Assembly (NCBI GenBank): GCA_937895515.1
Contig: CALAYS010000157.1
Span: 12,462 to 76,461, forward strand
Length of the DNA stretch: 64,000 nucleotides
Reading direction: 5' to 3'
Origin: an uncultured bacterium
GTDB lineage: Bacteria > Patescibacteriota > Minisyncoccia > Phycocordibacterales > UBA9973
Part shown: piece by piece, positions 1 through 64,000 of the stretch
How the letters are laid out: each line of letters opens with the position of its first letter
Position numbering within the stretch: the stretch's first letter is position 1
Notes under the pieces: generated by a model
Seen by the model: the letters and a program-made list of their open reading frames with translations, nothing else
Database searches by the model: none
Told to the model about the DNA's origin: nothing
Program-made: the position numbers and the translations under genes

Positions 1-1251
1 AGAATTTTTAACTTGATTTAGTATTTCATCCAGTGTTAATTGGTCATGGGTAGTTGCTCCATGGGTTGGGGGATTAAATATATAAACATTACTTACTCCA
101 TTAAAAACATCATCATACCAAGACAAATTACCCCGATTACGCCAACCAAAAGTATGTGGCTCAAAAATACAAATAATATTTTTTGTAGGGTAGTGTAATT
201 TAACTGCACTAATGTCAGCTACTGCTTTGGCATATGATGAACCATAAGATTCAATTATTGGGATATCTGAATCAGAGACTTTTTTATCTAATCGGCCCTT
301 GACCCCGTGGCAAACCTTGATCGCGTTTTGAATTTGTATAGGGGAGACAAGGCCTTTTTCCAGTAGCATTGCAGATACACCAACAATGTTTAATATATTA
401 TGTTCACCTAAAAGAATAGTTTCAAGTTTAATTATAAATTCGCCATCTTTATATAAATCAAAACTAGCCACTGGGCCGTATGAAATATTTACAGGGTAAT
501 AATTAGACTCATCATTTAATCCATAACTAATTTTATTACAATTTGTAGTTTCTAGTATGCTTTTTATGTGCATACCGTCTTTTGCGTAAACTAAATAGCC
601 ACCATCAGGAATTAATTTTAATAATTCTTTGTATGGTAATAAATAACTTTCAACTGTTGGGTAAACATTAATATGGTCATGTTCACATGAAGTTAAAATC
701 ACATTTTGTGGATTGTAGTGCAGGAATTTAGCACTATTGTCAAAATTGGCAGATGGGTATTCATCGCCCTCTAGTACAAAAATATTTGAGTCAGATATTT
801 TACCAGAATCCGCTAAATCTATTGGTACTGCTCCAATAAAATATGATGGGTTTTTACCCGCATGTTCTAGTACAAAACTAGTTAGTGTGGTAATGCTTGA
901 CTTACCAAAACTTCCTGCGCAAATTATGGTGTCTTTGTTTTTAGTTAGTTGGTTTATAATTTGCGGGAAAGATACAACTTTTTCGGGTGTATTAAAAGCA
1001 TAGGCTACTTCGGGGTTAGATTCTGGAGTTAGTTTGGCATGTTTACCAATAACTATATAGTCCACATCCTTCGGGATATTCTCGGCCTTGTGACCAGTAT
1101 AAAAAGTTATATTGTGAGTAGTTAAATAGCCCAGCATTGGTTCGTAGAATCCTTCATCAGATCCAGTAACACTGTGACCCTGGTCTTTTAGCATTCCGGC
1201 CAGTGTGCCCATTGCTTTGCCACATATTCCTATAAAATGGTATTTGCTCAT
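1..1251 (-). CDS. Mur ligase family protein, Mpl/MurC-like; C-terminus runs off the window
   Basis: Absent from the ORF track because it is open at position 1. My minus-strand translation from ATG 1251-1249 gives MSKYHFIGICGKAMGTLAGMLKDQGHSVTGSDEGFYEPMLGYL...ICAGSFGKSSITTL...LEGDEYP. This is 417 codons with no stop and shows Mur-ligase N-terminal and central-domain motifs. Confidence 0.8.
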   Translation of the reverse strand, partial: MSKYHFIGICGKAMGTLAGMLKDQGHSVTGSDEGFYEPMLGYLTTHNITFYTGHKAENIPKDVDYIVIGKHAKLTPESNPEVAYAFNTPEKVVSFPQIINQLTKNKDTIICAGSFGKSSITTLTSFVLEHAGKNPSYFIGAVPIDLADSGKISDSNIFVLEGDEYPSANFDNSAKFLHYNPQNVILTSCEHDHINVYPTVESYLLPYKELLKLIPDGGYLVYAKDGMHIKSILETTNCNKISYGLNDESNYYPVNISYGPVASFDLYKDGEFIIKLETILLGEHNILNIVGVSAMLLEKGLVSPIQIQNAIKVCHGVKGRLDKKVSDSDIPIIESYGSSYAKAVADISAVKLHYPTKNIICIFEPHTFGWRNRGNLSWYDDVFNGVSNVYIFNPPTHGATTHDQLTLDEILNQVKNS

Positions 1252-1253
1252 AT

Positions 1254-2564
1254 TTAACGTTTAAAACCTATTAATCTATCTTGCATGGGTAAAATTATAT
1301 CATTAAATTTCATATTATCATCAGGTCCTTGCCAATTTGAACCCAAAGCAATATCAATTGCAGTTTTGTATCGGTTTTCGATATTAGGTAGTGCACCAGT
1401 TGTTAATGAATTAGTACGAACATTTGTTATGTCAATTGGTAATAAATTACTTTTAAGCCAAGTATTTTTATAATCAGTTAAATAAGTAGTTTGTTTAAAG
1501 CTTCCAAAACATTGGAATCCATTTAAAAAAGAAAGTATTGTGAACCCCATAAAAACCCCAGGACAAAATTGAGTATTGTTTAATTTTTCTATAAGCTTCT
1601 CGGGTGTGATGTATTCTTCATCAACCGTATTTTTTAAAATTAATTCATCAATATATGCTTTTACTTGTTTCTTGCCATTTTGTGAATCTACAACATCGTA
1701 AAAAAAATGAGCATCATTTTTCCAAACATCCATAATTTGCTTATGGAATTTTTCATCAAAAAACATTTTGTAAATAAAATGATCTTTATTTTTTAAAACT
1801 AAACATAAATAGTTTGAAACTACTTCATTTATATCAATATAAATTATTTTTTGATTATTAAATAATTTTTTACTAAATTCATTAGTACTGTTTACCATTA
1901 GTTTTGTAAAATCTGTATCACCATCTTTATATTTTAAATAGTCTTTTGCTGGGCTAGTTAAATATGGGTAAATTTTTTTAAATGATTCTGGTATTTGCGA
2001 CCGGTAAACTAATTCATCTCTTTGTGTATTTTCATATAAAGAAAGTCTATTATATTTTTCATCTTTTACATCGCGTAATCTATCTTGTTGGCGCTTTTTA
2101 AAAATATTATAATAAATACTTTCTTCATTTATAACATCCTTAAAATCTCTATTTATATTCCAGTATAATACAGCTGGGTATGAATCATTTCCAAAAGGAA
2201 TACCTGAAAAAGTTCCGACAATATAATAGGTATCAATTGGAATAGATTTTAAGGCTATGGAATTTAAAGTTAATGATGGTACAGAGGTTGAATCTAGTAA
2301 CCCAGTATGAGGTCCAGTTTGGATAGTTCTATGTTTTTTTATTGAATCTATAACTTCATTCCAAATATTTTCATTTACACCAACTCTTTTAAATTCTTTT
2401 TTAAAAGCCTCGATTAATTCTGGCTCAAATGGGATATCAGTACTGTAAGACCAAAGATATTTACTATACTGTGCAATAGTTAAATCACCACTGTTTTTTA
2501 TAACATTGGCTAGTGTGTCTTTGCCTTGAGACAAAAGGGTATCAATAAGTTCTTTAATTTCCAC
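1254..2564 (-). CDS. hypothetical protein (436 aa)
   Basis: Long ORF with a GTG start at 2564-2562. Its stop lies 3 nt before the Mur-ligase ATG, so the two are probably co-transcribed. No family recognised by eye. Confidence 0.6.
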   Translation of the reverse strand: MEIKELIDTLLSQGKDTLANVIKNSGDLTIAQYSKYLWSYSTDIPFEPELIEAFKKEFKRVGVNENIWNEVIDSIKKHRTIQTGPHTGLLDSTSVPSLTLNSIALKSIPIDTYYIVGTFSGIPFGNDSYPAVLYWNINRDFKDVINEESIYYNIFKKRQQDRLRDVKDEKYNRLSLYENTQRDELVYRSQIPESFKKIYPYLTSPAKDYLKYKDGDTDFTKLMVNSTNEFSKKLFNNQKIIYIDINEVVSNYLCLVLKNKDHFIYKMFFDEKFHKQIMDVWKNDAHFFYDVVDSQNGKKQVKAYIDELILKNTVDEEYITPEKLIEKLNNTQFCPGVFMGFTILSFLNGFQCFGSFKQTTYLTDYKNTWLKSNLLPIDITNVRTNSLTTGALPNIENRYKTAIDIALGSNWQGPDDNMKFNDIILPMQDRLIGFKR

Positions 2565-2570
2565 AAAACT

Positions 2571-2579
2571 AATATATCA
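2571..2579 (-). promoter_or_regulatory. extended -10 (TGaTATATT) 6 nt upstream of GTG 2564
   Basis: Lies inside the 20-bp palindrome; spacing matches the other leaderless-type promoters. Confidence 0.4.
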
Positions 2580-2591
2580 TATATGATATAT
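2572..2591. repeat. perfect 20-bp palindrome ATATATCATATATGATATAT (copy 1)
   Basis: Identical to 55688..55707. Sits between divergent promoters. Confidence 0.9.
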
Positions 2592-2600
2592 TTTTTCTAT

Positions 2601-2629
2601 TTGATAAATGTTACAAATTTTGTTAAGCT
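2601..2629 (+). promoter_or_regulatory. promoter TTGATA-N17-(TGt)TAAGCT for tRNA-Val
   Basis: The -10 ends 10 nt before the tRNA 5' end. Confidence 0.5.
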
Positions 2630-2639
2630 ATTTTTGTAA

Positions 2640-2712
2640 GCGCGGTTAGCTCAGTTGGTAGAGCGCGTCATTGACGTTGACGATGTCACAGGTTCGACTC
2701 CTGTATCGCGCA
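2640..2712 (+). tRNA. tRNA-Val (anticodon GAC)
   Basis: Hand-folded cloverleaf: acceptor GCGCGGT/ATCGCGC, D arm GCTC-AGTTGGTA-GAGC, anticodon stem CGTCA/TGACG with loop TTGACGT, T arm ACAGG-TTCGACT-CCTGT. 73 nt; CCA not encoded. Confidence 0.93.
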
Positions 2713-2953
2713 CATTAGGCTTAATCCCAATACTGTGTCATAAAACAATATAGCTTGCTATTTGTCAAATATAAGCGCATAGTTAAAAGGTAGCAAAAGT
2801 ATCCTATCAAAGAACGTATATTGGACTCGTTTATATTAAAGAGTCGGTTGTAATTGTATAAAAAATTATAACGTAAAAGTATCTAGAAAATATGTTTTGG
2901 AAAATGAGATTTGTTTCAGGCTCTTATAAATAAATCTAATAAAATTAAATACT

Positions 2954-3580
2954 ATGAAAAAAATAAATATAATTGCAGTTATGGCTATGATGATGGTTTT
3001 ACCATTTATCTCTTCTGCCGCAACTCTTACTCGCGAACTAGAAAAAGGTATGTCAGGATCTGATGTATCAACTTTACAAACATTTTTAGCTACTGATTCA
3101 ACTATTTACCCACAAGGTTTAGTTACTGGCTATTTTGGATTTTTAACAAAATCAGCTGTTTCTAATTTTCAAGACCGTAATGGTATTGCAACTGTAGGAC
3201 GTGTTGGACCAGTTACACTAGCTGCTATTAATTCACAAATGAATGGTACACCTACAACATTAGTTGGTGATGGTGCCCCACTTATTTTAACTAATAGTGT
3301 ATCAACTGGTGCTAATACTGCTACAGTTTCTTGGGCTACAAATGAATTATCAAAAGGAGTAGTGTATTACAGTAATGTACCACTTACAACTTATGAAAAT
3401 ACAAATTCTGTAAATGTTAGTGGATCTGTTGCTATGACAGATGTAAATATGCATTTATCACAAACTGTTTCAGTTTATGGTTTGCAAGCAAATACAACAT
3501 ATTACTATATGATCTACACTACAGATCAATCAGGTTATGTTAGTGTTACATGGCCAGCAACATTTAAAACAACAAACTAA
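2954..3580 (+). CDS. secreted protein with a peptidoglycan-binding (PG_binding_1-like) domain and an FN3-like domain
   Basis: N-terminal signal peptide MKKINIIAVMAMMMVLPFISSA. GSDVSTLQTFLA...GYFGFLTKSAVSNFQ resembles the PG-binding repeat. C-terminal ATVSWATNE...TTYYYMIYTTD resembles FN3. Confidence 0.7.
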   Translation: MKKINIIAVMAMMMVLPFISSAATLTRELEKGMSGSDVSTLQTFLATDSTIYPQGLVTGYFGFLTKSAVSNFQDRNGIATVGRVGPVTLAAINSQMNGTPTTLVGDGAPLILTNSVSTGANTATVSWATNELSKGVVYYSNVPLTTYENTNSVNVSGSVAMTDVNMHLSQTVSVYGLQANTTYYYMIYTTDQSGYVSVTWPATFKTTN

Positions 3581-3595
3581 ATTTAAAATATTTTT

Positions 3596-3626
3596 AAAAA
3601 ACCATCAGCTATCTGATGGTTTTTTA
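3596..3626 (+). terminator. intrinsic terminator
   Basis: ACCATCAG-ctat-CTGATGGT followed by TTTTT. Confidence 0.8.
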
Positions 3627-3639
3627 TGTTTTATAAGTA

Positions 3640-3648
3640 TGCTACAAT
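3640..3648 (+). promoter_or_regulatory. extended -10 TGcTACAAT, 6 nt before ATG 3655
   Basis: Follows terminator 3596..3626. Predicted TSS coincides with the A of the ATG. Confidence 0.6.
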
Positions 3649-3654
3649 CCGAAT

Positions 3655-4035
3655 ATGAAATTTATTCCGGTTACAAATCCAGATGGTACTAATGGCAGTC
3701 CTAAATTACCACCAGAGATTAAAAATTATCTCATTGATATTGATGGGACTATTTGTGAAGATATTCCTAATGATGAGCCCGAGAGAATGCCTGGTGCTAG
3801 TGAACTTATTGGGGCAAAAGATAAAATAAATAGTTTATATAACAGTGGACATATCATAACTTTTTTTACTTCACGGTTAGAATCCCACCGCACTGTTACT
3901 GAAAAATGGTTAGAAGATCATGGTTTTAAATATCACAAAATTATTATGGAAAAACCCCGTGGTGGAAACTATATTTGGATAGATGATAGAGATGTTGAAG
4001 CTATTAAATTTACGGGTTGGGATAGTATAAAATAG
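3655..4035 (+). CDS. small HAD-superfamily phosphatase-like protein
   Basis: DxDGT motif (LIDIDGTICED) and a late acidic motif (IWIDDRD); 126 aa. Confidence 0.5.
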   Translation: MKFIPVTNPDGTNGSPKLPPEIKNYLIDIDGTICEDIPNDEPERMPGASELIGAKDKINSLYNSGHIITFFTSRLESHRTVTEKWLEDHGFKYHKIIMEKPRGGNYIWIDDRDVEAIKFTGWDSIK

Positions 4036-4056
4036 CTTTTAATTTGTATTTAAATC

Positions 4057-4065
4057 TGTTAATAT
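4057..4065 (+). promoter_or_regulatory. extended -10 TGtTAATAT, 6 nt before ATG 4072
   Basis: Motif and spacing. Confidence 0.55.
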
Positions 4066-4071
4066 CGTGAG

Positions 4072-4842
4072 ATGGAAAATATTCAAGTAATAATACTGGC
4101 TGGTGGAAAAGGCAAAAGAATGGAAACAGTAGTACCAAAAGTTTTGGTGCCTTTTCATGGTAAACCAATGGTGGACTATGTTATAGAATCCGTTAATCAT
4201 AGTGGTATTACTAACAAGCCAATACTGGTTGTTGGGTATGAGGCAAATCAAGTAATTGACCACGTTGGAGATAAAGCTAACTTTGTTACTCAGACCGAGC
4301 AACTAGGCACCGGCCATGCTGTAAAATGCGCCCAAGAAGCCATAGGTGCCAATATAGAGCATATTTTAGTACTTTATGGTGATATGCCTAATATCACAGG
4401 TGCAATGATAGCTAACCTGGCTAAGACTCATTTAGACAATAATAAAAACCTAACAATGGCAACAGTTAATGTTCCTGAATTTGGTTCATGGTATAGCTCA
4501 TTTTTGGGGTTTGGTAGAATTGTGCGCAGTGCTAGTGGTGAGATAGAAAAAATCGTTGAATATAAAGATGCAACTGACGAAGAAAAGGAGATTAAAGAAG
4601 TTAACCCAGCATATTTTTGTTTTAAAAAAGATTGGCTATTTTCTAATTTAGAAAAAGTTAAAAATGAAAATGCTCAAGGTGAATATTATTTAACTGATAT
4701 GGTTTATTTAGCTAAAAATGAGGGGATTGCATCAGTACATATTTCACCCGAAGAAGCACTTGGTGTAAATACAATTGAGCAACTAAGAGAACTAGAAAAT
4801 ATAGTTCAAAAACCAAAAGGCAAAGATCAAAATTTAAATTAA
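4072..4842 (+). CDS. sugar-1-phosphate nucleotidyltransferase, GlmU N-terminal-domain-like (no acetyltransferase domain)
   Basis: ILAGGKGKRM...PKVL, QTEQLGTGHAV and VLYGDMP motifs; 256 aa. Confidence 0.75.
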   Translation: MENIQVIILAGGKGKRMETVVPKVLVPFHGKPMVDYVIESVNHSGITNKPILVVGYEANQVIDHVGDKANFVTQTEQLGTGHAVKCAQEAIGANIEHILVLYGDMPNITGAMIANLAKTHLDNNKNLTMATVNVPEFGSWYSSFLGFGRIVRSASGEIEKIVEYKDATDEEKEIKEVNPAYFCFKKDWLFSNLEKVKNENAQGEYYLTDMVYLAKNEGIASVHISPEEALGVNTIEQLRELENIVQKPKGKDQNLN

Positions 4843-4855
4843 AAATTCTTAAAGT

Positions 4856-4884
4856 AAAAAATCCGGAAAATGTCCGGATTTTTT
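4856..4884. terminator. bidirectional intrinsic terminator
   Basis: AAAAA-ATCCGGA-aaatg-TCCGGAT-TTTTT between convergent genes. Confidence 0.8.
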
Positions 4885-4948
4885 ACTAAAACTTTTTAAC
4901 CTTTGGATTATACTTTTGCATTTTGAATTTTAACATTTGAATTTGAGC

Positions 4949-5890
4949 CTAGTGCCCAGTGTGAATATATTGGTATATGTCTTCAATGGCTTTGACTGCG
5001 TCACCAGCAGCAATGTTGTTTTGATGATAAAGTCCGTTTGTAACATCTCCTGCAGCCCAAATACCCAGTGTATTTGTGCGTTGATTCATAGGGTTAGTCA
5101 CGACATTATTTGTTGGAGTTAGTTCTACTACATCTTTAACAAAATCAGTATTTGGAATTTGGCCAACTTCAACAAATATTCCACCAGTCGGTATAGTTAT
5201 AACTTCACCAGTTGATTTATCTTTATAAGTTAATGAATTTACAAACATTTCTCCATCTACACGCATAATATCGGCATTCATTATGGCTTTGATATTTGGT
5301 TTTTCTAAAGCTTTTTCTACAGTTATTTTATCAGCTTTAAATTCAGCGTTACGATGAATGATCGTTACACTTTTACAATATGCAGATAATTGCAATGCTG
5401 ATTCTATACCAGCATTACCACCACCAATAACAATTACATCTTGCCCTGAGAAAACGGGTCCATCACAACTAGCACAATAAGTTATACCTTTGTGCTCAAA
5501 TTTATCTGCATTAAGAGCATCTAGTTTACGGCGATTGGATCCTGATGCTACAAGTACTGATTTAGTATTAAAAGACTTAGAATTATCAGTTGTTACAGTA
5601 AAAGTATTGTTAGAATTTTTTGTAATACTTGTTACTTTTTCGCCTTCGATTGAATCCAAATATGGGCCAACATAAGATAGAGCATGATCTTTTAAGTCAC
5701 TTGCTAATTTATGTCCAGCAATTTCTTTGGTACCAATCCAGTTATAAATAGTTTCAGATACTTGAGATTGTCCACCCCATTCACTAACTATAATTGCAGT
5801 TTGTAGTTGTTTACGCACTGCATAAACAGTAGCAGCTGCACCAGCTGGACCACCACCAATAATTACTAAATCATAAATTTTATTTTCCAT
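4949..5890 (-). CDS. trxB: thioredoxin-disulfide reductase
   Basis: IIGGGPAGAAA FAD motif, redox CASCDG, second GGGNAGIESA NADPH motif; 313 aa. Confidence 0.92.
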   Translation of the reverse strand: MENKIYDLVIIGGGPAGAAATVYAVRKQLQTAIIVSEWGGQSQVSETIYNWIGTKEIAGHKLASDLKDHALSYVGPYLDSIEGEKVTSITKNSNNTFTVTTDNSKSFNTKSVLVASGSNRRKLDALNADKFEHKGITYCASCDGPVFSGQDVIVIGGGNAGIESALQLSAYCKSVTIIHRNAEFKADKITVEKALEKPNIKAIMNADIMRVDGEMFVNSLTYKDKSTGEVITIPTGGIFVEVGQIPNTDFVKDVVELTPTNNVVTNPMNQRTNTLGIWAAGDVTNGLYHQNNIAAGDAVKAIEDIYQYIHTGH

Positions 5891-5897
5891 AAAAATT

Positions 5898-5906
5898 ATT
5901 ATAGCA
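5898..5906 (-). promoter_or_regulatory. extended -10 TGcTATAAT, 7 nt before the trxB ATG 5890
   Basis: Motif and spacing; downstream of the ftsZ terminator. Confidence 0.6.
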
Positions 5907-5919
5907 TAGACTTGGTCTT

Positions 5920-5973
5920 GTTAAAAATTAAACAAAGAAGTCCGACCTCATGCCACATGAGAGGTCGGACTTC
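5920..5973 (-). terminator. ftsZ terminator
   Basis: Perfect 13-bp stem GAAGTCCGACCTC / GAGGTCGGACTTC with an 11-nt loop. T-rich tract follows on the minus strand. Confidence 0.75.
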
Positions 5974-5989
5974 AGGAAAACAATTTAAT

Positions 5990-7207
5990 TTATCTTTTAT
6001 TTCTTCTTAGGAAAGCTGGCACACTTGACCAATCGTCAGTTCCGGCATCTTCACCAATAGTGTCGTCAATTATAATATCTGGAGTTTTTTCAACATTTAA
6101 TTTTGTAGAAATAGAATTATCATTTTGACTAGCTAATGCTGCAGGAGAATTTTGAGTATCGTAAGATGAACTACTGCGGACTACTTCTTCATTGCGGATA
6201 ATTGGTGTTTGTTGAATAGTTGGAGTTGAGTTCATTGAACGCTTTGGCATGTCAGTAGGGAAACCAGTTGCAATAAGAGTAATTTTAATTTCATGTTTGT
6301 TTAGTTTATCATCTCTTATCATTCCAAAGATAACCTTTGCATCTTTGTCAACATTTTGAGTTATAAGGTTTGCAGCTTCGGATACTTCATGGATTGATAA
6401 ATCATCTCCGCCGGCAATAGCAAGTAATACTCCTTTGGCACCACTAATTGATAGATCAAGCAGTGGAGAATTAATAGCTTCCATTGCGGCTTTGGCTGCA
6501 CGTCCTTCACCGGCTGCTCGTCCAATACCCATTAGAGCTGATCCAGCATTTGCCATAACAGCGCGAATATCAGCAAAGTCCACATTAATCATTCCAGGTG
6601 TTGTGATAAGTTCTGAGATGCCTTCTACTGCTTGGCGCAAGATTTCATCACACATTGCAAAAGCATCTTTAAATGATGTATCTTTTGGAGCAACAGAAAG
6701 AATTCTTTCGTTAGGAATAACAATGATTGCGTCTACTTCTTGTTCAAGATCAGCAATACCTTTTTCTGCTAAGCGCATTCGTTGAGCACCTTCAAAGAAA
6801 AATGGTTTTGTAACAACAGCTACAGTTAGTATGCCTTGTTCGCGAGTAGCTGCAGCAACAATTGGACTAGCTCCAGTTCCTGTACCACCACCCATTCCAC
6901 AAGCAATAAATACCATGTCGGCACCTTTGACAGCATCTTGGATTTCAGCTTTTGTTTCTTCGGCTGCTTTACGACCAATGTCGGGATTCATACCAGCACC
7001 AAGACCACGGGTAAGGTTTTTACCTAAATGGATTTTCTTTTCAGCTAGAGATTTGTGTAAATCCTGAGTATCAGTGTTCATTGCAATAAACTCTACTCCT
7101 TTCACTTTGGATTCAACCATGTGATTAAGAGCATTATTACCTGAACCTCCGACTCCGATAACCTTAATACGAGCAAATGTTTCTATTGGTGTGTCAACCT
7201 TGGCCAT
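5990..7207 (-). CDS. ftsZ: cell division protein FtsZ
   Basis: GVGGSGNNA and GGGTGTGASP tubulin signature; disordered C-terminal linker. Confidence 0.97.
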   Translation of the reverse strand: MAKVDTPIETFARIKVIGVGGSGNNALNHMVESKVKGVEFIAMNTDTQDLHKSLAEKKIHLGKNLTRGLGAGMNPDIGRKAAEETKAEIQDAVKGADMVFIACGMGGGTGTGASPIVAAATREQGILTVAVVTKPFFFEGAQRMRLAEKGIADLEQEVDAIIVIPNERILSVAPKDTSFKDAFAMCDEILRQAVEGISELITTPGMINVDFADIRAVMANAGSALMGIGRAAGEGRAAKAAMEAINSPLLDLSISGAKGVLLAIAGGDDLSIHEVSEAANLITQNVDKDAKVIFGMIRDDKLNKHEIKITLIATGFPTDMPKRSMNSTPTIQQTPIIRNEEVVRSSSSYDTQNSPAALASQNDNSISTKLNVEKTPDIIIDDTIGEDAGTDDWSSVPAFLRRNKR

Positions 7208-7238
7208 AACTTAGAATAAATTAATGTATAACTTCCCA

Positions 7239-7247
7239 ACTATAGCA
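7239..7247 (-). promoter_or_regulatory. extended -10 TGcTATAGT for ftsZ (31-nt gap to ATG 7207)
   Basis: Motif in the ftsA-ftsZ spacer. Confidence 0.45.
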
Positions 7248-7297
7248 GAACATAGCCATTATGCCAAATATGTTATACCCCTTTACTTTTTTAAAAT

Positions 7298-8488
7298 TTA
7301 AGGCATTAAATCATGCAAAAAAGATTTGATTTTAGGAAATATTCCATTCCCATTAGAATTATTTTTAGTTTTTACTATCCCATAATCATTTTGATCGTAA
7401 GCACACAAACCATATGAGACAATCCATGATACATCACGAATGCGAGGTTTCATTTGTAGTAAATGTTCGGGTATTCCAACACGAGTTGGTAGTCTTAATG
7501 TTGATCGTGCTAATGATTCTATTTGTGCAATGTGTGAACCACCACCAGTGATAACAATTCCTGCTGGAAGTAGTGCATCACGATTTATTTTTTTTAAATG
7601 TTTTTCAATAAGCTCAAAAATGTCGCGAAGACGGGCTTCGATAATTTCAGATAATTTTCTTTCAGAATGAGCACCAATTGAGCGTCCTGTTTTTACTAAT
7701 TCAGCTTCTTCAATACCTATTTTTAATCCTAGTGCAATGTCTTTAGTAAAATCAGATCCACCAATAGGGAAGACTTGGAGTGACATTGGTAACCCGTGTT
7801 CATAAACAATAATAGAAACAGTCTCTGCTCCAATGTTCGCCAGCATAACACCATTTTGTCTTTGACTTTCGGTTAATGCTACTTTTGCTGCAGCAATAGG
7901 GGATGCGACAATGTTTTCAACTTCAATACCTAGTTCTGTAAATAAATCCATCATGTCGGTTAAATGTTGAGCTAAACAAATTACAAAAAATACTCGAACT
8001 TCGATTCTGTTTCCACGCATGCCTAGTGGGCGACCCATGACTTCTTTGCCATCAATTTTGTACATTAATGGAATAGTATGCAGGACTTCACGGTTAGTTA
8101 AGTCAATTTTTTTATGAGCTTCGGCAATTGCTTTTTCTAAATCACTATCGTTTATTAAATTATCAGTACGAGTAATAATTGTCTCGCCAGATGTTGTTGC
8201 AGAATTTACACTAATTCCACCAAGAGATACATTAACTTTGGTAACCTCGATATGAGATTGTTCTTTGAGTTGGTTAAGTAAAGTTTGGATAGTATTTTTA
8301 GCACTTTGAATATGAGTAATGTATCCACTACGAAGACCCATTGATTCACAAGCCCCAACAGCCACAATTTCAGGAAAGTCTGCTTCTTCGCTTTCATGAT
8401 GCAGACTAACAATAGCTCGGGCAGTATTAGTCCCAATATCAATTCCTATTGTATAATCTGGTTGTTTAGCTCTTCCTAGTATTTTCAT
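7298..8488 (-). CDS. ftsA: cell division protein FtsA
   Basis: Actin-fold motifs GIDIGTNTARA and ITGGGS; located immediately upstream of ftsZ. Confidence 0.9.
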   Translation of the reverse strand: MKILGRAKQPDYTIGIDIGTNTARAIVSLHHESEEADFPEIVAVGACESMGLRSGYITHIQSAKNTIQTLLNQLKEQSHIEVTKVNVSLGGISVNSATTSGETIITRTDNLINDSDLEKAIAEAHKKIDLTNREVLHTIPLMYKIDGKEVMGRPLGMRGNRIEVRVFFVICLAQHLTDMMDLFTELGIEVENIVASPIAAAKVALTESQRQNGVMLANIGAETVSIIVYEHGLPMSLQVFPIGGSDFTKDIALGLKIGIEEAELVKTGRSIGAHSERKLSEIIEARLRDIFELIEKHLKKINRDALLPAGIVITGGGSHIAQIESLARSTLRLPTRVGIPEHLLQMKPRIRDVSWIVSYGLCAYDQNDYGIVKTKNNSNGNGIFPKIKSFLHDLMP

Positions 8489-8909
8489 TTTTTGTTTTTT
8501 TATTTGAATACATCTTTTGCAGAATTTTTCTTTCTAACTCTTCCATTGTACTACTATGTGGCATTCCTTTCAAATGCAAGCACCCGTGGATAAACAAAAA
8601 AACTAAATAAGTATCAAAATCCATTTCAAAATCCGGAGCTTGTTTCTTGGCGGTAGGGAGGTGAATAAAAATTTCACCGTTTTGTTTCGAATAAGGGAAA
8701 GACAAAATATTTGGGGTATAGTCTTTGTCTCGATATTTTTTATTTAAATCAGTGACTGTTTTTTTATTAGCAAAAACTAAAGATAAGGTGTATTTTTTGC
8801 CTAAAATATGGTCTTTAATAGCAAGAAAAGGAAGGTTAAAATCCTTCCTTTTCTTTTGAGTTTCTAATGCAGACTGAAAAATTATTTCTAGTGTGTCACT
8901 ATTTAGCAT
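8466..8909 (-). CDS. ybeY: rRNA maturation endoribonuclease YbeY
   Basis: HGCLHLKGMPH matches the HGxLHLxGxxH zinc motif; 147 aa; overlaps the ftsA start by 23 nt. Confidence 0.85.
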   Translation of the reverse strand: MLNSDTLEIIFQSALETQKKRKDFNLPFLAIKDHILGKKYTLSLVFANKKTVTDLNKKYRDKDYTPNILSFPYSKQNGEIFIHLPTAKKQAPDFEMDFDTYLVFLFIHGCLHLKGMPHSSTMEELERKILQKMYSNKKTKNENTRKS

Positions 8910-8914
8910 AATGC

Positions 8915-9178
8915 TTAGAATGATTTTCTAGCACCACGAATTGGCTTAGGTTTAATTTTACCTAATTTCTTTAGTTTTTCGATTTCTACACGTTTTGTTA
9001 AACGCTTTAATGTACTAACTTTTGTAGCTAGTTTTGATTTAGCGCGTTCGTTGTATCTTTTACCTCGAACTTTTGGAACGATTGCTGAATCTTGAACTTT
9101 CCGTTGAAAACGGCGAAGAAGTGATGCGCCGGATTCAGTGCCAGCTTTGGTTACTTCTACTTGGTATGTTGTACTCAT
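8915..9178 (-). CDS. rpsU: 30S ribosomal protein S21
   Basis: Small basic protein. SLLRRFQRKVQDSAIVPKVRGKRYNERAKSK resembles the S21 core. Confidence 0.7.
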   Translation of the reverse strand: MSTTYQVEVTKAGTESGASLLRRFQRKVQDSAIVPKVRGKRYNERAKSKLATKVSTLKRLTKRVEIEKLKKLGKIKPKPIRGARKSF

Positions 9179-9224
9179 ATATGTTTATTAATATAGCACA
9201 TTATAAATATAATGCAAAGCCATA

Positions 9225-9254
9225 TTGACATAAATATCCTAATAAATGTATTAT
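9225..9254 (+). promoter_or_regulatory. promoter TTGACA-N18-(TGt)ATTAT/TATTAT, 8 nt before ATG 9263
   Basis: Consensus -35 plus a TG-extended -10. Confidence 0.55.
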
Positions 9255-9262
9255 TTAGTTAT

Positions 9263-9919
9263 ATGAATGAAAATCCAAAAAAGTTTAACCCATTAGAAGG
9301 TGGTAGTGAAAATAATAAACCATTAACGCCCGAGACAAATACTAACCCTGAAAATTTTGATCTATTGAAAGATTCCTTAGAGAACGGTCAACCTATTAAT
9401 AAGGCTGAAGCTGTAGAAAATTTTAAAGAAACTATGTTTGTTTCTGAAGATAATAACTCAAATTTAGAAAATCCAATTGTTTCGGAAAATGATAAAATCG
9501 AAAAACAACAAAAAACAGAACAACAAATAGCAGATACTAAAACAAAGTTAAATGATTTTTTTGATAAAGCTATTGTTTCTGAAGATAATAACTCAAATTT
9601 AGAAAATCTAATTGTTTCTGAGGATGGTAAACCTATAGAACCTTCACCTGAAATGGAAGTTCCAAAACCACCACAAAAAACAGAAGATTCTAAATTAGAA
9701 GGAGCTCGAAAATATATATTAGACGAACTTGAAAAATTAACTGAACAAGTTGGATTAGATAATGTAGAAGTAACTTATGTTAAGCCCGATGGTATTAAAG
9801 AAGCTGGATATTCTGTTTCAAAAATTGATAAAGAAAATCTACTTGTTTATCTAAAAAATGCCGATGGTAAAGAAATAACTCCTGATCCAAGAGACATTAT
9901 TTTTAAAGCTAAACAATAA
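9263..9919 (+). CDS. acidic repeat-containing hypothetical protein
   Basis: ORF-track start 9212 trimmed to ATG 9263 (MNENPKKF), which sits 8 nt after a TTGACA-N18-TATTAT promoter. Contains two VSEDNNSNLEN(P/L)IVSE repeats. Confidence 0.6.
   Translation: MNENPKKFNPLEGGSENNKPLTPETNTNPENFDLLKDSLENGQPINKAEAVENFKETMFVSEDNNSNLENPIVSENDKIEKQQKTEQQIADTKTKLNDFFDKAIVSEDNNSNLENLIVSEDGKPIEPSPEMEVPKPPQKTEDSKLEGARKYILDELEKLTEQVGLDNVEVTYVKPDGIKEAGYSVSKIDKENLLVYLKNADGKEITPDPRDIIFKAKQ
9438..9486 (+). repeat. 49-bp direct repeat, copy 1
   Basis: 47/49 identical to 9573..9621; encodes VSEDNNSNLENPIVSE. Confidence 0.9.
9573..9621 (+). repeat. 49-bp direct repeat, copy 2
   Basis: See 9438..9486. Confidence 0.9.
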
Positions 9920-9920
9920 T

Positions 9921-11591
9921 TTAATAAACTTCCACTTTTAAGTATTTCATAAAAGGTAGCAAATCGTTTGCTATCTTTTTTGATAATTCATAATCTTTTT
10001 TATTAATTGACCAGTTGTTAGTAGGGAACGAAGCGTGGATTTTTATTTGACCCAAGATACTTTTTTCTATAGAGATTGTTTCTGGAATTGAATGTTGACC
10101 AAGGATTTTTATAATATCTTTTTGAATTTTTTCCACTTTACTGGCGTATGGGTCAAGGTTAAAAATAACATGCCGGCTGTATGGCGGATAATGTAAATCT
10201 TTCCTATTAATTAATTCATTTTTTTGCCAATCAGTATCACTCTGGCTTAAAAATTCTTTTTCATTGTTTTGCATTACGCTAACTATCATTCCATGGGTGC
10301 AATTATTAGCATAATGGATTATGTCTCGAGCTCTTTCAACTGATTCAAAAAATTCGTTATATAGCAAAGCCCCTAAAGACGGAACAATACAAATATCACA
10401 TTCGTTTATTTCATTAATTGTGTTTAATGGCCCAATGATTATTCCACCATTTGTTTGCCAATTTTTGATATCTTTTTGTTTTATATATGTAGAAAAATCA
10501 TAAATATTATCTTTATATTTATTGGGTATAATATTTTGTACATTTTCTATAATCCTCTCTATCCCATAACCCAGTGGGGTTAAATTCCAACTATCACAAT
10601 TAGTACATTTAGCCAGTGCGGTATAGCCTGTTTTACAATTTAAACAAATAAAAATATAATTTCCTGAAATACCATAATTTTTTGCATAATTTCTATTATT
10701 TTTTACAAGCTTTAGTGCATTATTACAATTTGGGCAACTATGAATTTGGCTGCAGTCACCACAAATTGTTTTAGGTGAAAAGTTTTTTGTTGGAGTAATT
10801 ATTAAAATTCTTTTTCCGCCAGCGGGCGGATTTAGATTTTTTAAAATTACTTCTTGAACTGGAAGTGATATTGGAAATTGTTTTTCATTATGTGGTTCAT
10901 CTTCTCTAGAGATTATTCTTAAATCAGTATTTGTGTTTAGTATAGGTTTTTTAATTTGATCAATGTTCCATTCATTGTATCTTAGTCTTGTATTATATGA
11001 TTGAAATGAAATTTTAATTTTTAAAATGTTACATAAAATTACAATAAAAGCCACTGGGTCAAAACCCAAATAAATGTTTCCATAATTAGACAAATTCTCC
11101 GGATCATCAACTATTATATGGGTTATTTTACTTTTTTCATCTTTAAAAAATTCTAAAAATGTTGCAAATGTTGCAACATTTGCAGTATCACTTTGTTTTT
11201 CTAATTTTTTATTTCCAGAAGTTATAATTAATGTTTTAGATTCTTCATTAATTTTAGTTTTTTTAAATTTTATTTCTTTCAAACATGCTCGAATTATGAT
11301 GTCTCTGGAAACCAAAGAATAATAACAAAAATCATTAATTGCGTTTACTACTTCTTTTTTTAAAATAATATTATTTGTTGATTTTTCTATTTTTAATAAT
11401 TTCCAAGGTAATGATTTGATATAACTTTTTTCATCTTGAACATTTTTAACTGAAACTACTAAACTTTTTTCAATACTTTTTTTAATTGGTGCGTCAATAA
11501 TTGTACCAATAGATAATTGATCGCTAGAAATATAAGACAATTCTCCGTCAGGGATTTTTCTTTTAGTTGGGATGACAGTAATTACGTACAT
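9921..11591 (-). CDS. priA: PriA-like primosomal protein N' homolog without a recognisable P-loop
   Basis: Cys-rich region CGDC..CPNC...CLNC...CTNC followed by GYGIERI, as in the PriA CRR. No GxxxxGK[ST]; the DEEH position reads VDDPE. Confidence 0.65.
   Translation of the reverse strand: MYVITVIPTKRKIPDGELSYISSDQLSIGTIIDAPIKKSIEKSLVVSVKNVQDEKSYIKSLPWKLLKIEKSTNNIILKKEVVNAINDFCYYSLVSRDIIIRACLKEIKFKKTKINEESKTLIITSGNKKLEKQSDTANVATFATFLEFFKDEKSKITHIIVDDPENLSNYGNIYLGFDPVAFIVILCNILKIKISFQSYNTRLRYNEWNIDQIKKPILNTNTDLRIISREDEPHNEKQFPISLPVQEVILKNLNPPAGGKRILIITPTKNFSPKTICGDCSQIHSCPNCNNALKLVKNNRNYAKNYGISGNYIFICLNCKTGYTALAKCTNCDSWNLTPLGYGIERIIENVQNIIPNKYKDNIYDFSTYIKQKDIKNWQTNGGIIIGPLNTINEINECDICIVPSLGALLYNEFFESVERARDIIHYANNCTHGMIVSVMQNNEKEFLSQSDTDWQKNELINRKDLHYPPYSRHVIFNLDPYASKVEKIQKDIIKILGQHSIPETISIEKSILGQIKIHASFPTNNWSINKKDYELSKKIANDLLPFMKYLKVEVY
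10815..10830. repeat. GC-rich palindromic element TCCGCCAGCGGGCGGA inside priA
   Basis: With flanks, 20/21 nt match the inverted copy at 13097..13117. Encodes NPPAGGK on the priA coding strand. Confidence 0.85.
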
Positions 11592-11597
11592 AGATGT

Positions 11598-11606
11598 ATT
11601 TTAGCA
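11598..11606 (-). promoter_or_regulatory. extended -10 TGcTAAAAT, 6 nt before the priA ATG 11591
   Basis: Motif and spacing. Confidence 0.6.
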
Positions 11607-11640
11607 TAAAAAGCACCCACTATAATACTCTTAATTTTTA

Positions 11641-11649
11641 TGCTATAGT
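11641..11649 (+). promoter_or_regulatory. extended -10 TGcTATAGT, 8 nt before the mreB ATG 11658
   Basis: Motif and spacing; divergent from the priA promoter. Confidence 0.6.
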
Positions 11650-11657
11650 AGCCCCAT

Positions 11658-12674
11658 ATGTCACTTTTTCGGAAAAAACTTGGAATTGATTTAGGTACAG
11701 CCAATACTCTGGTGTATGTTCCTGGTAAAGGAATAGTACTTTGTGAACCCAGTGTTGTTGCTGTTAGTGAACAAGATAATAAGATTTTGGCTGTGGGTAA
11801 CGATGCTAAAGATATGATTGGTAAGACCCCAGATTCTATTATAGCTTACCGGCCTATGCGTGATGGAGTAATTGCTGATTATCGGGTTACCGAAGCAATG
11901 CTACGCTACTATATAACTAAAGCTTTAGGTAAATGGTCATTTGTCCGTCCTGATGTATTAATCTCTGTTCCAGCTGGAATTACTTCAACCGAAAGACGCG
12001 CTGTTATAGAAGCTGCGCTTAAAGCCGGGGCAAAAAATGCTTATGTTGCCAAAGAACCAATTTTGGCGGCTATTGGCGCTGGAATTCCTATTTATGAATC
12101 TCACGGTCATATGGTAGTGGATATTGGTGGTGGTACTACTGATGTTGCGGTAATATCTTTGGGCGGAATTGTGGCTTCAACATCGGTTAAATGTGCGGGT
12201 AATAAACTAGATACAGCCATAACTGATTTTATTAAAAAATCTTTTAATTTAGCAATTGGAGATAGAACAGCCGAGCAAATAAAAATAAGAGTTGCTTCTG
12301 CTGTACCAGTAGATGATGAAATCACAATGCTTATCAAAGGCCGAGACTATATAACAGGGCTTCCAAGAACTGCCCAAGTAACAACTAATGAAATTTGCCG
12401 AGCAATTGATAAAGAATTACGAATGATGGTTAAAGCCATTAAAGATGTACTCCAAGAAACTCCTCCGGAACTTGCTGCTGATATAATTGATCATGGTATT
12501 ATTATGACTGGTGGGACTTCACAGTTGCGATCACTTCCAGAATTGGTTTATCGCCGTACTGGTGTCAAAGCTCGTCTAGCTGATGACCCAATGTTGTGTG
12601 TTGCCAAAGGCACCGGTGAAGCATTGGAGCATCTTGATATGTACAAGCGCGCATTACTTTTAAAACAAAAATAA
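11658..12674 (+). CDS. mreB: rod shape-determining protein MreB
   Basis: GIDLGTANTLVY, DIGGGTTDVAV and MTGGTSQL actin-fold motifs. Confidence 0.96.
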   Translation: MSLFRKKLGIDLGTANTLVYVPGKGIVLCEPSVVAVSEQDNKILAVGNDAKDMIGKTPDSIIAYRPMRDGVIADYRVTEAMLRYYITKALGKWSFVRPDVLISVPAGITSTERRAVIEAALKAGAKNAYVAKEPILAAIGAGIPIYESHGHMVVDIGGGTTDVAVISLGGIVASTSVKCAGNKLDTAITDFIKKSFNLAIGDRTAEQIKIRVASAVPVDDEITMLIKGRDYITGLPRTAQVTTNEICRAIDKELRMMVKAIKDVLQETPPELAADIIDHGIIMTGGTSQLRSLPELVYRRTGVKARLADDPMLCVAKGTGEALEHLDMYKRALLLKQK

Positions 12675-12688
12675 ATTAGTAATATATT

Positions 12689-13372
12689 ATGGAAAATTTA
12701 AATCCATTTTCTGTTATTCTAAAAAAAGAAAATCTTTCCCATGCTTATTTGTTTTTGGGAAATTTTGAGCAAAATAAAATTAATTTTGAAGAATCTTTAT
12801 TGTCTTTGGGTGTAAAAATAAATACGCCAGGGAATTTTATTTTTATTGGTAATACTTTTGGTAAAGATGATGCTGATCAATTAAATAGTTGGTATACAAA
12901 AGGCGCTACAGCGGACAGTCCTTATACAATAGCTGTAATTTCAGCCGGAACATTAAAAATAGAAGCCCAGCAATTGTTGTTAAAAGTTTTTGAAGAAGCT
13001 CGCCGCCCTTATATATTTTTCTTATTTGCTCCATATGGGACAGAGATATTGCCGACTATAAAATCTCGCTGTAGTTTAGTTGAGCTTGATTCTGTGAATC
13101 CGCCAGCTGGCGGAAAAGAAATCCAAAAATTTATAAAAATGACAGCAGGGGATCGTGTTAAATATGTAGCCGAACAAATAAAAAATAAAGAAAGTTCAGA
13201 TATTAGAATTTATACCGAAGAATTAGTTCGAGGTTTAATAAATCATTTTCATAGTGATAGTTTTAAAAATAATAAACAAATTTTAGAAAATTTATTAAAA
13301 GCCCAAAACTCATTAGCCTCTGGTCACATCGCCCCTAAGTTTATTTTAGATTATGTGGTTACTGTGATATAA
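12689..13372 (+). CDS. holB: DNA polymerase III delta' subunit-like protein
   Basis: SHAYLFLG and LLKVFEEARRPYIFFLF....ILPTIKSRC match clamp-loader delta' motifs; no intact Walker A. Confidence 0.7.
   Translation: MENLNPFSVILKKENLSHAYLFLGNFEQNKINFEESLLSLGVKINTPGNFIFIGNTFGKDDADQLNSWYTKGATADSPYTIAVISAGTLKIEAQQLLLKVFEEARRPYIFFLFAPYGTEILPTIKSRCSLVELDSVNPPAGGKEIQKFIKMTAGDRVKYVAEQIKNKESSDIRIYTEELVRGLINHFHSDSFKNNKQILENLLKAQNSLASGHIAPKFILDYVVTVI
13099..13114. repeat. GC-rich perfect palindrome TCCGCCAGCTGGCGGA inside holB
   Basis: Encodes NPPAGGK in holB. Confidence 0.85.
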
Positions 13373-13383
13373 TAGTTTTATAT

Positions 13384-13908
13384 ATGATTAAAGAAGCACA
13401 AATAGAATTTAAGAAAATTGAAGAATGGTTAACAAATGAATATGGTCAAATCCATTCTGGCCGAGCAACACCAATGGTACTTGATGGTTTGCAAGTTGAA
13501 CTATATGACATGATGCAACCAGTTAGAAATGTTGCAAGTATTTCAATTGAAGACCCAAAGACTATTCGAATCGCTCCTTGGGATAAAAATGCTGTTAAAG
13601 CCATTGAAAAAGCTTTAACTGATTCAAATCTTGGATTGGGGGTAGTTGCGGATTCTGATGGTATCAGATTGATTTTCCCAGCTCTTACTACAGAGCGCCG
13701 TCAACAAACTGTAAAAATTTTAGGCCAACTTCAAGAAGAAGCTCGAATTCGTGTACGCAAAGTCCGTGGTGATTTTATGGATGAACTAAAAGATTTACCC
13801 GAAGATGATCAGCGCCGAGGTAAAGATGACATTCAAAAATTAGTTGATGCTACAAATGCAAATCTAGAAGCAATCTTTAATAAAAAAGAAGTTGAAGTAA
13901 TGAATTAA
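13384..13908 (+). CDS. frr: ribosome recycling factor
   Basis: HSGRATPMVLD and RIAPWDKNAVKAIEKALTDSNLGL are typical of RRF. Confidence 0.92.
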   Translation: MIKEAQIEFKKIEEWLTNEYGQIHSGRATPMVLDGLQVELYDMMQPVRNVASISIEDPKTIRIAPWDKNAVKAIEKALTDSNLGLGVVADSDGIRLIFPALTTERRQQTVKILGQLQEEARIRVRKVRGDFMDELKDLPEDDQRRGKDDIQKLVDATNANLEAIFNKKEVEVMN

Positions 13909-13916
13909 TCCCAAAA

Positions 13917-14954
13917 ATGAATATCATAATTTTTATAGTAGTACTATTGGTTGTTGTAATTGTGCACGAGTACGGGCATTTTTTTGCTGCACGTAGTATG
14001 GGTATGCATGTTAGTGAATTTGCTTTTGGTTTTCCACCAAAACTTTTTGGGTTCAAGCGTGGGTCTACTCAGTATTCTATAAATTTAATTCCTCTTGGTG
14101 GATATGTTTTAATTGATGGACAAGATGGTGTTGACGATGATCCAAATAAAGACCATAGTAAAAGTTTTCATAATAAAACACGATTGGCTCAAATTTGGGT
14201 TTTGTTTGCAGGGCCATTAATGAATATTGTATTGGCGTATATTTTAATTGTTGGTTCATATTTAGGGGTTCATAAAATAGAGTCTAGTGTGGTTTCGCCA
14301 GTTGTGGTTTTAGAAGTTACCAAAGGCAGTCCTGCTGAAATTGCTGGAATAAAATCTGGAGATAGAATAATAAACATCACAACCCCAGAAGAAATTCAAA
14401 AAATAGTTTCAAATAGTGGTGAGAGTTTAACTTTACCAATATTGCGTAATAATGAACAAATTGATATTACTGTAATTCCAAATACTGATGTATCTGGAAA
14501 CAAAAAAATAGGTGTATCGCTTGGTACACTAGATTCTAAAAAATTATCTTTTGGAAAAGCCCTAATTCAATCAGCTAAAGATACTTATTTAATTACAAAA
14601 CAAACAATCAATGGATTTGGCCAAATGTTTGGTAAATTGTTTACTGGTCATAGTGTTAAAGATTCTCTTATGGGCCCAGTTGGTATAGCTAAACAGGTGG
14701 GGACTGTGGCTAATTTTGGATTTAGTTATTTATTAACATTTACTGCAATTATTTCTATAAATCTTGGAATACTAAATTTGTTGCCATTGCCAGCATTAGA
14801 TGGTGGACGAATATTTATAACTATTATTGAATCTATTCGTAAAAAAAGCTTTTCTAAAAAAGTCATCGGTACTATTCATACCATTGGATTTTTTACGCTT
14901 ATGGCTTTGCTGGTATTTATAACAATTCTTGATGTTGTAAAAATATTTAAATAA
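13917..14954 (+). CDS. rseP: site-2 (M50) zinc metalloprotease RseP-like
   Basis: HEYGHFFAAR (HExxH), central PDZ-like GSPAEIAGIKSGDRI, NLLPLPALDGGRI. Confidence 0.9.
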   Translation: MNIIIFIVVLLVVVIVHEYGHFFAARSMGMHVSEFAFGFPPKLFGFKRGSTQYSINLIPLGGYVLIDGQDGVDDDPNKDHSKSFHNKTRLAQIWVLFAGPLMNIVLAYILIVGSYLGVHKIESSVVSPVVVLEVTKGSPAEIAGIKSGDRIINITTPEEIQKIVSNSGESLTLPILRNNEQIDITVIPNTDVSGNKKIGVSLGTLDSKKLSFGKALIQSAKDTYLITKQTINGFGQMFGKLFTGHSVKDSLMGPVGIAKQVGTVANFGFSYLLTFTAIISINLGILNLLPLPALDGGRIFITIIESIRKKSFSKKVIGTIHTIGFFTLMALLVFITILDVVKIFK

Positions 14955-14990
14955 AAAACGCGGGCAAAACCCGCGCATTGTTATATTATT
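14955..14990. terminator. intrinsic terminator between convergent genes
   Basis: CGCGGG-caaaa-CCCGCG flanked by an A-run and a T-rich run. Confidence 0.7.
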
Positions 14991-14996
14991 TTATTT

Positions 14997-15446
14997 TTAT
15001 GGTCCTGTTTTTATTATTCCGTTTGAAAAAATTTCAAACCAAGGTTTTAGAATCTCTCTTATAAAAAACCCGGTAACAAGTCCTATTGAACTTGCCAGTG
15101 GGTAGTAATAGAGATTATTAAAGTATAAACATAAAATAATTAGTATCACCATACTTATGTACCTAATTATTTGTTTTTTTATGAGTACTCCGTAAATTAA
15201 CACAAAAAAACAATTCATTACAAGTAATGGCCATGTATTCTGGGCATGGCACCATTTTTCTATTTTTGGGTTAATAATTAATTCTATATTTGCAATTATT
15301 AACAATGTAAAAATAGAAATAAAGAATTTATTATCCCAAAACCAATCTACAATTTTTTTAAACCAGTTTACAAGCTGGTCAAATCTGTTTTCTTTTTCCA
15401 GGATTCCGTTATAACGAATATCCGGATCATTTACTTTCGTTTTCAT
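14997..15446 (-). CDS. hypothetical multi-pass membrane protein
   Basis: Start moved from TTG 15467 to ATG 15446 (MKTKVND), preceded by AAGGAA. Several hydrophobic helices. Confidence 0.55.
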   Translation of the reverse strand: MKTKVNDPDIRYNGILEKENRFDQLVNWFKKIVDWFWDNKFFISIFTLLIIANIELIINPKIEKWCHAQNTWPLLVMNCFFVLIYGVLIKKQIIRYISMVILIILCLYFNNLYYYPLASSIGLVTGFFIREILKPWFEIFSNGIIKTGP

Positions 15447-15608
15447 GATGTTCCTTTTTATATACAATAACTAATACAAATAATTATGTCAATAGGTGAG
15501 TGTATTATCAATATTTGCTATTTTAATAGAAATCTGGTATTATAACCTTTATAAATATGCGGTTTAACGCGTGTTTTATTTTTTACTCAAAATAATACTA
15601 TTTTAAAA

Positions 15609-17408
15609 ATGGAAATTCGAAATATCGCAATCATTGCCCACGTTGACCATGGAAAAACAACATTAACTGACAAATTAATGCAGTTTTGTGGATCAGGTGA
15701 AGCTGGCTCTACTATGGACACAAACGATCTTGAAAAAGAGCGCGGTATTACGATTTATTCTAAAAACACTTCTGTTAACTGGAAAGGTACAAAAATTAAC
15801 ATTATTGATACTCCAGGTCACGCGGACTTTGGGTCTGAAGTTGAACGTGTTTTAAAATCAATTGATTCTGTATTATTACTTGTTGATGCTCAAGAAGGTC
15901 CAATGCCTCAAACTCGTTTCGTATTAAAAAAATCTCTTGAACTTGGTTTAAAGCCAATTGTTGTATTAAACAAAATTGATAAACCAGCAGCTAACCCAGC
16001 TCGGGCACATGATGAAATTTTAGAATTATTTATTGAACTTGGTGCAGGGGATGATCAATTAGATTTTCCAATGATTTATGCTATTGGCCGTGAAGGTGTA
16101 GCTATGAAAAACCTAGAAGATGAACGTAAAGATTTATCACCACTACTAGACATGATAATTGAACATGTCCCAAACGCTGTTAAAAATGAAAACATGCCTG
16201 TTCAAGCTCAAGTTTTTTCACTTGGCTATGATTCATTCTTAGGGCGTCTTGGTATCGTTCGAGTTTATGCTGGTGATTTAAAAAATAATAGTGAAGTTTT
16301 TATTCATACAGCAGATGGGACTCTTCGTCCAGGTAAAATAAATAAAATATTTCAATTTGAAGGTGTAAACCGTGTTTCTACTGAAGTTCTAACTGCTGGA
16401 AACATTGGAGTTGTTGCTGGAATCCCAGATATTACAATTAGTGAGACTATAGTTGATTCAAAAAGCACTCCTTCTATGGGTGATATTACAATTGATGAAC
16501 CAACAATTTCACTACGATTCTTAGTTAATGATTCACCATTTGCTGGACGCGAAGGTAAATATGTTACATCACGCCAAATCCGTGAAAGACTTGAAAGAGA
16601 GCTTGAAGTTAACGTTGGTCTTCGTGTTGATTTCCAAGAAGATGGTTCATCTATGGTATATGGCCGTGGAGAATTACACATTGCGGTACTTCTTGAACAA
16701 ATGCGTCGCGAAGGTTATGAAATCCAAGTTTCTCAACCACAAGCAATTGTAAAAACAATCGATGGTGTTAAAAGTGAACCTTATGAAGAAGTTACTATTG
16801 ATGTTCCAACAGAATATTCAGGTGCAGTTCTTGAAAAAATGACACGCCGCCGAGGTCTTATAACTAACATGACAGAGCGTGAAGGTATAACTCGTGTTAC
16901 TCTTGAAGTTCCAACTCGTGGACTTTTGGGTTATCGTAGTCAATTCGTTATTGATACAAAAGGTCTTGGAATTATTTCTTCAAGATTTGTAGGTTTCAAA
17001 GACTATGCTGGTGAAATATCCCACAACGATGTTGGTTCAATGACATCAATGATGAGCGGTAAAGCTGTAGCTTTTGCATTATGGAATCTAGAAGAACGTG
17101 GAGTTTTATATATAGGTCATGGAACTGAAGTCTATGAAGGTATGGTTATCGGTAACACATTAAAAGGTGACGAACTAGCTGTGAATCCAATCAAAGGAAA
17201 ACAACTTACTAACATGCGTGCATCTGGTACAGATGAATCAATCTCATTAAAACCACCTTATACTTTAACAATTGAAAGGGGACTAGAGACAATGAAATGG
17301 GATGAGTATCTAGAAATCACACCTAAAAGCGTCCGTCTTCGAAAAAAGTTTTTAACTGAGCAGGAACGATCTAAGAACAAACGCCAAACAATAGATGGGG
17401 ATAAATAA
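15609..17408 (+). CDS. typA: translational GTPase TypA/BipA
   Basis: AHVDHGKTTL, DTPGHADF and NKID G-motifs, with BipA-type C-terminal domains; 599 aa. Confidence 0.96.
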   Translation: MEIRNIAIIAHVDHGKTTLTDKLMQFCGSGEAGSTMDTNDLEKERGITIYSKNTSVNWKGTKINIIDTPGHADFGSEVERVLKSIDSVLLLVDAQEGPMPQTRFVLKKSLELGLKPIVVLNKIDKPAANPARAHDEILELFIELGAGDDQLDFPMIYAIGREGVAMKNLEDERKDLSPLLDMIIEHVPNAVKNENMPVQAQVFSLGYDSFLGRLGIVRVYAGDLKNNSEVFIHTADGTLRPGKINKIFQFEGVNRVSTEVLTAGNIGVVAGIPDITISETIVDSKSTPSMGDITIDEPTISLRFLVNDSPFAGREGKYVTSRQIRERLERELEVNVGLRVDFQEDGSSMVYGRGELHIAVLLEQMRREGYEIQVSQPQAIVKTIDGVKSEPYEEVTIDVPTEYSGAVLEKMTRRRGLITNMTEREGITRVTLEVPTRGLLGYRSQFVIDTKGLGIISSRFVGFKDYAGEISHNDVGSMTSMMSGKAVAFALWNLEERGVLYIGHGTEVYEGMVIGNTLKGDELAVNPIKGKQLTNMRASGTDESISLKPPYTLTIERGLETMKWDEYLEITPKSVRLRKKFLTEQERSKNKRQTIDGDK

Positions 17409-17412
17409 ACAT

Positions 17413-17441
17413 TTGACATTATATTAGATATAACATATAAT
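17413..17441 (+). promoter_or_regulatory. perfect consensus promoter TTGACA-N17-TATAAT upstream of 17483
   Basis: Exact hexamers with 17-nt spacing; 41 nt between the -10 and the ATG. Confidence 0.7.
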
Positions 17442-17482
17442 GAAAAAAGAAATAAAATTATTATTAATTTCAATCGTATAAA

Positions 17483-18541
17483 ATGCCTACCTTGAAAGAC
17501 AAACAAGTAAAAGGAAGTAAAATCTCTTTTAAACCTAAACAAGTTACAAAAAAACTTATTGGACATCTCCAAGACCGATCTCATGATGTGGTTGTTAGTC
17601 GTTTTGGACTAGGAACTGATTTAGAACATCGAACGCTAGAAGCTATCGGAGCCAAATATGGAATCACTCGTGAGCGCGTTCGCCAAATCGAACATGCGGC
17701 TCTTACTGCAATTCGTAAAAACTCAGCTTTCAAGGAAGAATCTGGTGTATTTTCTGAAATTAAATCTTTAATGAAAGATCTTGGTTCATTAATTGAAGAA
17801 GACGAATTACTAAATACAATTTCTAGTGATAAATCAACTCAAAACCATGTCCATTTTTATTTAGTTCTTGGAGATGAATTCAAAAAAATAAAAGAAGATG
17901 AACATTTTAAATCTCGTTGGCATATCGATGAAGAATTATCTGATCAAGTTCATGTTGCTCTTCATTCATTATACGCATCACTTGGTGATAATGAATTAGT
18001 AACAGAAGGTGAATTTATAACTAAATTTATTGAACACTGTAAAAAAGCAAATACTGAAGTTTTAAATGAAGAAATTGCAAAACGTTACCTTCGTACATCT
18101 AAAAGAATTGCAAAAAATCCACTAGGTGAATGGGGTAAATCAGGAACAAGTGGGGTTAAAACTCGTGGTATCAAAGATTATGCATATTTAATGATGCGCA
18201 AACATGGTTCTCCAATGCATTTTCGTGAAGTAGCAAAAGCAATTTCTGAAACATTTGGTAAGAAAACTCATACTGCAACATGTCATAATGAATTAATCAA
18301 AGACAATCGTTTTATATTAGTTGGTCGCGGTATTTATGCTTTAAAAGAATGGGGTTACAAACCAGGAATTGTTCGAGAAGTCATAAAAGATATTTTAAAA
18401 CAATACGGCCCAATGACTAAAGATGATATAGTTGATCATGTAATGAAAGAAAGATACTTGAAAAAGAATACAATACTTGTAAACCTGCAAAATGCTAAAT
18501 ACTTTAAAAAAGGTAAAAATAATTTATACACACTAGCTTAA
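17483..18541 (+). CDS. sigma-70 region-4-like HTH plus C-terminal HARE-HTH domain protein
   Basis: VVSRFGLG...TLEAIGAKYGITRERVRQIEHAAL matches sigma region 4. PMHFREVAKAI...DNRFILVGRGIYALKEWGY matches the HARE-HTH (RpoE/delta N-terminal) pattern. No sigma region 2 seen. Confidence 0.65.
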   Translation: MPTLKDKQVKGSKISFKPKQVTKKLIGHLQDRSHDVVVSRFGLGTDLEHRTLEAIGAKYGITRERVRQIEHAALTAIRKNSAFKEESGVFSEIKSLMKDLGSLIEEDELLNTISSDKSTQNHVHFYLVLGDEFKKIKEDEHFKSRWHIDEELSDQVHVALHSLYASLGDNELVTEGEFITKFIEHCKKANTEVLNEEIAKRYLRTSKRIAKNPLGEWGKSGTSGVKTRGIKDYAYLMMRKHGSPMHFREVAKAISETFGKKTHTATCHNELIKDNRFILVGRGIYALKEWGYKPGIVREVIKDILKQYGPMTKDDIVDHVMKERYLKKNTILVNLQNAKYFKKGKNNLYTLA

Positions 18542-18550
18542 TAGTGGATA

Positions 18551-18580
18551 AAACCTCCTACAATCTAGGAGGTTTTATGT
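18551..18580 (+). terminator. intrinsic terminator
   Basis: AAACCTCCTA-caatc-TAGGAGGTTT followed by T. Confidence 0.75.
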
Positions 18581-18586
18581 TATAAT
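18578..18586 (+). promoter_or_regulatory. extended -10 TGtTATAAT, 6 nt before ATG 18593
   Basis: Immediately after terminator 18551..18580. Confidence 0.6.
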
Positions 18587-18592
18587 AGCCAT

Positions 18593-19141
18593 ATGTCAGG
18601 AGGTCATGGTTCATCCGGTACACCCACACTACTTATTGTAATAATAAGTGTTGTTTTAATTGGTGCTTTGATCGGTATTTTTTACCCCAAAGGTATTATT
18701 AATAACAAAAAAGTAGTTCCTACTATTGATACGCTTGGCAGAGTCAATGCTGATAAAGTTAAACCCCAAGATAATCGCGAAACTGATGCTTATTATACAA
18801 AAGCCAACATTGATACAAATGTTTGTGGTATTAAAGTTTTTTCACCTTTGCCTGGTCAAAAAGTAAGTTTCCCACTCGAAGTTTCTGGTTATGTAAATGG
18901 TTGTAATTGGGTACCTTTTGAAGGCCAAGTTGGAACAATTGAAATTCGTGATTCTAAAAATGCAATTGCTCCACTAATAATTATTCCTGTTGATGGTGAC
19001 AATTATACTTTGCCAGCTTATTTTAAAGTTAAAATCTCTCCTCAATTTAATCCAATGTCCAGTAATGGAGTTTTGATTTTCCATAATGATGACCCCAGCG
19101 GTGAAAAACCAGAAACATTTCAAGTCCCTATAATTTTTTAA
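18593..19141 (+). CDS. membrane-anchored protein with an Ig-like (Gmad2-like) domain
   Basis: N-terminal TM LLIVIISVVLIGALIGIFY. C-terminal FSPLPGQKVSFPLEVSGYVNG..WVPFEGQVGTIEIRD resembles the Gmad2 fold family. Confidence 0.5.
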   Translation: MSGGHGSSGTPTLLIVIISVVLIGALIGIFYPKGIINNKKVVPTIDTLGRVNADKVKPQDNRETDAYYTKANIDTNVCGIKVFSPLPGQKVSFPLEVSGYVNGCNWVPFEGQVGTIEIRDSKNAIAPLIIIPVDGDNYTLPAYFKVKISPQFNPMSSNGVLIFHNDDPSGEKPETFQVPIIF

Positions 19142-19147
19142 TTTATA

Positions 19148-20407
19148 ATGTTTGAATTTTACTTAGCTAATATAATTTTGGGGATAATAAAAGTTTTATT
19201 GGTTCTTTTACCAATTCCTTTGGCATATATTGCTTATATTATGTGGCACCACTATGTCAGTGAGGATTGGATTTCGGGTATTCAATGGCAGTTACTTGAA
19301 TTAAATATTCCTCAACAAGTTGTTAAGACTCCACTCGCAATGGAAACAATATTAGCAAATGCTTTTTATCATAAATCGGGTAAAGGTCTTTGGGAAGAAT
19401 ATTGGCAAGGTGCGGTTCATTTTTTCTTTTCACTTGAGATAGTCTCTATCGAGGGTCGTGTTCATTTTTATGTAAATACACCCAGCCGTGTTGTACCTTT
19501 AATTAAATCACAAATTTATGCGCAGTATCCTCAGGCTAAAGTCACAGAAGTTGAAGATTATGTTTGGTCAGTACCCAGAATTGGTAAAAAAACTGGTTGG
19601 TCTATGTGGGGTTGTGAATGGACACTAGAGAGAGAAGATCCTTACCCAATCAAAACCTATGTTGATTACGGGCTTGATAAAGTTGTTAAAGATTCTAACG
19701 AACAAGTTGACCCTATTGTTTCTTTGGTTGAATTTCTTTCTACTATTGGTCCAGGTGAACATATTTGGACACAGTTAATTATCCGTTGGTCTAAGAAAAC
19801 TTATGAAGGCGGTCATACTTTTTTAGAAGAATGTGACCGAGTTTTAGCTGATATTGTAAAACCTTATTCTAAACAAAATTTTGATGCTACAACAGGAGAA
19901 TTAACTTCTCTTGAAGTCCGTCCACCAGACTATTTAAAGGACGAAATTACTGCCATTAGTGACAAACAACACAAGCTTTGTTTTGATTGTGGAATGCGTA
20001 CAATTTATCTAGCTAAAGCCGAGGTTTTTGACCAACAGAAGCGCCGAGCTCTTCGTATGATGTACCGCCAATATAATAACCCTGTATTTAATTCTCTAAA
20101 AAGAATCAATGCGACTCAGTATGATAGTCCTTGGGAAGATCCTTTTGATATTGTTTTAACTGTTCGTAAAAATCGAATGCTTGACTGGTATAGATTCCGA
20201 GTATTTTTCCACCCGCCATGGCAATTTGCTTTTAAATACCCATTTCCTTTAAATTTATTCATTGTAACTGACCCACCACAAGTTTTTGTTTTGAATACTG
20301 AAGAAATAGCTACACTATTTCATTTCCCATCTACAATTATGGCTACACCGTCAATTAAACGTGTAGAAACAAGAACAAGTAAAGCTCCAACAAACCTACC
20401 AATATAA
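19148..20407 (+). CDS. hypothetical membrane-anchored protein (419 aa)
   Basis: N-terminal TM hairpin followed by LLELNIPQQVVKTPLAMETILANAF...FSLEIVSIEGRVHFYV...IYAQYPQAKV. From memory this resembles a CPR-wide uncharacterised family. Confidence 0.55.
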   Translation: MFEFYLANIILGIIKVLLVLLPIPLAYIAYIMWHHYVSEDWISGIQWQLLELNIPQQVVKTPLAMETILANAFYHKSGKGLWEEYWQGAVHFFFSLEIVSIEGRVHFYVNTPSRVVPLIKSQIYAQYPQAKVTEVEDYVWSVPRIGKKTGWSMWGCEWTLEREDPYPIKTYVDYGLDKVVKDSNEQVDPIVSLVEFLSTIGPGEHIWTQLIIRWSKKTYEGGHTFLEECDRVLADIVKPYSKQNFDATTGELTSLEVRPPDYLKDEITAISDKQHKLCFDCGMRTIYLAKAEVFDQQKRRALRMMYRQYNNPVFNSLKRINATQYDSPWEDPFDIVLTVRKNRMLDWYRFRVFFHPPWQFAFKYPFPLNLFIVTDPPQVFVLNTEEIATLFHFPSTIMATPSIKRVETRTSKAPTNLPI

Positions 20408-20408
20408 T

Positions 20409-21341
20409 ATGCGTTTCTCTTACATTGTTATTCTTGTTTTTATAGTATTTTCAGTAACTACTGTTTATGTTTTTTTTGCTCCTGTAAATGTAAAAAAAGA
20501 AATAGCAATTGAAATTCCATATGGATCATCTATTAGTAAAACGGGTGATATTCTTAAATCTCAAAAAGTTATTCATTCTAAAGATGCTTATGTATTTTTA
20601 ATTAAAATAATTCACCCCAAAGGTATTGTTGCTGGGCGATATTCTTTTTCAGGTAATATTAATTTGTTTTCAGTTGTTTATAGAACTTCGATAGGGGATT
20701 TTGGGCGTAAACAAGTTCGCTTAACTATACCAGAAGGTTTTACAAATGAAGAAATTATAAACCGAATAAATGCGTTATTTCCAAGTATTGCAAAAACAGA
20801 TATTAAAAATAAACTGCCAAGTGAAGGCTATATATATCCGGAAACTTATTTTTTTGATCCAGAATCAAACATTGATGAGATAACTAATACTTTGGTTACT
20901 AAAAGTACAACTAAATTAACAAATTTAATTAATCCTGTTGGTTTAAACACTGACCAAGCAAATATTATTTTAACAAAAGCATCTCTTGTAGAAGCCGAAG
21001 GCCGAACCAAAGATGAACGCCATATGATAGCTGGAATTATTGAAAATAGGTTAGACATTAACATGCCACTTCAGCTTGATGCAACATTAACTTATTTAAC
21101 TGGTAAAGGCTCTAGCGAATTAACGATTAAAGATTTAAAGAATCCATCACCATATAATACATATGTTCATACTGGTATTCCACCAGCACCGATTAATAAC
21201 CCAGGGGAAGAATCAATAAATGCAGTATTAAAACCTAAAGATTCATCATTCTTATATTATTTGCATGATAAAAATGGTACTATCCATTATGCAAAAACAT
21301 ATCAAGAACATTTGCAAAATAAAAATAAATATTTAAGATAA
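20409..21341 (+). CDS. mltG: endolytic murein transglycosylase MltG (YceG-like)
   Basis: N-terminal TM; ASLVEAEG, IENRL...MPLQLDATLTY, YNTY...GIPPAPINNPG. Confidence 0.88.
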   Translation: MRFSYIVILVFIVFSVTTVYVFFAPVNVKKEIAIEIPYGSSISKTGDILKSQKVIHSKDAYVFLIKIIHPKGIVAGRYSFSGNINLFSVVYRTSIGDFGRKQVRLTIPEGFTNEEIINRINALFPSIAKTDIKNKLPSEGYIYPETYFFDPESNIDEITNTLVTKSTTKLTNLINPVGLNTDQANIILTKASLVEAEGRTKDERHMIAGIIENRLDINMPLQLDATLTYLTGKGSSELTIKDLKNPSPYNTYVHTGIPPAPINNPGEESINAVLKPKDSSFLYYLHDKNGTIHYAKTYQEHLQNKNKYLR

Positions 21342-21347
21342 ACACAT

Positions 21348-22202
21348 ATGAACTTTATAACCCCAAATGACAAAAATTATAGTTTAGTAGACTCGGGCAA
21401 TGGTATGAAGCTAGAGCGTTTTGGCGATGTTACACTTTTAAGGCCAGAACCTGAAGCCATATGGATGCCTAGTAATATTCGGCTTTGGGATAATGCTGAT
21501 TATAAATATGATAGAAATGGTAAAGATAAATGGATTAAATCTAAAAATTCTCCAGAATCTTGGACTATTAACTATGGTGACATTAATTTATTAATTAAAC
21601 CTACAGCATTTAAACACACAGGGCTTTTCCCCGAGCAACTTTCAAACTGGGAATATTTTAAGAAAAATACAAAAGGTAAAAAAGGATTAAAAGTTTTAAA
21701 CTTATTCGGCTATACTGGAGCATTTAGTACTTTGGCTGTTTCTTTGGGGCACAATGTAATTCATGTTGATTCATCTCAAGGTGTAAATGATTGGCTTAGT
21801 AAAAATATTAAGTTGAATAATTTAGACGCGAAAGGATTAAAAATAATTACTGATGATGTAATGCTTTTTGTAAAAAGATTAATCAAGCGTGGTGAAAAAT
21901 TCGACTGGGTTATAATGGATCCACCAGCATTTGGTCATGGAACAGGTAAAGAATTATGGAAAATCGAGCGTGATTTACCAAATTTGATTGATAATGTTAT
22001 GTCAATTTTAACTGATAAACCAGGTGGAATAATCCTTAGTGGGTATTCAGCTGGATATAGCCCAGAATCTTATAAAAATATTCTACTACCTTTTAAGAAA
22101 ATATATGGTGGGGAAGTCGAATCCGGTACAATGACAATAAAAGAAGAATCCACTGACCGGTTCTTAACTCTTGGTATCGTCGCCCGTTGGAGTACAAAAT
22201 AA
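21348..22202 (+). CDS. class I SAM-dependent (rRNA) methyltransferase, RlmI/YwbD-like
   Basis: VLNLFGYTGAFS SAM motif I and IMDPPAFG motif IV. Confidence 0.7.
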   Translation: MNFITPNDKNYSLVDSGNGMKLERFGDVTLLRPEPEAIWMPSNIRLWDNADYKYDRNGKDKWIKSKNSPESWTINYGDINLLIKPTAFKHTGLFPEQLSNWEYFKKNTKGKKGLKVLNLFGYTGAFSTLAVSLGHNVIHVDSSQGVNDWLSKNIKLNNLDAKGLKIITDDVMLFVKRLIKRGEKFDWVIMDPPAFGHGTGKELWKIERDLPNLIDNVMSILTDKPGGIILSGYSAGYSPESYKNILLPFKKIYGGEVESGTMTIKEESTDRFLTLGIVARWSTK

Positions 22203-22204
22203 TC

Positions 22205-22227
22205 ACTTGGAGGTCCGACCTCCAAGT
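22205..22227. other. 11-bp-stem GC-rich palindrome between the methyltransferase gene and mnmA
   Basis: ACTTGGAGGTC-c-GACCTCCAAGT. No flanking T-run, so not an obvious terminator. Confidence 0.6.
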
Positions 22228-22233
22228 AAAAAC

Positions 22234-23322
22234 ATGTTTAAATTTAACTTTTTAAAAAAACAAAATAATAAAAATAAAACAGTTTATGTTGGGCTTTCGG
22301 GTGGAGTGGACTCGGCTGTTTGTGCTGCAATCTTAAAAGACCAGGGTTACAATGTAATTGCTGGGTTTATTAAATCCTGGGCACCAGATGGTTATCCTTG
22401 TCCGGTTGAAGATGATCGCCGAGAATCAATGCGCGTAGCTGCGCATCTAAATATACCTTGGATTGAAATTGACGCCGAAGAATCATATAAAAATAATGTG
22501 GCCGAATATATGATTAATGAATATAAATCTGGCCGTACTCCAAACCCTGATGTATTTTGTAATGCTACTGTTAAATTTGGTACATTTTATGACGCTGTTA
22601 TGGCTCGTGGCGCTGATTATATAGCTACAGGTCATTATGCGAGATTAAGTCAAAATTCAAATATCAAAGGGCAAAATTTAGAAAAAGCAGTAGACCCTTC
22701 TAAAGACCAAAGTTATTTTCTCTGGAATGTAGCATTTAAAAAACTACAAAAAACATTATTTCCTGTAGGTGGTATCCCAAAAACCAAAGTCCGTAAATTG
22801 GCTTTAAAATACAAGCTTCCAAATGCGAATAGACCCGATTCTCAAGGTGTATGTTTTTTAGGCCCAATTGATATGAAAAGTTTTATTATAGATATGCTCC
22901 ATCCACAAAAAGGAGATGTACTAGATGCTAATGGAAACATTATTGGGTCCCATGATGGATCAATTCTTTATACTATTGGCGAGCGTCATGGATTTCATTT
23001 GTTTAAATCATCTCCGGTTCCGCTTTTTGTTGTTGATAAAAATGTAAATGAAAATACAATAACCGTATCAGAGAAATTAGAAGCAACAAAAAATACAAAA
23101 ATTTTATATATCAAAAGCCAAAATTGGTTACCAACTAAACCAAGTCCGGATGAAATTATTGATGCAGTTTTTCGGTATCATGGCGAAATTCATAACGTAA
23201 AATTAAATACAGACGATTCAATTACATTTATAAATGAACCAGTTTTAGTTGCCGAAGGGCAATCAGTAGTATTCTATAAAGGCAATGTTTGCCTTGGTGG
23301 TGGAATAGTAATGTACAATTAA
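22234..23322 (+). CDS. mnmA: tRNA-specific 2-thiouridylase MnmA
   Basis: Start trimmed to ATG 22234. VGLSGGVDSAV PP-loop, NPDVFCN, SQGVCFLG. Confidence 0.92.
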   Translation: MFKFNFLKKQNNKNKTVYVGLSGGVDSAVCAAILKDQGYNVIAGFIKSWAPDGYPCPVEDDRRESMRVAAHLNIPWIEIDAEESYKNNVAEYMINEYKSGRTPNPDVFCNATVKFGTFYDAVMARGADYIATGHYARLSQNSNIKGQNLEKAVDPSKDQSYFLWNVAFKKLQKTLFPVGGIPKTKVRKLALKYKLPNANRPDSQGVCFLGPIDMKSFIIDMLHPQKGDVLDANGNIIGSHDGSILYTIGERHGFHLFKSSPVPLFVVDKNVNENTITVSEKLEATKNTKILYIKSQNWLPTKPSPDEIIDAVFRYHGEIHNVKLNTDDSITFINEPVLVAEGQSVVFYKGNVCLGGGIVMYN

Positions 23323-23338
23323 CGAATTAGGCTATTTA

Positions 23339-23347
23339 TGCTAATAT
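23339..23347 (+). promoter_or_regulatory. extended -10 TGcTAATAT, 7 nt before the alaS ATG 23355
   Basis: Motif and spacing. Confidence 0.6.
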
Positions 23348-23354
23348 AAAATAT

Positions 23355-25238
23355 ATGACGTCAAATGAAATCCGCCAACGTTTTTTAGACTTTTTTGCAA
23401 ATCGAGGCCATAAAATATTGCCTTCAGCTTCACTTGTACCAGAGAATGATCCATCAGTACTCTTTAATACTGCTGGTATGCAACCATTGGTGCCGTATTT
23501 AATGGGTCAAAAGCATCCATTGGGCACACGGCTAGCTAGTTGCCAAAAATGTGTTCGTACAGGTGACATTGATGAAGTTGGTGATAATCGCCATTTAACT
23601 TTTTTTGAAATGCTAGGTAACTGGTCATTGGGTGATTATTTTAAAGAAGAATCTATAGAGTGGTCATACAAATTTTTAACTGATAAAAATGAAGGACTTG
23701 GACTGGACCCAAATCGAATGTATGTAACAGTTTTTGAAGGCGATGAAAACGCTCCGCGTGATAACGAAGCAGTAGAAATTTGGAAAAAATATATGCCCGA
23801 AAACCGCATATATTTTTTACCTGCAAAAAATAACTGGTGGAGTGCTGGGTCAACTGGCCCATGTGGTCCTGATACCGAGATTTTTTATGATGTAAATGAT
23901 GAACCATTAGGTGACATGACACATGATCAATTCGTACAGGCTGATGATGAAGGTCGTGTTGTTGAAATTTGGAACAATGTATTCATGGAATACGAAAGAA
24001 AAATTAAAACTGATAAATTATTTGAGTATGAAAATTTAACTAAACAAGGCCTAGAAATACCAAGTGATTTTTATTTTCTAGTAAATTTACCTAATAAAAA
24101 TATTGACACTGGTATGGGTCTCGAAAGAATAACAATGGTCAAGCAAAACGTTAAAACTGTTTTTGAAACTGATTTGTTTTCGAGTGTTATTAATGCTTTC
24201 ATGTCTAGTCCTGATGTAAAAATAAAAGATGAAAAGTCATTCAGAATCATTGCTGACCACTTAAGAGCCTCTTTTTTCTTGATTGCCGATGGGGTAAAAC
24301 CTGGTAATACTGGTCAAGGATATGTGTTACGCCGCTTAATAAGAAGAATTGTAAGATATATGGATCAGGTTTTGAGTTTAAATGAGAGTACTATTACAAG
24401 CTTAGGACCTAGAGTTATAGACCCTTATATAGATAGTGGTTTTTATCCTGAGATGCTGATAAATTCAGGTAATATTGCTAATATTATAAAAGAAGAAGAA
24501 ACTAAATTTAGAAAAACACTCCAAGAGGGTTTGAAGCAATTAAAAAATATTGCTTATGTTTATGAAAATGGTAAGGAGTCTCCTAAAGTAAAGCGTACAA
24601 GACTTTCAGGATTAGAAGCTTTTAATCTTTTTCAGACTTATGGTTTTCCAATAGAGTTAACCTTAGAAATTTGTAAAGAATGGGGTATTGAAGTAGATCT
24701 AGATGATTTTAATCAAAGGTTTAAAGAACATCAAAAGCTTTCACAAACTGCAAGTGCTGGAATGTTCAAAGGTGGGTTAGCAAATCACAACAAGAAGACA
24801 ATTCAATTACACACAGCACACCATTTACTATTAGCAGCATTGCAACAAGTATTAGGCAAGGGGGTAAAACAGCGCGGTAGTAACATTACCGAGGAGCGTT
24901 TAAGAATCGACTTTATATTTGATCGTAAAATGACCGATGAGGAAAAGAAGCAAGTGGAAGATATTATTAATGAAAAAATCTCTCAAGGTTTAAATGTAGT
25001 AAGACGCGAAATGCCATTAGTAGAAGCTGAAAAATTAGGAGCTGAGATGGAATTCGGCGCAAAATACCCTGAAATGGTTAGTGTATATATGATTGAAGAT
25101 AAAGATGGTAACCATTTTTCAAAAGAATTCTGTGGTGGTCCTCATGTTTCCAATACTAATGAACTAGGCCATTTTAAAATCCAAAAAGAAGAAGCAGTAT
25201 CTCAAGGTGTACGCCGAATAAAAGCAATTTTAGAATAA
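23355..25238 (+). CDS. alaS: alanine--tRNA ligase, short form (627 aa)
   Basis: FLDFFANRGH, FNTAGMQP, WSAGSTGPCGPDTEIF; editing HTAHHLL and CGGPHV. No C-Ala domain. Confidence 0.93.
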   Translation: MTSNEIRQRFLDFFANRGHKILPSASLVPENDPSVLFNTAGMQPLVPYLMGQKHPLGTRLASCQKCVRTGDIDEVGDNRHLTFFEMLGNWSLGDYFKEESIEWSYKFLTDKNEGLGLDPNRMYVTVFEGDENAPRDNEAVEIWKKYMPENRIYFLPAKNNWWSAGSTGPCGPDTEIFYDVNDEPLGDMTHDQFVQADDEGRVVEIWNNVFMEYERKIKTDKLFEYENLTKQGLEIPSDFYFLVNLPNKNIDTGMGLERITMVKQNVKTVFETDLFSSVINAFMSSPDVKIKDEKSFRIIADHLRASFFLIADGVKPGNTGQGYVLRRLIRRIVRYMDQVLSLNESTITSLGPRVIDPYIDSGFYPEMLINSGNIANIIKEEETKFRKTLQEGLKQLKNIAYVYENGKESPKVKRTRLSGLEAFNLFQTYGFPIELTLEICKEWGIEVDLDDFNQRFKEHQKLSQTASAGMFKGGLANHNKKTIQLHTAHHLLLAALQQVLGKGVKQRGSNITEERLRIDFIFDRKMTDEEKKQVEDIINEKISQGLNVVRREMPLVEAEKLGAEMEFGAKYPEMVSVYMIEDKDGNHFSKEFCGGPHVSNTNELGHFKIQKEEAVSQGVRRIKAILE

Positions 25239-25291
25239 AATAAATATCGCTTTTTAAAATATAATTTAATGCTACAATAGAATATATTATT

Positions 25292-26371
25292 ATGTGGTTT
25301 AAATTTAAAAAAGATAAAATTCAAAATAAAAATATTTTATATCTATCAATTGATGGACGCAGTATTGGTATGTCTTTATATAATGGAAACAATCTATCTT
25401 TTACCGACAGAAAAATTTACATAAAAACCGAAACGCATAAACCCATAGAATTACTATTTACAGAATTTTTGAAAGATTTTAAAAATACTCATCCAATTTT
25501 ATTAGATGAAATTTGTGTTATTTTAGAATACCCTTGGGTAAACGAAACCCAAGTTCATATAAAAGAAAAAAGACTTAGCCCTTTTGTTATTACCCAAAAT
25601 GTTATTGATAACTTGGTTAATCGGGATTCCAACGGTGTAATAAACAAAAATAACTCTATCCCATACATATACGAAAAAATAATTATCGACGGGCATATTA
25701 GTAATGACCCAATAGGTAAAACAGTCAATGAAATTGAAATATCTTTAACAAAATTTAATGAAGATACTGATTTTACTTTATTTATTGATAAAAAATTAAA
25801 AGAACTTTGGAATAAAACAAACATAACTTATACCGCAGGCCAAGCTTATATCATAAACATTGCTAAAAAATACAAAGCTCGAAATGATATTTATCTAACA
25901 TTAGGCTCAAACAATACAACTATTCATTTTTATTCAATGGGGGTTATTCATAATGTCGTTAATATCCCGTATGGATTTCGAAATATATTAGAAAGCCTTG
26001 GTTTTAATTGGCAAACATCATCTTTTGAAACTCGGAATTGGCTAAATCTTTTTTTAGACAAAAAACTATCAACAATTGACCACAACAGAATAAATAACGA
26101 TATTCGAATGGCATTTTTACCTTTTATGAATAGTTTTGATAAAATCAATGACGATAGCGTACCCAAAGCCTTAAGACCAATAAAAATCTTTGGTATTAGT
26201 CGAACTTGGAATAGAATTTTTACTTATTTATTATTAGAAGATGAGTATTTTACAAAAGTTTTCCCACATATTAAAAATACTGCTATAATAGACATAGCAG
26301 AGAATCTCCATAATGTTTCTGGAGATAGATTAGTCTCTACATATATAACAAACAAAGAATTAAGTATTTAA
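25292..26371 (+). CDS. hypothetical protein, possibly a degenerate actin-fold (PilM/FtsA-like)
   Basis: 359-aa ORF. YLSIDGRSIGMSLY and YLTLGSNNTTIHFY weakly resemble the phosphate-1 and phosphate-2 motifs. Confidence 0.5.
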   Translation: MWFKFKKDKIQNKNILYLSIDGRSIGMSLYNGNNLSFTDRKIYIKTETHKPIELLFTEFLKDFKNTHPILLDEICVILEYPWVNETQVHIKEKRLSPFVITQNVIDNLVNRDSNGVINKNNSIPYIYEKIIIDGHISNDPIGKTVNEIEISLTKFNEDTDFTLFIDKKLKELWNKTNITYTAGQAYIINIAKKYKARNDIYLTLGSNNTTIHFYSMGVIHNVVNIPYGFRNILESLGFNWQTSSFETRNWLNLFLDKKLSTIDHNRINNDIRMAFLPFMNSFDKINDDSVPKALRPIKIFGISRTWNRIFTYLLLEDEYFTKVFPHIKNTAIIDIAENLHNVSGDRLVSTYITNKELSI

Positions 26372-26376
26372 ATTAT

Positions 26377-27273
26377 ATGGCTAAAATCCAAATGGGCGAT
26401 ATCAAGCCCACTAAAAAAACAATAACTACTAAAAAGGATGAACCTATTTTAAAGATAAAACAAATAGGTAGTAAAAGTGAACCTTTAAAAGAATATAATG
26501 AATACGCTAGTGTTCCCAAAGAATTAAAACCTCAAAATAAAACTAAAAAAAGAATAATAATTACCATAGTAATGTTAATCATTATTTGGGTTATTTTATA
26601 TTTTTTTAGTAGTATCCAAATAACAATAATTCCCAAAAAGACTATTCAAAATGTTAGCCAGCTGGTTAGCTTAACATCTTGGAATTCACCAATAAAAACA
26701 ACAATTATGTCTATTGATGAGCGGGTAGAGGTTTATAATACTGAAGGCCTTAGCGAAGCCAAAATAAAACTTGATGAAAAAATCCGAAGCCGTTTAACTT
26801 ATGATATGCCAAAAGGTTATAAAATGGTGGGCAACTGTAAAAGCGGTATTCATTATGTTGACCCTGTATTTACTGATAAAGCTAACGAGCCTAAATATTT
26901 ATCAGCCAGTACTCATGTTTTAATTTTTGAAAACAAAAGTTTGGAAAACTATTTAGCAAAATTAGCTGAAATTGATAATACCCATGTAAAAGATATTACA
27001 AAAATATCTTGTGAATTAAAAAGCGATATTTCTGGTGACAATATCAAAAGTCAAAATGTGGCCTTTGCTATAAATGGTGATGTGGTACTATTGCCGGACA
27101 TTGATACTAGCTTATTAGTTAATCAATACATTTTTAAAACCCAAAACTTTGTTAAAAAATCTTTATCCGCAAATAATCAAATAGAATCTTATATTCTTAA
27201 AACAAAACCTTTTGCTGTATTTCCAATACTACCTAAAAATCCAAATAGAATTAATTTTGTAGTCAACGAATAA
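26377..27273 (+). CDS. hypothetical bitopic membrane protein
   Basis: Basic N-terminal tail, single TM IIITIVMLIIIWVILYFF, then a 210-aa extracytoplasmic part. Confidence 0.55.
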   Translation: MAKIQMGDIKPTKKTITTKKDEPILKIKQIGSKSEPLKEYNEYASVPKELKPQNKTKKRIIITIVMLIIIWVILYFFSSIQITIIPKKTIQNVSQLVSLTSWNSPIKTTIMSIDERVEVYNTEGLSEAKIKLDEKIRSRLTYDMPKGYKMVGNCKSGIHYVDPVFTDKANEPKYLSASTHVLIFENKSLENYLAKLAEIDNTHVKDITKISCELKSDISGDNIKSQNVAFAINGDVVLLPDIDTSLLVNQYIFKTQNFVKKSLSANNQIESYILKTKPFAVFPILPKNPNRINFVVNE

Positions 27274-27816
27274 TTATTTCATTCCAAAAGTTTTATACAA
27301 TTCTTTTTCGGTTATTTCGTCTATTGTATTAGTTAAAAATATTATCATTTCATTGGTTAAACTCAAGTCTTTTTTAATATTGTAAAACATAAATTCAAAT
27401 GGATAAGGTGATATCCAAGCCGAATTTTTAAGACACACAAATCCTGCCTTTTTTAATAAATAACGCAGTGACTCACGCTCGGACTTTCTATTTTCTGGAA
27501 GATCCAGCATAACAATGCGCCAATTACCGTCCCAAGAAGTATTAACCATTGCGGTGTTACTTTCTAGATTAATGCTGTTTAGTTTTCTTTTACCTTGTTT
27601 AGTCAAACGAACATAATTATTTTGCGGGGATTTTATGTTTTCAATAAATCCAGCATCAGATAAAGATTTTAATGACCGAGTAATTGCATAGCGAGACTTG
27701 GTAGTTGTACTACTTTCTGGACTTAGTAGTCCAACTACCAAGTTATCAGATTCCACCGCCGGCTTGTCCGCCAGTATTTTAAGTATTTTTTTAGAATAAT
27801 CTGTATTCTTTGCCAT
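27274..27816 (-). CDS. PaaX-like winged-helix transcriptional regulator
   Basis: Start trimmed to ATG 27816 (MAKNTDYSKK). WDGNWRIVMLDLPE..R..R..LR..LKKAGF..L..S.W.SPYP matches the PaaX family C-terminal pattern. Divergent from dnaK. Confidence 0.65.
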   Translation of the reverse strand: MAKNTDYSKKILKILADKPAVESDNLVVGLLSPESSTTTKSRYAITRSLKSLSDAGFIENIKSPQNNYVRLTKQGKRKLNSINLESNTAMVNTSWDGNWRIVMLDLPENRKSERESLRYLLKKAGFVCLKNSAWISPYPFEFMFYNIKKDLSLTNEMIIFLTNTIDEITEKELYKTFGMK

Positions 27817-27875
27817 ATATTTATAATATAATATAGTTATCCACATTTTACAAGTTTTTTGCGGTCGCTAAATAC

Positions 27876-27904
27876 TTGTCAAAAAATAAGGGTTAGTATA
27901 TAAT
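27876..27904 (+). promoter_or_regulatory. dnaK promoter TTGTCA-N17-TATAAT (41 nt to ATG 27946)
   Basis: Near-consensus hexamers. The -35 overlaps the right arm of an inverted repeat (27846..27855 / 27874..27883). Confidence 0.6.
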
Positions 27905-27945
27905 GCAACTATAAATTATTAAAAGTAATAAATATCATACAAAAT

Positions 27946-29844
27946 ATGGGAAAAATCATAGGTATTGATCTAGGTACAACAAACAGTGCAGTAGCTATTA
28001 TAGAAGCTGGGCAACCAAAAATTATAGAGAATATAGAAGGTAACCGTACTACTCCAAGTATCGTAGCAATTAGTAAAACAGGTGAAAGACTTGTGGGATT
28101 ACTGGCTAAACGCCAAGCTGTAACAAACCCGGAAAATACTATTTATGGTATTAAACGGTTCATGGGGCATCTTTTCTCTGACCCAGAAATAATGAAAGGT
28201 AAAGATACTTTGTCATTTAAAACACAGGCCGGCCAAGATGGTGGAGTAATGGTTAAAATTGGTGAAGAATTTACTCGTCCAGAGGAAATCTCTGCAATGA
28301 TATTAGCTAAAATCAAAGCTGATGTTGAAGCTAAGCTTGGTGAAAAAGTTACCGAAGCTGTAATTACAGTTCCTGCGTATTTTAATGACGCCCAAAGAAA
28401 AGCTACTAAAGATGCCGGAGCTATTGCTGGTCTTGATGTTAAAAGAATTATCAATGAACCAACAGCAGCCGCACTTGCATATGGATTTAACAAAAAGAAA
28501 AATGAAAAAATCGCAGTTTATGACTTTGGAGGTGGAACATTTGATGTTTCTATTCTAGAAGTTGGTGATGATGTTATTGAAGTTAAATCAACCGATGGGG
28601 ATTCACACATGGGTGGTGAAGACATTGATCAAAAAATAATCCGCTTTATTGCTGATGAATTCAAAAAAGAAAGTGGTATTGATATAACAAAAGACACCCT
28701 AGCATTGCAACGCCTTAAAGAAGCTGCAGAGAAAGTTAAACACGAATTATCAACTACTATGGAGTCTGAAATAAACATTCCGTTTATTACATCTGACGCT
28801 AGTGGCCCAAAACATTTACTATTAAAGATGACTCGTGCAAAGCTGGAAGAACTAGCAAAAGAATACATTGACCGATCAATTGAAATTACAAAGCGTGCAA
28901 TCGAAGCTAGTCCTTTTAAGGCCTCAGAAATTGATGAAGTTATTCTTGTTGGTGGACAAACCCGTATGCCAGCAATTATCGAAGCAGTAAAAGCATTATT
29001 TGGTAAAGAACCAAACCGCACAATTAACCCAGATGAAGTTGTAGCATTAGGTGCTGCAGTCCAAGGTGGAGTTTTGCAAGGTGATGTTAGGGATGTATTA
29101 CTGCTAGATGTTATTCCACTATCACTAGGTATTGAAACATTAGGTGGTGTTGCTACAAAATTAATCGAGAAAAACACAACTATTCCTACAAACCGTTCGC
29201 AAGTATTTTCAACTGCAGGTGATAACCAAACCAGTGTTGAGATTCACATTACTCAAGGTGAACGCCAAATGGTGCAAGATAATAAATCACTTGGTAGATT
29301 TATTCTAGATGGTATTCCACCAGCTCCACGCGGTATGCCACAAATTGAAGTGACTTTTGATGTAGACGCTAACGGTATACTTTCTGTTAAAGCTAAAGAC
29401 AAAGCCAGTGGTAAAGAACAAAGTATTCGTATTGAAGCATCATCAGGTCTATCTGATGCTGATATTGAAAAGATGAAACAAGATGCTGAAAAATATGCCG
29501 AAGAAGACGCAAAGAAAAAAGAATTAGTTGATACTAAAAACACTGCCGAGATGCTACTGTACACTGCGGAAAAATCTCTAAAAGATGCAGAGGGTAAAGT
29601 TAGTACTGAAACAAAAGAATTGGTAGAAAAATCAATTGCTGATTTGAAAGCTGTTAAAGACGGTGATGACCAAAATGCAATTAAAGAAAAAACTGAAAGC
29701 CTAAGCAGTGCAATGAGTAAAATTGGTGAAGAAATGAATAAAGCTAACCAAGATGCTCCAAAAACAGAATCTGGAGCACAATCTGAAGCTAAAGAAGCAG
29801 AATTTACAGAGAAAAAAGAAGATGAGGGAGAAAAGAGCGCCTAA
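27946..29844 (+). CDS. dnaK: molecular chaperone DnaK
   Basis: [27 protein letters not shown]; 632 aa. Confidence 0.98.
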
Positions 29845-30373
29845 ATACAAGGTGCCAGCAAATATCGCGGAAAGTAATACAACTCTTCGCGATGTTTTGC
29901 GTAACCTTAAAGATCGTAAAAATGCTTGCATCGTAGTACTGGATGAACTAACCGATGTACACAATGTTGGGGCAATTATTCGGTCCAGTGTTGCGTCTGG
30001 TGTAGATGCAATAGTTATTGCTAAAAACAACCAAGCTCCAATTAATGACACTGTAATGCATACATCAGCCGGTACAGCTGGGATGATTCCAGTAATTGCT
30101 ATGAATGTTAATGATGCCATCCGCACAATGAAAGAAAATGGTTTTTGGGTGCATGGATTATTTATGAGTGGTGAGACTAATTTATGGAAATCAGATTTAA
30201 CTGGTAAAGTTGGTATAGTTGTAGGGTCCGAAGGTGAAGGCATCCATGCTATGACTATGAAATTGTGTGATTATGGTTTAGCTATACCTATGGATTCTAA
30301 AGTTGAATCACTAAATGCATCTGTTAGCGTAGCCGTGGCTCTTTATGAGCGTTTACGACAAATTAGTATATAA
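29822..30373 (+). CDS. SpoU/TrmH-family RNA 2'-O-methyltransferase
   Basis: Start set at ATG 29822, overlapping the dnaK end by 23 nt. [21 protein letters not shown]....[14 protein letters not shown]. Confidence 0.8.
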
Positions 30374-30374
30374 T
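30369..30374 (+). promoter_or_regulatory. TATAAT 6 nt before the dnaJ ATG 30381 (possible internal promoter)
   Basis: Hexamer overlaps the trmH-like stop codon; no TG extension. Confidence 0.4.
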
Positions 30375-30380
30375 AATTTT

Positions 30381-31457
30381 ATGGCAAAAGATTATTACGA
30401 AATATTAGGAATACAAAAAGGTGCATCGAAAGATGAGATAAAAAAAGCTTTTCATAAAATGGCACACAAATATCATCCGGATAAAAATGGTGGTGATGAT
30501 GCTAAATTTAAAGAAGCCAATGAAGCTTATCAAGTCCTAAGTGATGACACTAAACGCGTACAGTATGACCAATTTGGACATGCAGATTTTTCTGGTGCAG
30601 GAGCTGGCGGATATGGTGGGGCTAATTATGGTGGATTCTCTCAGCAAGGATTTGATTTTGATATGGGGGATTTGGGTGATATATTTGGTGACTTTTTTGG
30701 TGGTGGAATGGGCGGACGATCCCAATCACGCGTTAAAAAAGGCCGTGATTTAGCCACAGAAATAAATTTAACTTTTAATGAAGCAATTTTTGGAGCTGAA
30801 AAAATAATCCGTATCAAAAAACCAAGCAAATGTAATACTTGTAGTGGCACCGGTGGCGCCAAAGATGAACCATTAACTAATTGTTCCAAATGTAATGGAT
30901 CAGGACAAATTACAAATATTCGCCGAACAATGTTAGGAGCATTCCAAGAAACAATAGAATGTGACAATTGTTATGGAACAGGAAAAATAGTAAAAAAGAA
31001 ATGTAATACTTGTAGTGGGACTGGTGCTGAAAATAAAGAAATTGAATTAACTATAAACATTCCAGCAGGGTCCAGTAATGGTGATACCTTAAAACTAACC
31101 GGCGGCGGTGAATTTATTAAGAATGGTAAAATGGGTGATTTGTATTTAAACCTTATTGTTAAGAATAATCCCAATGTGGAACGATCTGGCGCAAATTTAG
31201 TTTATAATTTAAACATTACACCTACCGAAGCTATCTTAGGTGCTAAAAAAGACATTGAATTAATCGATGGGGTCATTACGGTAACAGTACCTGCTGGGTC
31301 AAATGATGGAGAGAATCTAATAATTAAATCACGTGGTATACCACACAGTGGTGGGTCTCGCGGTAGTGCAATACTTCGAATTAAAATAAATATCCCTAAA
31401 AAGCTTTCTAAAAAAGCTAAAGAGCTACTAGAAGAGCTCAAAAAAGAGGGAATATAA
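30381..31457 (+). CDS. dnaJ: molecular chaperone DnaJ
   Basis: Start at ATG 30381 ([11 protein letters not shown]). HPDKN J-domain, G/F-rich region, four CxxCxGxG zinc motifs. Confidence 0.96.
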
Positions 31458-31504
31458 TCCCAAATATTGCAATTTATCACTATTTATGCTATAAATATTC
31501 TTAT

Positions 31505-31762
31505 ATGAAGAAAGATATTCACCCAAAAGATTACCGTAAAGTTGTATTTATTGACTCTGGAACAGGAGCCCAATTTTTAACTTTTTCTACTGTTAAAACT
31601 ACAGAAACTGTTAAATACGAAGGTGATGGTAAAGAATACCCAGCATACTTTGTTGAAATTTCATCAGCAACTCATCCTTTTTATACAGGACAAGAAAGAG
31701 TTCTTGACACTGCAGGACGTGTTGATAAATTCAAGAAACGCGCATCTCTTAAGAAAGCTTAA
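31505..31762 (+). CDS. rpmE: 50S ribosomal protein L31 (Cys-less type B)
   Basis: [10 protein letters not shown]...[10 protein letters not shown]. Confidence 0.9.
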
Positions 31763-31855
31763 CTATTTTAAGGTACTCCCTTTTTCTCCTATAATTTTAG
31801 GGGATATGTCTTAAAGACACAGGGGGTATTTTTTGTTATAATAATTTACATAAAT

Positions 31856-32797
31856 ATGTTAGACATTGAAAAATTAAAAGAGAATTACAAAACCGAATTT
31901 CTTGCACATCAGTACGAGAAGCTTTTGCGTGAAAAAGAAGAAGTTGAAAAAATGATAACAGACAACCCAGATATGGCGGATATGGCAGTTGAAGAATTAT
32001 CAATGATTGAAATGCAGATAAAATCTATAGTTGACCAAGTTGCTGAAATTGAAAAATCTGAAAAAGAGGAAGAAGAATTCCCAAATGAAGTCGTTGTTGA
32101 AATGCGCGCTGGCGCTGGTGGAGATGAAGCCAGCTTGTTTGCTAGCGAGCTTTCACAAATGTATCAACGTTATGCTGCAAAGAAAAAATGGGCAGTGCAC
32201 ATGCTAGATGATGATACTTTTCAAATCCGCGGACAAGACGTATACAAACTACTAAGGTTTGAAACCGGAGTTCATCGAGTTCAAAGAATTCCACTAACTG
32301 AAAAAAATGGACGAATCCATACTTCAACTGCTAGTGTAGCTATACTTCCAATTCGTAAAAAAACTAAAATCACAATTAACCCAGCTGATCTAGAAATGGA
32401 ATTATCTCGTGCTGGGGGTGCTGGTGGGCAAAACGTTAACAAGGTTGAAACCGCAGTAAGACTAATCCATAAACCAACAGGGTTAGCAGTGCGCTGTACC
32501 ATGGAACGGTCTCAATTAGCTAACCGCGACCGTGCAATGGAAATGCTTCAAGCTAAACTACAAATGATGGAAGATGAGCGTGAAGCTGCTAAATACGCCG
32601 GAGACAGAGCCAGTCAAATTGGTACAGCAGACAGAAGTGAAAAAATTAGAACTTATAATTTCCCGCAAGATAGAATAACCGACCACCGTATACGAATGTC
32701 ATGGCACAATTTACCTAAAATCATGATGGGGGAAATTGATGACATTATTGATGCTTTTCAAAATGGTGTTATTGGTGACGCTGGCGAAGAAGAATAA
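31856..32797 (+). CDS. prfA: peptide chain release factor 1 (short, 313 aa)
   Basis: GGQ motif ([16 protein letters not shown]). [14 protein letters not shown] occupies the RF1 PxT tripeptide position. Confidence 0.85.
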
Positions 32798-32816
32798 AGA
32801 GATAATCTAAAATAAA

Positions 32817-32849
32817 ATGACTAAGATATTTGCATCTTGGTCATTTTTA
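32817..32849 (+). terminator. prfA terminator
   Basis: ATGACTAAGAT-atttgc-ATCTTGGTCAT (one G-U pair) followed by TTTTT. Confidence 0.75.
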
Positions 32850-32858
32850 TGTTAAAAT
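32850..32858 (+). promoter_or_regulatory. extended -10 TGtTAAAAT, 24 nt before ATG 32883
   Basis: Directly follows the prfA terminator. Confidence 0.5.
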
Positions 32859-32882
32859 ATTGCCGACTTAAAAAACTGAAAA

Positions 32883-34169
32883 ATGAACAAAACAAAAATT
32901 TTTAACGGAACAGTAGCATCGATACTACTAGGACTCTTACTTTTCTTTGCTTGGGTTTCTGACCCAATGGACTCTTACGTAGAGGGCCTAGTATGTGTAT
33001 TCTTGCTTATAGGATTCTTTGTCTTTTTAGACAAAGTTATGCCTGCTAGTTTTTGTTTAGCATTGTTAATGTTAAGCACTAACGCTATTAATGCGCAGAA
33101 CAAAAAACCAGTTGGACTTGAAAATTTAAAATATCAGGACGCTGTTAGAATAGGATGGACAAGTCCTGATTTTAAAGAACTAATACCAAAAAAATTAGTA
33201 CCACCTTATGATACTAGCAAAAAAACAAGTTTTGGTTCCTTAACAAGGAAGGTTTTAGCCTCTGATAAAACAAAAGAAATTTTTTTTGTTAAAACTGAAG
33301 CTATAGATACACCTCCTAAAAAAAACGAAGCACTTTCTCTAAAAAAAGAAGACCACACTTTTATCTTTAAAAAAGAAAAAACAGGGCAAATATGCTCAAA
33401 TGGTCTGGAAAAACTAGAGTTTACGCTCTCAACAAAAAAAAATCTAGATTTTATAGTACAAGAGCATTTCTATGCACCCTGGAGACTAGAAGGAAGGTTT
33501 TTTATTCAAATCGAGTCAGAATGGGGTGGAAAAATACCGTTGTTATGGATAAATGGGGCTTTTGATTTAACCGATGGGGAATTTCCTTTACATGCTGGTA
33601 TTGATCTTGGTTTTAATCAAGATCATCAGGAAATATCTTACGGGGCTGGTTTTGATCTTTATTGGTCAGATATACCTAAGTTCTATCTAGGTAAAATATC
33701 AATAGATATACCAAAGTATTTCCATATTTTGAGAACTGGTGGAAATGTAATGTCTTTTGCAAGTACTAGAGAACTTAAATCTGTAGACGGTGAAGACTCT
33801 GTTGATATTTTAAAAAAACCAGAATTTTCGTTGTTTTTTCAAAGCCAGCCATTCCATGTAAACAAAAACCTATCTGTTTTTTTTGAAGGATCAAGTCAGT
33901 TAGTTAATAAAACTAACAATTTCTTTGAATTAGAGATAGGACTAAAACATGAAGAAATACTCGATAATTTAATCGGTATTGGATTGCGTCTAGCATATGA
34001 AGATTCAAAATTCCATTCTTTTTCTGGAGTCATTAGATTTAATGTTTCTAATCCAAATCCAAAACTTTTAGAAAAAGAAGTAAAAAAGAAAAAAAGAAAA
34101 AAAACAATAGCATCGACCTTTCGGGGTAGGTGCTTTTTTATTTGCAAAATAATACAATTAAATACATAA
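32883..34169 (+). CDS. hypothetical protein, beta-rich C-terminal half
   Basis: 428-aa ORF with its own TGtTAAAAT promoter. Internal signal-peptide-like MPASFCLALLMLSTNAINAQ at residue 53. Lys-rich tail. Confidence 0.5.
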   Translation: MNKTKIFNGTVASILLGLLLFFAWVSDPMDSYVEGLVCVFLLIGFFVFLDKVMPASFCLALLMLSTNAINAQNKKPVGLENLKYQDAVRIGWTSPDFKELIPKKLVPPYDTSKKTSFGSLTRKVLASDKTKEIFFVKTEAIDTPPKKNEALSLKKEDHTFIFKKEKTGQICSNGLEKLEFTLSTKKNLDFIVQEHFYAPWRLEGRFFIQIESEWGGKIPLLWINGAFDLTDGEFPLHAGIDLGFNQDHQEISYGAGFDLYWSDIPKFYLGKISIDIPKYFHILRTGGNVMSFASTRELKSVDGEDSVDILKKPEFSLFFQSQPFHVNKNLSVFFEGSSQLVNKTNNFFELEIGLKHEEILDNLIGIGLRLAYEDSKFHSFSGVIRFNVSNPNPKLLEKEVKKKKRKKTIASTFRGRCFFICKIIQLNT

Positions 34170-34186
34170 TATAAAAAATTAAAAAC

Positions 34187-34399
34187 ATGAACTTTTTACC
34201 CAAAAAAACAGTGGGGTATATACTCCTCACATTAATTTTTATTGCTTTTGCTGTAGTATTTTTTATTTTCTCTAAAAATGAGCCGACAAAGAGTAATATC
34301 CCTTTAAAATGGGAGTATATAGGAACCGCACTATTTTTTGTAGTATTTGCTATTGCCGCTTTAATAAGGGCATTTAGGCACTATAAAAATGTTACTTAA
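34187..34399 (+). CDS. small two-TM membrane protein
   Basis: 70 aa with two hydrophobic helices, followed by a terminator. Confidence 0.45.
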   Translation: MNFLPKKTVGYILLTLIFIAFAVVFFIFSKNEPTKSNIPLKWEYIGTALFFVVFAIAALIRAFRHYKNVT

Positions 34400-34432
34400 A
34401 TGTAACAAAAAGAAAAATAATAAAAGAAAAAT

Positions 34433-34467
34433 AAGGTTGCTATTCATAAGTAGTAGCCTTTTTATTT
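34433..34467 (+). terminator. intrinsic terminator
   Basis: 10-bp stem AAGGTTGCTA / TAGTAGCCTT (two G-U pairs), 8-nt loop, then TTTATTT. Confidence 0.65.
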
Positions 34468-34494
34468 GCTTTAAAAGCATAATTTTGCTATAAT
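34466..34494 (+). promoter_or_regulatory. promoter TTGCTT-N17-(TGc)TATAAT for tRNA-Ile and the atp operon
   Basis: Follows terminator 34433..34467. Palindrome CTAGGCGCCTAG starts right after the -10. Confidence 0.6.
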
Positions 34495-34538
34495 CTAGGC
34501 GCCTAGTGGATTTAGTCACGGGTTGATCTTTCGTTTAT

Positions 34539-34610
34539 GCGTGTATAGTTCAGTGGTAGAACGCTGTCCTGATAAGACAGAGGTCCTTGGTCCGATTCCA
34601 AGTACACGCA
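34539..34610 (+). tRNA. tRNA-Ile (anticodon GAT)
   Basis: Hand-folded: acceptor GCGTGTA/TACACGC, D arm GTTC-AGTGGTA-GAAC, anticodon stem CTGTC/GACAG with loop CTGATAA, T arm CTTGG-TCCGATT-CCAAG. 72 nt; CCA not encoded. Confidence 0.9.
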
Positions 34611-34611
34611 C

Positions 34612-34938
34612 ATGGATGAAATCCAAAGTAACATTAATGATGGTAAGAAAAAATCAATCTTATTCAGTCAAGAATTAAGTTTTGGTTTGAATTTATCTTA
34701 CTGGATAATTTTTCCAGTAATCATTGGGTTTTTCCTGGGTAGATATATTGTTGATAAATTTAATCTACCAGAATATGTTTTTTATTCAATTTTAATTTTC
34801 TTTGTATTATCTTCTTTTTATGGACTCAGTAAGGAAATTTTAAAATATTTAAAAAAATTACAAAAAGAAGAAACTCGAAAAGTTCCCAAAAACAATGAAA
34901 TTAAAAATAATGAACAAGATTGGAATAAATTTAATTAA
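34612..34938 (+). CDS. AtpI/AtpZ-like small membrane protein, first gene of the atp operon
   Basis: Two TM helices (YWIIFPVIIGFFLGRYI, VFYSILIFFVLSSFYGL). Positioned immediately upstream of atpB. Confidence 0.6.
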   Translation: MDEIQSNINDGKKKSILFSQELSFGLNLSYWIIFPVIIGFFLGRYIVDKFNLPEYVFYSILIFFVLSSFYGLSKEILKYLKKLQKEETRKVPKNNEIKNNEQDWNKFN

Positions 34939-34940
34939 AC

Positions 34941-35897
34941 ATGACAGACACTAATATAGAAAACAACGAAATACATACAACAAATACAGAAGTTCTTCAG
35001 CAAGAAGATCATTCTTCTAGTAACCAAGAAACATCTCACGAAGCAACACTTTATGCAGAACCTATTGGTACTATTGGATCTTTTACTGTAACTAATGCAT
35101 TACTAACAAGCTGGATTGCTATATTTATTTTTGCAATAATTGTTTTAGTTTTTAGACTTAAGAAAATCAAATTAATCCCAGGAAAATTTCAAAACTTTTT
35201 TGAATTAATTATTCATGGGGCTTTAAATCTATGTGACCAAGTAACAGGTAACCGCAAGGTTTCAATAAAAGTTTTCCCAATTGTTTTTTCTTTGTTTGTT
35301 TTTGTACTAATTAACAACTGGGTTGGAATACTTCCAGGAGTTGGGTCTTTTGGTCATATTGTAAATGAAAACGGTCACAGTGTATTTGTACCACTATTAC
35401 GCGGGGCAACTGCTGATATTAATACAACATTAGCTATTTCTTTGTTTACGGTAATTGCTTCAAATATTTTCGGTATAATTACTCTTGGTTTATGGAAAGG
35501 TATAAACAAATACGTAAAAATTTCTGAGCTTGCTAAAATGCGCAATTTTATGAAAGAACCAACTATCCTAATAGTTGCACCTATTCATTTTTTTGTTGGT
35601 ATCTTAGAAGCTATTGGTGAAGTTGCTAAAGTTGCATCACTTACATTTCGTCTTTACGGTAATGTTTTTGCAGGGGAAGTGTTATTAGCTTCTATGGCAG
35701 CGATATTTTCATTTCTACTACCAGTACCATTTTTATTCTTAGAATTTTTCGTAGGCCTTATACAAGCATTTATCTTTTCAATGCTGACGCTTGTATATTT
35801 TTCAATCCAAGCAACCGACCATGATGAACACGATTCCCATGAATCTACGCATCATGATGAAAAACATCACGAGCAAATAGCTCAGGGATCGGTTTAA
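34941..35897 (+). CDS. atpB: F0F1 ATP synthase subunit a
   Basis: LTFRLYGNVFAGEVLL contains the conserved Arg. Polytopic, with a hydrophilic N-terminal extension and a His-rich C-terminal tail. Confidence 0.93.
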   Translation: MTDTNIENNEIHTTNTEVLQQEDHSSSNQETSHEATLYAEPIGTIGSFTVTNALLTSWIAIFIFAIIVLVFRLKKIKLIPGKFQNFFELIIHGALNLCDQVTGNRKVSIKVFPIVFSLFVFVLINNWVGILPGVGSFGHIVNENGHSVFVPLLRGATADINTTLAISLFTVIASNIFGIITLGLWKGINKYVKISELAKMRNFMKEPTILIVAPIHFFVGILEAIGEVAKVASLTFRLYGNVFAGEVLLASMAAIFSFLLPVPFLFLEFFVGLIQAFIFSMLTLVYFSIQATDHDEHDSHESTHHDEKHHEQIAQGSV

Positions 35898-35904
35898 TTA
35901 TTAG

Positions 35905-36141
<237 letters not shown>

Positions 36142-36169
36142 TATTTAATCACATTAATTAGAAAATTTT

Positions 36170-36661
36170 ATGGACTCATTAGTATCAACATTTCATATCG
36201 ACTTTAAACTTGTTATCGCTCAGCTTATAAACTTTGCTGTTGTTCTTATTCTTGTTTACTATGTTTTAGGTAAACCATTAATTAAGATGATGAACAAAAG
36301 AGACATTCATATTAAAGAAGGTATCGATAATGCTGCTAATGCTCTTGAGCTCATTAAAAAGACCGAGGAAGAATACGAAGCAACACTTCTTAAAGCAAAA
36401 ACAGAAGCTAGTGATTTTTTTCAAGAAGTAAAAAAACAAACTGAAGCTAAAAAATCAGCAATGCTGGAAGATGCAAGACTTGAAGTTGAGACTCTTATTG
36501 CTAATGGTCAAAAGTCTTTAGAAATTGAAAAACAAAAAATCTTAGCAGAAGCAAAGAAAGAAATTGTAGAATTAACAATAACTGCTACTAGCAAAATTCT
36601 AGCAGAACATAGCGGGTCTACTCTTAGTCAAGATACTATAAGTAAAATAAAATCCGTTTAG
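36170..36661 (+). CDS. atpF: F0F1 ATP synthase subunit b
   Basis: N-terminal TM followed by a long charged helix; operon position. Confidence 0.88.
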   Translation: MDSLVSTFHIDFKLVIAQLINFAVVLILVYYVLGKPLIKMMNKRDIHIKEGIDNAANALELIKKTEEEYEATLLKAKTEASDFFQEVKKQTEAKKSAMLEDARLEVETLIANGQKSLEIEKQKILAEAKKEIVELTITATSKILAEHSGSTLSQDTISKIKSV

Positions 36662-36664
36662 CCT

Positions 36665-37069
36665 ATGTCTTCAGTTCCAATTTCAAAAATTGCCCACAAA
36701 ATACATTCTTCTGTAAAGGATAAATCAGGAGATAGTTTGGATAAAACTCTAACTAGTATTGTAAAGATACTTTCTAAAAATAAATTACTGTCCAAGTCTA
36801 ACGAAGTTCTAGAAAAATTAGAAAATTTATTAGATAAAGAAAATGGAATTATTCGAGCAAAAGTATATACAGCACATAAAATCGGAGCAGATAATCTTAA
36901 AGAAATAGAAAAAGAATTAAAAAATAAATACAAAACCAAAACCATCTATATTACTGTTATTGAAGACCCTAAAATCTTAGGTGGGATAAAAATCCAAATA
37001 AAAGATCAAACAATAGATCTAAGTTTGCAAAAAAAGGTTACCCAATTAAAAAAACATTTACTTAATTAA
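36665..37069 (+). CDS. atpH: F0F1 ATP synthase subunit delta (OSCP), N-terminally truncated (134 aa)
   Basis: C-terminal ILGGIKIQI...[15 protein letters not shown] matches the OSCP C-terminal domain. Only about 43 residues precede it. Operon position between b and alpha. Confidence 0.8.
36794..37066 (+). repeat. delta C-terminal domain coding segment (copy 1 of an intra-operon duplication)
   Basis: Over 91 codons, 62/91 aa are identical to 39505..39777 by hand alignment. The last 27 nt including the stop are identical. Confidence 0.9.
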
Positions 37070-37086
37070 GAGACATTATTATAGAT

Positions 37087-38586
37087 ATGAATAACCACAT
37101 TGTAGAAAATTTAAAAAACCAAATTGAAGACTATAAAGCCGATTTTAAAATTGAAAAAATTGGTCATGTTGTCGAGGTTTTTGACGGTATTGTAAAAATA
37201 TCTGGATTATCTGATGTTAAAGCATCGGAAATGGTCTCGTTCCCAAATGGTGAAATTGGTGTGACTTTGAACCTGGACGAAGATTCTGTTGGGGTAATTG
37301 TTTTGGGTGATTTTTCTAAAATCCGTGAAGGTGATTTTGTGAACTCAACTGGTAAAATTTTGGAAGTTCCAGTAGGAGAAGCTGTAATTGGACGCGTAGT
37401 AAATGCACTAGGAGCACCAATTGATGGTAAAGGTCCTATTGCATCAAATACAAAATACCCAATCGAACGTGTGGCATCTGGTGTTGTAACACGTCAATCT
37501 GTAGACCAACCAGTACAAACTGGTATCAAAGCAATTGATGCATTAATTCCAATTGGTCGTGGTCAACGTGAACTTATCATTGGAGACCGTCAAACAGGTA
37601 AAACCGCTATTGCTATTGATGCAATTTTAAATCAAAAAGGCCAAAACATGAAATGTGTTTATGTTTCTATTGGCCAAAAAGATTCAAAGCTTCGTAAACT
37701 TCAAACTCGTCTTGAAGAAGGTGGAGCAATGGATTACACAGTGATAGTTTCTGCTGGTTCATCTGAATCGGCTGCTCTATCATATATCGCACCTTATACA
37801 GGAGTATCTATTGCAGAATACTTTATGGATAAAGGTGAAGATGTTTTAATAATTTATGATGATTTGTCTAAACACGCAGTAGCATACCGTGAAATATCAC
37901 TTCTTCTACGTCGTCCACCAGGCCGTGAAGCTTACCCTGGAGATGTGTTTTATTTACATTCAAGACTACTTGAAAGAGCTTGCCGAAAAAACAAAGAATA
38001 TGGCGGTGGTTCAATTACAGCTTTGCCTATTATTGAAACTCAAGCTGGAGACGTATCAGCATATATTCCAACAAACGTTATTTCAATTACCGACGGGCAA
38101 ATCTTCTTAGAAACAGATTTATTTTATAAAGGTATCCGCCCAGCAGTAAACGTAGGGTTGTCTGTTTCTCGTGTTGGGGGATCAGCTCAAATCAAAGGTA
38201 TGAAAAAAGTTGCAGGTACTCTTAAACTAGACCTTGCACAATTCCGTGAATTGGAAGCTTTTTCACAATTCGGATCAGATTTAGATGATGCAACAAAACG
38301 CCAACTAGAGCGTGGTAAAAGAGCCGTAGAACTGCTTAAACAACCTCAATATTCTCCAATTATTGTAGAAAAACAAATTGTCTCACTATATGCTCTTGTA
38401 AAAGGTATGATGGATAATGTACCGGTAGATCGTATTAAAGAATTTGAAGCTGGTTTATCTGATTATGTTGAAGCAAACGCAAAAACATTTATGAAAGAAA
38501 TTACAGATTCAAAAATGTGGACCGATGCCGGTGAAGCAGAATTAGTAAAATCAATTGAAGATTTTAAAGCAGGATTCTTAAAATAA
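37087..38586 (+). CDS. atpA: F0F1 ATP synthase subunit alpha
   Basis: [12 protein letters not shown]-loop; 499 aa. Confidence 0.98.
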
Positions 38587-38592
38587 AACTTT

Positions 38593-39780
38593 ATGGCTGG
38601 GACAAAAGAAATTAAAAGAAGAATAAAGTCTGTAAAGAACACAAAGAAAATCACGAAAGCGATGGAGCTTGTTGCTGCTAGTAAAATGAAAAGAGCAGTG
38701 GCTAGTACTTTATCTTCGCGATTATATGCACAATATTCTTGGGAGATTTTAAAATCAATAAGCCAAAATTCAGAACAAATCAGTCATCCGTTTTTTATAG
38801 GCTATGACCAAGAAAAAATTTTATTTGTATTAATTACTTCAAACCGTGGTTTGTGTGGGGGGTATAATTCGCAAGTTCTTAAAAAAACAATTTTAAAACT
38901 TAAAGAATTAAATTCTCTTGGTTCAGACGAGATTGATGTTGTTACTATTGGTAAAAAGGGTGGCATTGGAATGCGTAGAATTGGGCAAAATGTAATTGCT
39001 TCTTTTGATAATTTACCAGAACATATAGATTTAATGGATACGGTTCCAATTTCTAGATATATTGTTGACCAATACAAAACTGGTAATTACAAAAAAGTTT
39101 ATGTTGCTTATACTGACTTTATCTCAGCACTAAATCAAAAACCTAGTATTAAACAATTGTTACCAATATCAAAAAAAGATTTATTAGAAGCTATCGAATC
39201 AATAGGGGAAGATAAAATCCAAAAAGATTCAGATTCTAATGAAAAACCAGATTATCTATTTGAGGGAAATCAAGAATTATTAATAGATGCTTTGGGTGAA
39301 AAAATTTCTCGAATGCAAATATACCAAATGTTACTGGAATCAAATGCATCCGAACAATCGTCCCGTATGGTTGCCATGAAGAATGCATCCGAAGCTGCAG
39401 GGGAAATGATTGATGATTTAACACTGGTATTTAACAAAGCTCGTCAGGCAAATATCACTCAGGAAATATCAGAGATTAGTGCCGGAATGTCGAGCATGGT
39501 GGCTAAGTCAGATATTGTATTAAACAACTTGGAAGAACTAATAGACAAAGAGCACGGAATAATTCGACCTAAAATATATACAGCTAATAAAATTCCACAA
39601 GAGATCATTAAAGAAATTGAGCAAGAATTAAAAAATAAATACAAAGCCGAAGAAGTTATAATCACGGAAATAGAAGACCCAAATATCTTAGGTGGAATAA
39701 AAATCCAAATATCGAACGAAATAATTGACTTGAGTCTACAAAAAAGAGTCGCTCAATTAAAAAAACATTTACTTAATTAA
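38593..39780 (+). CDS. atpG: F0F1 ATP synthase subunit gamma fused to a delta-C-terminal-domain-like extension (395 aa)
   Basis: KRRIKSVKNTKKITKAMELVAASKM ... NKARQANITQEISEISAG is a full gamma. Residues 305-395 repeat the atpH C-terminal domain. Confidence 0.9.
   Translation: MAGTKEIKRRIKSVKNTKKITKAMELVAASKMKRAVASTLSSRLYAQYSWEILKSISQNSEQISHPFFIGYDQEKILFVLITSNRGLCGGYNSQVLKKTILKLKELNSLGSDEIDVVTIGKKGGIGMRRIGQNVIASFDNLPEHIDLMDTVPISRYIVDQYKTGNYKKVYVAYTDFISALNQKPSIKQLLPISKKDLLEAIESIGEDKIQKDSDSNEKPDYLFEGNQELLIDALGEKISRMQIYQMLLESNASEQSSRMVAMKNASEAAGEMIDDLTLVFNKARQANITQEISEISAGMSSMVAKSDIVLNNLEELIDKEHGIIRPKIYTANKIPQEIIKEIEQELKNKYKAEEVIITEIEDPNILGGIKIQISNEIIDLSLQKRVAQLKKHLLN
39505..39777 (+). repeat. 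delta C-terminal domain coding segment (copy 2, fused to atpG)
   Basis: See 36794..37066. Confidence 0.9.
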
Positions 39781-39787
39781 TAGATAG

Positions 39788-41149
<1,362 letters not shown>

Positions 41150-41171
41150 AATTTTTAAAAACTAATTCCTT

Positions 41172-41621
41172 ATGTCAAATAAAAAATTAAAACTAAAAAT
41201 AGTAACACCGGAAAAACTTATTCTAGAAGAAGAAGTTGATCAAGTTGTGATACCTACAACAGAAGGTGAAGTTACAATCTTACCTGAGCATATTGCTATT
41301 GTAGTAGGACTTGCATCAGGTGATGTTGTGGCATTTAAGGATGGTGAATTAATTCCAATGGCTGTAGTTGGGGGATTCTTAGAAGTAAGTAAAGACAGTC
41401 GTGGGTATACTACCGCTACTGTTTTAGCTGACTTTGCGGAACATGTTGGTAGTATTACAGATGATGAAATAGTTAAAGCCAAAGCCCGCGCCGAAGAACT
41501 TAACAAACTAGCTGAAAATAAAGAAATTGTAGACTTTGAACGATTTGCAACAGAACTAGAACGATCTCTAACCCGCGTAAAAATCGCTGATAAATGGAGA
41601 ACTAAAAAATATCGTAAATAA
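41172..41621 (+). CDS. atpC: F0F1 ATP synthase subunit epsilon
   Basis: LKIVTPEK...EGEVTILPEH beta-sandwich plus a C-terminal helical hairpin. Confidence 0.9.
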   Translation: MSNKKLKLKIVTPEKLILEEEVDQVVIPTTEGEVTILPEHIAIVVGLASGDVVAFKDGELIPMAVVGGFLEVSKDSRGYTTATVLADFAEHVGSITDDEIVKAKARAEELNKLAENKEIVDFERFATELERSLTRVKIADKWRTKKYRK

Positions 41622-41636
41622 TTTCACGTAAAAAAT

Positions 41637-41672
41637 AACCCCGTAAATCAATACGGGGTTTATTTATTTTTT
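41637..41672. terminator. atp operon terminator (bidirectional)
   Basis: AACCCCGTA-aatcaa-TACGGGGTT followed by a T-rich run; convergent gene downstream. Confidence 0.85.
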
Positions 41673-41687
41673 TGAGATTAATAATTT

Positions 41688-42317
41688 TTACAATAACAAA
41701 TCTCCAATCTCTTTCCAGCTTCTAATACGATTCTCTATTTCCAGATTTGAATCATGTAATCCTGTTGGGTCAAATAAGTAGGATGGTATAGCATCATGAA
41801 GTCGTAAGATTTCCTTAGGAGAATCATCAAAAAATCCAATTTTTTCTCCTTTGTGGTTAAGGATAAAATCTCTTTTTGAATTTTCTTTAAACTCTCCATT
41901 CCCAAGATGCTCCCAAACACAATGAATTTCTTCAATACAATCTGGTATAAATTTATCAATTAAATACTGTATTGAATTTATACTGGTTTTTTGTCTAGCG
42001 GTTACAGTCATAATTCTATATTTTTGACTCAACTCTTTCATAACCTCTGGCATATCTTCAAAAGGCTTTACTTCTTTATGCCAATCAATTGAAGTTAAGA
42101 AGTTTTTTGCAAGATCTTCATAAACATATGCTCTGGTTACTTTATCCTCGTGTGATAAGTATTGATTTATTAAATCTTCCAATTTATCACCATGAGAATA
42201 TTCTAACGTAATAATATTTATATTGTATTTCTGATTTATATAATCTCTGTGTGCTGGTAAAGTATTAAACTTAAAACCATCAAAATCACAAAACATAGCA
42301 GGTTTTTTATTATTCAT
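41688..42317 (-). CDS. HAD-superfamily hydrolase (nucleotidase-like)
   Basis: FCDFDGFKF (motif I) and GFFDDSP (motif IV). Confidence 0.55.
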   Translation of the reverse strand: MNNKKPAMFCDFDGFKFNTLPAHRDYINQKYNINIITLEYSHGDKLEDLINQYLSHEDKVTRAYVYEDLAKNFLTSIDWHKEVKPFEDMPEVMKELSQKYRIMTVTARQKTSINSIQYLIDKFIPDCIEEIHCVWEHLGNGEFKENSKRDFILNHKGEKIGFFDDSPKEILRLHDAIPSYLFDPTGLHDSNLEIENRIRSWKEIGDLLL

Positions 42318-42420
42318 TTTCCTTTTTTAATTAAAAACATATTATCATACTAATTAGTATTTTGTCAATAGTTTGAAAGTTTAATCTCTAAGTATATTTA
42401 TTGGTATTTTAATCATATTT

Positions 42421-42429
42421 TGTTATAGT
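42421..42429 (+). promoter_or_regulatory. extended -10 TGtTATAGT, 8 nt before the trhO ATG 42438
   Basis: Motif and spacing. Confidence 0.55.
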
Positions 42430-42437
42430 ATTTATAT

Positions 42438-43340
42438 ATGAAGGACGAATATACAATACTTTTATATTACAAATATGTAAGAATTAAAGACCCAGAATTG
42501 GAAAAGGTTAGGCAAATGGATGTTTGCCGAGCTCTTGGGCTTACAGGGCGGATTATAGTCGCTAATGAAGGCATAAATGGTACCATTGAAGGTAAAACCG
42601 AAGATACAGAAAAATACATCAAATGGATGGAAGAAGATAAAAAATTTAAAGGTATCGACTGGAAAAAGTCTGTTGGGCTAGGGGACTCTTTCCCAAGACT
42701 ATCGGTCAAAGTCCGCAAAGAAATTGTATCACTGCATTTAGTTGATGATAACTGGGACATTGATCCACAAAAAGTTACCGGTAAAAGACTAAAGGCTAAA
42801 GAGCTGGATAAAATGTACGAATCCGGCGAGGAATTCTACATTGTTGATATGCGTAATGATTACGAACTTGAAGTTGGTAAATTTACCAAAACTGTTTTCC
42901 CAGGGCTTAAGAATTTCCGTGATTTAAAAGACCGCGTTAAGGAAATAGAACATCTTAAAGATAAAAAAGTAGTCACAGTTTGTACTGGTGGAGTTAGATG
43001 TGAAAAAGCCAGTGGGTTTTTACTATCCCAAGGTTTCAAAGATGTAGCCCAATTGCATAATGGTATGGTTACATATATGAAAGAATTCCCAAATAAAGAA
43101 TTCAAAGGATCTTTATATGTTTTTGATAAAAGAAAAACCATAACTTTTGATGATAAAGACAAACATGTCATAATTGGTAAATGTCATTACTGCAAAAATC
43201 CTACAGAGAATTATTTTGATTGTACTTATCCATTTTGTCATCAGCAATTTTTAGGTTGCCCAGAATGTGTAGAAGAAAATAAAGGTTATTGTACTGAGAA
43301 TTGTAAATCATTAGATACAAAAAATTTAACTAACGCTTAA
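42438..43340 (+). CDS. trhO: rhodanese-domain tRNA U34 hydroxylase TrhO (YceA/UPF0176)
   Basis: ILLYYKY, GRIIVANEGINGT, CTGGVRCEKASGFL, C-terminal Cys cluster. Confidence 0.85.
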   Translation: MKDEYTILLYYKYVRIKDPELEKVRQMDVCRALGLTGRIIVANEGINGTIEGKTEDTEKYIKWMEEDKKFKGIDWKKSVGLGDSFPRLSVKVRKEIVSLHLVDDNWDIDPQKVTGKRLKAKELDKMYESGEEFYIVDMRNDYELEVGKFTKTVFPGLKNFRDLKDRVKEIEHLKDKKVVTVCTGGVRCEKASGFLLSQGFKDVAQLHNGMVTYMKEFPNKEFKGSLYVFDKRKTITFDDKDKHVIIGKCHYCKNPTENYFDCTYPFCHQQFLGCPECVEENKGYCTENCKSLDTKNLTNA

Positions 43341-43347
43341 AAATAAA

Positions 43348-44034
43348 ATGCATGATACTGGCACATTGTATATAGTTGCAACACCTATTGGTAACATGGG
43401 TGATATTACTTATCGTGCTATTGAAACACTAAAAAATGTATCATGTATTTACGCCGAAGATACCAGAGAATTTAATAAAATCGCCAAACGCTACGAAATA
43501 CCAACTAAAACTTATTCTTATAATTCTCATGCCAGCGATAAAACTCATAATAAAATAATTGAAACACTCACTGATGGGCAAGATATTGCTCTTGTTAGTG
43601 ACGCTGGTACCCCAGGGATATCTGACCCAGGTTCATTAATCATTAATTATATTAACAACAATCATCCTGAAATAAAGATTGTTCCAATTCCTGGGGCTAG
43701 TGCGGTAGTTAGTGCTGTATCAGTATCAGGAATATTTGGTAATCAATTTACATTTCTTGGTTTTATACCAAACAAAAAAGGCAGGGAAACATTTTTAAAA
43801 AATATATTAAATTCTGAAATTCCAACAATCTTTTATGAATCTTGCCATCGTGTAAAATCCGCACTAGAATGGTTTGACACAAATAGCCCCACAACAAAAA
43901 TAATGGTGGCGCGCGAATTAACAAAAATTTTTGAAACAATCAGAATCGCAACAGCAAAAGATCATTTAGAATTTATAGAACAAAACCCCAAAGAATTAAA
44001 AGGTGAATTTACATTAATAATATATCCTAATTAA
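43348..44034 (+). CDS. rsmI: 16S rRNA (cytidine1402-2'-O)-methyltransferase RsmI
   Basis: LYIVATPIGNMGDIT.RA...L......YAEDTR and SDAGTPGISDPG. Confidence 0.9.
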   Translation: MHDTGTLYIVATPIGNMGDITYRAIETLKNVSCIYAEDTREFNKIAKRYEIPTKTYSYNSHASDKTHNKIIETLTDGQDIALVSDAGTPGISDPGSLIINYINNNHPEIKIVPIPGASAVVSAVSVSGIFGNQFTFLGFIPNKKGRETFLKNILNSEIPTIFYESCHRVKSALEWFDTNSPTTKIMVARELTKIFETIRIATAKDHLEFIEQNPKELKGEFTLIIYPN

Positions 44035-44035
44035 C

Positions 44036-45208
44036 ATGAAAAAAATCCATTGGTTTATAACAATATTTGCTTTCCTTACATTGTTTACTATTATTTTAAA
44101 TGTTAACTATTTGTTAGTAAAAAAAATTCCAGTTTCTAATTATTGGTCATTTGAAAATGTAGGAATAAAAAAAGAAGCTGAATCTAGTTTAGTAAATACA
44201 GAAAAAGAAAAAATAAATCATGTAAAAAAACCAGACCATGTTAGGGGTATATACATGTCATCATGGGTTGCTGGTACACCGTCAGTACGTAATCGTTTAA
44301 CTAAACTAATTGATGAAACCGTTATTAACAGTGTGGTTATTGATTTTAAAGATTCAACCGGAATTATTTCTATCCCAGCGCAAGATGGTGCAAGTATAGA
44401 CCGAATCAATGCTCAGTCTAAACGCGCCATTGATTTAAAAGAATACATTGAAGAACTACATAAAAACAATGTTTATGTAATTGCTAGAATTGCAGTTTTT
44501 GAAGACCCTATATATGCTAAAAACCATCCTAATAGAGCAGTCCAGACAAGCTCTGGTGCACTATGGGCGGACCGACATGGTTTGTCTTGGGTGGACGCTA
44601 GTAGTACTGAATTTCATAAATATATTTTAGATATTTCGTATGAAGCATATGAACTAGGTTTTGATGAAATTAATTTAGATTATATAAGATTTCCAACCGA
44701 TGGTAGTCGTGACAAGGTTTACCCAATAAGTAAAGACAATTTAAAACAAGATGTGATTCAAAATTTTACTAAATTTATGCATACTAATTTAAGCTCTAAA
44801 AATATTCCGTTATCTATCGATGTTTTTGGGCAAATTTTGTCTGACCCTAACGATGTAAACATTGGGCAATTTTATGAATATTTGTTACCTAATGTTGATG
44901 CTATCTCACCAATGATTTATCCTTCACATTTTTATGCTGGTTATAAAGGACTTAAATCTCCAGAAGCTAATCCTTATAAGACAATTAAATTATCTCTCCA
45001 AGATGGATTAAATCGTCAAAAAGCTATAAATAATAATACAGAGATTCGTCCATGGCTCCAAGATTTTAGTATGAGTGTAAACTATGGTAAATCTGAAGTA
45101 GAAGCTCAAATCAAAGCCGCACATGATCTAGGTCTTGATTCATATTTGCTTTGGGACCCTAAGAATCGCTATACCAAAGAAGCATTACTTGAAACACCTA
45201 AAAACTAG
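44036..45208 (+). CDS. membrane-anchored putative glycoside hydrolase (DUF4015-like TIM barrel)
   Basis: N-terminal TM; VRGIYMSSW....VIDFKDSTG, INLDYIRFP. Confidence 0.55.
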   Translation: MKKIHWFITIFAFLTLFTIILNVNYLLVKKIPVSNYWSFENVGIKKEAESSLVNTEKEKINHVKKPDHVRGIYMSSWVAGTPSVRNRLTKLIDETVINSVVIDFKDSTGIISIPAQDGASIDRINAQSKRAIDLKEYIEELHKNNVYVIARIAVFEDPIYAKNHPNRAVQTSSGALWADRHGLSWVDASSTEFHKYILDISYEAYELGFDEINLDYIRFPTDGSRDKVYPISKDNLKQDVIQNFTKFMHTNLSSKNIPLSIDVFGQILSDPNDVNIGQFYEYLLPNVDAISPMIYPSHFYAGYKGLKSPEANPYKTIKLSLQDGLNRQKAINNNTEIRPWLQDFSMSVNYGKSEVEAQIKAAHDLGLDSYLLWDPKNRYTKEALLETPKN

Positions 45209-45225
45209 AAAACTAGTATAGCCTA

Positions 45226-45234
45226 TGGTATAAT
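45226..45234 (+). promoter_or_regulatory. extended -10 TGgTATAAT, 6 nt before ATG 45241
   Basis: Motif and spacing. Confidence 0.55.
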
Positions 45235-45240
45235 AAGACC

Positions 45241-45687
45241 ATGAAATCAAAACGAACTATATCTTATATTGGGCTTTGGGCACTTATTATGCCTTGGCTT
45301 GGTTTTTCTTGGGGAACAAAAACAGTTTTATTTTCTTTAACCGGTATTATTTTGTTAATCATTGGTAACCGTCAATATCATAACGAAAAAAAGAAAGAAA
45401 AGCATAACTCTACAAAAGAAGTCGAGACTTATCCTAATTTTACACCTGAAACAAAATTAGATTATACAGAGACTAAACCAATTATGGAACCTGTATACCA
45501 AAACAACCTAGAAGTTAGTAGCTTTAATTCAAAAACAAATGAAATAGAAAGTCTACCCAAAAATGAAAATATCGTTTCTCCAAAACCAAGAGTTCGAAGA
45601 AAAATAGAAATGGCACCTCGAGTAAAAAAAATAGCAATAAAATCAGAACCTTATTCAATAGAAAATTCAAATTATGACATTCAATAA
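45241..45687 (+). CDS. hypothetical membrane protein
   Basis: Two N-terminal TM helices followed by a hydrophilic tail. Leaderless-type promoter 6 nt upstream. Confidence 0.5.
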   Translation: MKSKRTISYIGLWALIMPWLGFSWGTKTVLFSLTGIILLIIGNRQYHNEKKKEKHNSTKEVETYPNFTPETKLDYTETKPIMEPVYQNNLEVSSFNSKTNEIESLPKNENIVSPKPRVRRKIEMAPRVKKIAIKSEPYSIENSNYDIQ

Positions 45688-46891
45688 AAAATATAAATAT
45701 TTAGTTTTTGTCGTAATTGTACTTGTTTTCAGTACAAGCTCTTTTGCTTTTGGAGCATATGCTGTACAAAAAAATATAATCAAATTTCCAGTCAAAATAA
45801 CAAAAACTGTAGAAGCAAAAACTTTAGCTGATACAAATACTGATTTATTCTTTACTGTCTGGAATACACTTAAATCAAAGTCTATCCATTATGATGAAAA
45901 AACTGACGCTGAGAGAATGTATGGCGCCATCCAAGGATTAACAGCATCATTGGGTGACCCTTATACTGAATTCATGCCACCTAATGAAACAAAACAATTC
46001 AATGATTCAATAAAAGGTAGTTTTGGTGGAATAGGTGCTGAAATAGGTAAACTTGATGATATTTTGACAGTTATATCTCCACTAAAAGGTTCACCTGCGG
46101 AAAAATCTGGGCTTAAATCAGGAGATAAAATATTTAAAATTGATGGGGTTATAGCATCAGACATGTCTATTGATCAAGCAATAGCTAAGATTCGTGGTAA
46201 AGCTGGTACTATTGTTAAACTTGAAATATACAGAAAAGGCGAGCCAGCTTCTAGAATTATTGAAATTACAAGAGACACAGTTGTAATTCCAACAATAGAA
46301 ACTGAAAATGTTAACGGGGTTTTTGTTATTCATATTTCAACTTTTGGAGAAAAAGCAATGTATGACTTTGCAAATGCTATAGAGGCATACAAAAAATCAG
46401 GTTCACAATATATGATTATTGATGTTCGTGGTAACCCAGGTGGCTATCTAGAAGCAGCGGTGGATATTTCTAGTTACTTTGTACCCAAAGGTAAAACAAT
46501 AGTTAGTGAAGATTTTGTTAAAGACAATAAAAAAGATATTCACACAAGTTACGGCTATAATGACTTAAATCCTAAACCAAAAGTTGTAGTCCTAATTGAT
46601 GGTGGCTCAGCATCAGCATCAGAGATTTTAGCCGGAGCCCTTCGTGATAATAAAATTGCTAAATTAATCGGTACAAAAACATTTGGTAAAGGTTCAGTTC
46701 AGGAATTATTACCAATGCAAGGCGGAACATCATTAAAAATAACAATTGCAAGATGGCTTACTCCAAATGGGGAAACTATCGACAAACAAGGAATTAAACC
46801 TGATATAGAAATTAAAAGAATCTACGACGAAAAAGATCCTAAGAAGGATAATCAGCTAGAAAAAGCAATAGAAGTAGTAAAAGGAAACTAA
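45674..46891 (+). CDS. S41 carboxy-terminal processing peptidase
   Basis: FGGIGAEIG, PDZ GSPAEKSGLKSGDKI, DVRGNPGGYL, GGSASASEILAGAL. Confidence 0.9.
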   Translation: MTFNKKYKYLVFVVIVLVFSTSSFAFGAYAVQKNIIKFPVKITKTVEAKTLADTNTDLFFTVWNTLKSKSIHYDEKTDAERMYGAIQGLTASLGDPYTEFMPPNETKQFNDSIKGSFGGIGAEIGKLDDILTVISPLKGSPAEKSGLKSGDKIFKIDGVIASDMSIDQAIAKIRGKAGTIVKLEIYRKGEPASRIIEITRDTVVIPTIETENVNGVFVIHISTFGEKAMYDFANAIEAYKKSGSQYMIIDVRGNPGGYLEAAVDISSYFVPKGKTIVSEDFVKDNKKDIHTSYGYNDLNPKPKVVVLIDGGSASASEILAGALRDNKIAKLIGTKTFGKGSVQELLPMQGGTSLKITIARWLTPNGETIDKQGIKPDIEIKRIYDEKDPKKDNQLEKAIEVVKGN

Positions 46892-46893
46892 AT

Positions 46894-47334
46894 ATGAAAA
46901 TTATTTTTTTAAAAGATGTACCAAAGTTAGGTAAAAAAGACGACGTAAAAGAAATGAATGATGGATATGTACGAAATTTTTTACTTCCAGGTAAATTAGT
47001 AGAAGTTGCAACACCAGCAGCATTAGCTAAACTAAATGAACGCAAAGCCATTCGTGATACAGAAAATGCATTTTATTTAGCTAAAATGGAAACAATAGCC
47101 AAAGCAATAGAAGACAAAACAATTGAAATTACTGCATTAGCAAATGAAAAAGATATTTTATTTAAAGCAATTACCGCAAAAGATGTAACTCCGCTTTTTG
47201 CAAAAGTATCAAATGTAGAAGTTAAAGAAGAATTTTTCCCAAATGTTCATATCAAAACAGTAGGGGAACATCTACTAGCTGCTCATATTGGAAATAAAAT
47301 TGTTAAATGTAATTTAATAATCAAAGCAAAATAA
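46894..47334 (+). CDS. rplI: 50S ribosomal protein L9
   Basis: MKIIFLKDVPKLGKKDDVKEMNDGYVRNFLLP. Confidence 0.9.
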   Translation: MKIIFLKDVPKLGKKDDVKEMNDGYVRNFLLPGKLVEVATPAALAKLNERKAIRDTENAFYLAKMETIAKAIEDKTIEITALANEKDILFKAITAKDVTPLFAKVSNVEVKEEFFPNVHIKTVGEHLLAAHIGNKIVKCNLIIKAK

Positions 47335-47360
47335 AAACCACAATTGTGGTTTTTATTTTT
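47333..47360. terminator. bidirectional terminator
   Basis: AAAAACCACAATTGTGGTTTTT palindrome between rplI and the convergent phosphoesterase gene. Confidence 0.75.
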
Positions 47361-48468
47361 ATTCAAAAGTAATAACTATAATTTCAGGCTTTGTGCCGAT
47401 TCTCATTGGTGGACCCCATGTACCAATCCCGGTTGAAGTAATACTAGCAGTGTTGTTTTTAACAACTAAATTATGAGTATATTCTTTAAATATCCTATAA
47501 GCCGGTATTGTAATTGGCCAAATTTGACCACCATGAGTATGCCCAGAAACAGATAAATCTACACCAAAAGACTGCAAAGCTTGATTATTTTTAGGCTCAT
47601 GGATTATCAAAATTGTAGGTTTGTCTTTATTAAACCCGACCTTGTAAAGTCTATTTTGAAGACCTTCGACTGTTTCGCCGGCATCATACATTAGACCAAT
47701 TAACTCGGTATTATTAACTACTATTTTTTGATCTCGAAGACCAGTAACATATTTGTCTGTGAAATCATATAATTCTTTTTGATTACTAGAATAAATTTCA
47801 TGGTTACCAGGTGAATAATATACACCAATAGAAGCTTTTAAATTCTTAAGAGGTTCTAAATTTTTCTGAATATCAAACTTGGGCCCATCTATCAAATCTC
47901 CAGCAATAAGAACAACATCAGGATTTTGTTTATTAATTAAATTAACAACCCGGTTTAAAAAAGCTTTTTTATTAATTACTCCAATATGAGTATCAGATAC
48001 TAAAACTATTTTTTTACCAGACCAATCACGAGATAATCTATTTTCTTTAGGAATGGTTATATTATTAATAGTAAACTTTTTAGCGTTAATAACCCCGTAA
48101 ATACTAGTAACAAATGTTATAGCTAAAATACTGTATGTTAATATTTTGTAAAATAAAATATTCGCAGGTACAGGAATAAAGATACTAAAGATTGTTAAAA
48201 CAACAGCACCTAAAAATAGATACAAAAGTACTGGTAAAAACAAACATGATACCAAATACAAAAAATCATTAATTACACTATGGATTTTTGTACCAATAAC
48301 ACTTGTGGCTATAAAAAGTATTGGAATAGCTATTAAAACAATTAGCATTACCAAATTGCCAGTTTTGCCGAATACATTTACAAAACGAAATGCTTTATAA
48401 ATGCTATAAGAACCTAAAAACAAAACCCCCAAAAATGAGGTAAAAAATATTATATATCGTAATGCCAT
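47359..48468 (-). CDS. membrane-bound metallophosphoesterase
   Basis: N-terminal TM bundle; VSDTHIG, GDLIDG, GNHE, GHTHGGQ. Confidence 0.85.
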   Translation of the reverse strand: MALRYIIFFTSFLGVLFLGSYSIYKAFRFVNVFGKTGNLVMLIVLIAIPILFIATSVIGTKIHSVINDFLYLVSCLFLPVLLYLFLGAVVLTIFSIFIPVPANILFYKILTYSILAITFVTSIYGVINAKKFTINNITIPKENRLSRDWSGKKIVLVSDTHIGVINKKAFLNRVVNLINKQNPDVVLIAGDLIDGPKFDIQKNLEPLKNLKASIGVYYSPGNHEIYSSNQKELYDFTDKYVTGLRDQKIVVNNTELIGLMYDAGETVEGLQNRLYKVGFNKDKPTILIIHEPKNNQALQSFGVDLSVSGHTHGGQIWPITIPAYRIFKEYTHNLVVKNNTASITSTGIGTWGPPMRIGTKPEIIVITFE

Positions 48469-48475
48469 ATAAAAT

Positions 48476-48484
48476 AGTATAACA
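48476..48484 (-). promoter_or_regulatory. extended -10 TGtTATACT, 7 nt before ATG 48468
   Basis: Motif and spacing. Confidence 0.55.
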
Positions 48485-48510
48485 CAACAAAGCTAAAATT
48501 TTATAGTAAT

Positions 48511-48592
48511 AAAAAATCCCCCTCAACCATGACATATTTAAGTCTTTCAGTTAAAAGGGGGAGGGGCGGGTATGCATGTCGGACTACATACC
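48511..48592 (-). terminator. two GC-rich hairpins downstream of 48625..48987, the second followed by a T-run
   Basis: GGGTATG-12 nt-CATACCC (48567..48592), then TCCCCCT-31 nt-AGGGGGA (48517..48561) followed by TTTTTT on the minus strand. Confidence 0.4.
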
Positions 48593-48624
48593 CAATATTA
48601 TATTATGCGGTGAAATGTGGAAGG

Positions 48625-48987
48625 TCAATTTAAATAGATAAATTTTGTCTCGGGTATAGATGGGATGTAATATTGCATCATCGGTGCTTCTTCTTTCTTA
48701 AAGAAAGACGTATCACAACCTTTTTCTATTTCAGAAATCAACTCTTTTATTGATTTTAAGGTTTCCTTAATAAGAAAATTTTCCTTAGTAGGATTAGTAG
48801 GAGCTGATTCTATTTTTTTTAAATTACCCTCAAAAAATTGATAGTTTTTCTTTATGTTAATAAAATCGCTATGGTTTTTAACACGAAAGCCATAGAGTCT
48901 TACATTTGATACCATGCCAAGTAAATTACTTTCCATGATATCCAGTTTTCTTAATACTGATTCTGGTTTTTTAAAAAAATTTGCCAT
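48625..48987 (-). CDS. hypothetical protein (120 aa)
   Basis: ORF only. It has the only TGA stop I saw in the window. Confidence 0.4.
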   Translation of the reverse strand: MANFFKKPESVLRKLDIMESNLLGMVSNVRLYGFRVKNHSDFINIKKNYQFFEGNLKKIESAPTNPTKENFLIKETLKSIKELISEIEKGCDTSFFKKEEAPMMQYYIPSIPETKFIYLN

Positions 48988-49150
48988 GTTTTTTGATGGG
49001 TTTTTTAAAATTGTGATATTTGTTTAACTTGTATTTAATTGTATCATAAGAACAAAAATAAATCAAGGTTATACAACAAAAGTGGTATATCTGTCAAAAT
49101 GGAGGGGATTTAAGCTATTTAAAGCAAGATTTTATCAAAATAGTATTATA

Positions 49151-49159
49151 TGCTACAAT
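49151..49159 (+). promoter_or_regulatory. extended -10 TGcTACAAT, 6 nt before ATG 49166
   Basis: Motif and spacing; supports the shorter ABC transporter start. Confidence 0.6.
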
Positions 49160-49165
49160 CTTTTA

Positions 49166-50944
49166 ATGAATAAAAAAGGGTTAAAAGATGTTCTTAGAAA
49201 CTATTGGAGAGTGGCGAAAAACCATAAATTTATAATTATTGCTAATTGGTTTTTTTTAATTGCAGCTTCAGTAACTGAAATATTTTCACCGGTATACATT
49301 AAAAAATTTTTTGATATCCTGGCTTTACCTATTCCACGTAATGAGATATACCAAAAAGCTTACGGAGTTTTATTCATTATAATTGCCTTAGTAACATTAA
49401 GGTTTTTGATCCGTAGAAGTTCATCTTTTTTCCATAGACGTATTTTTAATAAAATAGAATGGGGTCTTTATTATGACGCGTATATAAGAACATTAGAACA
49501 TTCTCATTCATTTTTTATTTCGCAACCAGCTGGATCCATTGCACATAAAATTGATAAATACCGTGCAAGTTTTGTTACTTTGTGGGAAAAATTTTCAATT
49601 GATATATTAACAAATATTGTACGTGCTATTGGTTTTACAACAGTACTTTTTATGTTTAACAAAACAATTGGATGGATTATGCTTGTTTGGTTAGTAGTCT
49701 TTATTTTGTCTAATTTTTGGTACAGTAAAATAATAAAAAGAAACCTGAACGAAATATCCATTCTTAAATCAGGCGTTAGTGGGAATGTTGTTGATGGATT
49801 ATCAAACCATATGACAATTCAACTCTTTAATGGATATGAATTTGAAAAAAATAATATCTGGGAAAGAGTTTCAAATTTAATCAAACTTTATAGAAAAAGA
49901 AGCAATAACGATGATTTGTTTTTTGGGTTCCAGGCAGCATTTACAACTATTTCAGAAATAGCAATGTTTATTATAGGTTTGTATTATTTTAAACTAGGAT
50001 TAGTTACTGTGGGGTTCTTCTATTTATCATATACTTATATTAAAAAATTAGCTGATGATATGTGGACTATTAGCCGAATTTTTAGGCAAATGTCCGAAGC
50101 ATATATTGATGCAATAGATATGATTCAAATAATGGAAAAACCATATGAAGTTACTGACTCTACATCAATAGTTCCACTTAAATCCACAAAAGGAGAAATC
50201 GATTTTGAGAATGTTGGATATATTTATTCTAATAATAATACTAAAGTACTTGATGATTTTAACTTAAAGATAAATCCTGGTCAAAAAGTTGGTTTAGTTG
50301 GATCCTCGGGTGCAGGTAAAAGTACTTTTGTAAAATTACTTTTTAGACTATTTGATGTAAAACAAGGATCAATTAAAATTGATAATGTGAATATCAAAGA
50401 TATATCTCAAAAAGATTTACACCGAGTAATCGGTTTTGTACCACAAGATTCTATGTTATTTCATAGAACAATCAAAGAAAATATCACATACGGTAACCCC
50501 AATGCTACAGAGCAAGAAATCTTAAATGCCTCGATCAAAGCTCATTGTCATGAATTCATCTCAAAGCTTCCAAATGGTTATGACACATTAGTTGGTGAAC
50601 GTGGAGTAAAACTTTCCGGAGGAGAACGTCAACGCATTGCAATAGCTCGAGCAATATTAAAAAGTGCCCCAATACTAGTATTAGATGAAGCTACTTCGGC
50701 TTTAGATTCTGAAACAGAAGTCTATATTCAAGAGTCTTTAGACGAATTAATGTCTAATAAAACAGTCATTGCTATAGCACACAGATTGTCGACTATTAAA
50801 AAAATGGATAGAATTTTAGTACTTGAAAATGGAAAAATCTTAGAAGACGGTAGCCACGAAGAACTTTTAAAAGACCCAAATAGTACTTATAAAAAACTTT
50901 GGGACCTACAAGCCGGGGGATTTATTCAAGAAAATGAAGACTAA
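49166..50944 (+). CDS. ABC transporter permease/ATP-binding protein (MsbA-like exporter)
   Basis: Start moved from GTG 49082 to ATG 49166, 6 nt after TGcTACAAT. GSSGAGKST, LSGGERQRIAIARA, LVLDEATSALD. Confidence 0.92.
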   Translation: MNKKGLKDVLRNYWRVAKNHKFIIIANWFFLIAASVTEIFSPVYIKKFFDILALPIPRNEIYQKAYGVLFIIIALVTLRFLIRRSSSFFHRRIFNKIEWGLYYDAYIRTLEHSHSFFISQPAGSIAHKIDKYRASFVTLWEKFSIDILTNIVRAIGFTTVLFMFNKTIGWIMLVWLVVFILSNFWYSKIIKRNLNEISILKSGVSGNVVDGLSNHMTIQLFNGYEFEKNNIWERVSNLIKLYRKRSNNDDLFFGFQAAFTTISEIAMFIIGLYYFKLGLVTVGFFYLSYTYIKKLADDMWTISRIFRQMSEAYIDAIDMIQIMEKPYEVTDSTSIVPLKSTKGEIDFENVGYIYSNNNTKVLDDFNLKINPGQKVGLVGSSGAGKSTFVKLLFRLFDVKQGSIKIDNVNIKDISQKDLHRVIGFVPQDSMLFHRTIKENITYGNPNATEQEILNASIKAHCHEFISKLPNGYDTLVGERGVKLSGGERQRIAIARAILKSAPILVLDEATSALDSETEVYIQESLDELMSNKTVIAIAHRLSTIKKMDRILVLENGKILEDGSHEELLKDPNSTYKKLWDLQAGGFIQENED

Positions 50945-50972
50945 AATAGAAAAAGTTGTTTAATGATTAATA

Positions 50973-50981
50973 TGCTATACT
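50973..50981 (+). promoter_or_regulatory. extended -10 TGcTATACT, 7 nt before the gltX ATG 50989
   Basis: Motif and spacing. Confidence 0.6.
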
Positions 50982-50988
50982 GATAAAT

Positions 50989-52431
50989 ATGGAAACGAAA
51001 AAAATTATAACAAGGTTTGCGCCAAGTCCAACAGGGTTTATGCACGTTGGGGGTGTTCGAACTGCTCTATTTTCATACCTTTGGGCTAAAAGAAACAATG
51101 GGACTTTTATATTGCGTATTGAAGACACCGACAAAGCTCGTGAAGTTGAAGGATCTATCGACCACATCATGGAGTCTTTAAAATGGCTAGGTATTGATTG
51201 GGACCAAGGCCCCGACAACGGTGGTCCGTATGCTCCTTATAAACAATCTGACCGATTAGATATTTATAATAAATACGCTCAAATACTTATTGATAAAGGC
51301 TACGCTTATGTTGACCCTCATACTGAAGAAGAAATAGAATCATTGCGTCAAGAAGCCGACAAAAACAAAGTTCCATTTTTGTATCGTGAACACAGGTCAC
51401 TTGAAACTAACATTCCTTGGACAGGACTTGGACAAACACTGCGTTTTCGGGTTAAAGATATCAAGCGCTACGAATGGGATGATGTTGTTTATGGTAAACT
51501 TTCTGCTGGAACCGAAGCACTAGACGACTTTGTATTAATCAAAGCCGATGGATACCCAACATATAATTTTGCACATGTTATTGATGATATTGAAATGGGT
51601 GTAACTCATGTTATGCGTGGGCAAGAATTTGTTTCTTCAACTCCTAAATATTTGTCTTTATATGATGCATTAGGCGCAACACCACCTATTTTTGTATCAC
51701 TGCCACACATTATGGCTGACTGTGGTAAGAAAAAGCTTGGTAAGCGTGACGGAGCTAAAGATATATTAGACTATCGCGAAGAAGGTTATTTACCTGAAGC
51801 ATTATTTAACTTTTTAGCATTTTTGGGTTGGAACCCAGGTGGTGAAGTTGAAATCATGGAACATGATGAATTAATTAATGTTTTTGATATTACACGCCTA
51901 CAAAAAGGTGGTGCACAATTTGATGATGTTAAATTAAACTGGTATAACCGTGAACATATTAAAAAACTACCAAATGATGAATTTATAAAACGAATGGATA
52001 GCTTTTTACCAGACCATGTTAAAAACAATCCTGAAATTCTAAATAAAATACTTTATATTACTCGTGACCATATTGATAAACTGAGCGATGTAAAAGATTT
52101 ATTTACAGCTGGTGGGGAATTAGACTTTTTCTTTAAAAAACCTGTTTACGAAAAATCTTTACTTATTTCCCCTAAAACTAAATTAGGTAACATTGCAGGG
52201 GAGAAGGTAGAAGAATTTTTAGAAGGGGTAAAAAATATATTAATGAATATTGATGAATCTAACTGGGATATGGAATTTATCAAAGGTAAAATCATGGATT
52301 ATGCTGACAAGAATGGCCGCGGTGATGTACTATGGGCTATGCGTGTGGCTTTAACCGGACTAGCTAAATCTCCTGATCCATTTACTAGTGCATTTGTGCT
52401 GGGTAAAAATGAAACACTAAACCGTCTTTAA
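50989..52431 (+). CDS. gltX: glutamate--tRNA ligase
   Basis: RFAPSPTGFMHVGGVRTAL (HIGH) and KLGKRDG (KMSKS-like). Confidence 0.95.
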   Translation: METKKIITRFAPSPTGFMHVGGVRTALFSYLWAKRNNGTFILRIEDTDKAREVEGSIDHIMESLKWLGIDWDQGPDNGGPYAPYKQSDRLDIYNKYAQILIDKGYAYVDPHTEEEIESLRQEADKNKVPFLYREHRSLETNIPWTGLGQTLRFRVKDIKRYEWDDVVYGKLSAGTEALDDFVLIKADGYPTYNFAHVIDDIEMGVTHVMRGQEFVSSTPKYLSLYDALGATPPIFVSLPHIMADCGKKKLGKRDGAKDILDYREEGYLPEALFNFLAFLGWNPGGEVEIMEHDELINVFDITRLQKGGAQFDDVKLNWYNREHIKKLPNDEFIKRMDSFLPDHVKNNPEILNKILYITRDHIDKLSDVKDLFTAGGELDFFFKKPVYEKSLLISPKTKLGNIAGEKVEEFLEGVKNILMNIDESNWDMEFIKGKIMDYADKNGRGDVLWAMRVALTGLAKSPDPFTSAFVLGKNETLNRL

Positions 52432-52453
52432 AAGATATTCAAAAAATAAAAAG

Positions 52454-52486
52454 AGCCACCCTAATTTAGGATGGCTTTACTTTTTT
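52454..52486 (+). terminator. gltX terminator
   Basis: AGCCACCCTAA-ttt-AGGATGGCT (one mismatch) followed by a T-rich run. Confidence 0.7.
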
Positions 52487-52509
52487 GGGTTTTATTAAAA
52501 AATGTATTT

Positions 52510-52761
52510 TTATGTCATTTTCAACAAACCGTTACTTGTTTCATCTTTTGAAATAAAAAAAAGTTCTTCGTGCGATTCTTTGTTCAGATTTAAATGACTG
52601 TTTTTAAACCTAAAATGGTAGTTTGCAACATCACCTTTAGAAGGTGTAAAACTTCCTGAATTAATTGCAGAGGCAAATTCATTTGCTCTTTGTTTTAACT
52701 CTGCCCAATTTTGGGCAGAAGTCAGCTCCTTTAAAAAGGTCGCAAAGTTATTTTTGTTCAT
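52510..52761 (-). CDS. hypothetical protein (83 aa)
   Basis: ORF only. Confidence 0.35.
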   Translation of the reverse strand: MNKNNFATFLKELTSAQNWAELKQRANEFASAINSGSFTPSKGDVANYHFRFKNSHLNLNKESHEELFFISKDETSNGLLKMT

Positions 52762-52831
52762 ATGTTAAGTCTATTAAATATAATATAACAGCTAAATTAA
52801 TATATGTCAAATAATTAATATCTTATAAATA

Positions 52832-52840
52832 TGCTAAAAT
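52832..52840 (+). promoter_or_regulatory. extended -10 TGcTAAAAT, 9 nt before the asnB ATG 52850
   Basis: Motif and spacing. Confidence 0.55.
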
Positions 52841-52849
52841 AAACTACAT

Positions 52850-54682
52850 ATGTGTGGAATAGTTGGTTATATAGGTAAGGGTACAGATCAAAATACAGCA
52901 ACAGTTGGCCGTATGAATGATGCCATATTTCATCGTGGTCCAGATGGTGCTGGGCTTTATGCCGATGATTTTGTTGGCCTGGCTATGCGCCGGCTAGCAA
53001 TAATTGATATTTCTGGTGGTGATCAGCCAATATGGAATCATGATAAAACTAAATGCATTTTCTTTAATGGCGAGGTCTATAATTATCTCGAGCTTCGAAA
53101 AGAATTTCTAAGTGACTATCAATTTAAAACCCATTCTGACACAGAAACAGTTTTAGCAATGTACGAAGTTTTTGGATCAAGTACACCCAAATATTTGCGT
53201 GGAATGTTTGCTTTTTGTATATACGATACAACAAAAAATAAATTATTTATTGCGCGAGATCATTTTGGTATCAAACCATTTTATTATTATACACAAGATA
53301 ATAAAATATTTTCTTTTGGTTCTGAAATTAAATCCATCTTAGAAGATACTCGTTATGAAAAACAAATTAATTCCGATGCAATCTACCATTATTTACAGTA
53401 TCAATATAACCCATTAACTGAAACATTTTTTAAAAATATTTTTACTTTAACCCCAGGAAACGCAATGAGCGTTAATTTAAATGATAATTCATTTACTATT
53501 AATAAATATTTTGAATTTGAATTTAAAAATGATGAGAATTTAAAAATTAATAATGTTAAAAATGAAATAAAAACATTATTGCAAGATTCTGTAGCCCATC
53601 ATGCAATTGCTGATGTCCAAGTCGGGTCATTTCTATCTGGCGGGGTAGACAGTAGTATAAATGCAACCCTATTAACAAACCATTTAAATAAACCAATTCA
53701 TACTTTTACAATTGGTGGCGATCAAGTAAATGAATTTGAATTTGCAAACGAAACAGTAAATAAAATAAAAAGTATCCATCACCAGCAAGTTGTTAGCAAG
53801 GATGATTACATAAATTCTCTTGCCAAAGCCGTATATCATTTTGATGAACCAGTAGCAGACCCATCAGCAATACTGCTATACCTAATGGCAAGGGAAGCCC
53901 GTAAACATGTAACGGTAGTCCTATCTGGCGAAGGTGCTGATGAGTTCTTTGGTGGATACACTATCTATCATGAATACTACGACCGAATCAAATTAAACAT
54001 AATCCCAAAATTTATACGGGAAAATATTTTGCGACGCTGGGCATTTAATGACAAAAACTTCTTTGGTAAAAATTATTTACAACGATACTTTACTCCACTA
54101 AAAAATCGTTACATTGGTAATGCAACTTTGTATACAAAAAATGAAATGAATAAATTTTGGGTTGGACCAAAAGTTCAAAATTATTTTGATATTGAAAGTA
54201 TTTATAATAAAATCCAAAATTATTCCGAGCCAACTCAAATGCAATACATTGATATTCATACTTGGCTTCGTGGCGACATTTTAGCCAAGGCTGATAAAAT
54301 GACTATGGCACATTCGTTAGAACTTCGGGTTCCATTTCTTGATATAAGGGTATCTACCTATGCCTCTAAATTGCCCGACAAGCTCAAGTTTGCCCATGGT
54401 ACGACTAAATATGCGCTTAGAGAGGCATTTGCCGGCCTTGTACCAAACAAGGTGAACAAAGCACGTAAATTAGGGTTTCCAACAGCACTGCGTAATTGGA
54501 TGAAGGAAGATATGGATAGCTTTAGTCAATTATTGATTGATAATAAATTTATAGAGCAATATTTACCAAAATCAGAAATTGAGAAATTAATCAATGATCA
54601 TAAGAATGGAATAGCTGATAGATCAAGGAAACTATTTGCAATATACATGCTAGCATTGTGGCACCAGACATTCTTTAGTTAA
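52850..54682 (+). CDS. asnB: asparagine synthase (glutamine-hydrolysing)
   Basis: MCGIVGY Ntn Cys; SGGVDSS PP-loop. Confidence 0.93.
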   Translation: MCGIVGYIGKGTDQNTATVGRMNDAIFHRGPDGAGLYADDFVGLAMRRLAIIDISGGDQPIWNHDKTKCIFFNGEVYNYLELRKEFLSDYQFKTHSDTETVLAMYEVFGSSTPKYLRGMFAFCIYDTTKNKLFIARDHFGIKPFYYYTQDNKIFSFGSEIKSILEDTRYEKQINSDAIYHYLQYQYNPLTETFFKNIFTLTPGNAMSVNLNDNSFTINKYFEFEFKNDENLKINNVKNEIKTLLQDSVAHHAIADVQVGSFLSGGVDSSINATLLTNHLNKPIHTFTIGGDQVNEFEFANETVNKIKSIHHQQVVSKDDYINSLAKAVYHFDEPVADPSAILLYLMAREARKHVTVVLSGEGADEFFGGYTIYHEYYDRIKLNIIPKFIRENILRRWAFNDKNFFGKNYLQRYFTPLKNRYIGNATLYTKNEMNKFWVGPKVQNYFDIESIYNKIQNYSEPTQMQYIDIHTWLRGDILAKADKMTMAHSLELRVPFLDIRVSTYASKLPDKLKFAHGTTKYALREAFAGLVPNKVNKARKLGFPTALRNWMKEDMDSFSQLLIDNKFIEQYLPKSEIEKLINDHKNGIADRSRKLFAIYMLALWHQTFFS

Positions 54683-54770
54683 AGAATTAAAAGCTTTATT
54701 ATATATAGTATTAATATATATGTCGCAAAATCTATGTTGTGCGACACTAAGATATTTCTTTAACTAAAGC

Positions 54771-55259
54771 TTAATCCAGCCCCGCGCATGCAGTAGATGG
54801 TTTGTATCCCGCTACCCTAGCGTCTTGTGCAGAATTAAAATAAACTCTTTTTTCAGCTGAGATATTTTTACCACCAGTGCACCATGTAAAGTAATAGACT
54901 CGGCCATTTTTACTGGCAACATAGCGGGAAGTTGGTAAATATGGGGTATTTAAACCAGGGTCTCCTACTTCCCTATTTTGAGCTATATTTAGGCCTGTAG
55001 AGCCATTTTGAGCCTTTGAGGATGCATTATAAACCGCTGCAGATAAGCTACCACTGGGATATATTTCAGGGTCTGAAAGACTATAATCGCCATTATAACT
55101 AGATTCAATATTTTGTTCATTTATTGGGTTATTTAATGATTTACCCAAGCCAAAGCTAATAAGGTTAGAGATAATAAGAATAATCACAATTACAATAGTT
55201 TGACCAACAGGACTTTGTACCCAAGCCTTGATTTTATGGTTTATTTCTGTTATATTCAT
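54771..55259 (-). CDS. membrane-anchored protein with a C-terminal Cys-containing Ada-Zn-like ('sunset'-type) domain
   Basis: Start trimmed to ATG 55259 to avoid overlapping rpmA. TM IVIVIILIISNLISFGL. C-terminal YVASKNGRVYYFTWC...VYFNSAQDARVAGYKPSTAC. Confidence 0.55.
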   Translation of the reverse strand: MNITEINHKIKAWVQSPVGQTIVIVIILIISNLISFGLGKSLNNPINEQNIESSYNGDYSLSDPEIYPSGSLSAAVYNASSKAQNGSTGLNIAQNREVGDPGLNTPYLPTSRYVASKNGRVYYFTWCTGGKNISAEKRVYFNSAQDARVAGYKPSTACAGLD

Positions 55260-55348
55260 TATGTTACCTATTATACAATATAAAAGTAAAAAGTATCTAC
55301 CTGTCACGTGGGTATAAATATCTTTTATAAGTAATTTAAATATCAAAT

Positions 55349-55636
55349 ATGGCACATAGGAAAGCCGGTGGTTCCGCGAAGAACCTCAAGGACTCACAGC
55401 CAAAATATCTAGGTACTAAAAAGTATGCTGGAGAAAAAGTTATAGCTGGAAATATTATTATCCGTCAACGCGGAACAAAAATTCTTGCTGGAAATAACGT
55501 TGGCATGGGACGCGATCATACATTGTTTGCTCTTAAAGATGGAACTGTAAAGTTTACAAACAAAAGAAAAAATAATTTTGATGGGTCTCAAACAGTCCGA
55601 AAACAAGTTCATGTAACACCACCAACATCTAAATAG
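55349..55636 (+). CDS. rpmA: 50S ribosomal protein L27
   Basis: [22 protein letters not shown]...IIIRQRGTK. Confidence 0.95.
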
Positions 55637-55646
55637 ATATTGTATA

Positions 55647-55676
55647 AAAACCTCTCATTTAATTGAGAGGTTTTTA
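55647..55676 (+). terminator. rpmA terminator
   Basis: AAAACCTCTCA-tttaat-TGAGAGGTTTT. Confidence 0.8.
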
Positions 55677-55687
55677 TGTTTGATTAA

Positions 55688-55707
55688 ATATATCATATAT
55701 GATATAT
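55688..55707. repeat. perfect 20-bp palindrome ATATATCATATATGATATAT (copy 2)
   Basis: Identical to 2572..2591. Upstream of the NUDIX gene. Confidence 0.9.
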
Positions 55708-55738
55708 TCATTTAAATTTAAATCATATCTTATCTAAC

Positions 55739-56248
55739 ATGAAAAATCTAACCAGACTACCTGACGGAGTTCAGGGTATAATTATGGTTGGAGAAAACAG
55801 CCATGATTTATTTCAACAAAAATTTTTACTCGTTCAGGATCGTAATGACCGAGGACGAGGTGATGGTATACTTATGTGTGGTCTTCCTGGCGGTGGTGTA
55901 AATGAAAATGAACATCATAGCATTGCTATAAACCGCGAGGTTTGTCTTGAAGAAGTTGGCATAGAACTTGAATTTGTATATTTTGGTTGTTATAAAAAAA
56001 TTAGGCCTAATGGGTTTAATTACAACCATTTATATATTGCTCAAATTTCCAACTTACCAAATGTTCTAAAAACAAAAGATCCATTAGAAGTTTCTGAGAT
56101 AAAAATAAAAACCTTATCCCAGATTATCGAAATGGCGGAACAAAAATTAATCCATGAAGGAAGTATAAGGCTTAAACTTAAATTCCTAAATAGGATTCGA
56201 ACCGGGTCGTTGAATAAACCAGTTTACTGGAATGGCTACACCTTTTAG
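55739..56248 (+). CDS. NUDIX hydrolase
   Basis: GLPGGGVNENEHHSIAINREVCLEEVGI fits the Nudix box. Confidence 0.8.
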   Translation: MKNLTRLPDGVQGIIMVGENSHDLFQQKFLLVQDRNDRGRGDGILMCGLPGGGVNENEHHSIAINREVCLEEVGIELEFVYFGCYKKIRPNGFNYNHLYIAQISNLPNVLKTKDPLEVSEIKIKTLSQIIEMAEQKLIHEGSIRLKLKFLNRIRTGSLNKPVYWNGYTF

Positions 56249-56292
56249 CCCTTGTAATTGCTTTATTTTAAAGTATATACAAGGGTTTTTTT
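56249..56292 (+). terminator. intrinsic terminator (long loop)
   Basis: CCCTTGTA-21 nt-TACAAGGG followed by TTTTTTT. Confidence 0.55.
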
Positions 56293-56295
56293 ATA

Positions 56296-56304
56296 TGATA
56301 TACT
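56296..56304 (+). promoter_or_regulatory. extended -10 TGaTATACT, 6 nt before ATG 56311
   Basis: Follows terminator 56249..56292. Confidence 0.55.
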
Positions 56305-56310
56305 CGCCCA

Positions 56311-57000
56311 ATGAAAGCTTTTATTCTGTGTGCTGGTAACGGCGAGCGATTAAAACCATTGACTGACAATACCCCAAAACCACTTATCTTAATAAAGGGT
56401 CGGCCTATTTTGTCTTATATATTCTCTTCCCTACCTGATGAAATTAACGAAGTTTTTATTGTTATAAAACAAAAGCATTTAGATTTATTTGAAAATTTTT
56501 TAAAGGAAAACCCAATAGATAAAAAAATTAAATTTTTATTTCAAGATGAAAAAACCAAAGGCACATACCATGCATTAATGGCAGGGTCCGAAGTTATTAA
56601 AAATGAAGATAAATTTTTAGTACTAAATGGTGATGATATTTTCCTAAAAGAAGATTTGGAAGAATTAATTAAAATAAATTCCCCGGCATATGGTCTTAGT
56701 TATAAAATCTTAAATGAAAGATACCGGACTTGTGATATAGACCAAGAAACAAAAACAATTACTAACTTTAGATTTATTAAAAAAGAAGAAAAAGAAAAAC
56801 CTGTAATTTGTTTTTCTGGAGCATATACACTAACATCAGATTTTTTAAATTATAAACCAGTTTATGTTGGTGATGAAGCCGGAATACCTCATACTCTATT
56901 TGGTGCAAACGTTAAAGTCTCTTATATAATTTTAAAGCATTGGCATCAAATAAATACACTTGATGAACTAACTAAAACCGAGCAAGAAATAAATTTTTAA
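56311..57000 (+). CDS. nucleotidyltransferase (NTP_transferase family)
   Basis: AFILCAGNGERLKPLTDNTPKPL; LNGDD. Confidence 0.75.
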   Translation: MKAFILCAGNGERLKPLTDNTPKPLILIKGRPILSYIFSSLPDEINEVFIVIKQKHLDLFENFLKENPIDKKIKFLFQDEKTKGTYHALMAGSEVIKNEDKFLVLNGDDIFLKEDLEELIKINSPAYGLSYKILNERYRTCDIDQETKTITNFRFIKKEEKEKPVICFSGAYTLTSDFLNYKPVYVGDEAGIPHTLFGANVKVSYIILKHWHQINTLDELTKTEQEINF

Positions 57001-58694
57001 ATTATTTCTTGTTGATAACACTTTTCACAATAAACTATTTCTGGCCTATTAGGGGCATATGAAGTAAAAATACTATCATTACATTTGGCGCAGTTTCTAT
57101 TGTAAAAAAATGGCATATTAAGTCTAGACATTCTCCTGTTATGTCTACAGTCTGTACAATTTCTAGGGATAGGTAAATTTATTTTTTTTAATAAATCAAA
57201 TTCACCTGTACCAATTTTATAAGGTTTACTACATTCCACACAAGACAATATCTGATCAATTATTGAAATATCTATATCATTAATACTATCTGGAATATCT
57301 TGAGAATATAATGTTGGTGTAATATTGTTTATATTTTTTTCTGTATACTTAAATCCTTCATTTAAAATTTCTTCTTTATTTAAATCAAAATATTGAATAG
57401 CGTAAGATTCATTATAAGAAAAAGGTGACAAATCATAAGGTAAAAATTCACCATATTTAAATACTCTACCCTTTTTATCTATATAAGGATTTTTTTCAAG
57501 ATCTTCTATTATTTTTTTGCGAAGAATAAAATAATCTTCTTTAGAATATTGTTTATTAAGTATACAGTATTCTTTTTTCCTTAAATTAACACAACCAAAA
57601 CAATTAGATACATTAACACAATACATTGCATATTCTACATTACTACAGTTATTCCAGGACCCGGCACAATATTTTGAACCATTTACCCCTTCACCTACTG
57701 TAATTGAATCAATGCAGTAAGATATATTGTGCCCCCATTCGGAAATATCATAACATTCTTTTGTTGTACCTAATGTTACGAATTGGCAATATTTAGAATC
57801 CTCTAAAGATATTGCTTGGTAACAGTTTTTTGAATTTTTAGAATTATAAATATATTCACCAGAAGAATCAAAATTCAATCTTTCGTAAGAAAATCTTTTA
57901 GGAAAAGATAGCCAAAATTTATAAATATTTTTTTGTATTTCTTTATGCGTTGTATATTTATCTAATCCAAGATTATTAAACCTGTTTTGCCATTCTTCTT
58001 TTGATAGTTGTTCATTAAACCAAACATTATTTCTATTTCTTAAATTTACACAACCAAAACAATTTGTACAAGCGTGGCAGTCTTTAGAATACCAAACATT
58101 TAAAGATTCAGGACAATTATCGGAAAAGAATCTTCGACTACCATCACCCGCTATACATTCATATGATAATTCACTATTATTAGTCATAGTCATTTCAGCG
58201 CATTCTCTGGAATGGACAATAGTTGAACTATTATAAACATTTTCACAATAATCAGCATTAAAAATTAAATGACAATTTTTTAAAGCTCCAGCATGGTTAA
58301 CATATTCACTATTAACTAATGACTGATAGTCAACAATCAAATTTTGAAATGGGGTTTTATTTCTAAGCTCTAAATATTGCTCAAAGAAATTTCGGTTAGG
58401 GTCATAATCTATACCATAGTCTGTTCCTTCCCATCCATCGCTCCACCAACATTTACCACAATAAACTTTTAGCCCACCTTCCTCGGAAAAAATTGATAAT
58501 ATATTTTTATCACAAAGCCCACATTTTCTTTTATATAAATTGCGCTCATTACGAAACATTAATCGACGCTGTAGTCTACAATCCGGACAAAATGTCGGTG
58601 CCGGGACACCTATTTTATCGTAAAAATCAAAATCCTCTGGTTCAATAATAAAGTTTTGCTTACAGTTCTGGCAGTTACGATTTTCTATTTCCAT
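56997..58694 (-). CDS. large multi-zinc-ribbon Cys-rich protein (565 aa, 35 Cys)
   Basis: Paired CxxC...CxxC modules at both termini (NCQNC..FCPDCR..KCGLC..YCGKC and SCVEC..NCTDCR..NCAKC..YCEKC). Two internal modules end in NCFGCVNLR. Confidence 0.75.
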   Translation of the reverse strand: MEIENRNCQNCKQNFIIEPEDFDFYDKIGVPAPTFCPDCRLQRRLMFRNERNLYKRKCGLCDKNILSIFSEEGGLKVYCGKCWWSDGWEGTDYGIDYDPNRNFFEQYLELRNKTPFQNLIVDYQSLVNSEYVNHAGALKNCHLIFNADYCENVYNSSTIVHSRECAEMTMTNNSELSYECIAGDGSRRFFSDNCPESLNVWYSKDCHACTNCFGCVNLRNRNNVWFNEQLSKEEWQNRFNNLGLDKYTTHKEIQKNIYKFWLSFPKRFSYERLNFDSSGEYIYNSKNSKNCYQAISLEDSKYCQFVTLGTTKECYDISEWGHNISYCIDSITVGEGVNGSKYCAGSWNNCSNVEYAMYCVNVSNCFGCVNLRKKEYCILNKQYSKEDYFILRKKIIEDLEKNPYIDKKGRVFKYGEFLPYDLSPFSYNESYAIQYFDLNKEEILNEGFKYTEKNINNITPTLYSQDIPDSINDIDISIIDQILSCVECSKPYKIGTGEFDLLKKINLPIPRNCTDCRHNRRMSRLNMPFFYNRNCAKCNDSIFTSYAPNRPEIVYCEKCYQQEII

Positions 58695-58727
58695 GGTATT
58701 TATAACTTTATAAAACTTAAACTTTTA

Positions 58728-60194
58728 CTAGATCAAAGGTTCACTTTCAACTTTAGGAGCAGAAGCTGAAGATGCATCATTATGTTGTCCGGGTTTGTTT
58801 GAAATTGCGGCTTTTTCTTGGGCAGATCTTACAATTAGGTTTTCATCTTCTTCCATTATGCGTTTAACTTCCTCTACTGGTACCGCAAATTGATTCCGTG
58901 AAGCTTCGATAATTCTTTCTCTATATGATGGGTGTACCGCGGGCAAGACTTTTAATGTCTCCGCGGAGAATGGGTCATATGATTCCCCATCAATTGTCAT
59001 TTTTATATAAAATTCACCAACACCCAGGTTAATCATGTCTTTAACATCAAAAATTGGAGCATATTCGGGTTTAAGTTTAACAGCATCTTCCCCACCAATA
59101 CGAAATGTAATCATGGATCCCACATTACCCATTACAGCTTGCTGAACTTTGGGTAATAATTGGTTAACATACTGGTGAGCAACAGTTAAATTAAGACCAT
59201 ATTTACGAGCCTCGGATAAAATATTTTCAAAAGTATCAGTAACCAAGTTTTGGAACTCGTCCACATATAGGTAAAAATCATTTCGGTCTTCTTTAGCTAA
59301 TTTAGCTCGAGACATACCAGCTTGTTTGATTTTAGTAATAAACATCGCTCCAAAAAATGACGCATTCTCTTCCCCAATTTTACCTTTGGAAAGATTAATC
59401 AAAATTATTTTTTGATCATTCATTAATTTTTCCAAATCAACTTTGTTACCTTTTTGCCCAAAAATATGTCTTAGCATTGGGTCTGATAGAAATTGTCCTA
59501 ATTTATTAACCAATGGAATAATAGCATCAGTATCAAATTTTTCTGACCAGTCGGCAAATTCAATTGCCCAGAATCTTTTTACCATATCATCTTCAATATA
59601 TTCCACAACCTTTTGACGATAGTTACGGTCAGTTAGCATTGAAATCATCCCTCGCATTGTGGCGTATGGATAGTCCAGCAGCGCCAATGTTGTAAAACGA
59701 AAAACGTGTTCCAACCGGGGTGTCCAGTTAGACCCGAATTGTTTCTTTAAGACTTCAATTAATCCTTGGGTTAATTGGTGTTTAAATGTTGGGTCAACAT
59801 TAGCTAATGGATTAAACGATACTGGGTAATCATCATCTGACGGATCAATAATACAAACATCATTAATTCTATCTTCTGGTACAAATTCTAAAATATCATC
59901 AATTAATTCACCATGGGGGTCAATAACACAAACACCATAGCCATAAGCTATGTCTTGACGAATCATTAATTCTTGCAGTTTAGATTTACCAACACCAGAT
60001 TTACCAACAATATATAAATGGCGGCGACGGTCAATTCTTTTAATTCCAAATACATATTTTTTTTCTTCAAGTGCAGCAACATAGTTTGTTCGTCCAATAA
60101 AACAAACCTCGCGTGGGTCAATATCACCCAATACTGGCAGTTCTGGTGGTGGTGGAGCATATTTAATTATTTGTATTTTATTTGAATTTCCCAT
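58728..60194 (-). CDS. VirD4/TraD-like (T4SS coupling-protein-type) P-loop NTPase without a TM anchor
   Basis: Walker A GKSGVGKS, IDPHGEL, Walker B FYLYVDEFQN, AHQY. No hydrophobic N-terminus. Confidence 0.75.
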   Translation of the reverse strand: MGNSNKIQIIKYAPPPPELPVLGDIDPREVCFIGRTNYVAALEEKKYVFGIKRIDRRRHLYIVGKSGVGKSKLQELMIRQDIAYGYGVCVIDPHGELIDDILEFVPEDRINDVCIIDPSDDDYPVSFNPLANVDPTFKHQLTQGLIEVLKKQFGSNWTPRLEHVFRFTTLALLDYPYATMRGMISMLTDRNYRQKVVEYIEDDMVKRFWAIEFADWSEKFDTDAIIPLVNKLGQFLSDPMLRHIFGQKGNKVDLEKLMNDQKIILINLSKGKIGEENASFFGAMFITKIKQAGMSRAKLAKEDRNDFYLYVDEFQNLVTDTFENILSEARKYGLNLTVAHQYVNQLLPKVQQAVMGNVGSMITFRIGGEDAVKLKPEYAPIFDVKDMINLGVGEFYIKMTIDGESYDPFSAETLKVLPAVHPSYRERIIEASRNQFAVPVEEVKRIMEEDENLIVRSAQEKAAISNKPGQHNDASSASAPKVESEPLI

Positions 60195-60196
60195 AA

Positions 60197-61333
60197 TTAA
60201 TTATCAAGCTCGTGTGATTCTCCTGTTAATACTGCAATGCGGGCTATTTCCATAGCGGCATCAATATTTCCAATATCAAAAGTTGCTTTATGCATTTTAG
60301 TCCAAACAGATTCATGCATTAAAATACTATTAACTTCAGATATAAATAAATGTGGCAATGCGTTGACTTCTTCCATTATAATACCTGCTCCAATTTCAGC
60401 ATAATGAATAGCATTTTTATGTTGATGGTTACCATTAGAATGAGTTATAGGTATAACTATTGCTGGTATGTGCCAAGTTGCAATTTCAAACAAGGTTGAA
60501 CCAGCTCGTGACACCACAAGAGACGAAATAGCTGCAGCATGCCTTGTATCAACTGCATTTAAAAATGGTTTTATAATATAACGATTTTTATAAGGATGAT
60601 TTTCTAGAATTACGCTGGATTCATTCTTAACATTAATTTCATTATTTACTCCACATTGATGGATTATTTGATATGTTTTTAAAAGTTCACTTAATGATTC
60701 CATTACAAGATCATTTATTTTTTCAGCACCTTGGGACCCAGCATATACAAAAATTGTTGGTATATGTTGATCTAAATTATAGTATTCTGCACCATCAGCA
60801 GTTGTGGGTAAATGCATTAATTCATTACGGATTGGTAAACCAACAACAGCTGTTTTTGTTTTGTCAAAAAATTCTTCAGCATCTTTATAAGAAAGAGCAA
60901 TATTTTTAGCAAACTTCCCTGCCCACATATTAACTCGTCCAGGATGAGTATCTGACTCATGAATAACTACTGGAATATTTAACATTCTTGCAGCAAAAAG
61001 AGCCGGAAATGACCCATGTCCACCCTTGGCAATAACTACATCTGGATATAAGAAAAATAATTTAAATAAAGCTTGCACTAAACCAATTGCAACTTTGAAC
61101 ATATCCGTAAAATTTTTAAACGAAGGATATATCCGCAATTTACCAGTGGAGACGGATATAAATTTTATTTCATTTTCAGTCAAAGCCTTTTGATCATAAG
61201 GATCACTAGACATATAATAAAGTTCTACTTTCCCAAGCTTGCGCTCACGAGACAAAGTATGTATTCTCTCTGCTATTGCTATTAGTGGATAAAAATGTCC
61301 ACCTGATCCGCCACCAGTTAAAAGTATTTTCAT
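60197..61333 (-). CDS. murG: undecaprenyldiphospho-muramoylpentapeptide beta-N-acetylglucosaminyltransferase MurG
   Basis: Start trimmed to ATG 61333 (MKILLTGGGSGGHFYPLIAIAE). HESD and RAGSTLFE motifs. Confidence 0.9.
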   Translation of the reverse strand: MKILLTGGGSGGHFYPLIAIAERIHTLSRERKLGKVELYYMSSDPYDQKALTENEIKFISVSTGKLRIYPSFKNFTDMFKVAIGLVQALFKLFFLYPDVVIAKGGHGSFPALFAARMLNIPVVIHESDTHPGRVNMWAGKFAKNIALSYKDAEEFFDKTKTAVVGLPIRNELMHLPTTADGAEYYNLDQHIPTIFVYAGSQGAEKINDLVMESLSELLKTYQIIHQCGVNNEINVKNESSVILENHPYKNRYIIKPFLNAVDTRHAAAISSLVVSRAGSTLFEIATWHIPAIVIPITHSNGNHQHKNAIHYAEIGAGIIMEEVNALPHLFISEVNSILMHESVWTKMHKATFDIGNIDAAMEIARIAVLTGESHELDN

Positions 61334-61334
61334 A

Positions 61335-63686
61335 TTACAAACTTGCCTGTTTAGACAGGTCATCATTATCTTTTTCGAATAATTTTTTTAATACATCTTC
61401 CGGAACTTCCTTTTTAGGTGTTCTTTTGCTGTATTTTTCCGGAGGCTTGGGAACCTCTAATTCGATCTTATCTTCATAGAATTTTTCAACTTTTGTTACT
61501 TCTTCTTTTACAATTTCATCCTTCTTTTCATTAACTATATTAGGTGTGTTATTTATATTTTCAGTTTTTGTCTGATTTACAATAGGAGCTGTTTTAACAT
61601 TAGAAACATTTGCAACATTATTCACTAAATTTTTTAGCATCTGTTGTGATTCATATGTTGCGGCTTTGGGAGTAACAGATGCCACAGGCTTTGGAACTTC
61701 AATTTTATCTTCTATAACCGGAGTATTAACTGTTTGTTTAAGCTCGGCAACTTTGGGATGAATTGTTATTTTTTGTGGATCAGACTTTATTGGTGTTACA
61801 GGTTTAGGCGGATTTGTAGATGATGTTGGATTTGCTTGTGTAATTGTACCTAATAAATCCTTTAAAGTCGTAAAGCCTTCTTTGTCTTTTTCATCTTTAA
61901 TTGGAACCATAGCTGGTTTAGATTGAGTTAGAGTTTGGTATTTATTGTTTAAGTTATTATTTGAATTCAACGTAGGTTTACTATTTTGTACAAATGTTTT
62001 TGGTGTTGGCGTATTTGAAAATGTTTTGGGTGTTTCTTTTTTATAATCTTTTTGTATAAAAGATGGTTTGTTATTTGTAATAATTGTTGGTTGATATTCA
62101 ATACCCATTGCCGCTAATGCTTCGGCGGGTTTAGGCCCATCATTTAAATTTTTATCATAAAATCCTTTGGCTGGTTTTAGTTCCCCTACTTTTATTTTAC
62201 TTAAACAATCTTTACAATAAATAGGTTTACCGGCTTTGGGTTCAAAAGGTACAACAATTTCCTTGTTACAGTTAACACATACAGCAGGATACATTTTATT
62301 TGTTGGAGTATTACTATAAGGATTTGAATTCGTATTTTCTTTATTAGCAATGATTGTTCCACCAGCAGTTGAACTCCAAGAGTTAATTGCCGCTTCAACA
62401 ACATTCTGCGGGCGACAATAAATTTCACGAGATCTTTTAATTGCAGCTTCGGTACTGTCTTCTAATCCATCGTTAATTCTTATTGGTGGCAAAGTATTTG
62501 CTGAAAAAGGCCGGCTAGTAATACCATCAATCATTAATTTTAAATAAATCTCATAGTTTGGAAGACCAATAAAATCTTCAGGAATAAATTCTGGAGCAAA
62601 TTCTTTTTCTAAAACCTTGGCATCTTCTGCTCCGATACGAAAAATTATCATTGACCCCACGTTACCAAAAACTGCATCTTTTAAATCACCCCCATCTTTG
62701 GTTTCAATTTGAGCAGTATATTGATGAGCCAGTGTTAAACAAAGACGGTATTTACGAGCTTCAGACAAAATACTTGCAAAAGATTCTGTCGCAAAGTTTT
62801 GGAATTCATCAACATATAAATAAAAATCGCGTCTCTCTTCTTCTGGAATACGAACACGCTCCATGGCCGCTAGTTGCAATTTAGTAATAATCATTGCACC
62901 AAGAAGAGCCGAGTTATCTTCACCAATACGGCCTTTGGATACATTAACAAGGAAAATTTTTCCTTCATTCATTAAATTAAAAACATCAATAGTACTTTCT
63001 TGTTGACCAACGATATTTCGAATAATCGATGATGAAAGAAATTGCCCAACTTTATTTTGAATCGGAGCAATGGCTTCGTTACGGAATTGTTCTTTCCATT
63101 GTTCGTATTCATGAACCCAAAAAGCCTTAACCATTGGGTCTTTTAAATTATTAATTATGACTTGGCGATAGTCTTTATCAACTAACATCCGAGTAATACC
63201 CAGTAGTGTTGTATTAGGAGTATCCAGCAGTGCCAAAATAGTATTGTTCATAATGTATTCCATACGAGATGACCATACATTAGCCCAAATTTTTGTAAAA
63301 ATACCCATCAGCCCCGAAGCCACTAAATGTTTGTATTTAGAATCGCGTAATTCTAGTGGATTAAAACCAATACAATATTCTGTATCAGCTGGGTTAAAAT
63401 AAACAACGTCGTTTAGTCTATGTTCAGGAATGACTTTTAATACAGTCTCAACTAATTCTCCATGAGGATCAACAAGACACAAACCTTCACCATTCCAAAT
63501 ATTTTGAATAACAAGGTTTGAAATAAGCGCTGATTTACCAGTACCTGATTTACCTAATATATATAAATGTTGGCGACGATCCTTACGCTTGATACCAAAA
63601 ATTTCATTCCCACCACGAAAATTCGTACGAGCGAAATACGTAATATCACGATTCATTGGAATGTCCGGCATGTGCGGATTTTGCAT
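61335..63686 (-). CDS. VirD4/TraD-like P-loop NTPase with a C-terminal zinc ribbon and a long low-complexity tail (783 aa)
   Basis: Paralog of 58728..60194: GKSGTGKS, VDPHGEL, FYLYVDEFQN, AHQY. CVNC-x20-CKDC at residues 470-494. N/T/P/K-rich tail. Confidence 0.75.
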   Translation of the reverse strand: MQNPHMPDIPMNRDITYFARTNFRGGNEIFGIKRKDRRQHLYILGKSGTGKSALISNLVIQNIWNGEGLCLVDPHGELVETVLKVIPEHRLNDVVYFNPADTEYCIGFNPLELRDSKYKHLVASGLMGIFTKIWANVWSSRMEYIMNNTILALLDTPNTTLLGITRMLVDKDYRQVIINNLKDPMVKAFWVHEYEQWKEQFRNEAIAPIQNKVGQFLSSSIIRNIVGQQESTIDVFNLMNEGKIFLVNVSKGRIGEDNSALLGAMIITKLQLAAMERVRIPEEERRDFYLYVDEFQNFATESFASILSEARKYRLCLTLAHQYTAQIETKDGGDLKDAVFGNVGSMIIFRIGAEDAKVLEKEFAPEFIPEDFIGLPNYEIYLKLMIDGITSRPFSANTLPPIRINDGLEDSTEAAIKRSREIYCRPQNVVEAAINSWSSTAGGTIIANKENTNSNPYSNTPTNKMYPAVCVNCNKEIVVPFEPKAGKPIYCKDCLSKIKVGELKPAKGFYDKNLNDGPKPAEALAAMGIEYQPTIITNNKPSFIQKDYKKETPKTFSNTPTPKTFVQNSKPTLNSNNNLNNKYQTLTQSKPAMVPIKDEKDKEGFTTLKDLLGTITQANPTSSTNPPKPVTPIKSDPQKITIHPKVAELKQTVNTPVIEDKIEVPKPVASVTPKAATYESQQMLKNLVNNVANVSNVKTAPIVNQTKTENINNTPNIVNEKKDEIVKEEVTKVEKFYEDKIELEVPKPPEKYSKRTPKKEVPEDVLKKLFEKDNDDLSKQASL

Positions 63687-63700
63687 ATATTTGTATCTAA

Positions 63701-63709
63701 ATTATAGCA
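63701..63709 (-). promoter_or_regulatory. extended -10 TGcTATAAT, 14 nt before ATG 63686
   Basis: Follows the rplU terminator. Heads the VirD4-like/murG operon. Confidence 0.55.
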
Positions 63710-63760
63710 TAAAAGTTTTTTGTATAGTAATTAAATCCCCTTTTTAAAAGCACCCCAAAT

Positions 63761-63791
63761 AAAAAACCTCATACTGTGCATGAGGTTTTTT
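63761..63791 (-). terminator. rplU terminator
   Basis: AACCTCAT-actgtgc-ATGAGGTT flanked by A and T runs. Confidence 0.75.
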
Positions 63792-63797
63792 AAGAGA

Positions 63798-64000
63798 TTA
63801 TTTTATTGCAGTAATTTTTACTTCAACAAATGGTTGTCTGTGACCATTCTTTTTAAAATATCGAGATTTTTGTAAATACTTAACTACCATTACTTTATCA
63901 GCACGGCCGATTTTTGTAACTTCAGCTGTAACGCTTGCTCCATCAATTAATGGCATACCAATAGTTGTATCTTTACCATTATCGACTAGCAAAACTTCAT
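63798..64000 (-). CDS. rplU: 50S ribosomal protein L21, N-terminus off the window
   Basis: ADKVMVVKYLQKSRYFKKNGHRQPFVEVKITAI is a typical L21 C-terminus. The ORF stays open to the window edge. Confidence 0.85.
   Translation of the reverse strand, partial: EVLLVDNGKDTTIGMPLIDGASVTAEVTKIGRADKVMVVKYLQKSRYFKKNGHRQPFVEVKITAIK

What the first reader, a model, noticed from the sequence alone, without database searches (positions are those of the whole stretch)
56997..63709. murG embedded between two paralogous TM-less VirD4/TraD-like NTPases, followed by a giant zinc-ribbon protein
Seen in sequence: one minus-strand transcription unit runs from the promoter at 63701..63709 and has almost no spacers. 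Its order is a 783-aa ATPase, then (1 nt) murG, then (2 nt) a 488-aa ATPase, then (33 nt) a 565-aa Cys-rich protein. The two ATPases are clear paralogs:
- FGIKR.DRR.HLYI.GKSG.GKS
- .DPHGEL
- FYLYVDEFQN
- ..AHQY

Family knowledge: these motifs are those of T4SS coupling-protein / TraD-VirD4-TrwB type hexameric translocases. Both proteins here lack the N-terminal membrane anchor, and no other T4SS component (VirB4, B6, B8-11, relaxase) is in the window.

Inference: tight coupling to the lipid II glycosyltransferase suggests an envelope-associated role other than conjugation, such as DNA or nucleoprotein translocation, cell-division-linked transport, or wall-synthesis coordination. This is the best candidate here for an uncharacterised multi-gene system.
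Basis: partly seen in the sequence, partly recalled or inferred. Interest (0 to 1): 0.75.

Follow-up and report, generated by a model that had tools for sequence, protein, structure and literature searches.

The report
Orphan coupling-type ATPase pair; murG incidental
The two ATPases are the highly conserved, unexplained "orphan" type-IV-coupling-protein homologues carried by nearly all Patescibacteria; murG sits between them only in one narrow lineage, and their recurrent partners are a separately encoded membrane protein and a large uncharacterised cysteine-rich protein family.

Summary
Four minus-strand genes run ATPase(783 aa)-murG-ATPase(488 aa)-Cys-rich(565 aa), with 1, 2 and 33 nt spacers. 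The ATPases are 49% identical, have no TM segment and are TrwB/VirD4-like in sequence and predicted fold. No other T4SS gene was found among the window ORFs scanned.

The murG inference fails. murG lies between the ATPases in only 4 of 80 species-level relatives, plus one extra locus. Elsewhere murG sits in mraY-ftsW-murG-gltX, and the common order is short ATPase, then 1-7 Cys-rich paralogues, then long ATPase.

New points:
- The "missing" N-terminal part is a separate gene in this window (19148-20407). It is a predicted TM protein that sits immediately upstream of one or the other ATPase in several lineages. It is fused to the ATPase in Bacillus phage G gp156.
- Both ATPases carry conserved C-terminal peptides. 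The long one has an almost invariable Zn ribbon.
- The Cys-rich family is very large, has no Pfam core and has no structural match.

Most likely this is a split, membrane-docked coupling-type ATPase system whose substrate is unknown. Published work has counted these homologues but not explained them.

The parts
61335..63686 (-). Long T4CP-like ATPase ('ATPlong', 783 aa). ATPase domain at about aa 30-400, CxxC-x17-CxxC Zn ribbon at aa 464-498, K/P/T/N-rich low-complexity linker, and a conserved near-C-terminal peptide KKEVPEDVLKKLF.
   Evidence: Pfam TrwB_AAD_bind 6e-14 and zf_Tbcl_2 1e-12. TIGR04272. No TM segment. Zn ribbon in 47 of 48 orthologues, C-terminal 'KEVPEDVLRKVLE' in most of them, total length 600-930 aa.
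60197..61333 (-). murG-like GT28 glycosyltransferase (378 aa). It is a passenger gene in this locus.
   Evidence: GT28 N and C domains. TIGR01133 scores 207.8 bits, below the cut-off. It lies between the ATPases in only 4 of 80 loci plus L090. In two more distant relatives it sits in mraY-ftsW-murG-gltX.
58728..60194 (-). Short T4CP-like ATPase ('ATPshort', 488 aa). Highly conserved, with a near-invariant C-terminal EPLI-COOH after a disordered acidic linker.
   Evidence: Pfam DUF87, T4SS-DNA_transf and TrwB_AAD_bind. More than 8000 hits, with the top 120 at 78% identity or more. AF2 model best matches TrwB 1e9s at E=5e-9. EPLI C-terminus.
56997..58694 (-). Cys-rich 565-aa protein ('CysRich'). 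Double Zn-ribbon module (aa 4-84), two homologous Cys-containing core repeats modelled partly as beta-strand runs (about aa 127-240 and 277-393), a conserved linker, and a second double Zn-ribbon module (aa 481-562).
   Evidence: 35 Cys and 11 CxxC motifs. Only weak zf_Tbcl and zf_Tbcl_2 hits. N versus C modules: hhalign E=5e-22. Core repeats against each other: E=2e-21. AF2 pLDDT 79.6. No significant PDB or BFVD match. 2049 clusters at 50% identity with E<=1e-30, among the best 150 mostly 545-600 aa.
63701..63709 (-). Extended -10-like element TGCTATAAT, 15 nt upstream of the ATPlong ATG.
   Evidence: Read directly from the sequence. Not listed by the consensus scan because there is no -35. 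Function is untested.
63761..63790 (-). Hairpin plus T-run after the rplU (L21) stop. This is a likely terminator that separates rplU from the ATPase genes.
   Evidence: Sequence aaaaacctcatgcacagtatgaggtttttt.
19148..20407 (+). p419: N-terminal predicted TM segment plus a roughly 380-aa domain with no Pfam match. Candidate membrane partner and 'missing N-terminal half' of the ATPases. It is encoded 38 kb away, in the order sigma-r4/HARE-HTH gene, p182, p419, yceG.
   Evidence: Hydropathy peak at the N-terminus. All four family members hit only phrog_5156, at positions within 29-357, with E=2e-4 to 5e-13. The ATPases hit positions 395-820 of the same profile. BLASTP to phage G gp156 aa 51-311 gives E=3e-8. 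The gene sits immediately upstream of an ATPlong-type ATPase in 9 of 80 metagenome loci, and upstream of p174-ATPshort in L084 and L092.

Best explanation
The locus holds two of the three or more parts of a chromosomal, vertically inherited, split coupling-protein-like ATPase system that is close to universal in Patescibacteria.

**Shown**
- Two ancient paralogous TrwB/VirD4-fold ATPases, one short and one long with a Zn ribbon, are usually neighbours.
- A separately encoded predicted TM protein (p419, window 19148-20407) corresponds to the N-terminal half of fused phage homologues. It abuts one or the other ATPase in several lineages.
- In many Parcubacteria, 1-7 anciently diverged copies of the 565-aa Cys-rich protein lie between or beside the ATPases.
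- murG is a lineage-specific passenger.

**Inferred**
- The ATPases form a ring, possibly a hetero-oligomer, docked on the membrane through p419. This would resemble the way TM-less TraJ of pIP501 is proposed to be anchored by TraI.
- Their flexible tails with conserved end peptides (EPLI-COOH; KEVPEDVLRKVLE) and the Zn ribbon recruit partners.
- ATP hydrolysis hands a substrate to a membrane channel, most probably the monoderm-type T4SS/pilus apparatus encoded elsewhere.
- The Cys-rich proteins would be lineage-specific clients or adaptors.
For: **Homology and fold**
- Sequence and structure searches place both ATPases with T4SS coupling proteins.
- The paralogy is ancient. The distant L092 short and long forms are 72% and 63% identical to the window orthologues but only 46-48% identical across paralogues.

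**Conservation**
- ATPshort is 83% identical to the RAAC4_OD1 copy in L036, whose contig matches P0425's longest contig. MurG and GltX of the P0425 locus (L088) are 50% and 58% identical.
- This points to a core function rather than a mobile one.

**Neighbourhood**
- ATPlong lies within 10 kb of ATPshort in 49 of 80 loci, always on the same strand.
- CysRich is present in 56 of 80 loci, on the same strand in 55 of 56, and between the ATPases in 30.
- The same order recurs in distant L092.

**Rosetta stone**
- Both halves of phrog_5156 and of phage G gp156 (825 aa) are matched: p419 to the N-half and the ATPases to the C-half.
- SPO1 gp27.4 (906 aa) matches the ATPase at about aa 419-761, after a roughly 400-aa N-terminal region.
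- p419 is adjacent to an ATPase in at least three gene contexts.

**Other**
- End peptides are conserved.
- ATPlong and CysRich share the zf_Tbcl_2 ribbon type.
- Literature: T4CP homologues occur in 2,918 of 3,035 genomes and are rarely near virB4; the T4SS is of monoderm type (PMC12102498). TraI is the proposed anchor for TraJ (PMC12857230).
Against: - No T4SS gene was found near the ATPases, either in the scanned window ORFs or among the gene families recurring in at least 5 of the 80 genome loci.
- The homologues are more widespread (96% of genomes) than VirB4 (80%) (PMC12102498).
- In Ca. Southlakia the t4cp homologue was reported non-essential while the T4SS genes are essential (as cited in PMC12102498). 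The T4SS cluster there lacks a recognisable coupling protein (PMC10633639).
- Identity of about 80% across families is unusual for T4SS parts.
- CysRich arrays in L085, L086 and L087 have no ATPase within 10 kb. p419 is next to yceG rather than an ATPase in about 60 of 80 loci. Part of the linkage could therefore be inherited synteny.
- No interaction, oligomer state or substrate was tested. TM prediction rests on hydropathy alone.
Confidence: 0.4

Rival explanations
1. A T4SS-independent housekeeping translocase. The membrane-docked ATPase pair would move DNA or nucleoprotein, for example powering ComEC-mediated DNA uptake or chromosome or DNA-end handling. The Zn-ribbon proteins would act as nucleic-acid-binding accessories.
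For: - The pair is near-universal and more frequent than virB4 (PMC12102498).
- ATPshort is very strongly conserved.
- ATPlong and CysRich carry Zn ribbons.
- comEC plus its lactamase-B part lies directly downstream of the ATPlong/CysRich block in two distant loci, L091 and L092.
- HerA, which NCBIfam and the PDB entries describe as a helicase or DNA translocase, is among the next-best relatives.
Against: - comEC is absent from the 80 genome loci and from the window.
- comEC is dispensable in Ca. Southlakia (PMC12857230, citing Wang 2023).
- No DNA-binding test was done.
- The function of the CxxC-x17-CxxC domain is unknown beyond Zn binding (PMC12704099).
- Best fold matches are coupling proteins, not FtsK or HerA.
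Confidence: 0.3
2. One reading: the ATPases work with MurG in an envelope or wall-synthesis-linked process, as indicated by translational coupling in one operon.
For: - Spacers of 1-2 nt in the window and in L006, L007, L008, L010 and L090.
- In L092, ftsW-murG lie about 5 kb downstream of ATPlong.
- p419 is usually next to yceG/mltG.
Against: - The adjacency is confined to one narrow clade: 4 of 80 loci, with MurG at 65-80% identity.
- In two more distant relatives murG sits in mraY-ftsW-murG-gltX away from the ATPases.
- In L009, a close relative, other genes take murG's place between the ATPases.
- The ATPase pair is conserved far beyond this clade without murG.
Confidence: 0.05
3. A remnant of a conjugative or mobile element, or an anti-phage defence module of the HerA or MADS type, with the variable Cys-rich genes as effectors.
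For: - Weak PADLOC hits to mad8 (46-50 bits) and HerA.
- Homologues occur in Bacillus phages.
- Copy number of CysRich varies from 1 to 7, even between close relatives. L005 has four copies and the window has one.
Against: - GC content matches the rest of the window.
- No integrase, relaxase or flanking tRNA, and the surrounding genes are housekeeping.
- The locus is syntenic across 80 species.
- The pair is present in 96% of genomes (PMC12102498), and ATPshort identity is about 80%. Defence and mobile genes are typically patchy and fast-evolving.
- CysRich paralogues within a locus are old, at 27-50% identity, not recent expansions.
Confidence: 0.05

Closest known systems
Type IV coupling proteins (TrwB of R388, VirD4, TraD, DotL, Cag-beta)
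   Same: - P-loop NBD of the FtsK/HerA superfamily with an inserted all-alpha domain.
- Walker A GKSGxGKS and Walker B DEF.
- TraG-D_C region.
- Best Foldseek hits are 1e9s, 6sz9 and 8dol.
- Flexible C-terminal tails with a conserved end peptide recall the TraD tail that binds TraM (from memory, not tested here).
   Different: - No TM segment in the same polypeptide.
- Two fixed paralogues.
- A chromosomal core gene at about 80% identity.
- No relaxase or T4SS neighbours.
- A Zn ribbon in one paralogue.
- Scores are far below the NCBIfam equivalog cut-offs, at 42-54 bits against 250-650.
Orphan 'T4CP homologues' of Patescibacteria (Quinonero-Coronel et al. 2025, PMC12102498)
   Same: This is almost certainly the same set of proteins. 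There are about 2 per genome, in 2,918 of 3,035 genomes, and only 148 of 5,713 lie near virB4. The authors say exaptation 'cannot be ruled out'.
   Different: In the passages read, that paper gives counts and does not describe the short/long paralogue pair, the tails and Zn ribbon, the p419 partner or the CysRich neighbourhood.
phrog_5156 proteins of large Bacillus phages (phage G gp156, 825 aa; SPO1 gp27.4, 906 aa)
   Same: - The C-half matches both ATPases far better than TrwB does, at 192-210 bits.
- The N-half matches p419.
- In phage G the neighbouring gene gp155 is annotated as VirB-like.
   Different: - The phage proteins are a single fused polypeptide.
- Identity is only 23-29%.
- Their function is also unknown.
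- They have no Zn ribbon and no CysRich partner.
TraJ/TraI of pIP501 (TM-less T4CP with a separate membrane anchor)
   Same: A soluble coupling ATPase that is proposed to be tethered by a separately encoded small membrane protein (PMC12857230).
   Different: - TraI is a small two-TM protein.
- p419 has a roughly 380-aa extra domain.
- No homology between TraI and p419 was tested.
- pIP501 is a conjugative plasmid with a relaxase.
HerA / FtsK translocases
   Same: The same ATPase superfamily. DUF87 hits, and HerA structures appear among the Foldseek matches.
   Different: - They rank below the coupling proteins.
- No HerA-specific N-terminal domain and no NurA or other nuclease partner was noted.
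- No FtsK gamma domain was noted.

Membership tests
Type IV coupling protein (VirD4/TraD/TrwB) | FtsK/HerA-type NBD with Walker A and B motifs | tested here: met
   GKSGVGKS / GKSGTGKS and YLYVDEFQN are present. Pfam PF10412, PF02534 and PF12696 score above their gathering cut-offs.
Type IV coupling protein (VirD4/TraD/TrwB) | All-alpha domain inserted in the NBD, giving an overall TrwB-like fold | tested here: met
   In the AF2 model, helices at aa 135-259 lie between core strands. Foldseek gives TrwB E=5e-9, with TM-score only 0.41-0.49 and model pLDDT 69.9.
Type IV coupling protein (VirD4/TraD/TrwB) | N-terminal transmembrane anchor in the same protein | tested here: not met
   No hydrophobic 19-mer scores above 1.6 in either ATPase. 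A separate predicted TM protein, p419, may supply the anchor.
Type IV coupling protein (VirD4/TraD/TrwB) | Genetic association with a relaxase and/or mating-pair-formation genes (VirB4 and others) | tested here: not met
   None was found in the scanned window ORFs. None appears among the recurrent neighbours in 80 loci. Only 148 of 5,713 lie near virB4 (PMC12102498).
Type IV coupling protein (VirD4/TraD/TrwB) | Scores above curated equivalog thresholds | tested here: not met
   The best NCBIfam scores are 54 bits (CD1115, cut-off 250) and 52 bits (SXT_TraD, cut-off 366).
Type IV coupling protein (VirD4/TraD/TrwB) | Hexamer that couples a substrate to a T4SS channel | not testable with these tools
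   No multimer prediction or experiment was available.
MurG (GT28 lipid II synthase) | GT28 N- and C-terminal domains and the G-loop GGxGGH | tested here: met
   PF03033 1e-26 and PF04101 7e-25. LTGGGSGGHFYP is present. TIGR01133 scores 207.8 bits, below the 250.25 cut-off, and homologues are source-annotated as MurG.
phrog_5156-type fused protein (phage G gp156) | N-terminal p419-like domain and C-terminal T4CP-like ATPase in one chain | tested here: not met
   In the window the two halves are separate genes 38 kb apart. Each half matches the corresponding part of the profile and of gp156.
HerA-type defence or repair ATPase | HerA-specific N-terminal domain plus a nuclease or effector partner (NurA, Sir2, DUF4297) | tested here: not met
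   Only about 50 residues precede Walker A, and Pfam finds no nuclease among the neighbours. PADLOC HerA hits reach 29 bits at most and cover only short stretches.

The most novel reading that the evidence does not exclude
The p419 membrane protein and the two ATPases, joined in Parcubacteria by the Cys-rich Zn-ribbon/repeat family, form a previously undescribed and near-universal Patescibacterial transport machine that works independently of the VirB4 T4SS. It could, for example, import or export DNA or the Cys-rich proteins at the host interface. It would be an ancient split relative of the fused proteins of SPO1-like and G-like phages.
Probability: 0.2. Interest if true: 0.8.

Novelty: new variant of a known kind. 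Interest (0 to 1): 0.5.

Why it matters
Patescibacteria make up a large share of bacterial diversity and depend on hosts. About 96% of their genomes carry these coupling-protein homologues, yet no function is assigned, and the T4SS cluster of the one genetically tractable species lacks a recognisable coupling protein.

This analysis removes a misleading clue, the murG adjacency, and gives a concrete parts list to test:
- two paralogous ATPases with docking-type tails;
- a separately encoded membrane partner, identified through gene fusion and adjacency;
- a family of more than 2,000 clusters at 50% identity of Cys-rich proteins with no domain annotation beyond terminal Zn ribbons and no structural match found.

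If the parts form one machine, it would be a lineage-defining transport or recruitment system relevant to the epibiotic lifestyle. If not, the ATPases remain ordinary orphan T4CP homologues.

Tried and rejected
- **murG coupling.** Tested by synteny in 80 genome loci and by the context of murG homologues. Rejected.
- **dcw cluster in the window.** Looked for one from which murG might have moved. None found: only gltX is present, with no mraY or ftsW.
- **CysRich fold.** Foldseek against PDB and BFVD, and a profile search against PDB sequences. Only non-significant left-handed beta-helix resemblances (E>0.6) and isolated Zn-ribbon or LIM hits. PADLOC, PHROGs and NCBIfam gave nothing.
- **Domain fusions of CysRich.** The 1.84-billion-protein representative search showed a largely uniform architecture and no informative fusion.
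- **Second CysRich in the window.** The 556-aa no-Pfam ORF at 9921-11591 is not a paralogue, and tblastn finds no other copy.
- **comEC and peptidase M17 as general neighbours.** They appear only in the distant loci L085, L091 and L092, not in the 80 loci.
- **p419 annotation.** Pfam, NCBIfam and a PDB profile search gave nothing. Only PHROGs gave the link.
- **p174/p182.** These small TM proteins next to p419 are not clearly homologous between lineages and were left out.
- **Mobile-element or defence reading.** Rejected on composition, context and conservation.
Full report
**What is there.** The window is a low-GC (about 32%) Patescibacteria chromosome segment of the Parcubacteria/Nomurabacteria type. 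It is full of housekeeping genes.

On the minus strand, an rplU fragment is followed by a hairpin plus T-run and then a TGCTATAAT element at 63701-63709. Four tightly spaced ORFs follow:
- a 783-aa ATPase (61335-63686);
- murG (60197-61333; 1-nt gap from the conserved start);
- a 488-aa ATPase (58728-60194; 2-nt gap);
- a 565-aa Cys-rich protein (56997-58694; 33-nt gap).

The last gene's stop overlaps a convergent nucleotidyltransferase gene by 4 nt. A single transcript is plausible but not shown, and promoter-like and terminator-like matches in the region are not enriched over shuffles.

**The ATPases.**
- They are 49% identical over 391 residues (E=4e-135).
- Both hit TrwB_AAD_bind, T4SS-DNA_transf, TraG-D_C and DUF87. 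They fall far below every NCBIfam equivalog threshold.
- An AlphaFold2 model of the short one (pLDDT 69.9) is closest to TrwB (E=5e-9). DotL and Cag-beta follow, ahead of HerA and VirB4.
- Neither has a hydrophobic segment.
- The short paralogue is very strongly conserved. More than 8000 database hits were returned, and the top 120 are all at 78% identity or more.
- It is 83% identical to the RAAC4_OD1 copy in L036, whose contig matches P0425's longest contig. MurG and GltX of the P0425 locus (L088) are only 50% and 58% identical.
- The duplication is old. In the distant locus L092, the short and long forms are 72% and 63% identical to their window orthologues but 46-48% identical across paralogues.
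- All but a few short orthologues end in EPLI-COOH after a disordered linker.
- The long orthologues (600-930 aa) carry a CxxC-x17-CxxC ribbon in 47 of 48 cases. They have a variable low-complexity linker, and most of them end in a conserved KEVPEDVLRKVLE peptide.
- That ribbon type binds zinc in Methanosarcina small proteins. Its function is unknown (PMC12704099).

**murG is a passenger.** I fetched 80 species-representative genome loci around orthologues of the short ATPase and located the other genes by tblastn.
- murG lies between the ATPases in only four loci (L006, L007, L008, L010), all close relatives. L090 was found separately.
- MurG identity falls abruptly from 65-80% (22 clusters) to 54% or less, which marks a narrow clade.
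- In two more distant relatives, murG sits in scpA-scpB-mraY-ftsW-murG-gltX-M23.
- The window keeps gltX at 50989-52431 on the other strand and has no mraY or ftsW. This is consistent with rearrangement.
- In L009, a close relative, unrelated genes occupy murG's position.

**What is conserved instead.**
- The long ATPase lies within 10 kb of the short one in 49 of 80 loci: 43 downstream and 6 upstream, always on the same strand.
- One to seven copies of the Cys-rich protein are present in 56 of 80 loci, on the same strand in 55 of 56, and between the two ATPases in 30.
- The same order (short ATPase, M17 peptidase, two CysRich genes, long ATPase) recurs in the more distant L092.
- In three other distant Parcubacteria, the CysRich genes (tandem in L085 and L087, single in L086) have no ATPase within 10 kb.
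- Intervening small genes occur in many loci.
- The linkage is therefore suggestive rather than proven, and the loci are not phylogenetically independent.

**The Cys-rich family.**
- It is very large: 6769 hits at E<=1e-5. In a 50%-identity representative library, 2049 proteins hit at E<=1e-30, and among the best 150 listed nearly all are 545-600 aa.
- Wherever a source names it, it is called hypothetical or given only a Zn-ribbon label.
- The architecture is a double Zn-ribbon module, two homologous Cys-containing core repeats, a conserved linker and a second double Zn-ribbon module. hhalign gives E=5e-22 for the two end modules and E=2e-21 for the two core repeats.
- The AF2 model (pLDDT 79.6) has no significant match in PDB or BFVD.
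- Copies within a locus are 27-50% identical (median 38%) and fall into at least 15 subfamilies. The arrays therefore reflect differential retention of old paralogues.
- L005 has a short ATPase 97% identical to the window's and flanking genes at 90-94%. It has four copies where the window has one, and its best copy is only 47% identical.

**A membrane partner.**
- PHROGs gave the strongest family match for both ATPases: phrog_5156, at 192-210 bits. The match covers only positions 395-820 of an 824-position profile.
- In L092 and L084, the short ATPase is immediately preceded by a predicted TM protein (p464/p419) and a small TM protein.
- The window homologue, p419, lies at 19148-20407.
- A metagenome scan with a p419 alignment returned 80 diverse loci.
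  - In about 60, the order is sigma-r4/HARE-HTH gene, p419, yceG.
  - In nine divergent loci, p419 is followed within about 10-105 bp by a long-type ATPase. In L158, the one checked, that ATPase carries the CxxC ribbon.
  - In one locus, p419 is followed by a CysRich gene.
- All four p419-family proteins tested hit only phrog_5156, in its N-terminal half, with E=2e-4 to 5e-13.
- Bacillus phage G gp156 (825 aa) aligns with p419 proteins over aa 19-313 (BLASTP E=6e-11 and 3e-8; profile E=2e-12). It aligns with the ATPases over aa 381-786 (E=2e-39 and 4e-47).
- In SPO1 gp27.4 (906 aa) the ATPase match lies at about aa 419-761, after a roughly 400-aa N-terminal region.
- This is a gene-fusion (Rosetta-stone) link plus recurrent adjacency. 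The 'TM-less' ATPases most likely have a separately encoded N-terminal, membrane-anchored half.

**Mechanism.**
- Shown: homology, the paralogue pair, the tails, the fusion and adjacency evidence, and the incidental nature of murG.
- Inferred: a ring ATPase docked to the membrane by p419. It would recruit partners through its tails and Zn ribbon and feed a channel. The precedent is pIP501 TraJ, proposed to be anchored by TraI (PMC12857230).
- Published surveys found VirD4-type homologues in 2,918 of 3,035 Patescibacteria genomes, rarely near virB4, and left exaptation open (PMC12102498). The Ca. Southlakia T4SS cluster lacks a recognisable coupling protein (PMC10633639).
- I rate coupling to the T4SS/pilus apparatus as most likely (about 0.4).
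- A T4SS-independent nucleic-acid translocase is a serious rival (about 0.3). It is supported by wider distribution than virB4, very strong conservation, and comEC adjacency in L091 and L092.
- Wall-synthesis coupling and the defence or mobile-element readings are unlikely.

**Verdict.**
The functional inference from murG is wrong.
- The underlying system is a known but unexplained component of Patescibacteria. This analysis adds a parts list.
- Interest is moderate.

Noticed in passing
window 17483-21341: The gene order is sigma-70 region 4 + HARE-HTH protein (352 aa), small TM/Ig-like protein (182 aa), p419, then yceG/mltG. The sigma-HARE, p419, yceG order holds in about 60 of 80 diverse metagenome loci. 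The sigma-r4 + HARE-HTH fusion is itself unusual.
   Followed up: partly
L091 15365-17871; L092 16212-18547: comEC (DUF4131 + Competence) and a separate lactamase-B gene lie directly downstream of the CysRich/long-ATPase block in two distant Parcubacteria. They are absent from the 80 genome loci and from the window.
   Followed up: partly
L085 5024-6499; L091 1-1432; L092 8263-9780: A peptidase M17 (leucyl aminopeptidase) gene recurs inside or beside CysRich arrays in three distant loci.
   Followed up: partly
L085 1-18849: About ten tandem genes of 500-596 aa with no Pfam match. Several were confirmed as CysRich paralogues by tblastn. They lie in one 729-kb Patescibacteria contig.
   Followed up: partly
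L173 (Bacillus phage G) 1196-5338: gp155, annotated as 'type IV secretory pathway protein; VirB-like', sits immediately upstream of the fused gp156. gp155 shows only P-loop-level similarity to the window ATPases.
   Followed up: partly
window 36665-39780: In the F-type ATP synthase operon, the gamma subunit (395 aa) carries an extra C-terminal OSCP/delta-like domain (aa 309-393). The separate delta gene is short (134 aa) and matches only the C-terminal part of the OSCP profile.
   Followed up: no
window 55349-55636 (+) and 63797-64000 (-): rpmA (L27) and rplU (L21), usually adjacent in one operon, are about 8 kb apart on opposite strands, with the ATPase block between them. In L090, L21 also directly precedes the long ATPase.
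   Followed up: no
window 9921-11591 (-): A 556-aa ORF with several CxxC motifs and no Pfam hit. It is not a CysRich paralogue.
   Followed up: partly
window 56997-57000: The stop codon of the CysRich gene overlaps by 4 nt the end of the convergent nucleotidyltransferase gene (56311-57000). No terminator-like hairpin lies between them.
   Followed up: no
L018 8993-10438 and 35 other loci: A roughly 480-aa protein with a hydrophobic, signal-like N-terminus follows the long ATPase in L018 and recurs in 36 of 80 loci in all. Nramp, CutA1 and a small cytidylyltransferase-like gene are also recurrent neighbours. This is probably inherited synteny.
   Followed up: no

What the first reader, a model, noticed from the sequence alone, without database searches (positions are those of the whole stretch)
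56997..58694. 565-aa protein with 35 cysteines: duplicated double zinc-ribbon ends around two internal Cys-rich modules
Seen in sequence: N-terminal residues 8-82 have four CxxC pairs (NCQNC...FCPDCR...KCGLC...YCGKC). The same arrangement recurs at the C-terminus (SCVEC...NCTDCR...NCAKC...YCEKC). The centre contains two related modules, each ending ...NCFGCVNLR(N/K), with regularly spaced single Cys (NC, YC, EC) suggestive of a repetitive beta-solenoid-like fold. I cannot assign a function by eye. It is the last gene of the VirD4-like/murG operon, and the 783-aa ATPase also carries a zinc ribbon, so Zn-ribbon-mediated interaction within the operon is conceivable.
Basis: seen in the sequence. 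Interest (0 to 1): 0.6.

Follow-up and report, generated by a model that had tools for sequence, protein, structure and literature searches.

The report
Zinc-capped solenoid protein beside orphan ATPases
This 565-residue, 35-cysteine protein is a real member of a very large, unstudied protein family of ultra-small Patescibacteria (zinc fingers at both ends of a duplicated beta-solenoid), and it is encoded next to two soluble "coupling-protein-like" motor ATPases whose job in these bacteria is still unknown.

Summary
It has 35 Cys (6.2% against a window mean of 0.9%). Four CxxC pairs at each end form homologous modules (BLASTP E 4e-17). The duplicated core (E 1e-13) ends twice in NCFGCVNLR.

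With a 132-sequence alignment, AlphaFold2 gives a confident model (pLDDT 88.7). It shows two double zinc-finger caps (zf_Tbcl plus CxxC-x17-CxxC) around two short-coil beta-solenoids. Nothing in the PDB resembles the core.

The family is large (more than 4,800 clusters at 50% identity), carries no annotation, and was seen only in Patescibacteria. It is accessory: 23 of 401 sampled genomes have it, whereas the neighbouring VirD4-like ATPase is in 398 of 401. Family genes sit within three genes of such an ATPase, on the same strand, far more often than chance allows. The long ATPase always carries the same CxxC-x17-CxxC finger.

The ends are constant between paralog subfamilies, while the solenoid faces are subfamily-specific. 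My best reading (about 0.35) is a rigid zinc-stabilised adaptor or scaffold that docks on the ATPase pair. The function is not shown.

This scan has met the family on other DNA many times. I found no paper describing it.

The parts
56997..58694 (-). Whole gene (called ZS565 here): 565 aa, 35 Cys, no signal peptide or TM segment
   Evidence: The maximum Kyte-Doolittle 19-residue window is 0.88.
58443..58694 (-). N-terminal double zinc-finger cap (residues 1-84). Finger 1 is C8/C11...C36/C39 (zf_Tbcl type, followed by an Arg-lined helix R40, R43, R44, R48, R51). Finger 2 is C58/C61-x17-C79/C82 (CxxC-x17-CxxC).
   Evidence: Pfam zf_Tbcl at residues 6-44, E 0.0037, below the cut-off. Cys are 90-98% conserved. 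pLDDT is 92-95. BFVD matches phage 'putative zinc-ribbon domain' proteins with probability 1.0.
58335..58442 (-). Conserved aromatic/acidic linker (residues 85-120, WWSDxWD...YDPxRNFFEQ)
   Evidence: W83, W88, Y97, F104 and Q106 are invariant in A1. pLDDT is 94-98.
58005..58334 (-). Solenoid module 1 (residues 121-230), ending in C206-x2-C209-x2-C212-x2-C215 (nucleotides 58050-58079), a possible fifth metal site
   Evidence: Internal duplication E 1e-13. C209/C212/C215 are 98-99% conserved. Strands at 198-201, 210-213 and 222-225 are 12 residues apart.
57546..57899 (-). Solenoid module 2 (residues 266-383), ending NCFGCVNLRKKEYCILNKQY
   Evidence: C368 is 98% and C377 86% conserved.
57270..57545 (-). 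Helix plus small conserved domain (residues 384-475; NPYxDxKGRxxKYGEFxPYDLSPFxYNES)
   Evidence: P403, Y404, D406, R410, Y414, G415, P419, Y420, Y427 and N428 are invariant in A1. pLDDT is 94-99.
57000..57269 (-). C-terminal double zinc-finger cap (residues 476-565), homologous to the N-terminal cap. It ends 6 residues after the last Cys, so there is no disordered tail.
   Evidence: BLASTP against the N module, E 4e-17. Pfam zf_Tbcl_2 at residues 531-563, E 0.0096, below the cut-off; 22 of 25 homologues hit zf_Tbcl_2, best E 3.3e-9.
58728..60194 (-). ATPase-short (488 aa): soluble VirD4/TraD/HerA-like ATPase with intact Walker A (GKSGVGKS) and Walker B (YVDEFQ) and no zinc finger. It lies directly upstream of ZS565 with a 33-nt gap.
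   Evidence: None of 32 ATPases shorter than 600 aa in related loci has a finger.
60197..61366 (-). murG-like glycosyltransferase (389 aa) between the two ATPases. This position is peculiar to this genome.
   Evidence: Pfam Glyco_transf_28 N- and C-terminal domains; TIGR01133 scores 209 bits, below the cut-off of 250. Same-family relatives have nothing between the two ATPases.
61335..63686 (-). ATPase-long (783 aa): VirD4-like ATPase domain, a CxxC-x17-CxxC finger (residues 464-498, nucleotides 62193-62297), then a roughly 285-residue low-complexity tail
   Evidence: All 19 ATPases longer than 600 aa in related loci carry the finger (20 finger-bearing genes in all, one cut at a contig end).

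Best explanation
ZS565 is a cytoplasmic, zinc-stabilised rigid scaffold or adaptor protein. Each end is a homologous two-finger cap: a zf_Tbcl treble-clef-type finger followed by a CxxC-x17-CxxC finger, each most likely holding one Zn(Cys)4. Between the caps lie two short-coil beta-solenoid modules that arose by duplication. The first ends in a nearly invariant CxxCxxCxxC coil that may hold a fifth metal. I infer that the constant caps dock the protein on a common partner. The most likely partner is the soluble VirD4-like ATPase pair encoded beside it, whose long member carries the same finger type. The subfamily-specific solenoid faces would then give each paralog its own client (protein or nucleic acid). 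Shown here: the architecture, the duplications, the conservation pattern, the family size and the gene linkage. Inferred: metal binding, docking on the ATPases, and the adaptor role. The molecular process served is unknown.
For: Architecture and a confident model: (pLDDT 88.7, pTM 0.89). The finger type is shared with ATPase-long: (all 19 ATPases over 600 aa carry CSxCGKxTxVPFxPxxGRPVYCKxC; none of the 32 shorter than 600 aa does). CxxC-x17-CxxC domains bind zinc experimentally in Methanosarcina mazei small proteins (PMC12704099). Linkage: 34 of 80 loci from different species, and 16 of 30 loci with full 10-kb flanks, hold a VirD4-like ATPase, against about 8% expected. In 32 of 34 the nearest ATPase is within 3 genes, and in 33 of 34 it is on the same strand. 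Arrays abut ATPases in G360, G082, G199 and G165. In this genome the ATPase pair has left the dnaK-dnaJ position it holds in same-family relatives, yet it still has ZS565 directly downstream and two more paralogs upstream. Constant ends and specific faces: solenoid segments 121-195 and 266-345 are as conserved within each of two orthologous subfamilies (0.61-0.73) as the rest, but share the same consensus at only 10-16% of positions, against 31-43% in the caps. Orthologous subfamilies are old: each paralog has its own 50-63% identical orthologues. Cytoplasmic: no hydrophobic segment.
Against: There is no direct evidence of contact with the ATPases, and no multimer prediction was possible. The ATPase, finger included, is present in 398 of 401 genomes while the family is in 23 of 401, so the motor works without it. 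About half of the full-flank loci have no ATPase within 10 kb, and some members are singletons in unrelated contexts (L003 between divIC and prfB-ftsEX). No ATPase-ZS fusion was seen in the 8 long ATPases examined, although those loci were clipped and some reading frames ran off the locus ends. Copy number varies from 1 to about 17 or more per genome, which also fits cargo or other roles.
Confidence: 0.35

Rival explanations
1. The ZS proteins are substrates (cargo) of the coupling-protein-like ATPases. They would be recognised and unfolded or translocated, for example exported towards the host cell, as type IV coupling proteins do with effectors.
For: Variable-number arrays next to T4CP-like ATPases resemble effector arrays. 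The ATPases keep T4CP-type Pfam matches (TrwB_AAD_bind, TraG-D_C). In other classes the orthologous ATPase follows SecD, SecF and a TM protein.
Against: The ATPases have no TM domain, and in the literature only 148 of 5,713 CPR T4CP homologues lie near virB4 (10.1101/2025.01.22.634366). ZS565 ends 6 residues after its last zinc-binding Cys, so it has no unstructured C-terminal signal. It is a multi-zinc rigid fold, which would be hard to thread (inference). Orthologues are slowly evolving, 50-60% identical across orders, unlike arms-race effectors.
Confidence: 0.15
2. The ZS proteins are two-ended nucleic-acid binders: rigid rods that bridge or measure DNA or RNA. They would work with FtsK/HerA/VirD4-superfamily translocases in chromosome handling or DNA uptake.
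For: Each first finger is followed by a helix with 5 nearly invariant Arg on one face (R40, R43, R44, R48, R51; R517, R521, R524, R533). That is the usual nucleic-acid-reading element of treble-clef fingers (established knowledge). One source names a homologue 'Zn ribbon nucleic-acid-binding protein'. Neighbours in some loci include ComEC and an extracellular lamin-tail-domain protein after ATPase-long.
Against: The caps are only weakly basic (mean net charge +3 and +2) and the whole protein is acidic (pI 5.65). There is no hit to any characterised DNA- or RNA-binding family. The source's name is an automatic label.
Confidence: 0.15
3. The ZS proteins are thiol/zinc-based stress proteins: redox-switched holdases of the Hsp33 kind, or a metal or cysteine buffer, tied to the Hsp70 system.
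For: In many species the ATPase-ZS cassette lies between dnaK and dnaJ (DnaK in 11 and DnaJ in 12 of 80 loci). Further recurrent neighbours are CutA1 (10 loci), CysS (11) and an Nramp metal transporter (5). CysS also lies next to the upstream paralogs in this genome.
Against: The dnaK link is limited to some clades and is broken in this very genome: dnaK and dnaJ lie about 27 kb away on the other strand. The palindrome upstream of dnaK has no second copy in the window. Strong conservation of non-Cys aromatic and polar residues and the subfamily-specific faces argue for specific binding rather than buffering. Most core Cys are not conserved.
Confidence: 0.12
4. The ZS proteins polymerise head-to-tail through their homologous caps into a cytoskeletal filament of the bactofilin beta-solenoid kind, and the ATPases remodel it.
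For: It is a rigid solenoid with homologous ends. It sits next to murG here and next to divIC or ftsEX in L003.
Against: Copy number varies from 1 to about 17 or more and the family is absent from 94% of sampled genomes. There is no similarity to bactofilin or any filament former. The murG position is not conserved.
Confidence: 0.05

Closest known systems
CxxC-x17-CxxC domain proteins (Pfam PF23477 zf_Tbcl_2; NCBIfam TIGR04272), e.g. the small zinc proteins A00184 and A01980 of Methanosarcina mazei (PMC12704099)
   Same: The spacing and flanking motif ((F/Y)xPxxxxP(V/I)YCxxC) match the second finger of both caps (58-82, 535-559) and the ATPase-long finger. Zinc binding was shown by ICP-MS for the archaeal proteins.
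   Different: Those are single-domain proteins of about 50-60 residues and unknown function. Here the finger is one of four, within a 565-residue solenoid protein. P0001's own HMM scores are below the Pfam cut-offs.
zf_Tbcl (Pfam PF13451), 'putative zinc-ribbon domain' proteins of bacteria and phages
   Same: The first finger of each cap (CxxC-x24-CxxCR with FxI...DxxFYxK) matches in sequence (E 0.0037) and in fold (BFVD A0A8S5MPS8, E 3.7e-3, probability 1.0; A0A8S5P745, 44 columns at rmsd 0.8 A).
   Different: The phage and bacterial proteins are short and stand alone, and no function is known for them either.
Type IV coupling proteins with dedicated adaptors (VirD4/TrwB/TraD; Legionella DotL with DotM, DotN, IcmSW)
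   Same: An ATPase of the T4CP family is encoded beside accessory proteins. DotN is likewise a zinc-binding partner (from my own knowledge, not tested here).
   Different: The ATPases here lack the membrane anchor and, per the literature, are rarely near virB4. They are near-universal in the phylum. The ZS proteins are unrelated in sequence and fold to known adaptors.
Narrow cysteine-containing beta-helices (Tenebrio antifreeze protein) and left-handed beta-helix (hexapeptide-repeat) proteins such as gamma-carbonic anhydrase and LpxA
   Same: Short coils of about 12 residues with inward Cys. All the best Foldseek PDB hits are beta-helix proteins.
   Different: No hit is significant (best E 0.05; TM normalised to the query at most 0.10). 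Most ladder Cys are not conserved. The protein is cytoplasmic, so disulfides are unlikely. There is no hexapeptide-repeat Pfam match.
ClpX N-terminal zinc-binding domain (a treble-clef finger on a hexameric motor that docks adaptors and substrates)
   Same: This is a functional analogy only: a zinc finger appended to a ring ATPase and used for partner docking.
   Different: It belongs to a different ATPase superfamily and a different finger family. The comparison is recalled from knowledge and was not tested here.

Membership tests
zf_Tbcl_2 / TIGR04272 (CxxC-x17-CxxC domain) | Two CxxC knuckles exactly 17 residues apart | tested here: met
   C58-x2-C61-x17-C79-x2-C82 and C535-x2-C538-x17-C556-x2-C559. 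These Cys are 90-95% conserved.
zf_Tbcl_2 / TIGR04272 (CxxC-x17-CxxC domain) | Profile score at or above the curated cut-off | tested here: inconclusive
   P0001 scores 16.0 bits against a cut-off of 27 and has no NCBIfam hit. However, 22 of 25 close homologues match, best E 3.3e-9, and the neighbouring ATPase finger scores 47.8 bits.
zf_Tbcl_2 / TIGR04272 (CxxC-x17-CxxC domain) | Binds one zinc ion through the four Cys | not testable with these tools
   Shown only for M. mazei small proteins (PMC12704099).
zf_Tbcl (PF13451) | Profile match over the CxxC...CxxCR module | tested here: inconclusive
   17.6 bits against a cut-off of 24, residues 6-44. 11 of 25 homologues match. The fold matches phage zinc-ribbon proteins with probability 1.0.
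Substrate or adaptor of a type IV secretion coupling protein | Encoded next to a T4CP-family ATPase | tested here: met
Substrate or adaptor of a type IV secretion coupling protein | The T4CP is membrane-anchored and works with a VirB4-containing channel | tested here: not met
   Both ATPases begin directly with the soluble ATPase domain. I did not search this genome for VirB4. The literature reports 148 of 5,713 CPR T4CP homologues near virB4.
Substrate or adaptor of a type IV secretion coupling protein | Unstructured C-terminal translocation signal (for substrates) | tested here: not met
   The protein ends ...YCEKCYQQEII, inside the last finger's helix, with pLDDT about 90.
Hexapeptide-repeat left-handed beta-helix / TmAFP-type Cys-ladder beta-helix | Significant fold or profile match; a regular conserved repeat | tested here: not met
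   Foldseek best E 0.05, TM to the query at most 0.10. No Pfam Hexapep or AFP hit for P0001. Most ladder Cys are 7-45% conserved.
DnaJ-type CXXCXGXG zinc domain | Four CxxCxGxG repeats; Pfam PF00684 match | tested here: not met
   Only one CxxCxGC per module (209-215, 365-368). No PF00684 hit even at E 5.
Ferredoxin-type [4Fe-4S] site | CxxCxxCxxxCP motif or a Fer4 profile match | tested here: not met
   The motif is CxxCxxCxxC without CP, and there is no Fer4 hit. An Fe-S cluster is not excluded without metal analysis.
Known anti-phage defence systems (PADLOC) | Profile match to a defence protein | tested here: not met
   No hit for P0001. The ATPases give only weak generic mad8/HerA matches.

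The most novel reading that the evidence does not exclude
The ZS proteins are client-specific adaptors of a Patescibacteria-wide cytosolic machine built from two exapted type IV coupling-protein ATPases. This machine handles proteins (or nucleic acids) in concert with Hsp70 or Sec, and is a cellular system with no described counterpart. In some Paceibacteria-type lineages it has been elaborated by expanding a zinc-capped solenoid adaptor family.
Probability: 0.2. Interest if true: 0.8.

Novelty: new variant of a known kind. Interest (0 to 1): 0.55.

Why it matters
Patescibacteria (CPR) make up a large share of bacterial diversity, and most of their lineage-specific proteins have no known role. 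Nearly every genome sampled here carries soluble homologues of conjugation coupling ATPases (398 of 401). A 2025 preprint counts 5,713 of them, mostly far from any type IV secretion genes, and suggests they were exapted for another function. The zinc-capped solenoid family is the most frequent neighbour of those ATPases where it exists, and it shares a finger type with them. That gives a concrete, testable candidate partner. Pull-downs, metal analysis and cryo-EM on recombinant proteins could reveal what the orphan motors do. The solenoid core also appears to be a fold arrangement with no solved relative.

Tried and rejected
1. Enzyme or known-family assignment. Pfam, NCBIfam, PADLOC, PDB sequence profiles and Foldseek against PDB and BFVD gave nothing beyond the zinc fingers.

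2. A first AlphaFold2 run with 25 sequences left the solenoids unmodelled (pLDDT 71). It was replaced by a 132-sequence run.

3. A Foldseek hit to a chain of the Methanosarcina ribosome-SriA/SriB structure suggested a ribosome link for CxxC-x17-CxxC proteins. The paper shows Sri proteins are CBS-domain proteins, so the lead is dead.

4. 'The ATPase pair replaces ClpB in the dnaK operon': rejected, because Hsp100 (ClpB/ClpC-type) genes are present in 97 of 101 genomes, this one included.

5. Co-regulation with dnaK in this genome: the 33-nt palindromic site upstream of dnaK (27849-27881) has no second copy in the window, and the inverted-repeat core has no similar copy elsewhere in the assembly.

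6. Rosetta-stone fusion of ATPase and ZS: none in 8 long ATPases. Their extra length is Cys-free low-complexity sequence. The fetched loci were clipped, so this test is weak.

7. DNA-mimic idea: the solenoid is only mildly acidic.

8. The promoter and terminator scan found nothing above shuffled expectation.

10. Literature searches found no paper on the family.
Full report
OBSERVATION

The ORF at 56997-58694 is real, but it lies on the minus strand. It encodes 565 residues with 35 cysteines. That is 6.2%, seven times the mean of the window's 51 ORFs of at least 150 aa, and the highest of them.

The four CxxC pairs at residues 8-82 recur at 485-559. The two end modules align with BLASTP E 4e-17 at 34% identity. 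The two core halves align with E 1e-13, and each ends in NCFGCVNLR(N/K). No hydrophobic segment exists (maximum 19-residue Kyte-Doolittle window 0.88), so the protein is cytoplasmic.

One qualification concerns the 'regularly spaced single Cys'. Most of them are not conserved across the family. The conserved ones are the 16 terminal Cys, C141, C206, C209/C212/C215 (98-99%), C291, C368 and C377.

STRUCTURE

A 25-sequence alignment gave a poor model of the core. A 132-sequence alignment was then built from two orthologous subfamilies plus paralogs from other loci. It gave pLDDT 88.7 and pTM 0.89. The model has these parts:

- Two caps, each with two small beta-hairpin/helix zinc fingers.
- Two modules of short strands about 12 residues apart, which is a solenoid pattern.
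- Helices after each module.
- A small, very confident domain at residues 384-475.

Foldseek against the PDB gives no significant match. The best, insignificant hits are all beta-helix proteins: gamma-carbonic anhydrase, LpxA/LpxD, GlmU and PglD (E at least 0.05, TM to the query at most 0.10). Against viral models, only the cap matches, to phage 'putative zinc-ribbon domain' proteins with probability 1.0.

The first finger of each cap is of the zf_Tbcl type. The second has the exact CxxC-x17-CxxC spacing of zf_Tbcl_2/TIGR04272. That domain was shown by ICP-MS to bind zinc in Methanosarcina mazei small proteins (PMC12704099).

With a 12-residue coil, C206, C209, C212 and C215 occupy every third position of a single coil. 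From the periodicity I infer, without measurement, that they point into the solenoid axis and may hold a fifth metal ion.

THE FAMILY

More than 6,770 proteins in the 90%-identity cluster set match, nearly all about 565 residues long and labelled 'hypothetical'. They come from Paceibacteria-type Patescibacteria: Nomura-, Staskawicz-, Giovannoni-, Jorgensen-, Yanofsky- and Sungbacteria and others. A profile finds 4,850 clusters at 50% identity, 2,062 of them at E 1e-30 or better.

The window's assembly holds five paralogs. Two of them lie just beyond the window end, on the same strand. Each paralog has its own orthologues at 50-63% identity, so these are old orthologous subfamilies under purifying selection.

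Comparing two subfamilies shows a clear pattern. The caps and module ends keep the same consensus at 31-43% of positions. The N-terminal parts of both solenoids are equally conserved within each subfamily but share only 10-16% of consensus residues. In short, the ends are constant and the faces are subfamily-specific.

DISTRIBUTION AGAINST THE ATPASE

I searched 401 genomes drawn evenly across the phylum. The family profile was found in 23 (21 of 320 genera). The first 500 residues of the neighbouring 783-aa ATPase were found in 398, at 50-72% identity and usually in two or more copies. The first-look filter may miss very divergent family members.

The ATPase is therefore a core gene of the phylum, and the zinc-solenoid family is a lineage-restricted accessory. 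All 19 'long' ATPases (over 600 aa) in related loci carry the CxxC-x17-CxxC finger (20 finger-bearing genes in all, one cut at a contig end), and none of the 32 shorter than 600 aa does. The finger is also present in genomes that lack the family. Both ATPases here have intact Walker A and B motifs.

GENE CONTEXT

The local string on the minus strand is: ZS581, ZS574, NUDIX, rplU, ATPase-long (783 aa), murG-like, ATPase-short (488 aa), ZS565. CysS and a CorA-like gene diverge upstream.

Across 80 loci from different species there are 215 family genes. The commonest neighbour by far is the VirD4-like ATPase:

- 34 of 80 loci hold one, and 16 of 30 loci with full 10-kb flanks do, against about 8% expected by chance.
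- In 32 of 34 the nearest ATPase is within three genes.
- In 33 of 34 it is on the same strand.
- 15 loci hold both the long and the short ATPase.

These loci are phylogenetically related, so the nominal p-value of 1e-10 overstates the significance. Complete or near-complete genomes show the same pattern, with arrays abutting ATPases in G360, G082, G199 and G165 but not in G024.

Two orders recur:

- (A) PaaX-like regulator (divergent), DnaK, ATPase-long, ZS genes, ATPase-short, DnaJ.
- (B) ATPase-short, CutA1, a cytidylyltransferase-like gene, ZS genes, ATPase-long, then a lamin-tail-domain membrane protein.

Other neighbours are DnaJ (12 loci), DnaK (11), CysS (11), CutA1 (10) and Nramp (5).

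Same-family relatives of this organism (G284, G256) have DnaK, a 328-aa protein, ATPase-long, ATPase-short and DnaJ, with no ZS gene in between. Other classes have SecD, SecF, a sigma70-r4/HARE-HTH protein, a TM protein and then the ATPase.

In the present genome dnaK (27946-29844) and dnaJ (30345-31457) are adjacent to each other. The ATPase pair has moved about 27 kb away to the other strand, has murG between its members, and still keeps ZS genes on both sides. So the ATPase-ZS linkage survives here where the ATPase-Hsp70 linkage did not. The palindrome upstream of dnaK has no second copy near the ZS operon.

INTERPRETATION

The evidence best fits a rigid, zinc-stabilised adaptor or scaffold. 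Its constant caps would dock on a shared partner, and its solenoid faces would confer paralog-specific binding. The shared partner is most plausibly the ATPase pair, given the linkage and the shared finger type.

I put this at about 0.35, because no contact is shown and the motor exists without the family in most genomes. The rivals are:

- Cargo of the ATPases (0.15). Against it: no C-terminal signal, a rigid multi-zinc fold, slow evolution, and ATPases without a membrane anchor.
- A two-ended nucleic-acid binder (0.15). For it: the Arg-lined helices after the first fingers. Against it: the weak charge.
- A thiol/zinc stress protein linked to Hsp70 (0.12). For it: the dnaK, CutA, CysS and Nramp neighbours. 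Against it: the link is broken here, and the surface conservation looks specific.
- A filament former (0.05).

Four ideas were tested and dropped: that the ATPases stand in for ClpB, a ribosome link through the CxxC-x17-CxxC proteins, membership of a known defence system, and ATPase-ZS fusions (this last test was weak).

COMPARISON WITH WHAT IS KNOWN, AND NOVELTY

The fingers belong to two described but functionally uncharacterised domain families. The core has no Pfam or NCBIfam model and no solved relative. No paper in the searchable library describes the family.

The orphan T4CP homologues of CPR bacteria have been counted, and exaptation has been suggested, by 10.1101/2025.01.22.634366. 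That preprint does not mention these partners.

Earlier agents of this scan have reported the same family and the same ATPase and dnaK context on many other genomes. My results were obtained independently and agree with theirs.

- The phylum-wide contrast of 398 against 23 of 401 genomes.
- The strict rule that the long ATPase has the finger and the short one does not.
- The pattern of constant ends and subfamily-specific faces.
- A confident full-length model.
- The observation that in this genome the ATPase-ZS linkage outlived the dnaK linkage.

As a single gene this is a new member of an undescribed family. As a system it is a new variant on 'ring ATPase plus zinc-finger partner', and the function is open.

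LIMITS

- No model coordinates were available, and no multimer prediction was possible.
- The assembly is a 244-contig bin with 9% contamination.
- The neighbourhood loci are not phylogenetically independent.

Noticed in passing
window 27849-27881 (upstream of dnaK at 27946-29844; PaaX/MarR-like regulator at 27274-27846 on the minus strand): An 18-nt-arm inverted repeat, TACAAGT...ACTTGTCA, overlaps a promoter-like TTGTCA/TATAAT between a divergent PaaX-like regulator and dnaK. It is probably the operator of a non-HrcA heat-shock repressor. It is unique in the window.
   Followed up: partly
window 17483-18541 and 19148-20407 (+): A sigma70-region-4/HARE-HTH protein and a 419-aa single-TM protein ('u449'). 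In other Patescibacteria classes these lie directly upstream of the VirD4-like ATPase, after SecD and SecF. They are present here, but no ATPase follows them.
   Followed up: partly
window 60197-61366 (-): A murG-like gene sits between the two ATPases and overlaps the end of the long one by 32 nt. It scores below the NCBIfam MurG cut-off (209 against 250 bits). It is absent from this position in same-family genomes.
   Followed up: partly
window 56997-57000: The ZS565 gene and the convergent sugar-phosphate nucleotidyltransferase gene (56311-57000, +) overlap by 4 nt at their stop codons, so there is no room for a terminator between them.
   Followed up: no
window 9921-11591 (-): A 556-aa ORF with 2.5% Cys and no Pfam family. 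It is weakly similar (23% identity, E 6e-16) to a 648-aa protein at the syntenic place in a same-family genome (L103).
   Followed up: no
L103 (G256:C19) 6619-8394: The only family member of a same-family 0.7-Mb genome is just 34% identical to ZS565. It sits in a different, ATPase-free context that is syntenic with window 11658-14954. So the paralogs of this genome are not simple vertical orthologues of it.
   Followed up: partly
own assembly, contig C128 positions 39-939: A motif of about 36 nt (ACAAGTTTTAGAGCTAC...GATATTACTTGT) recurs at 180-nt spacing. It looks like a tandem coding repeat or a repeat array. It lies outside the window.
   Followed up: no
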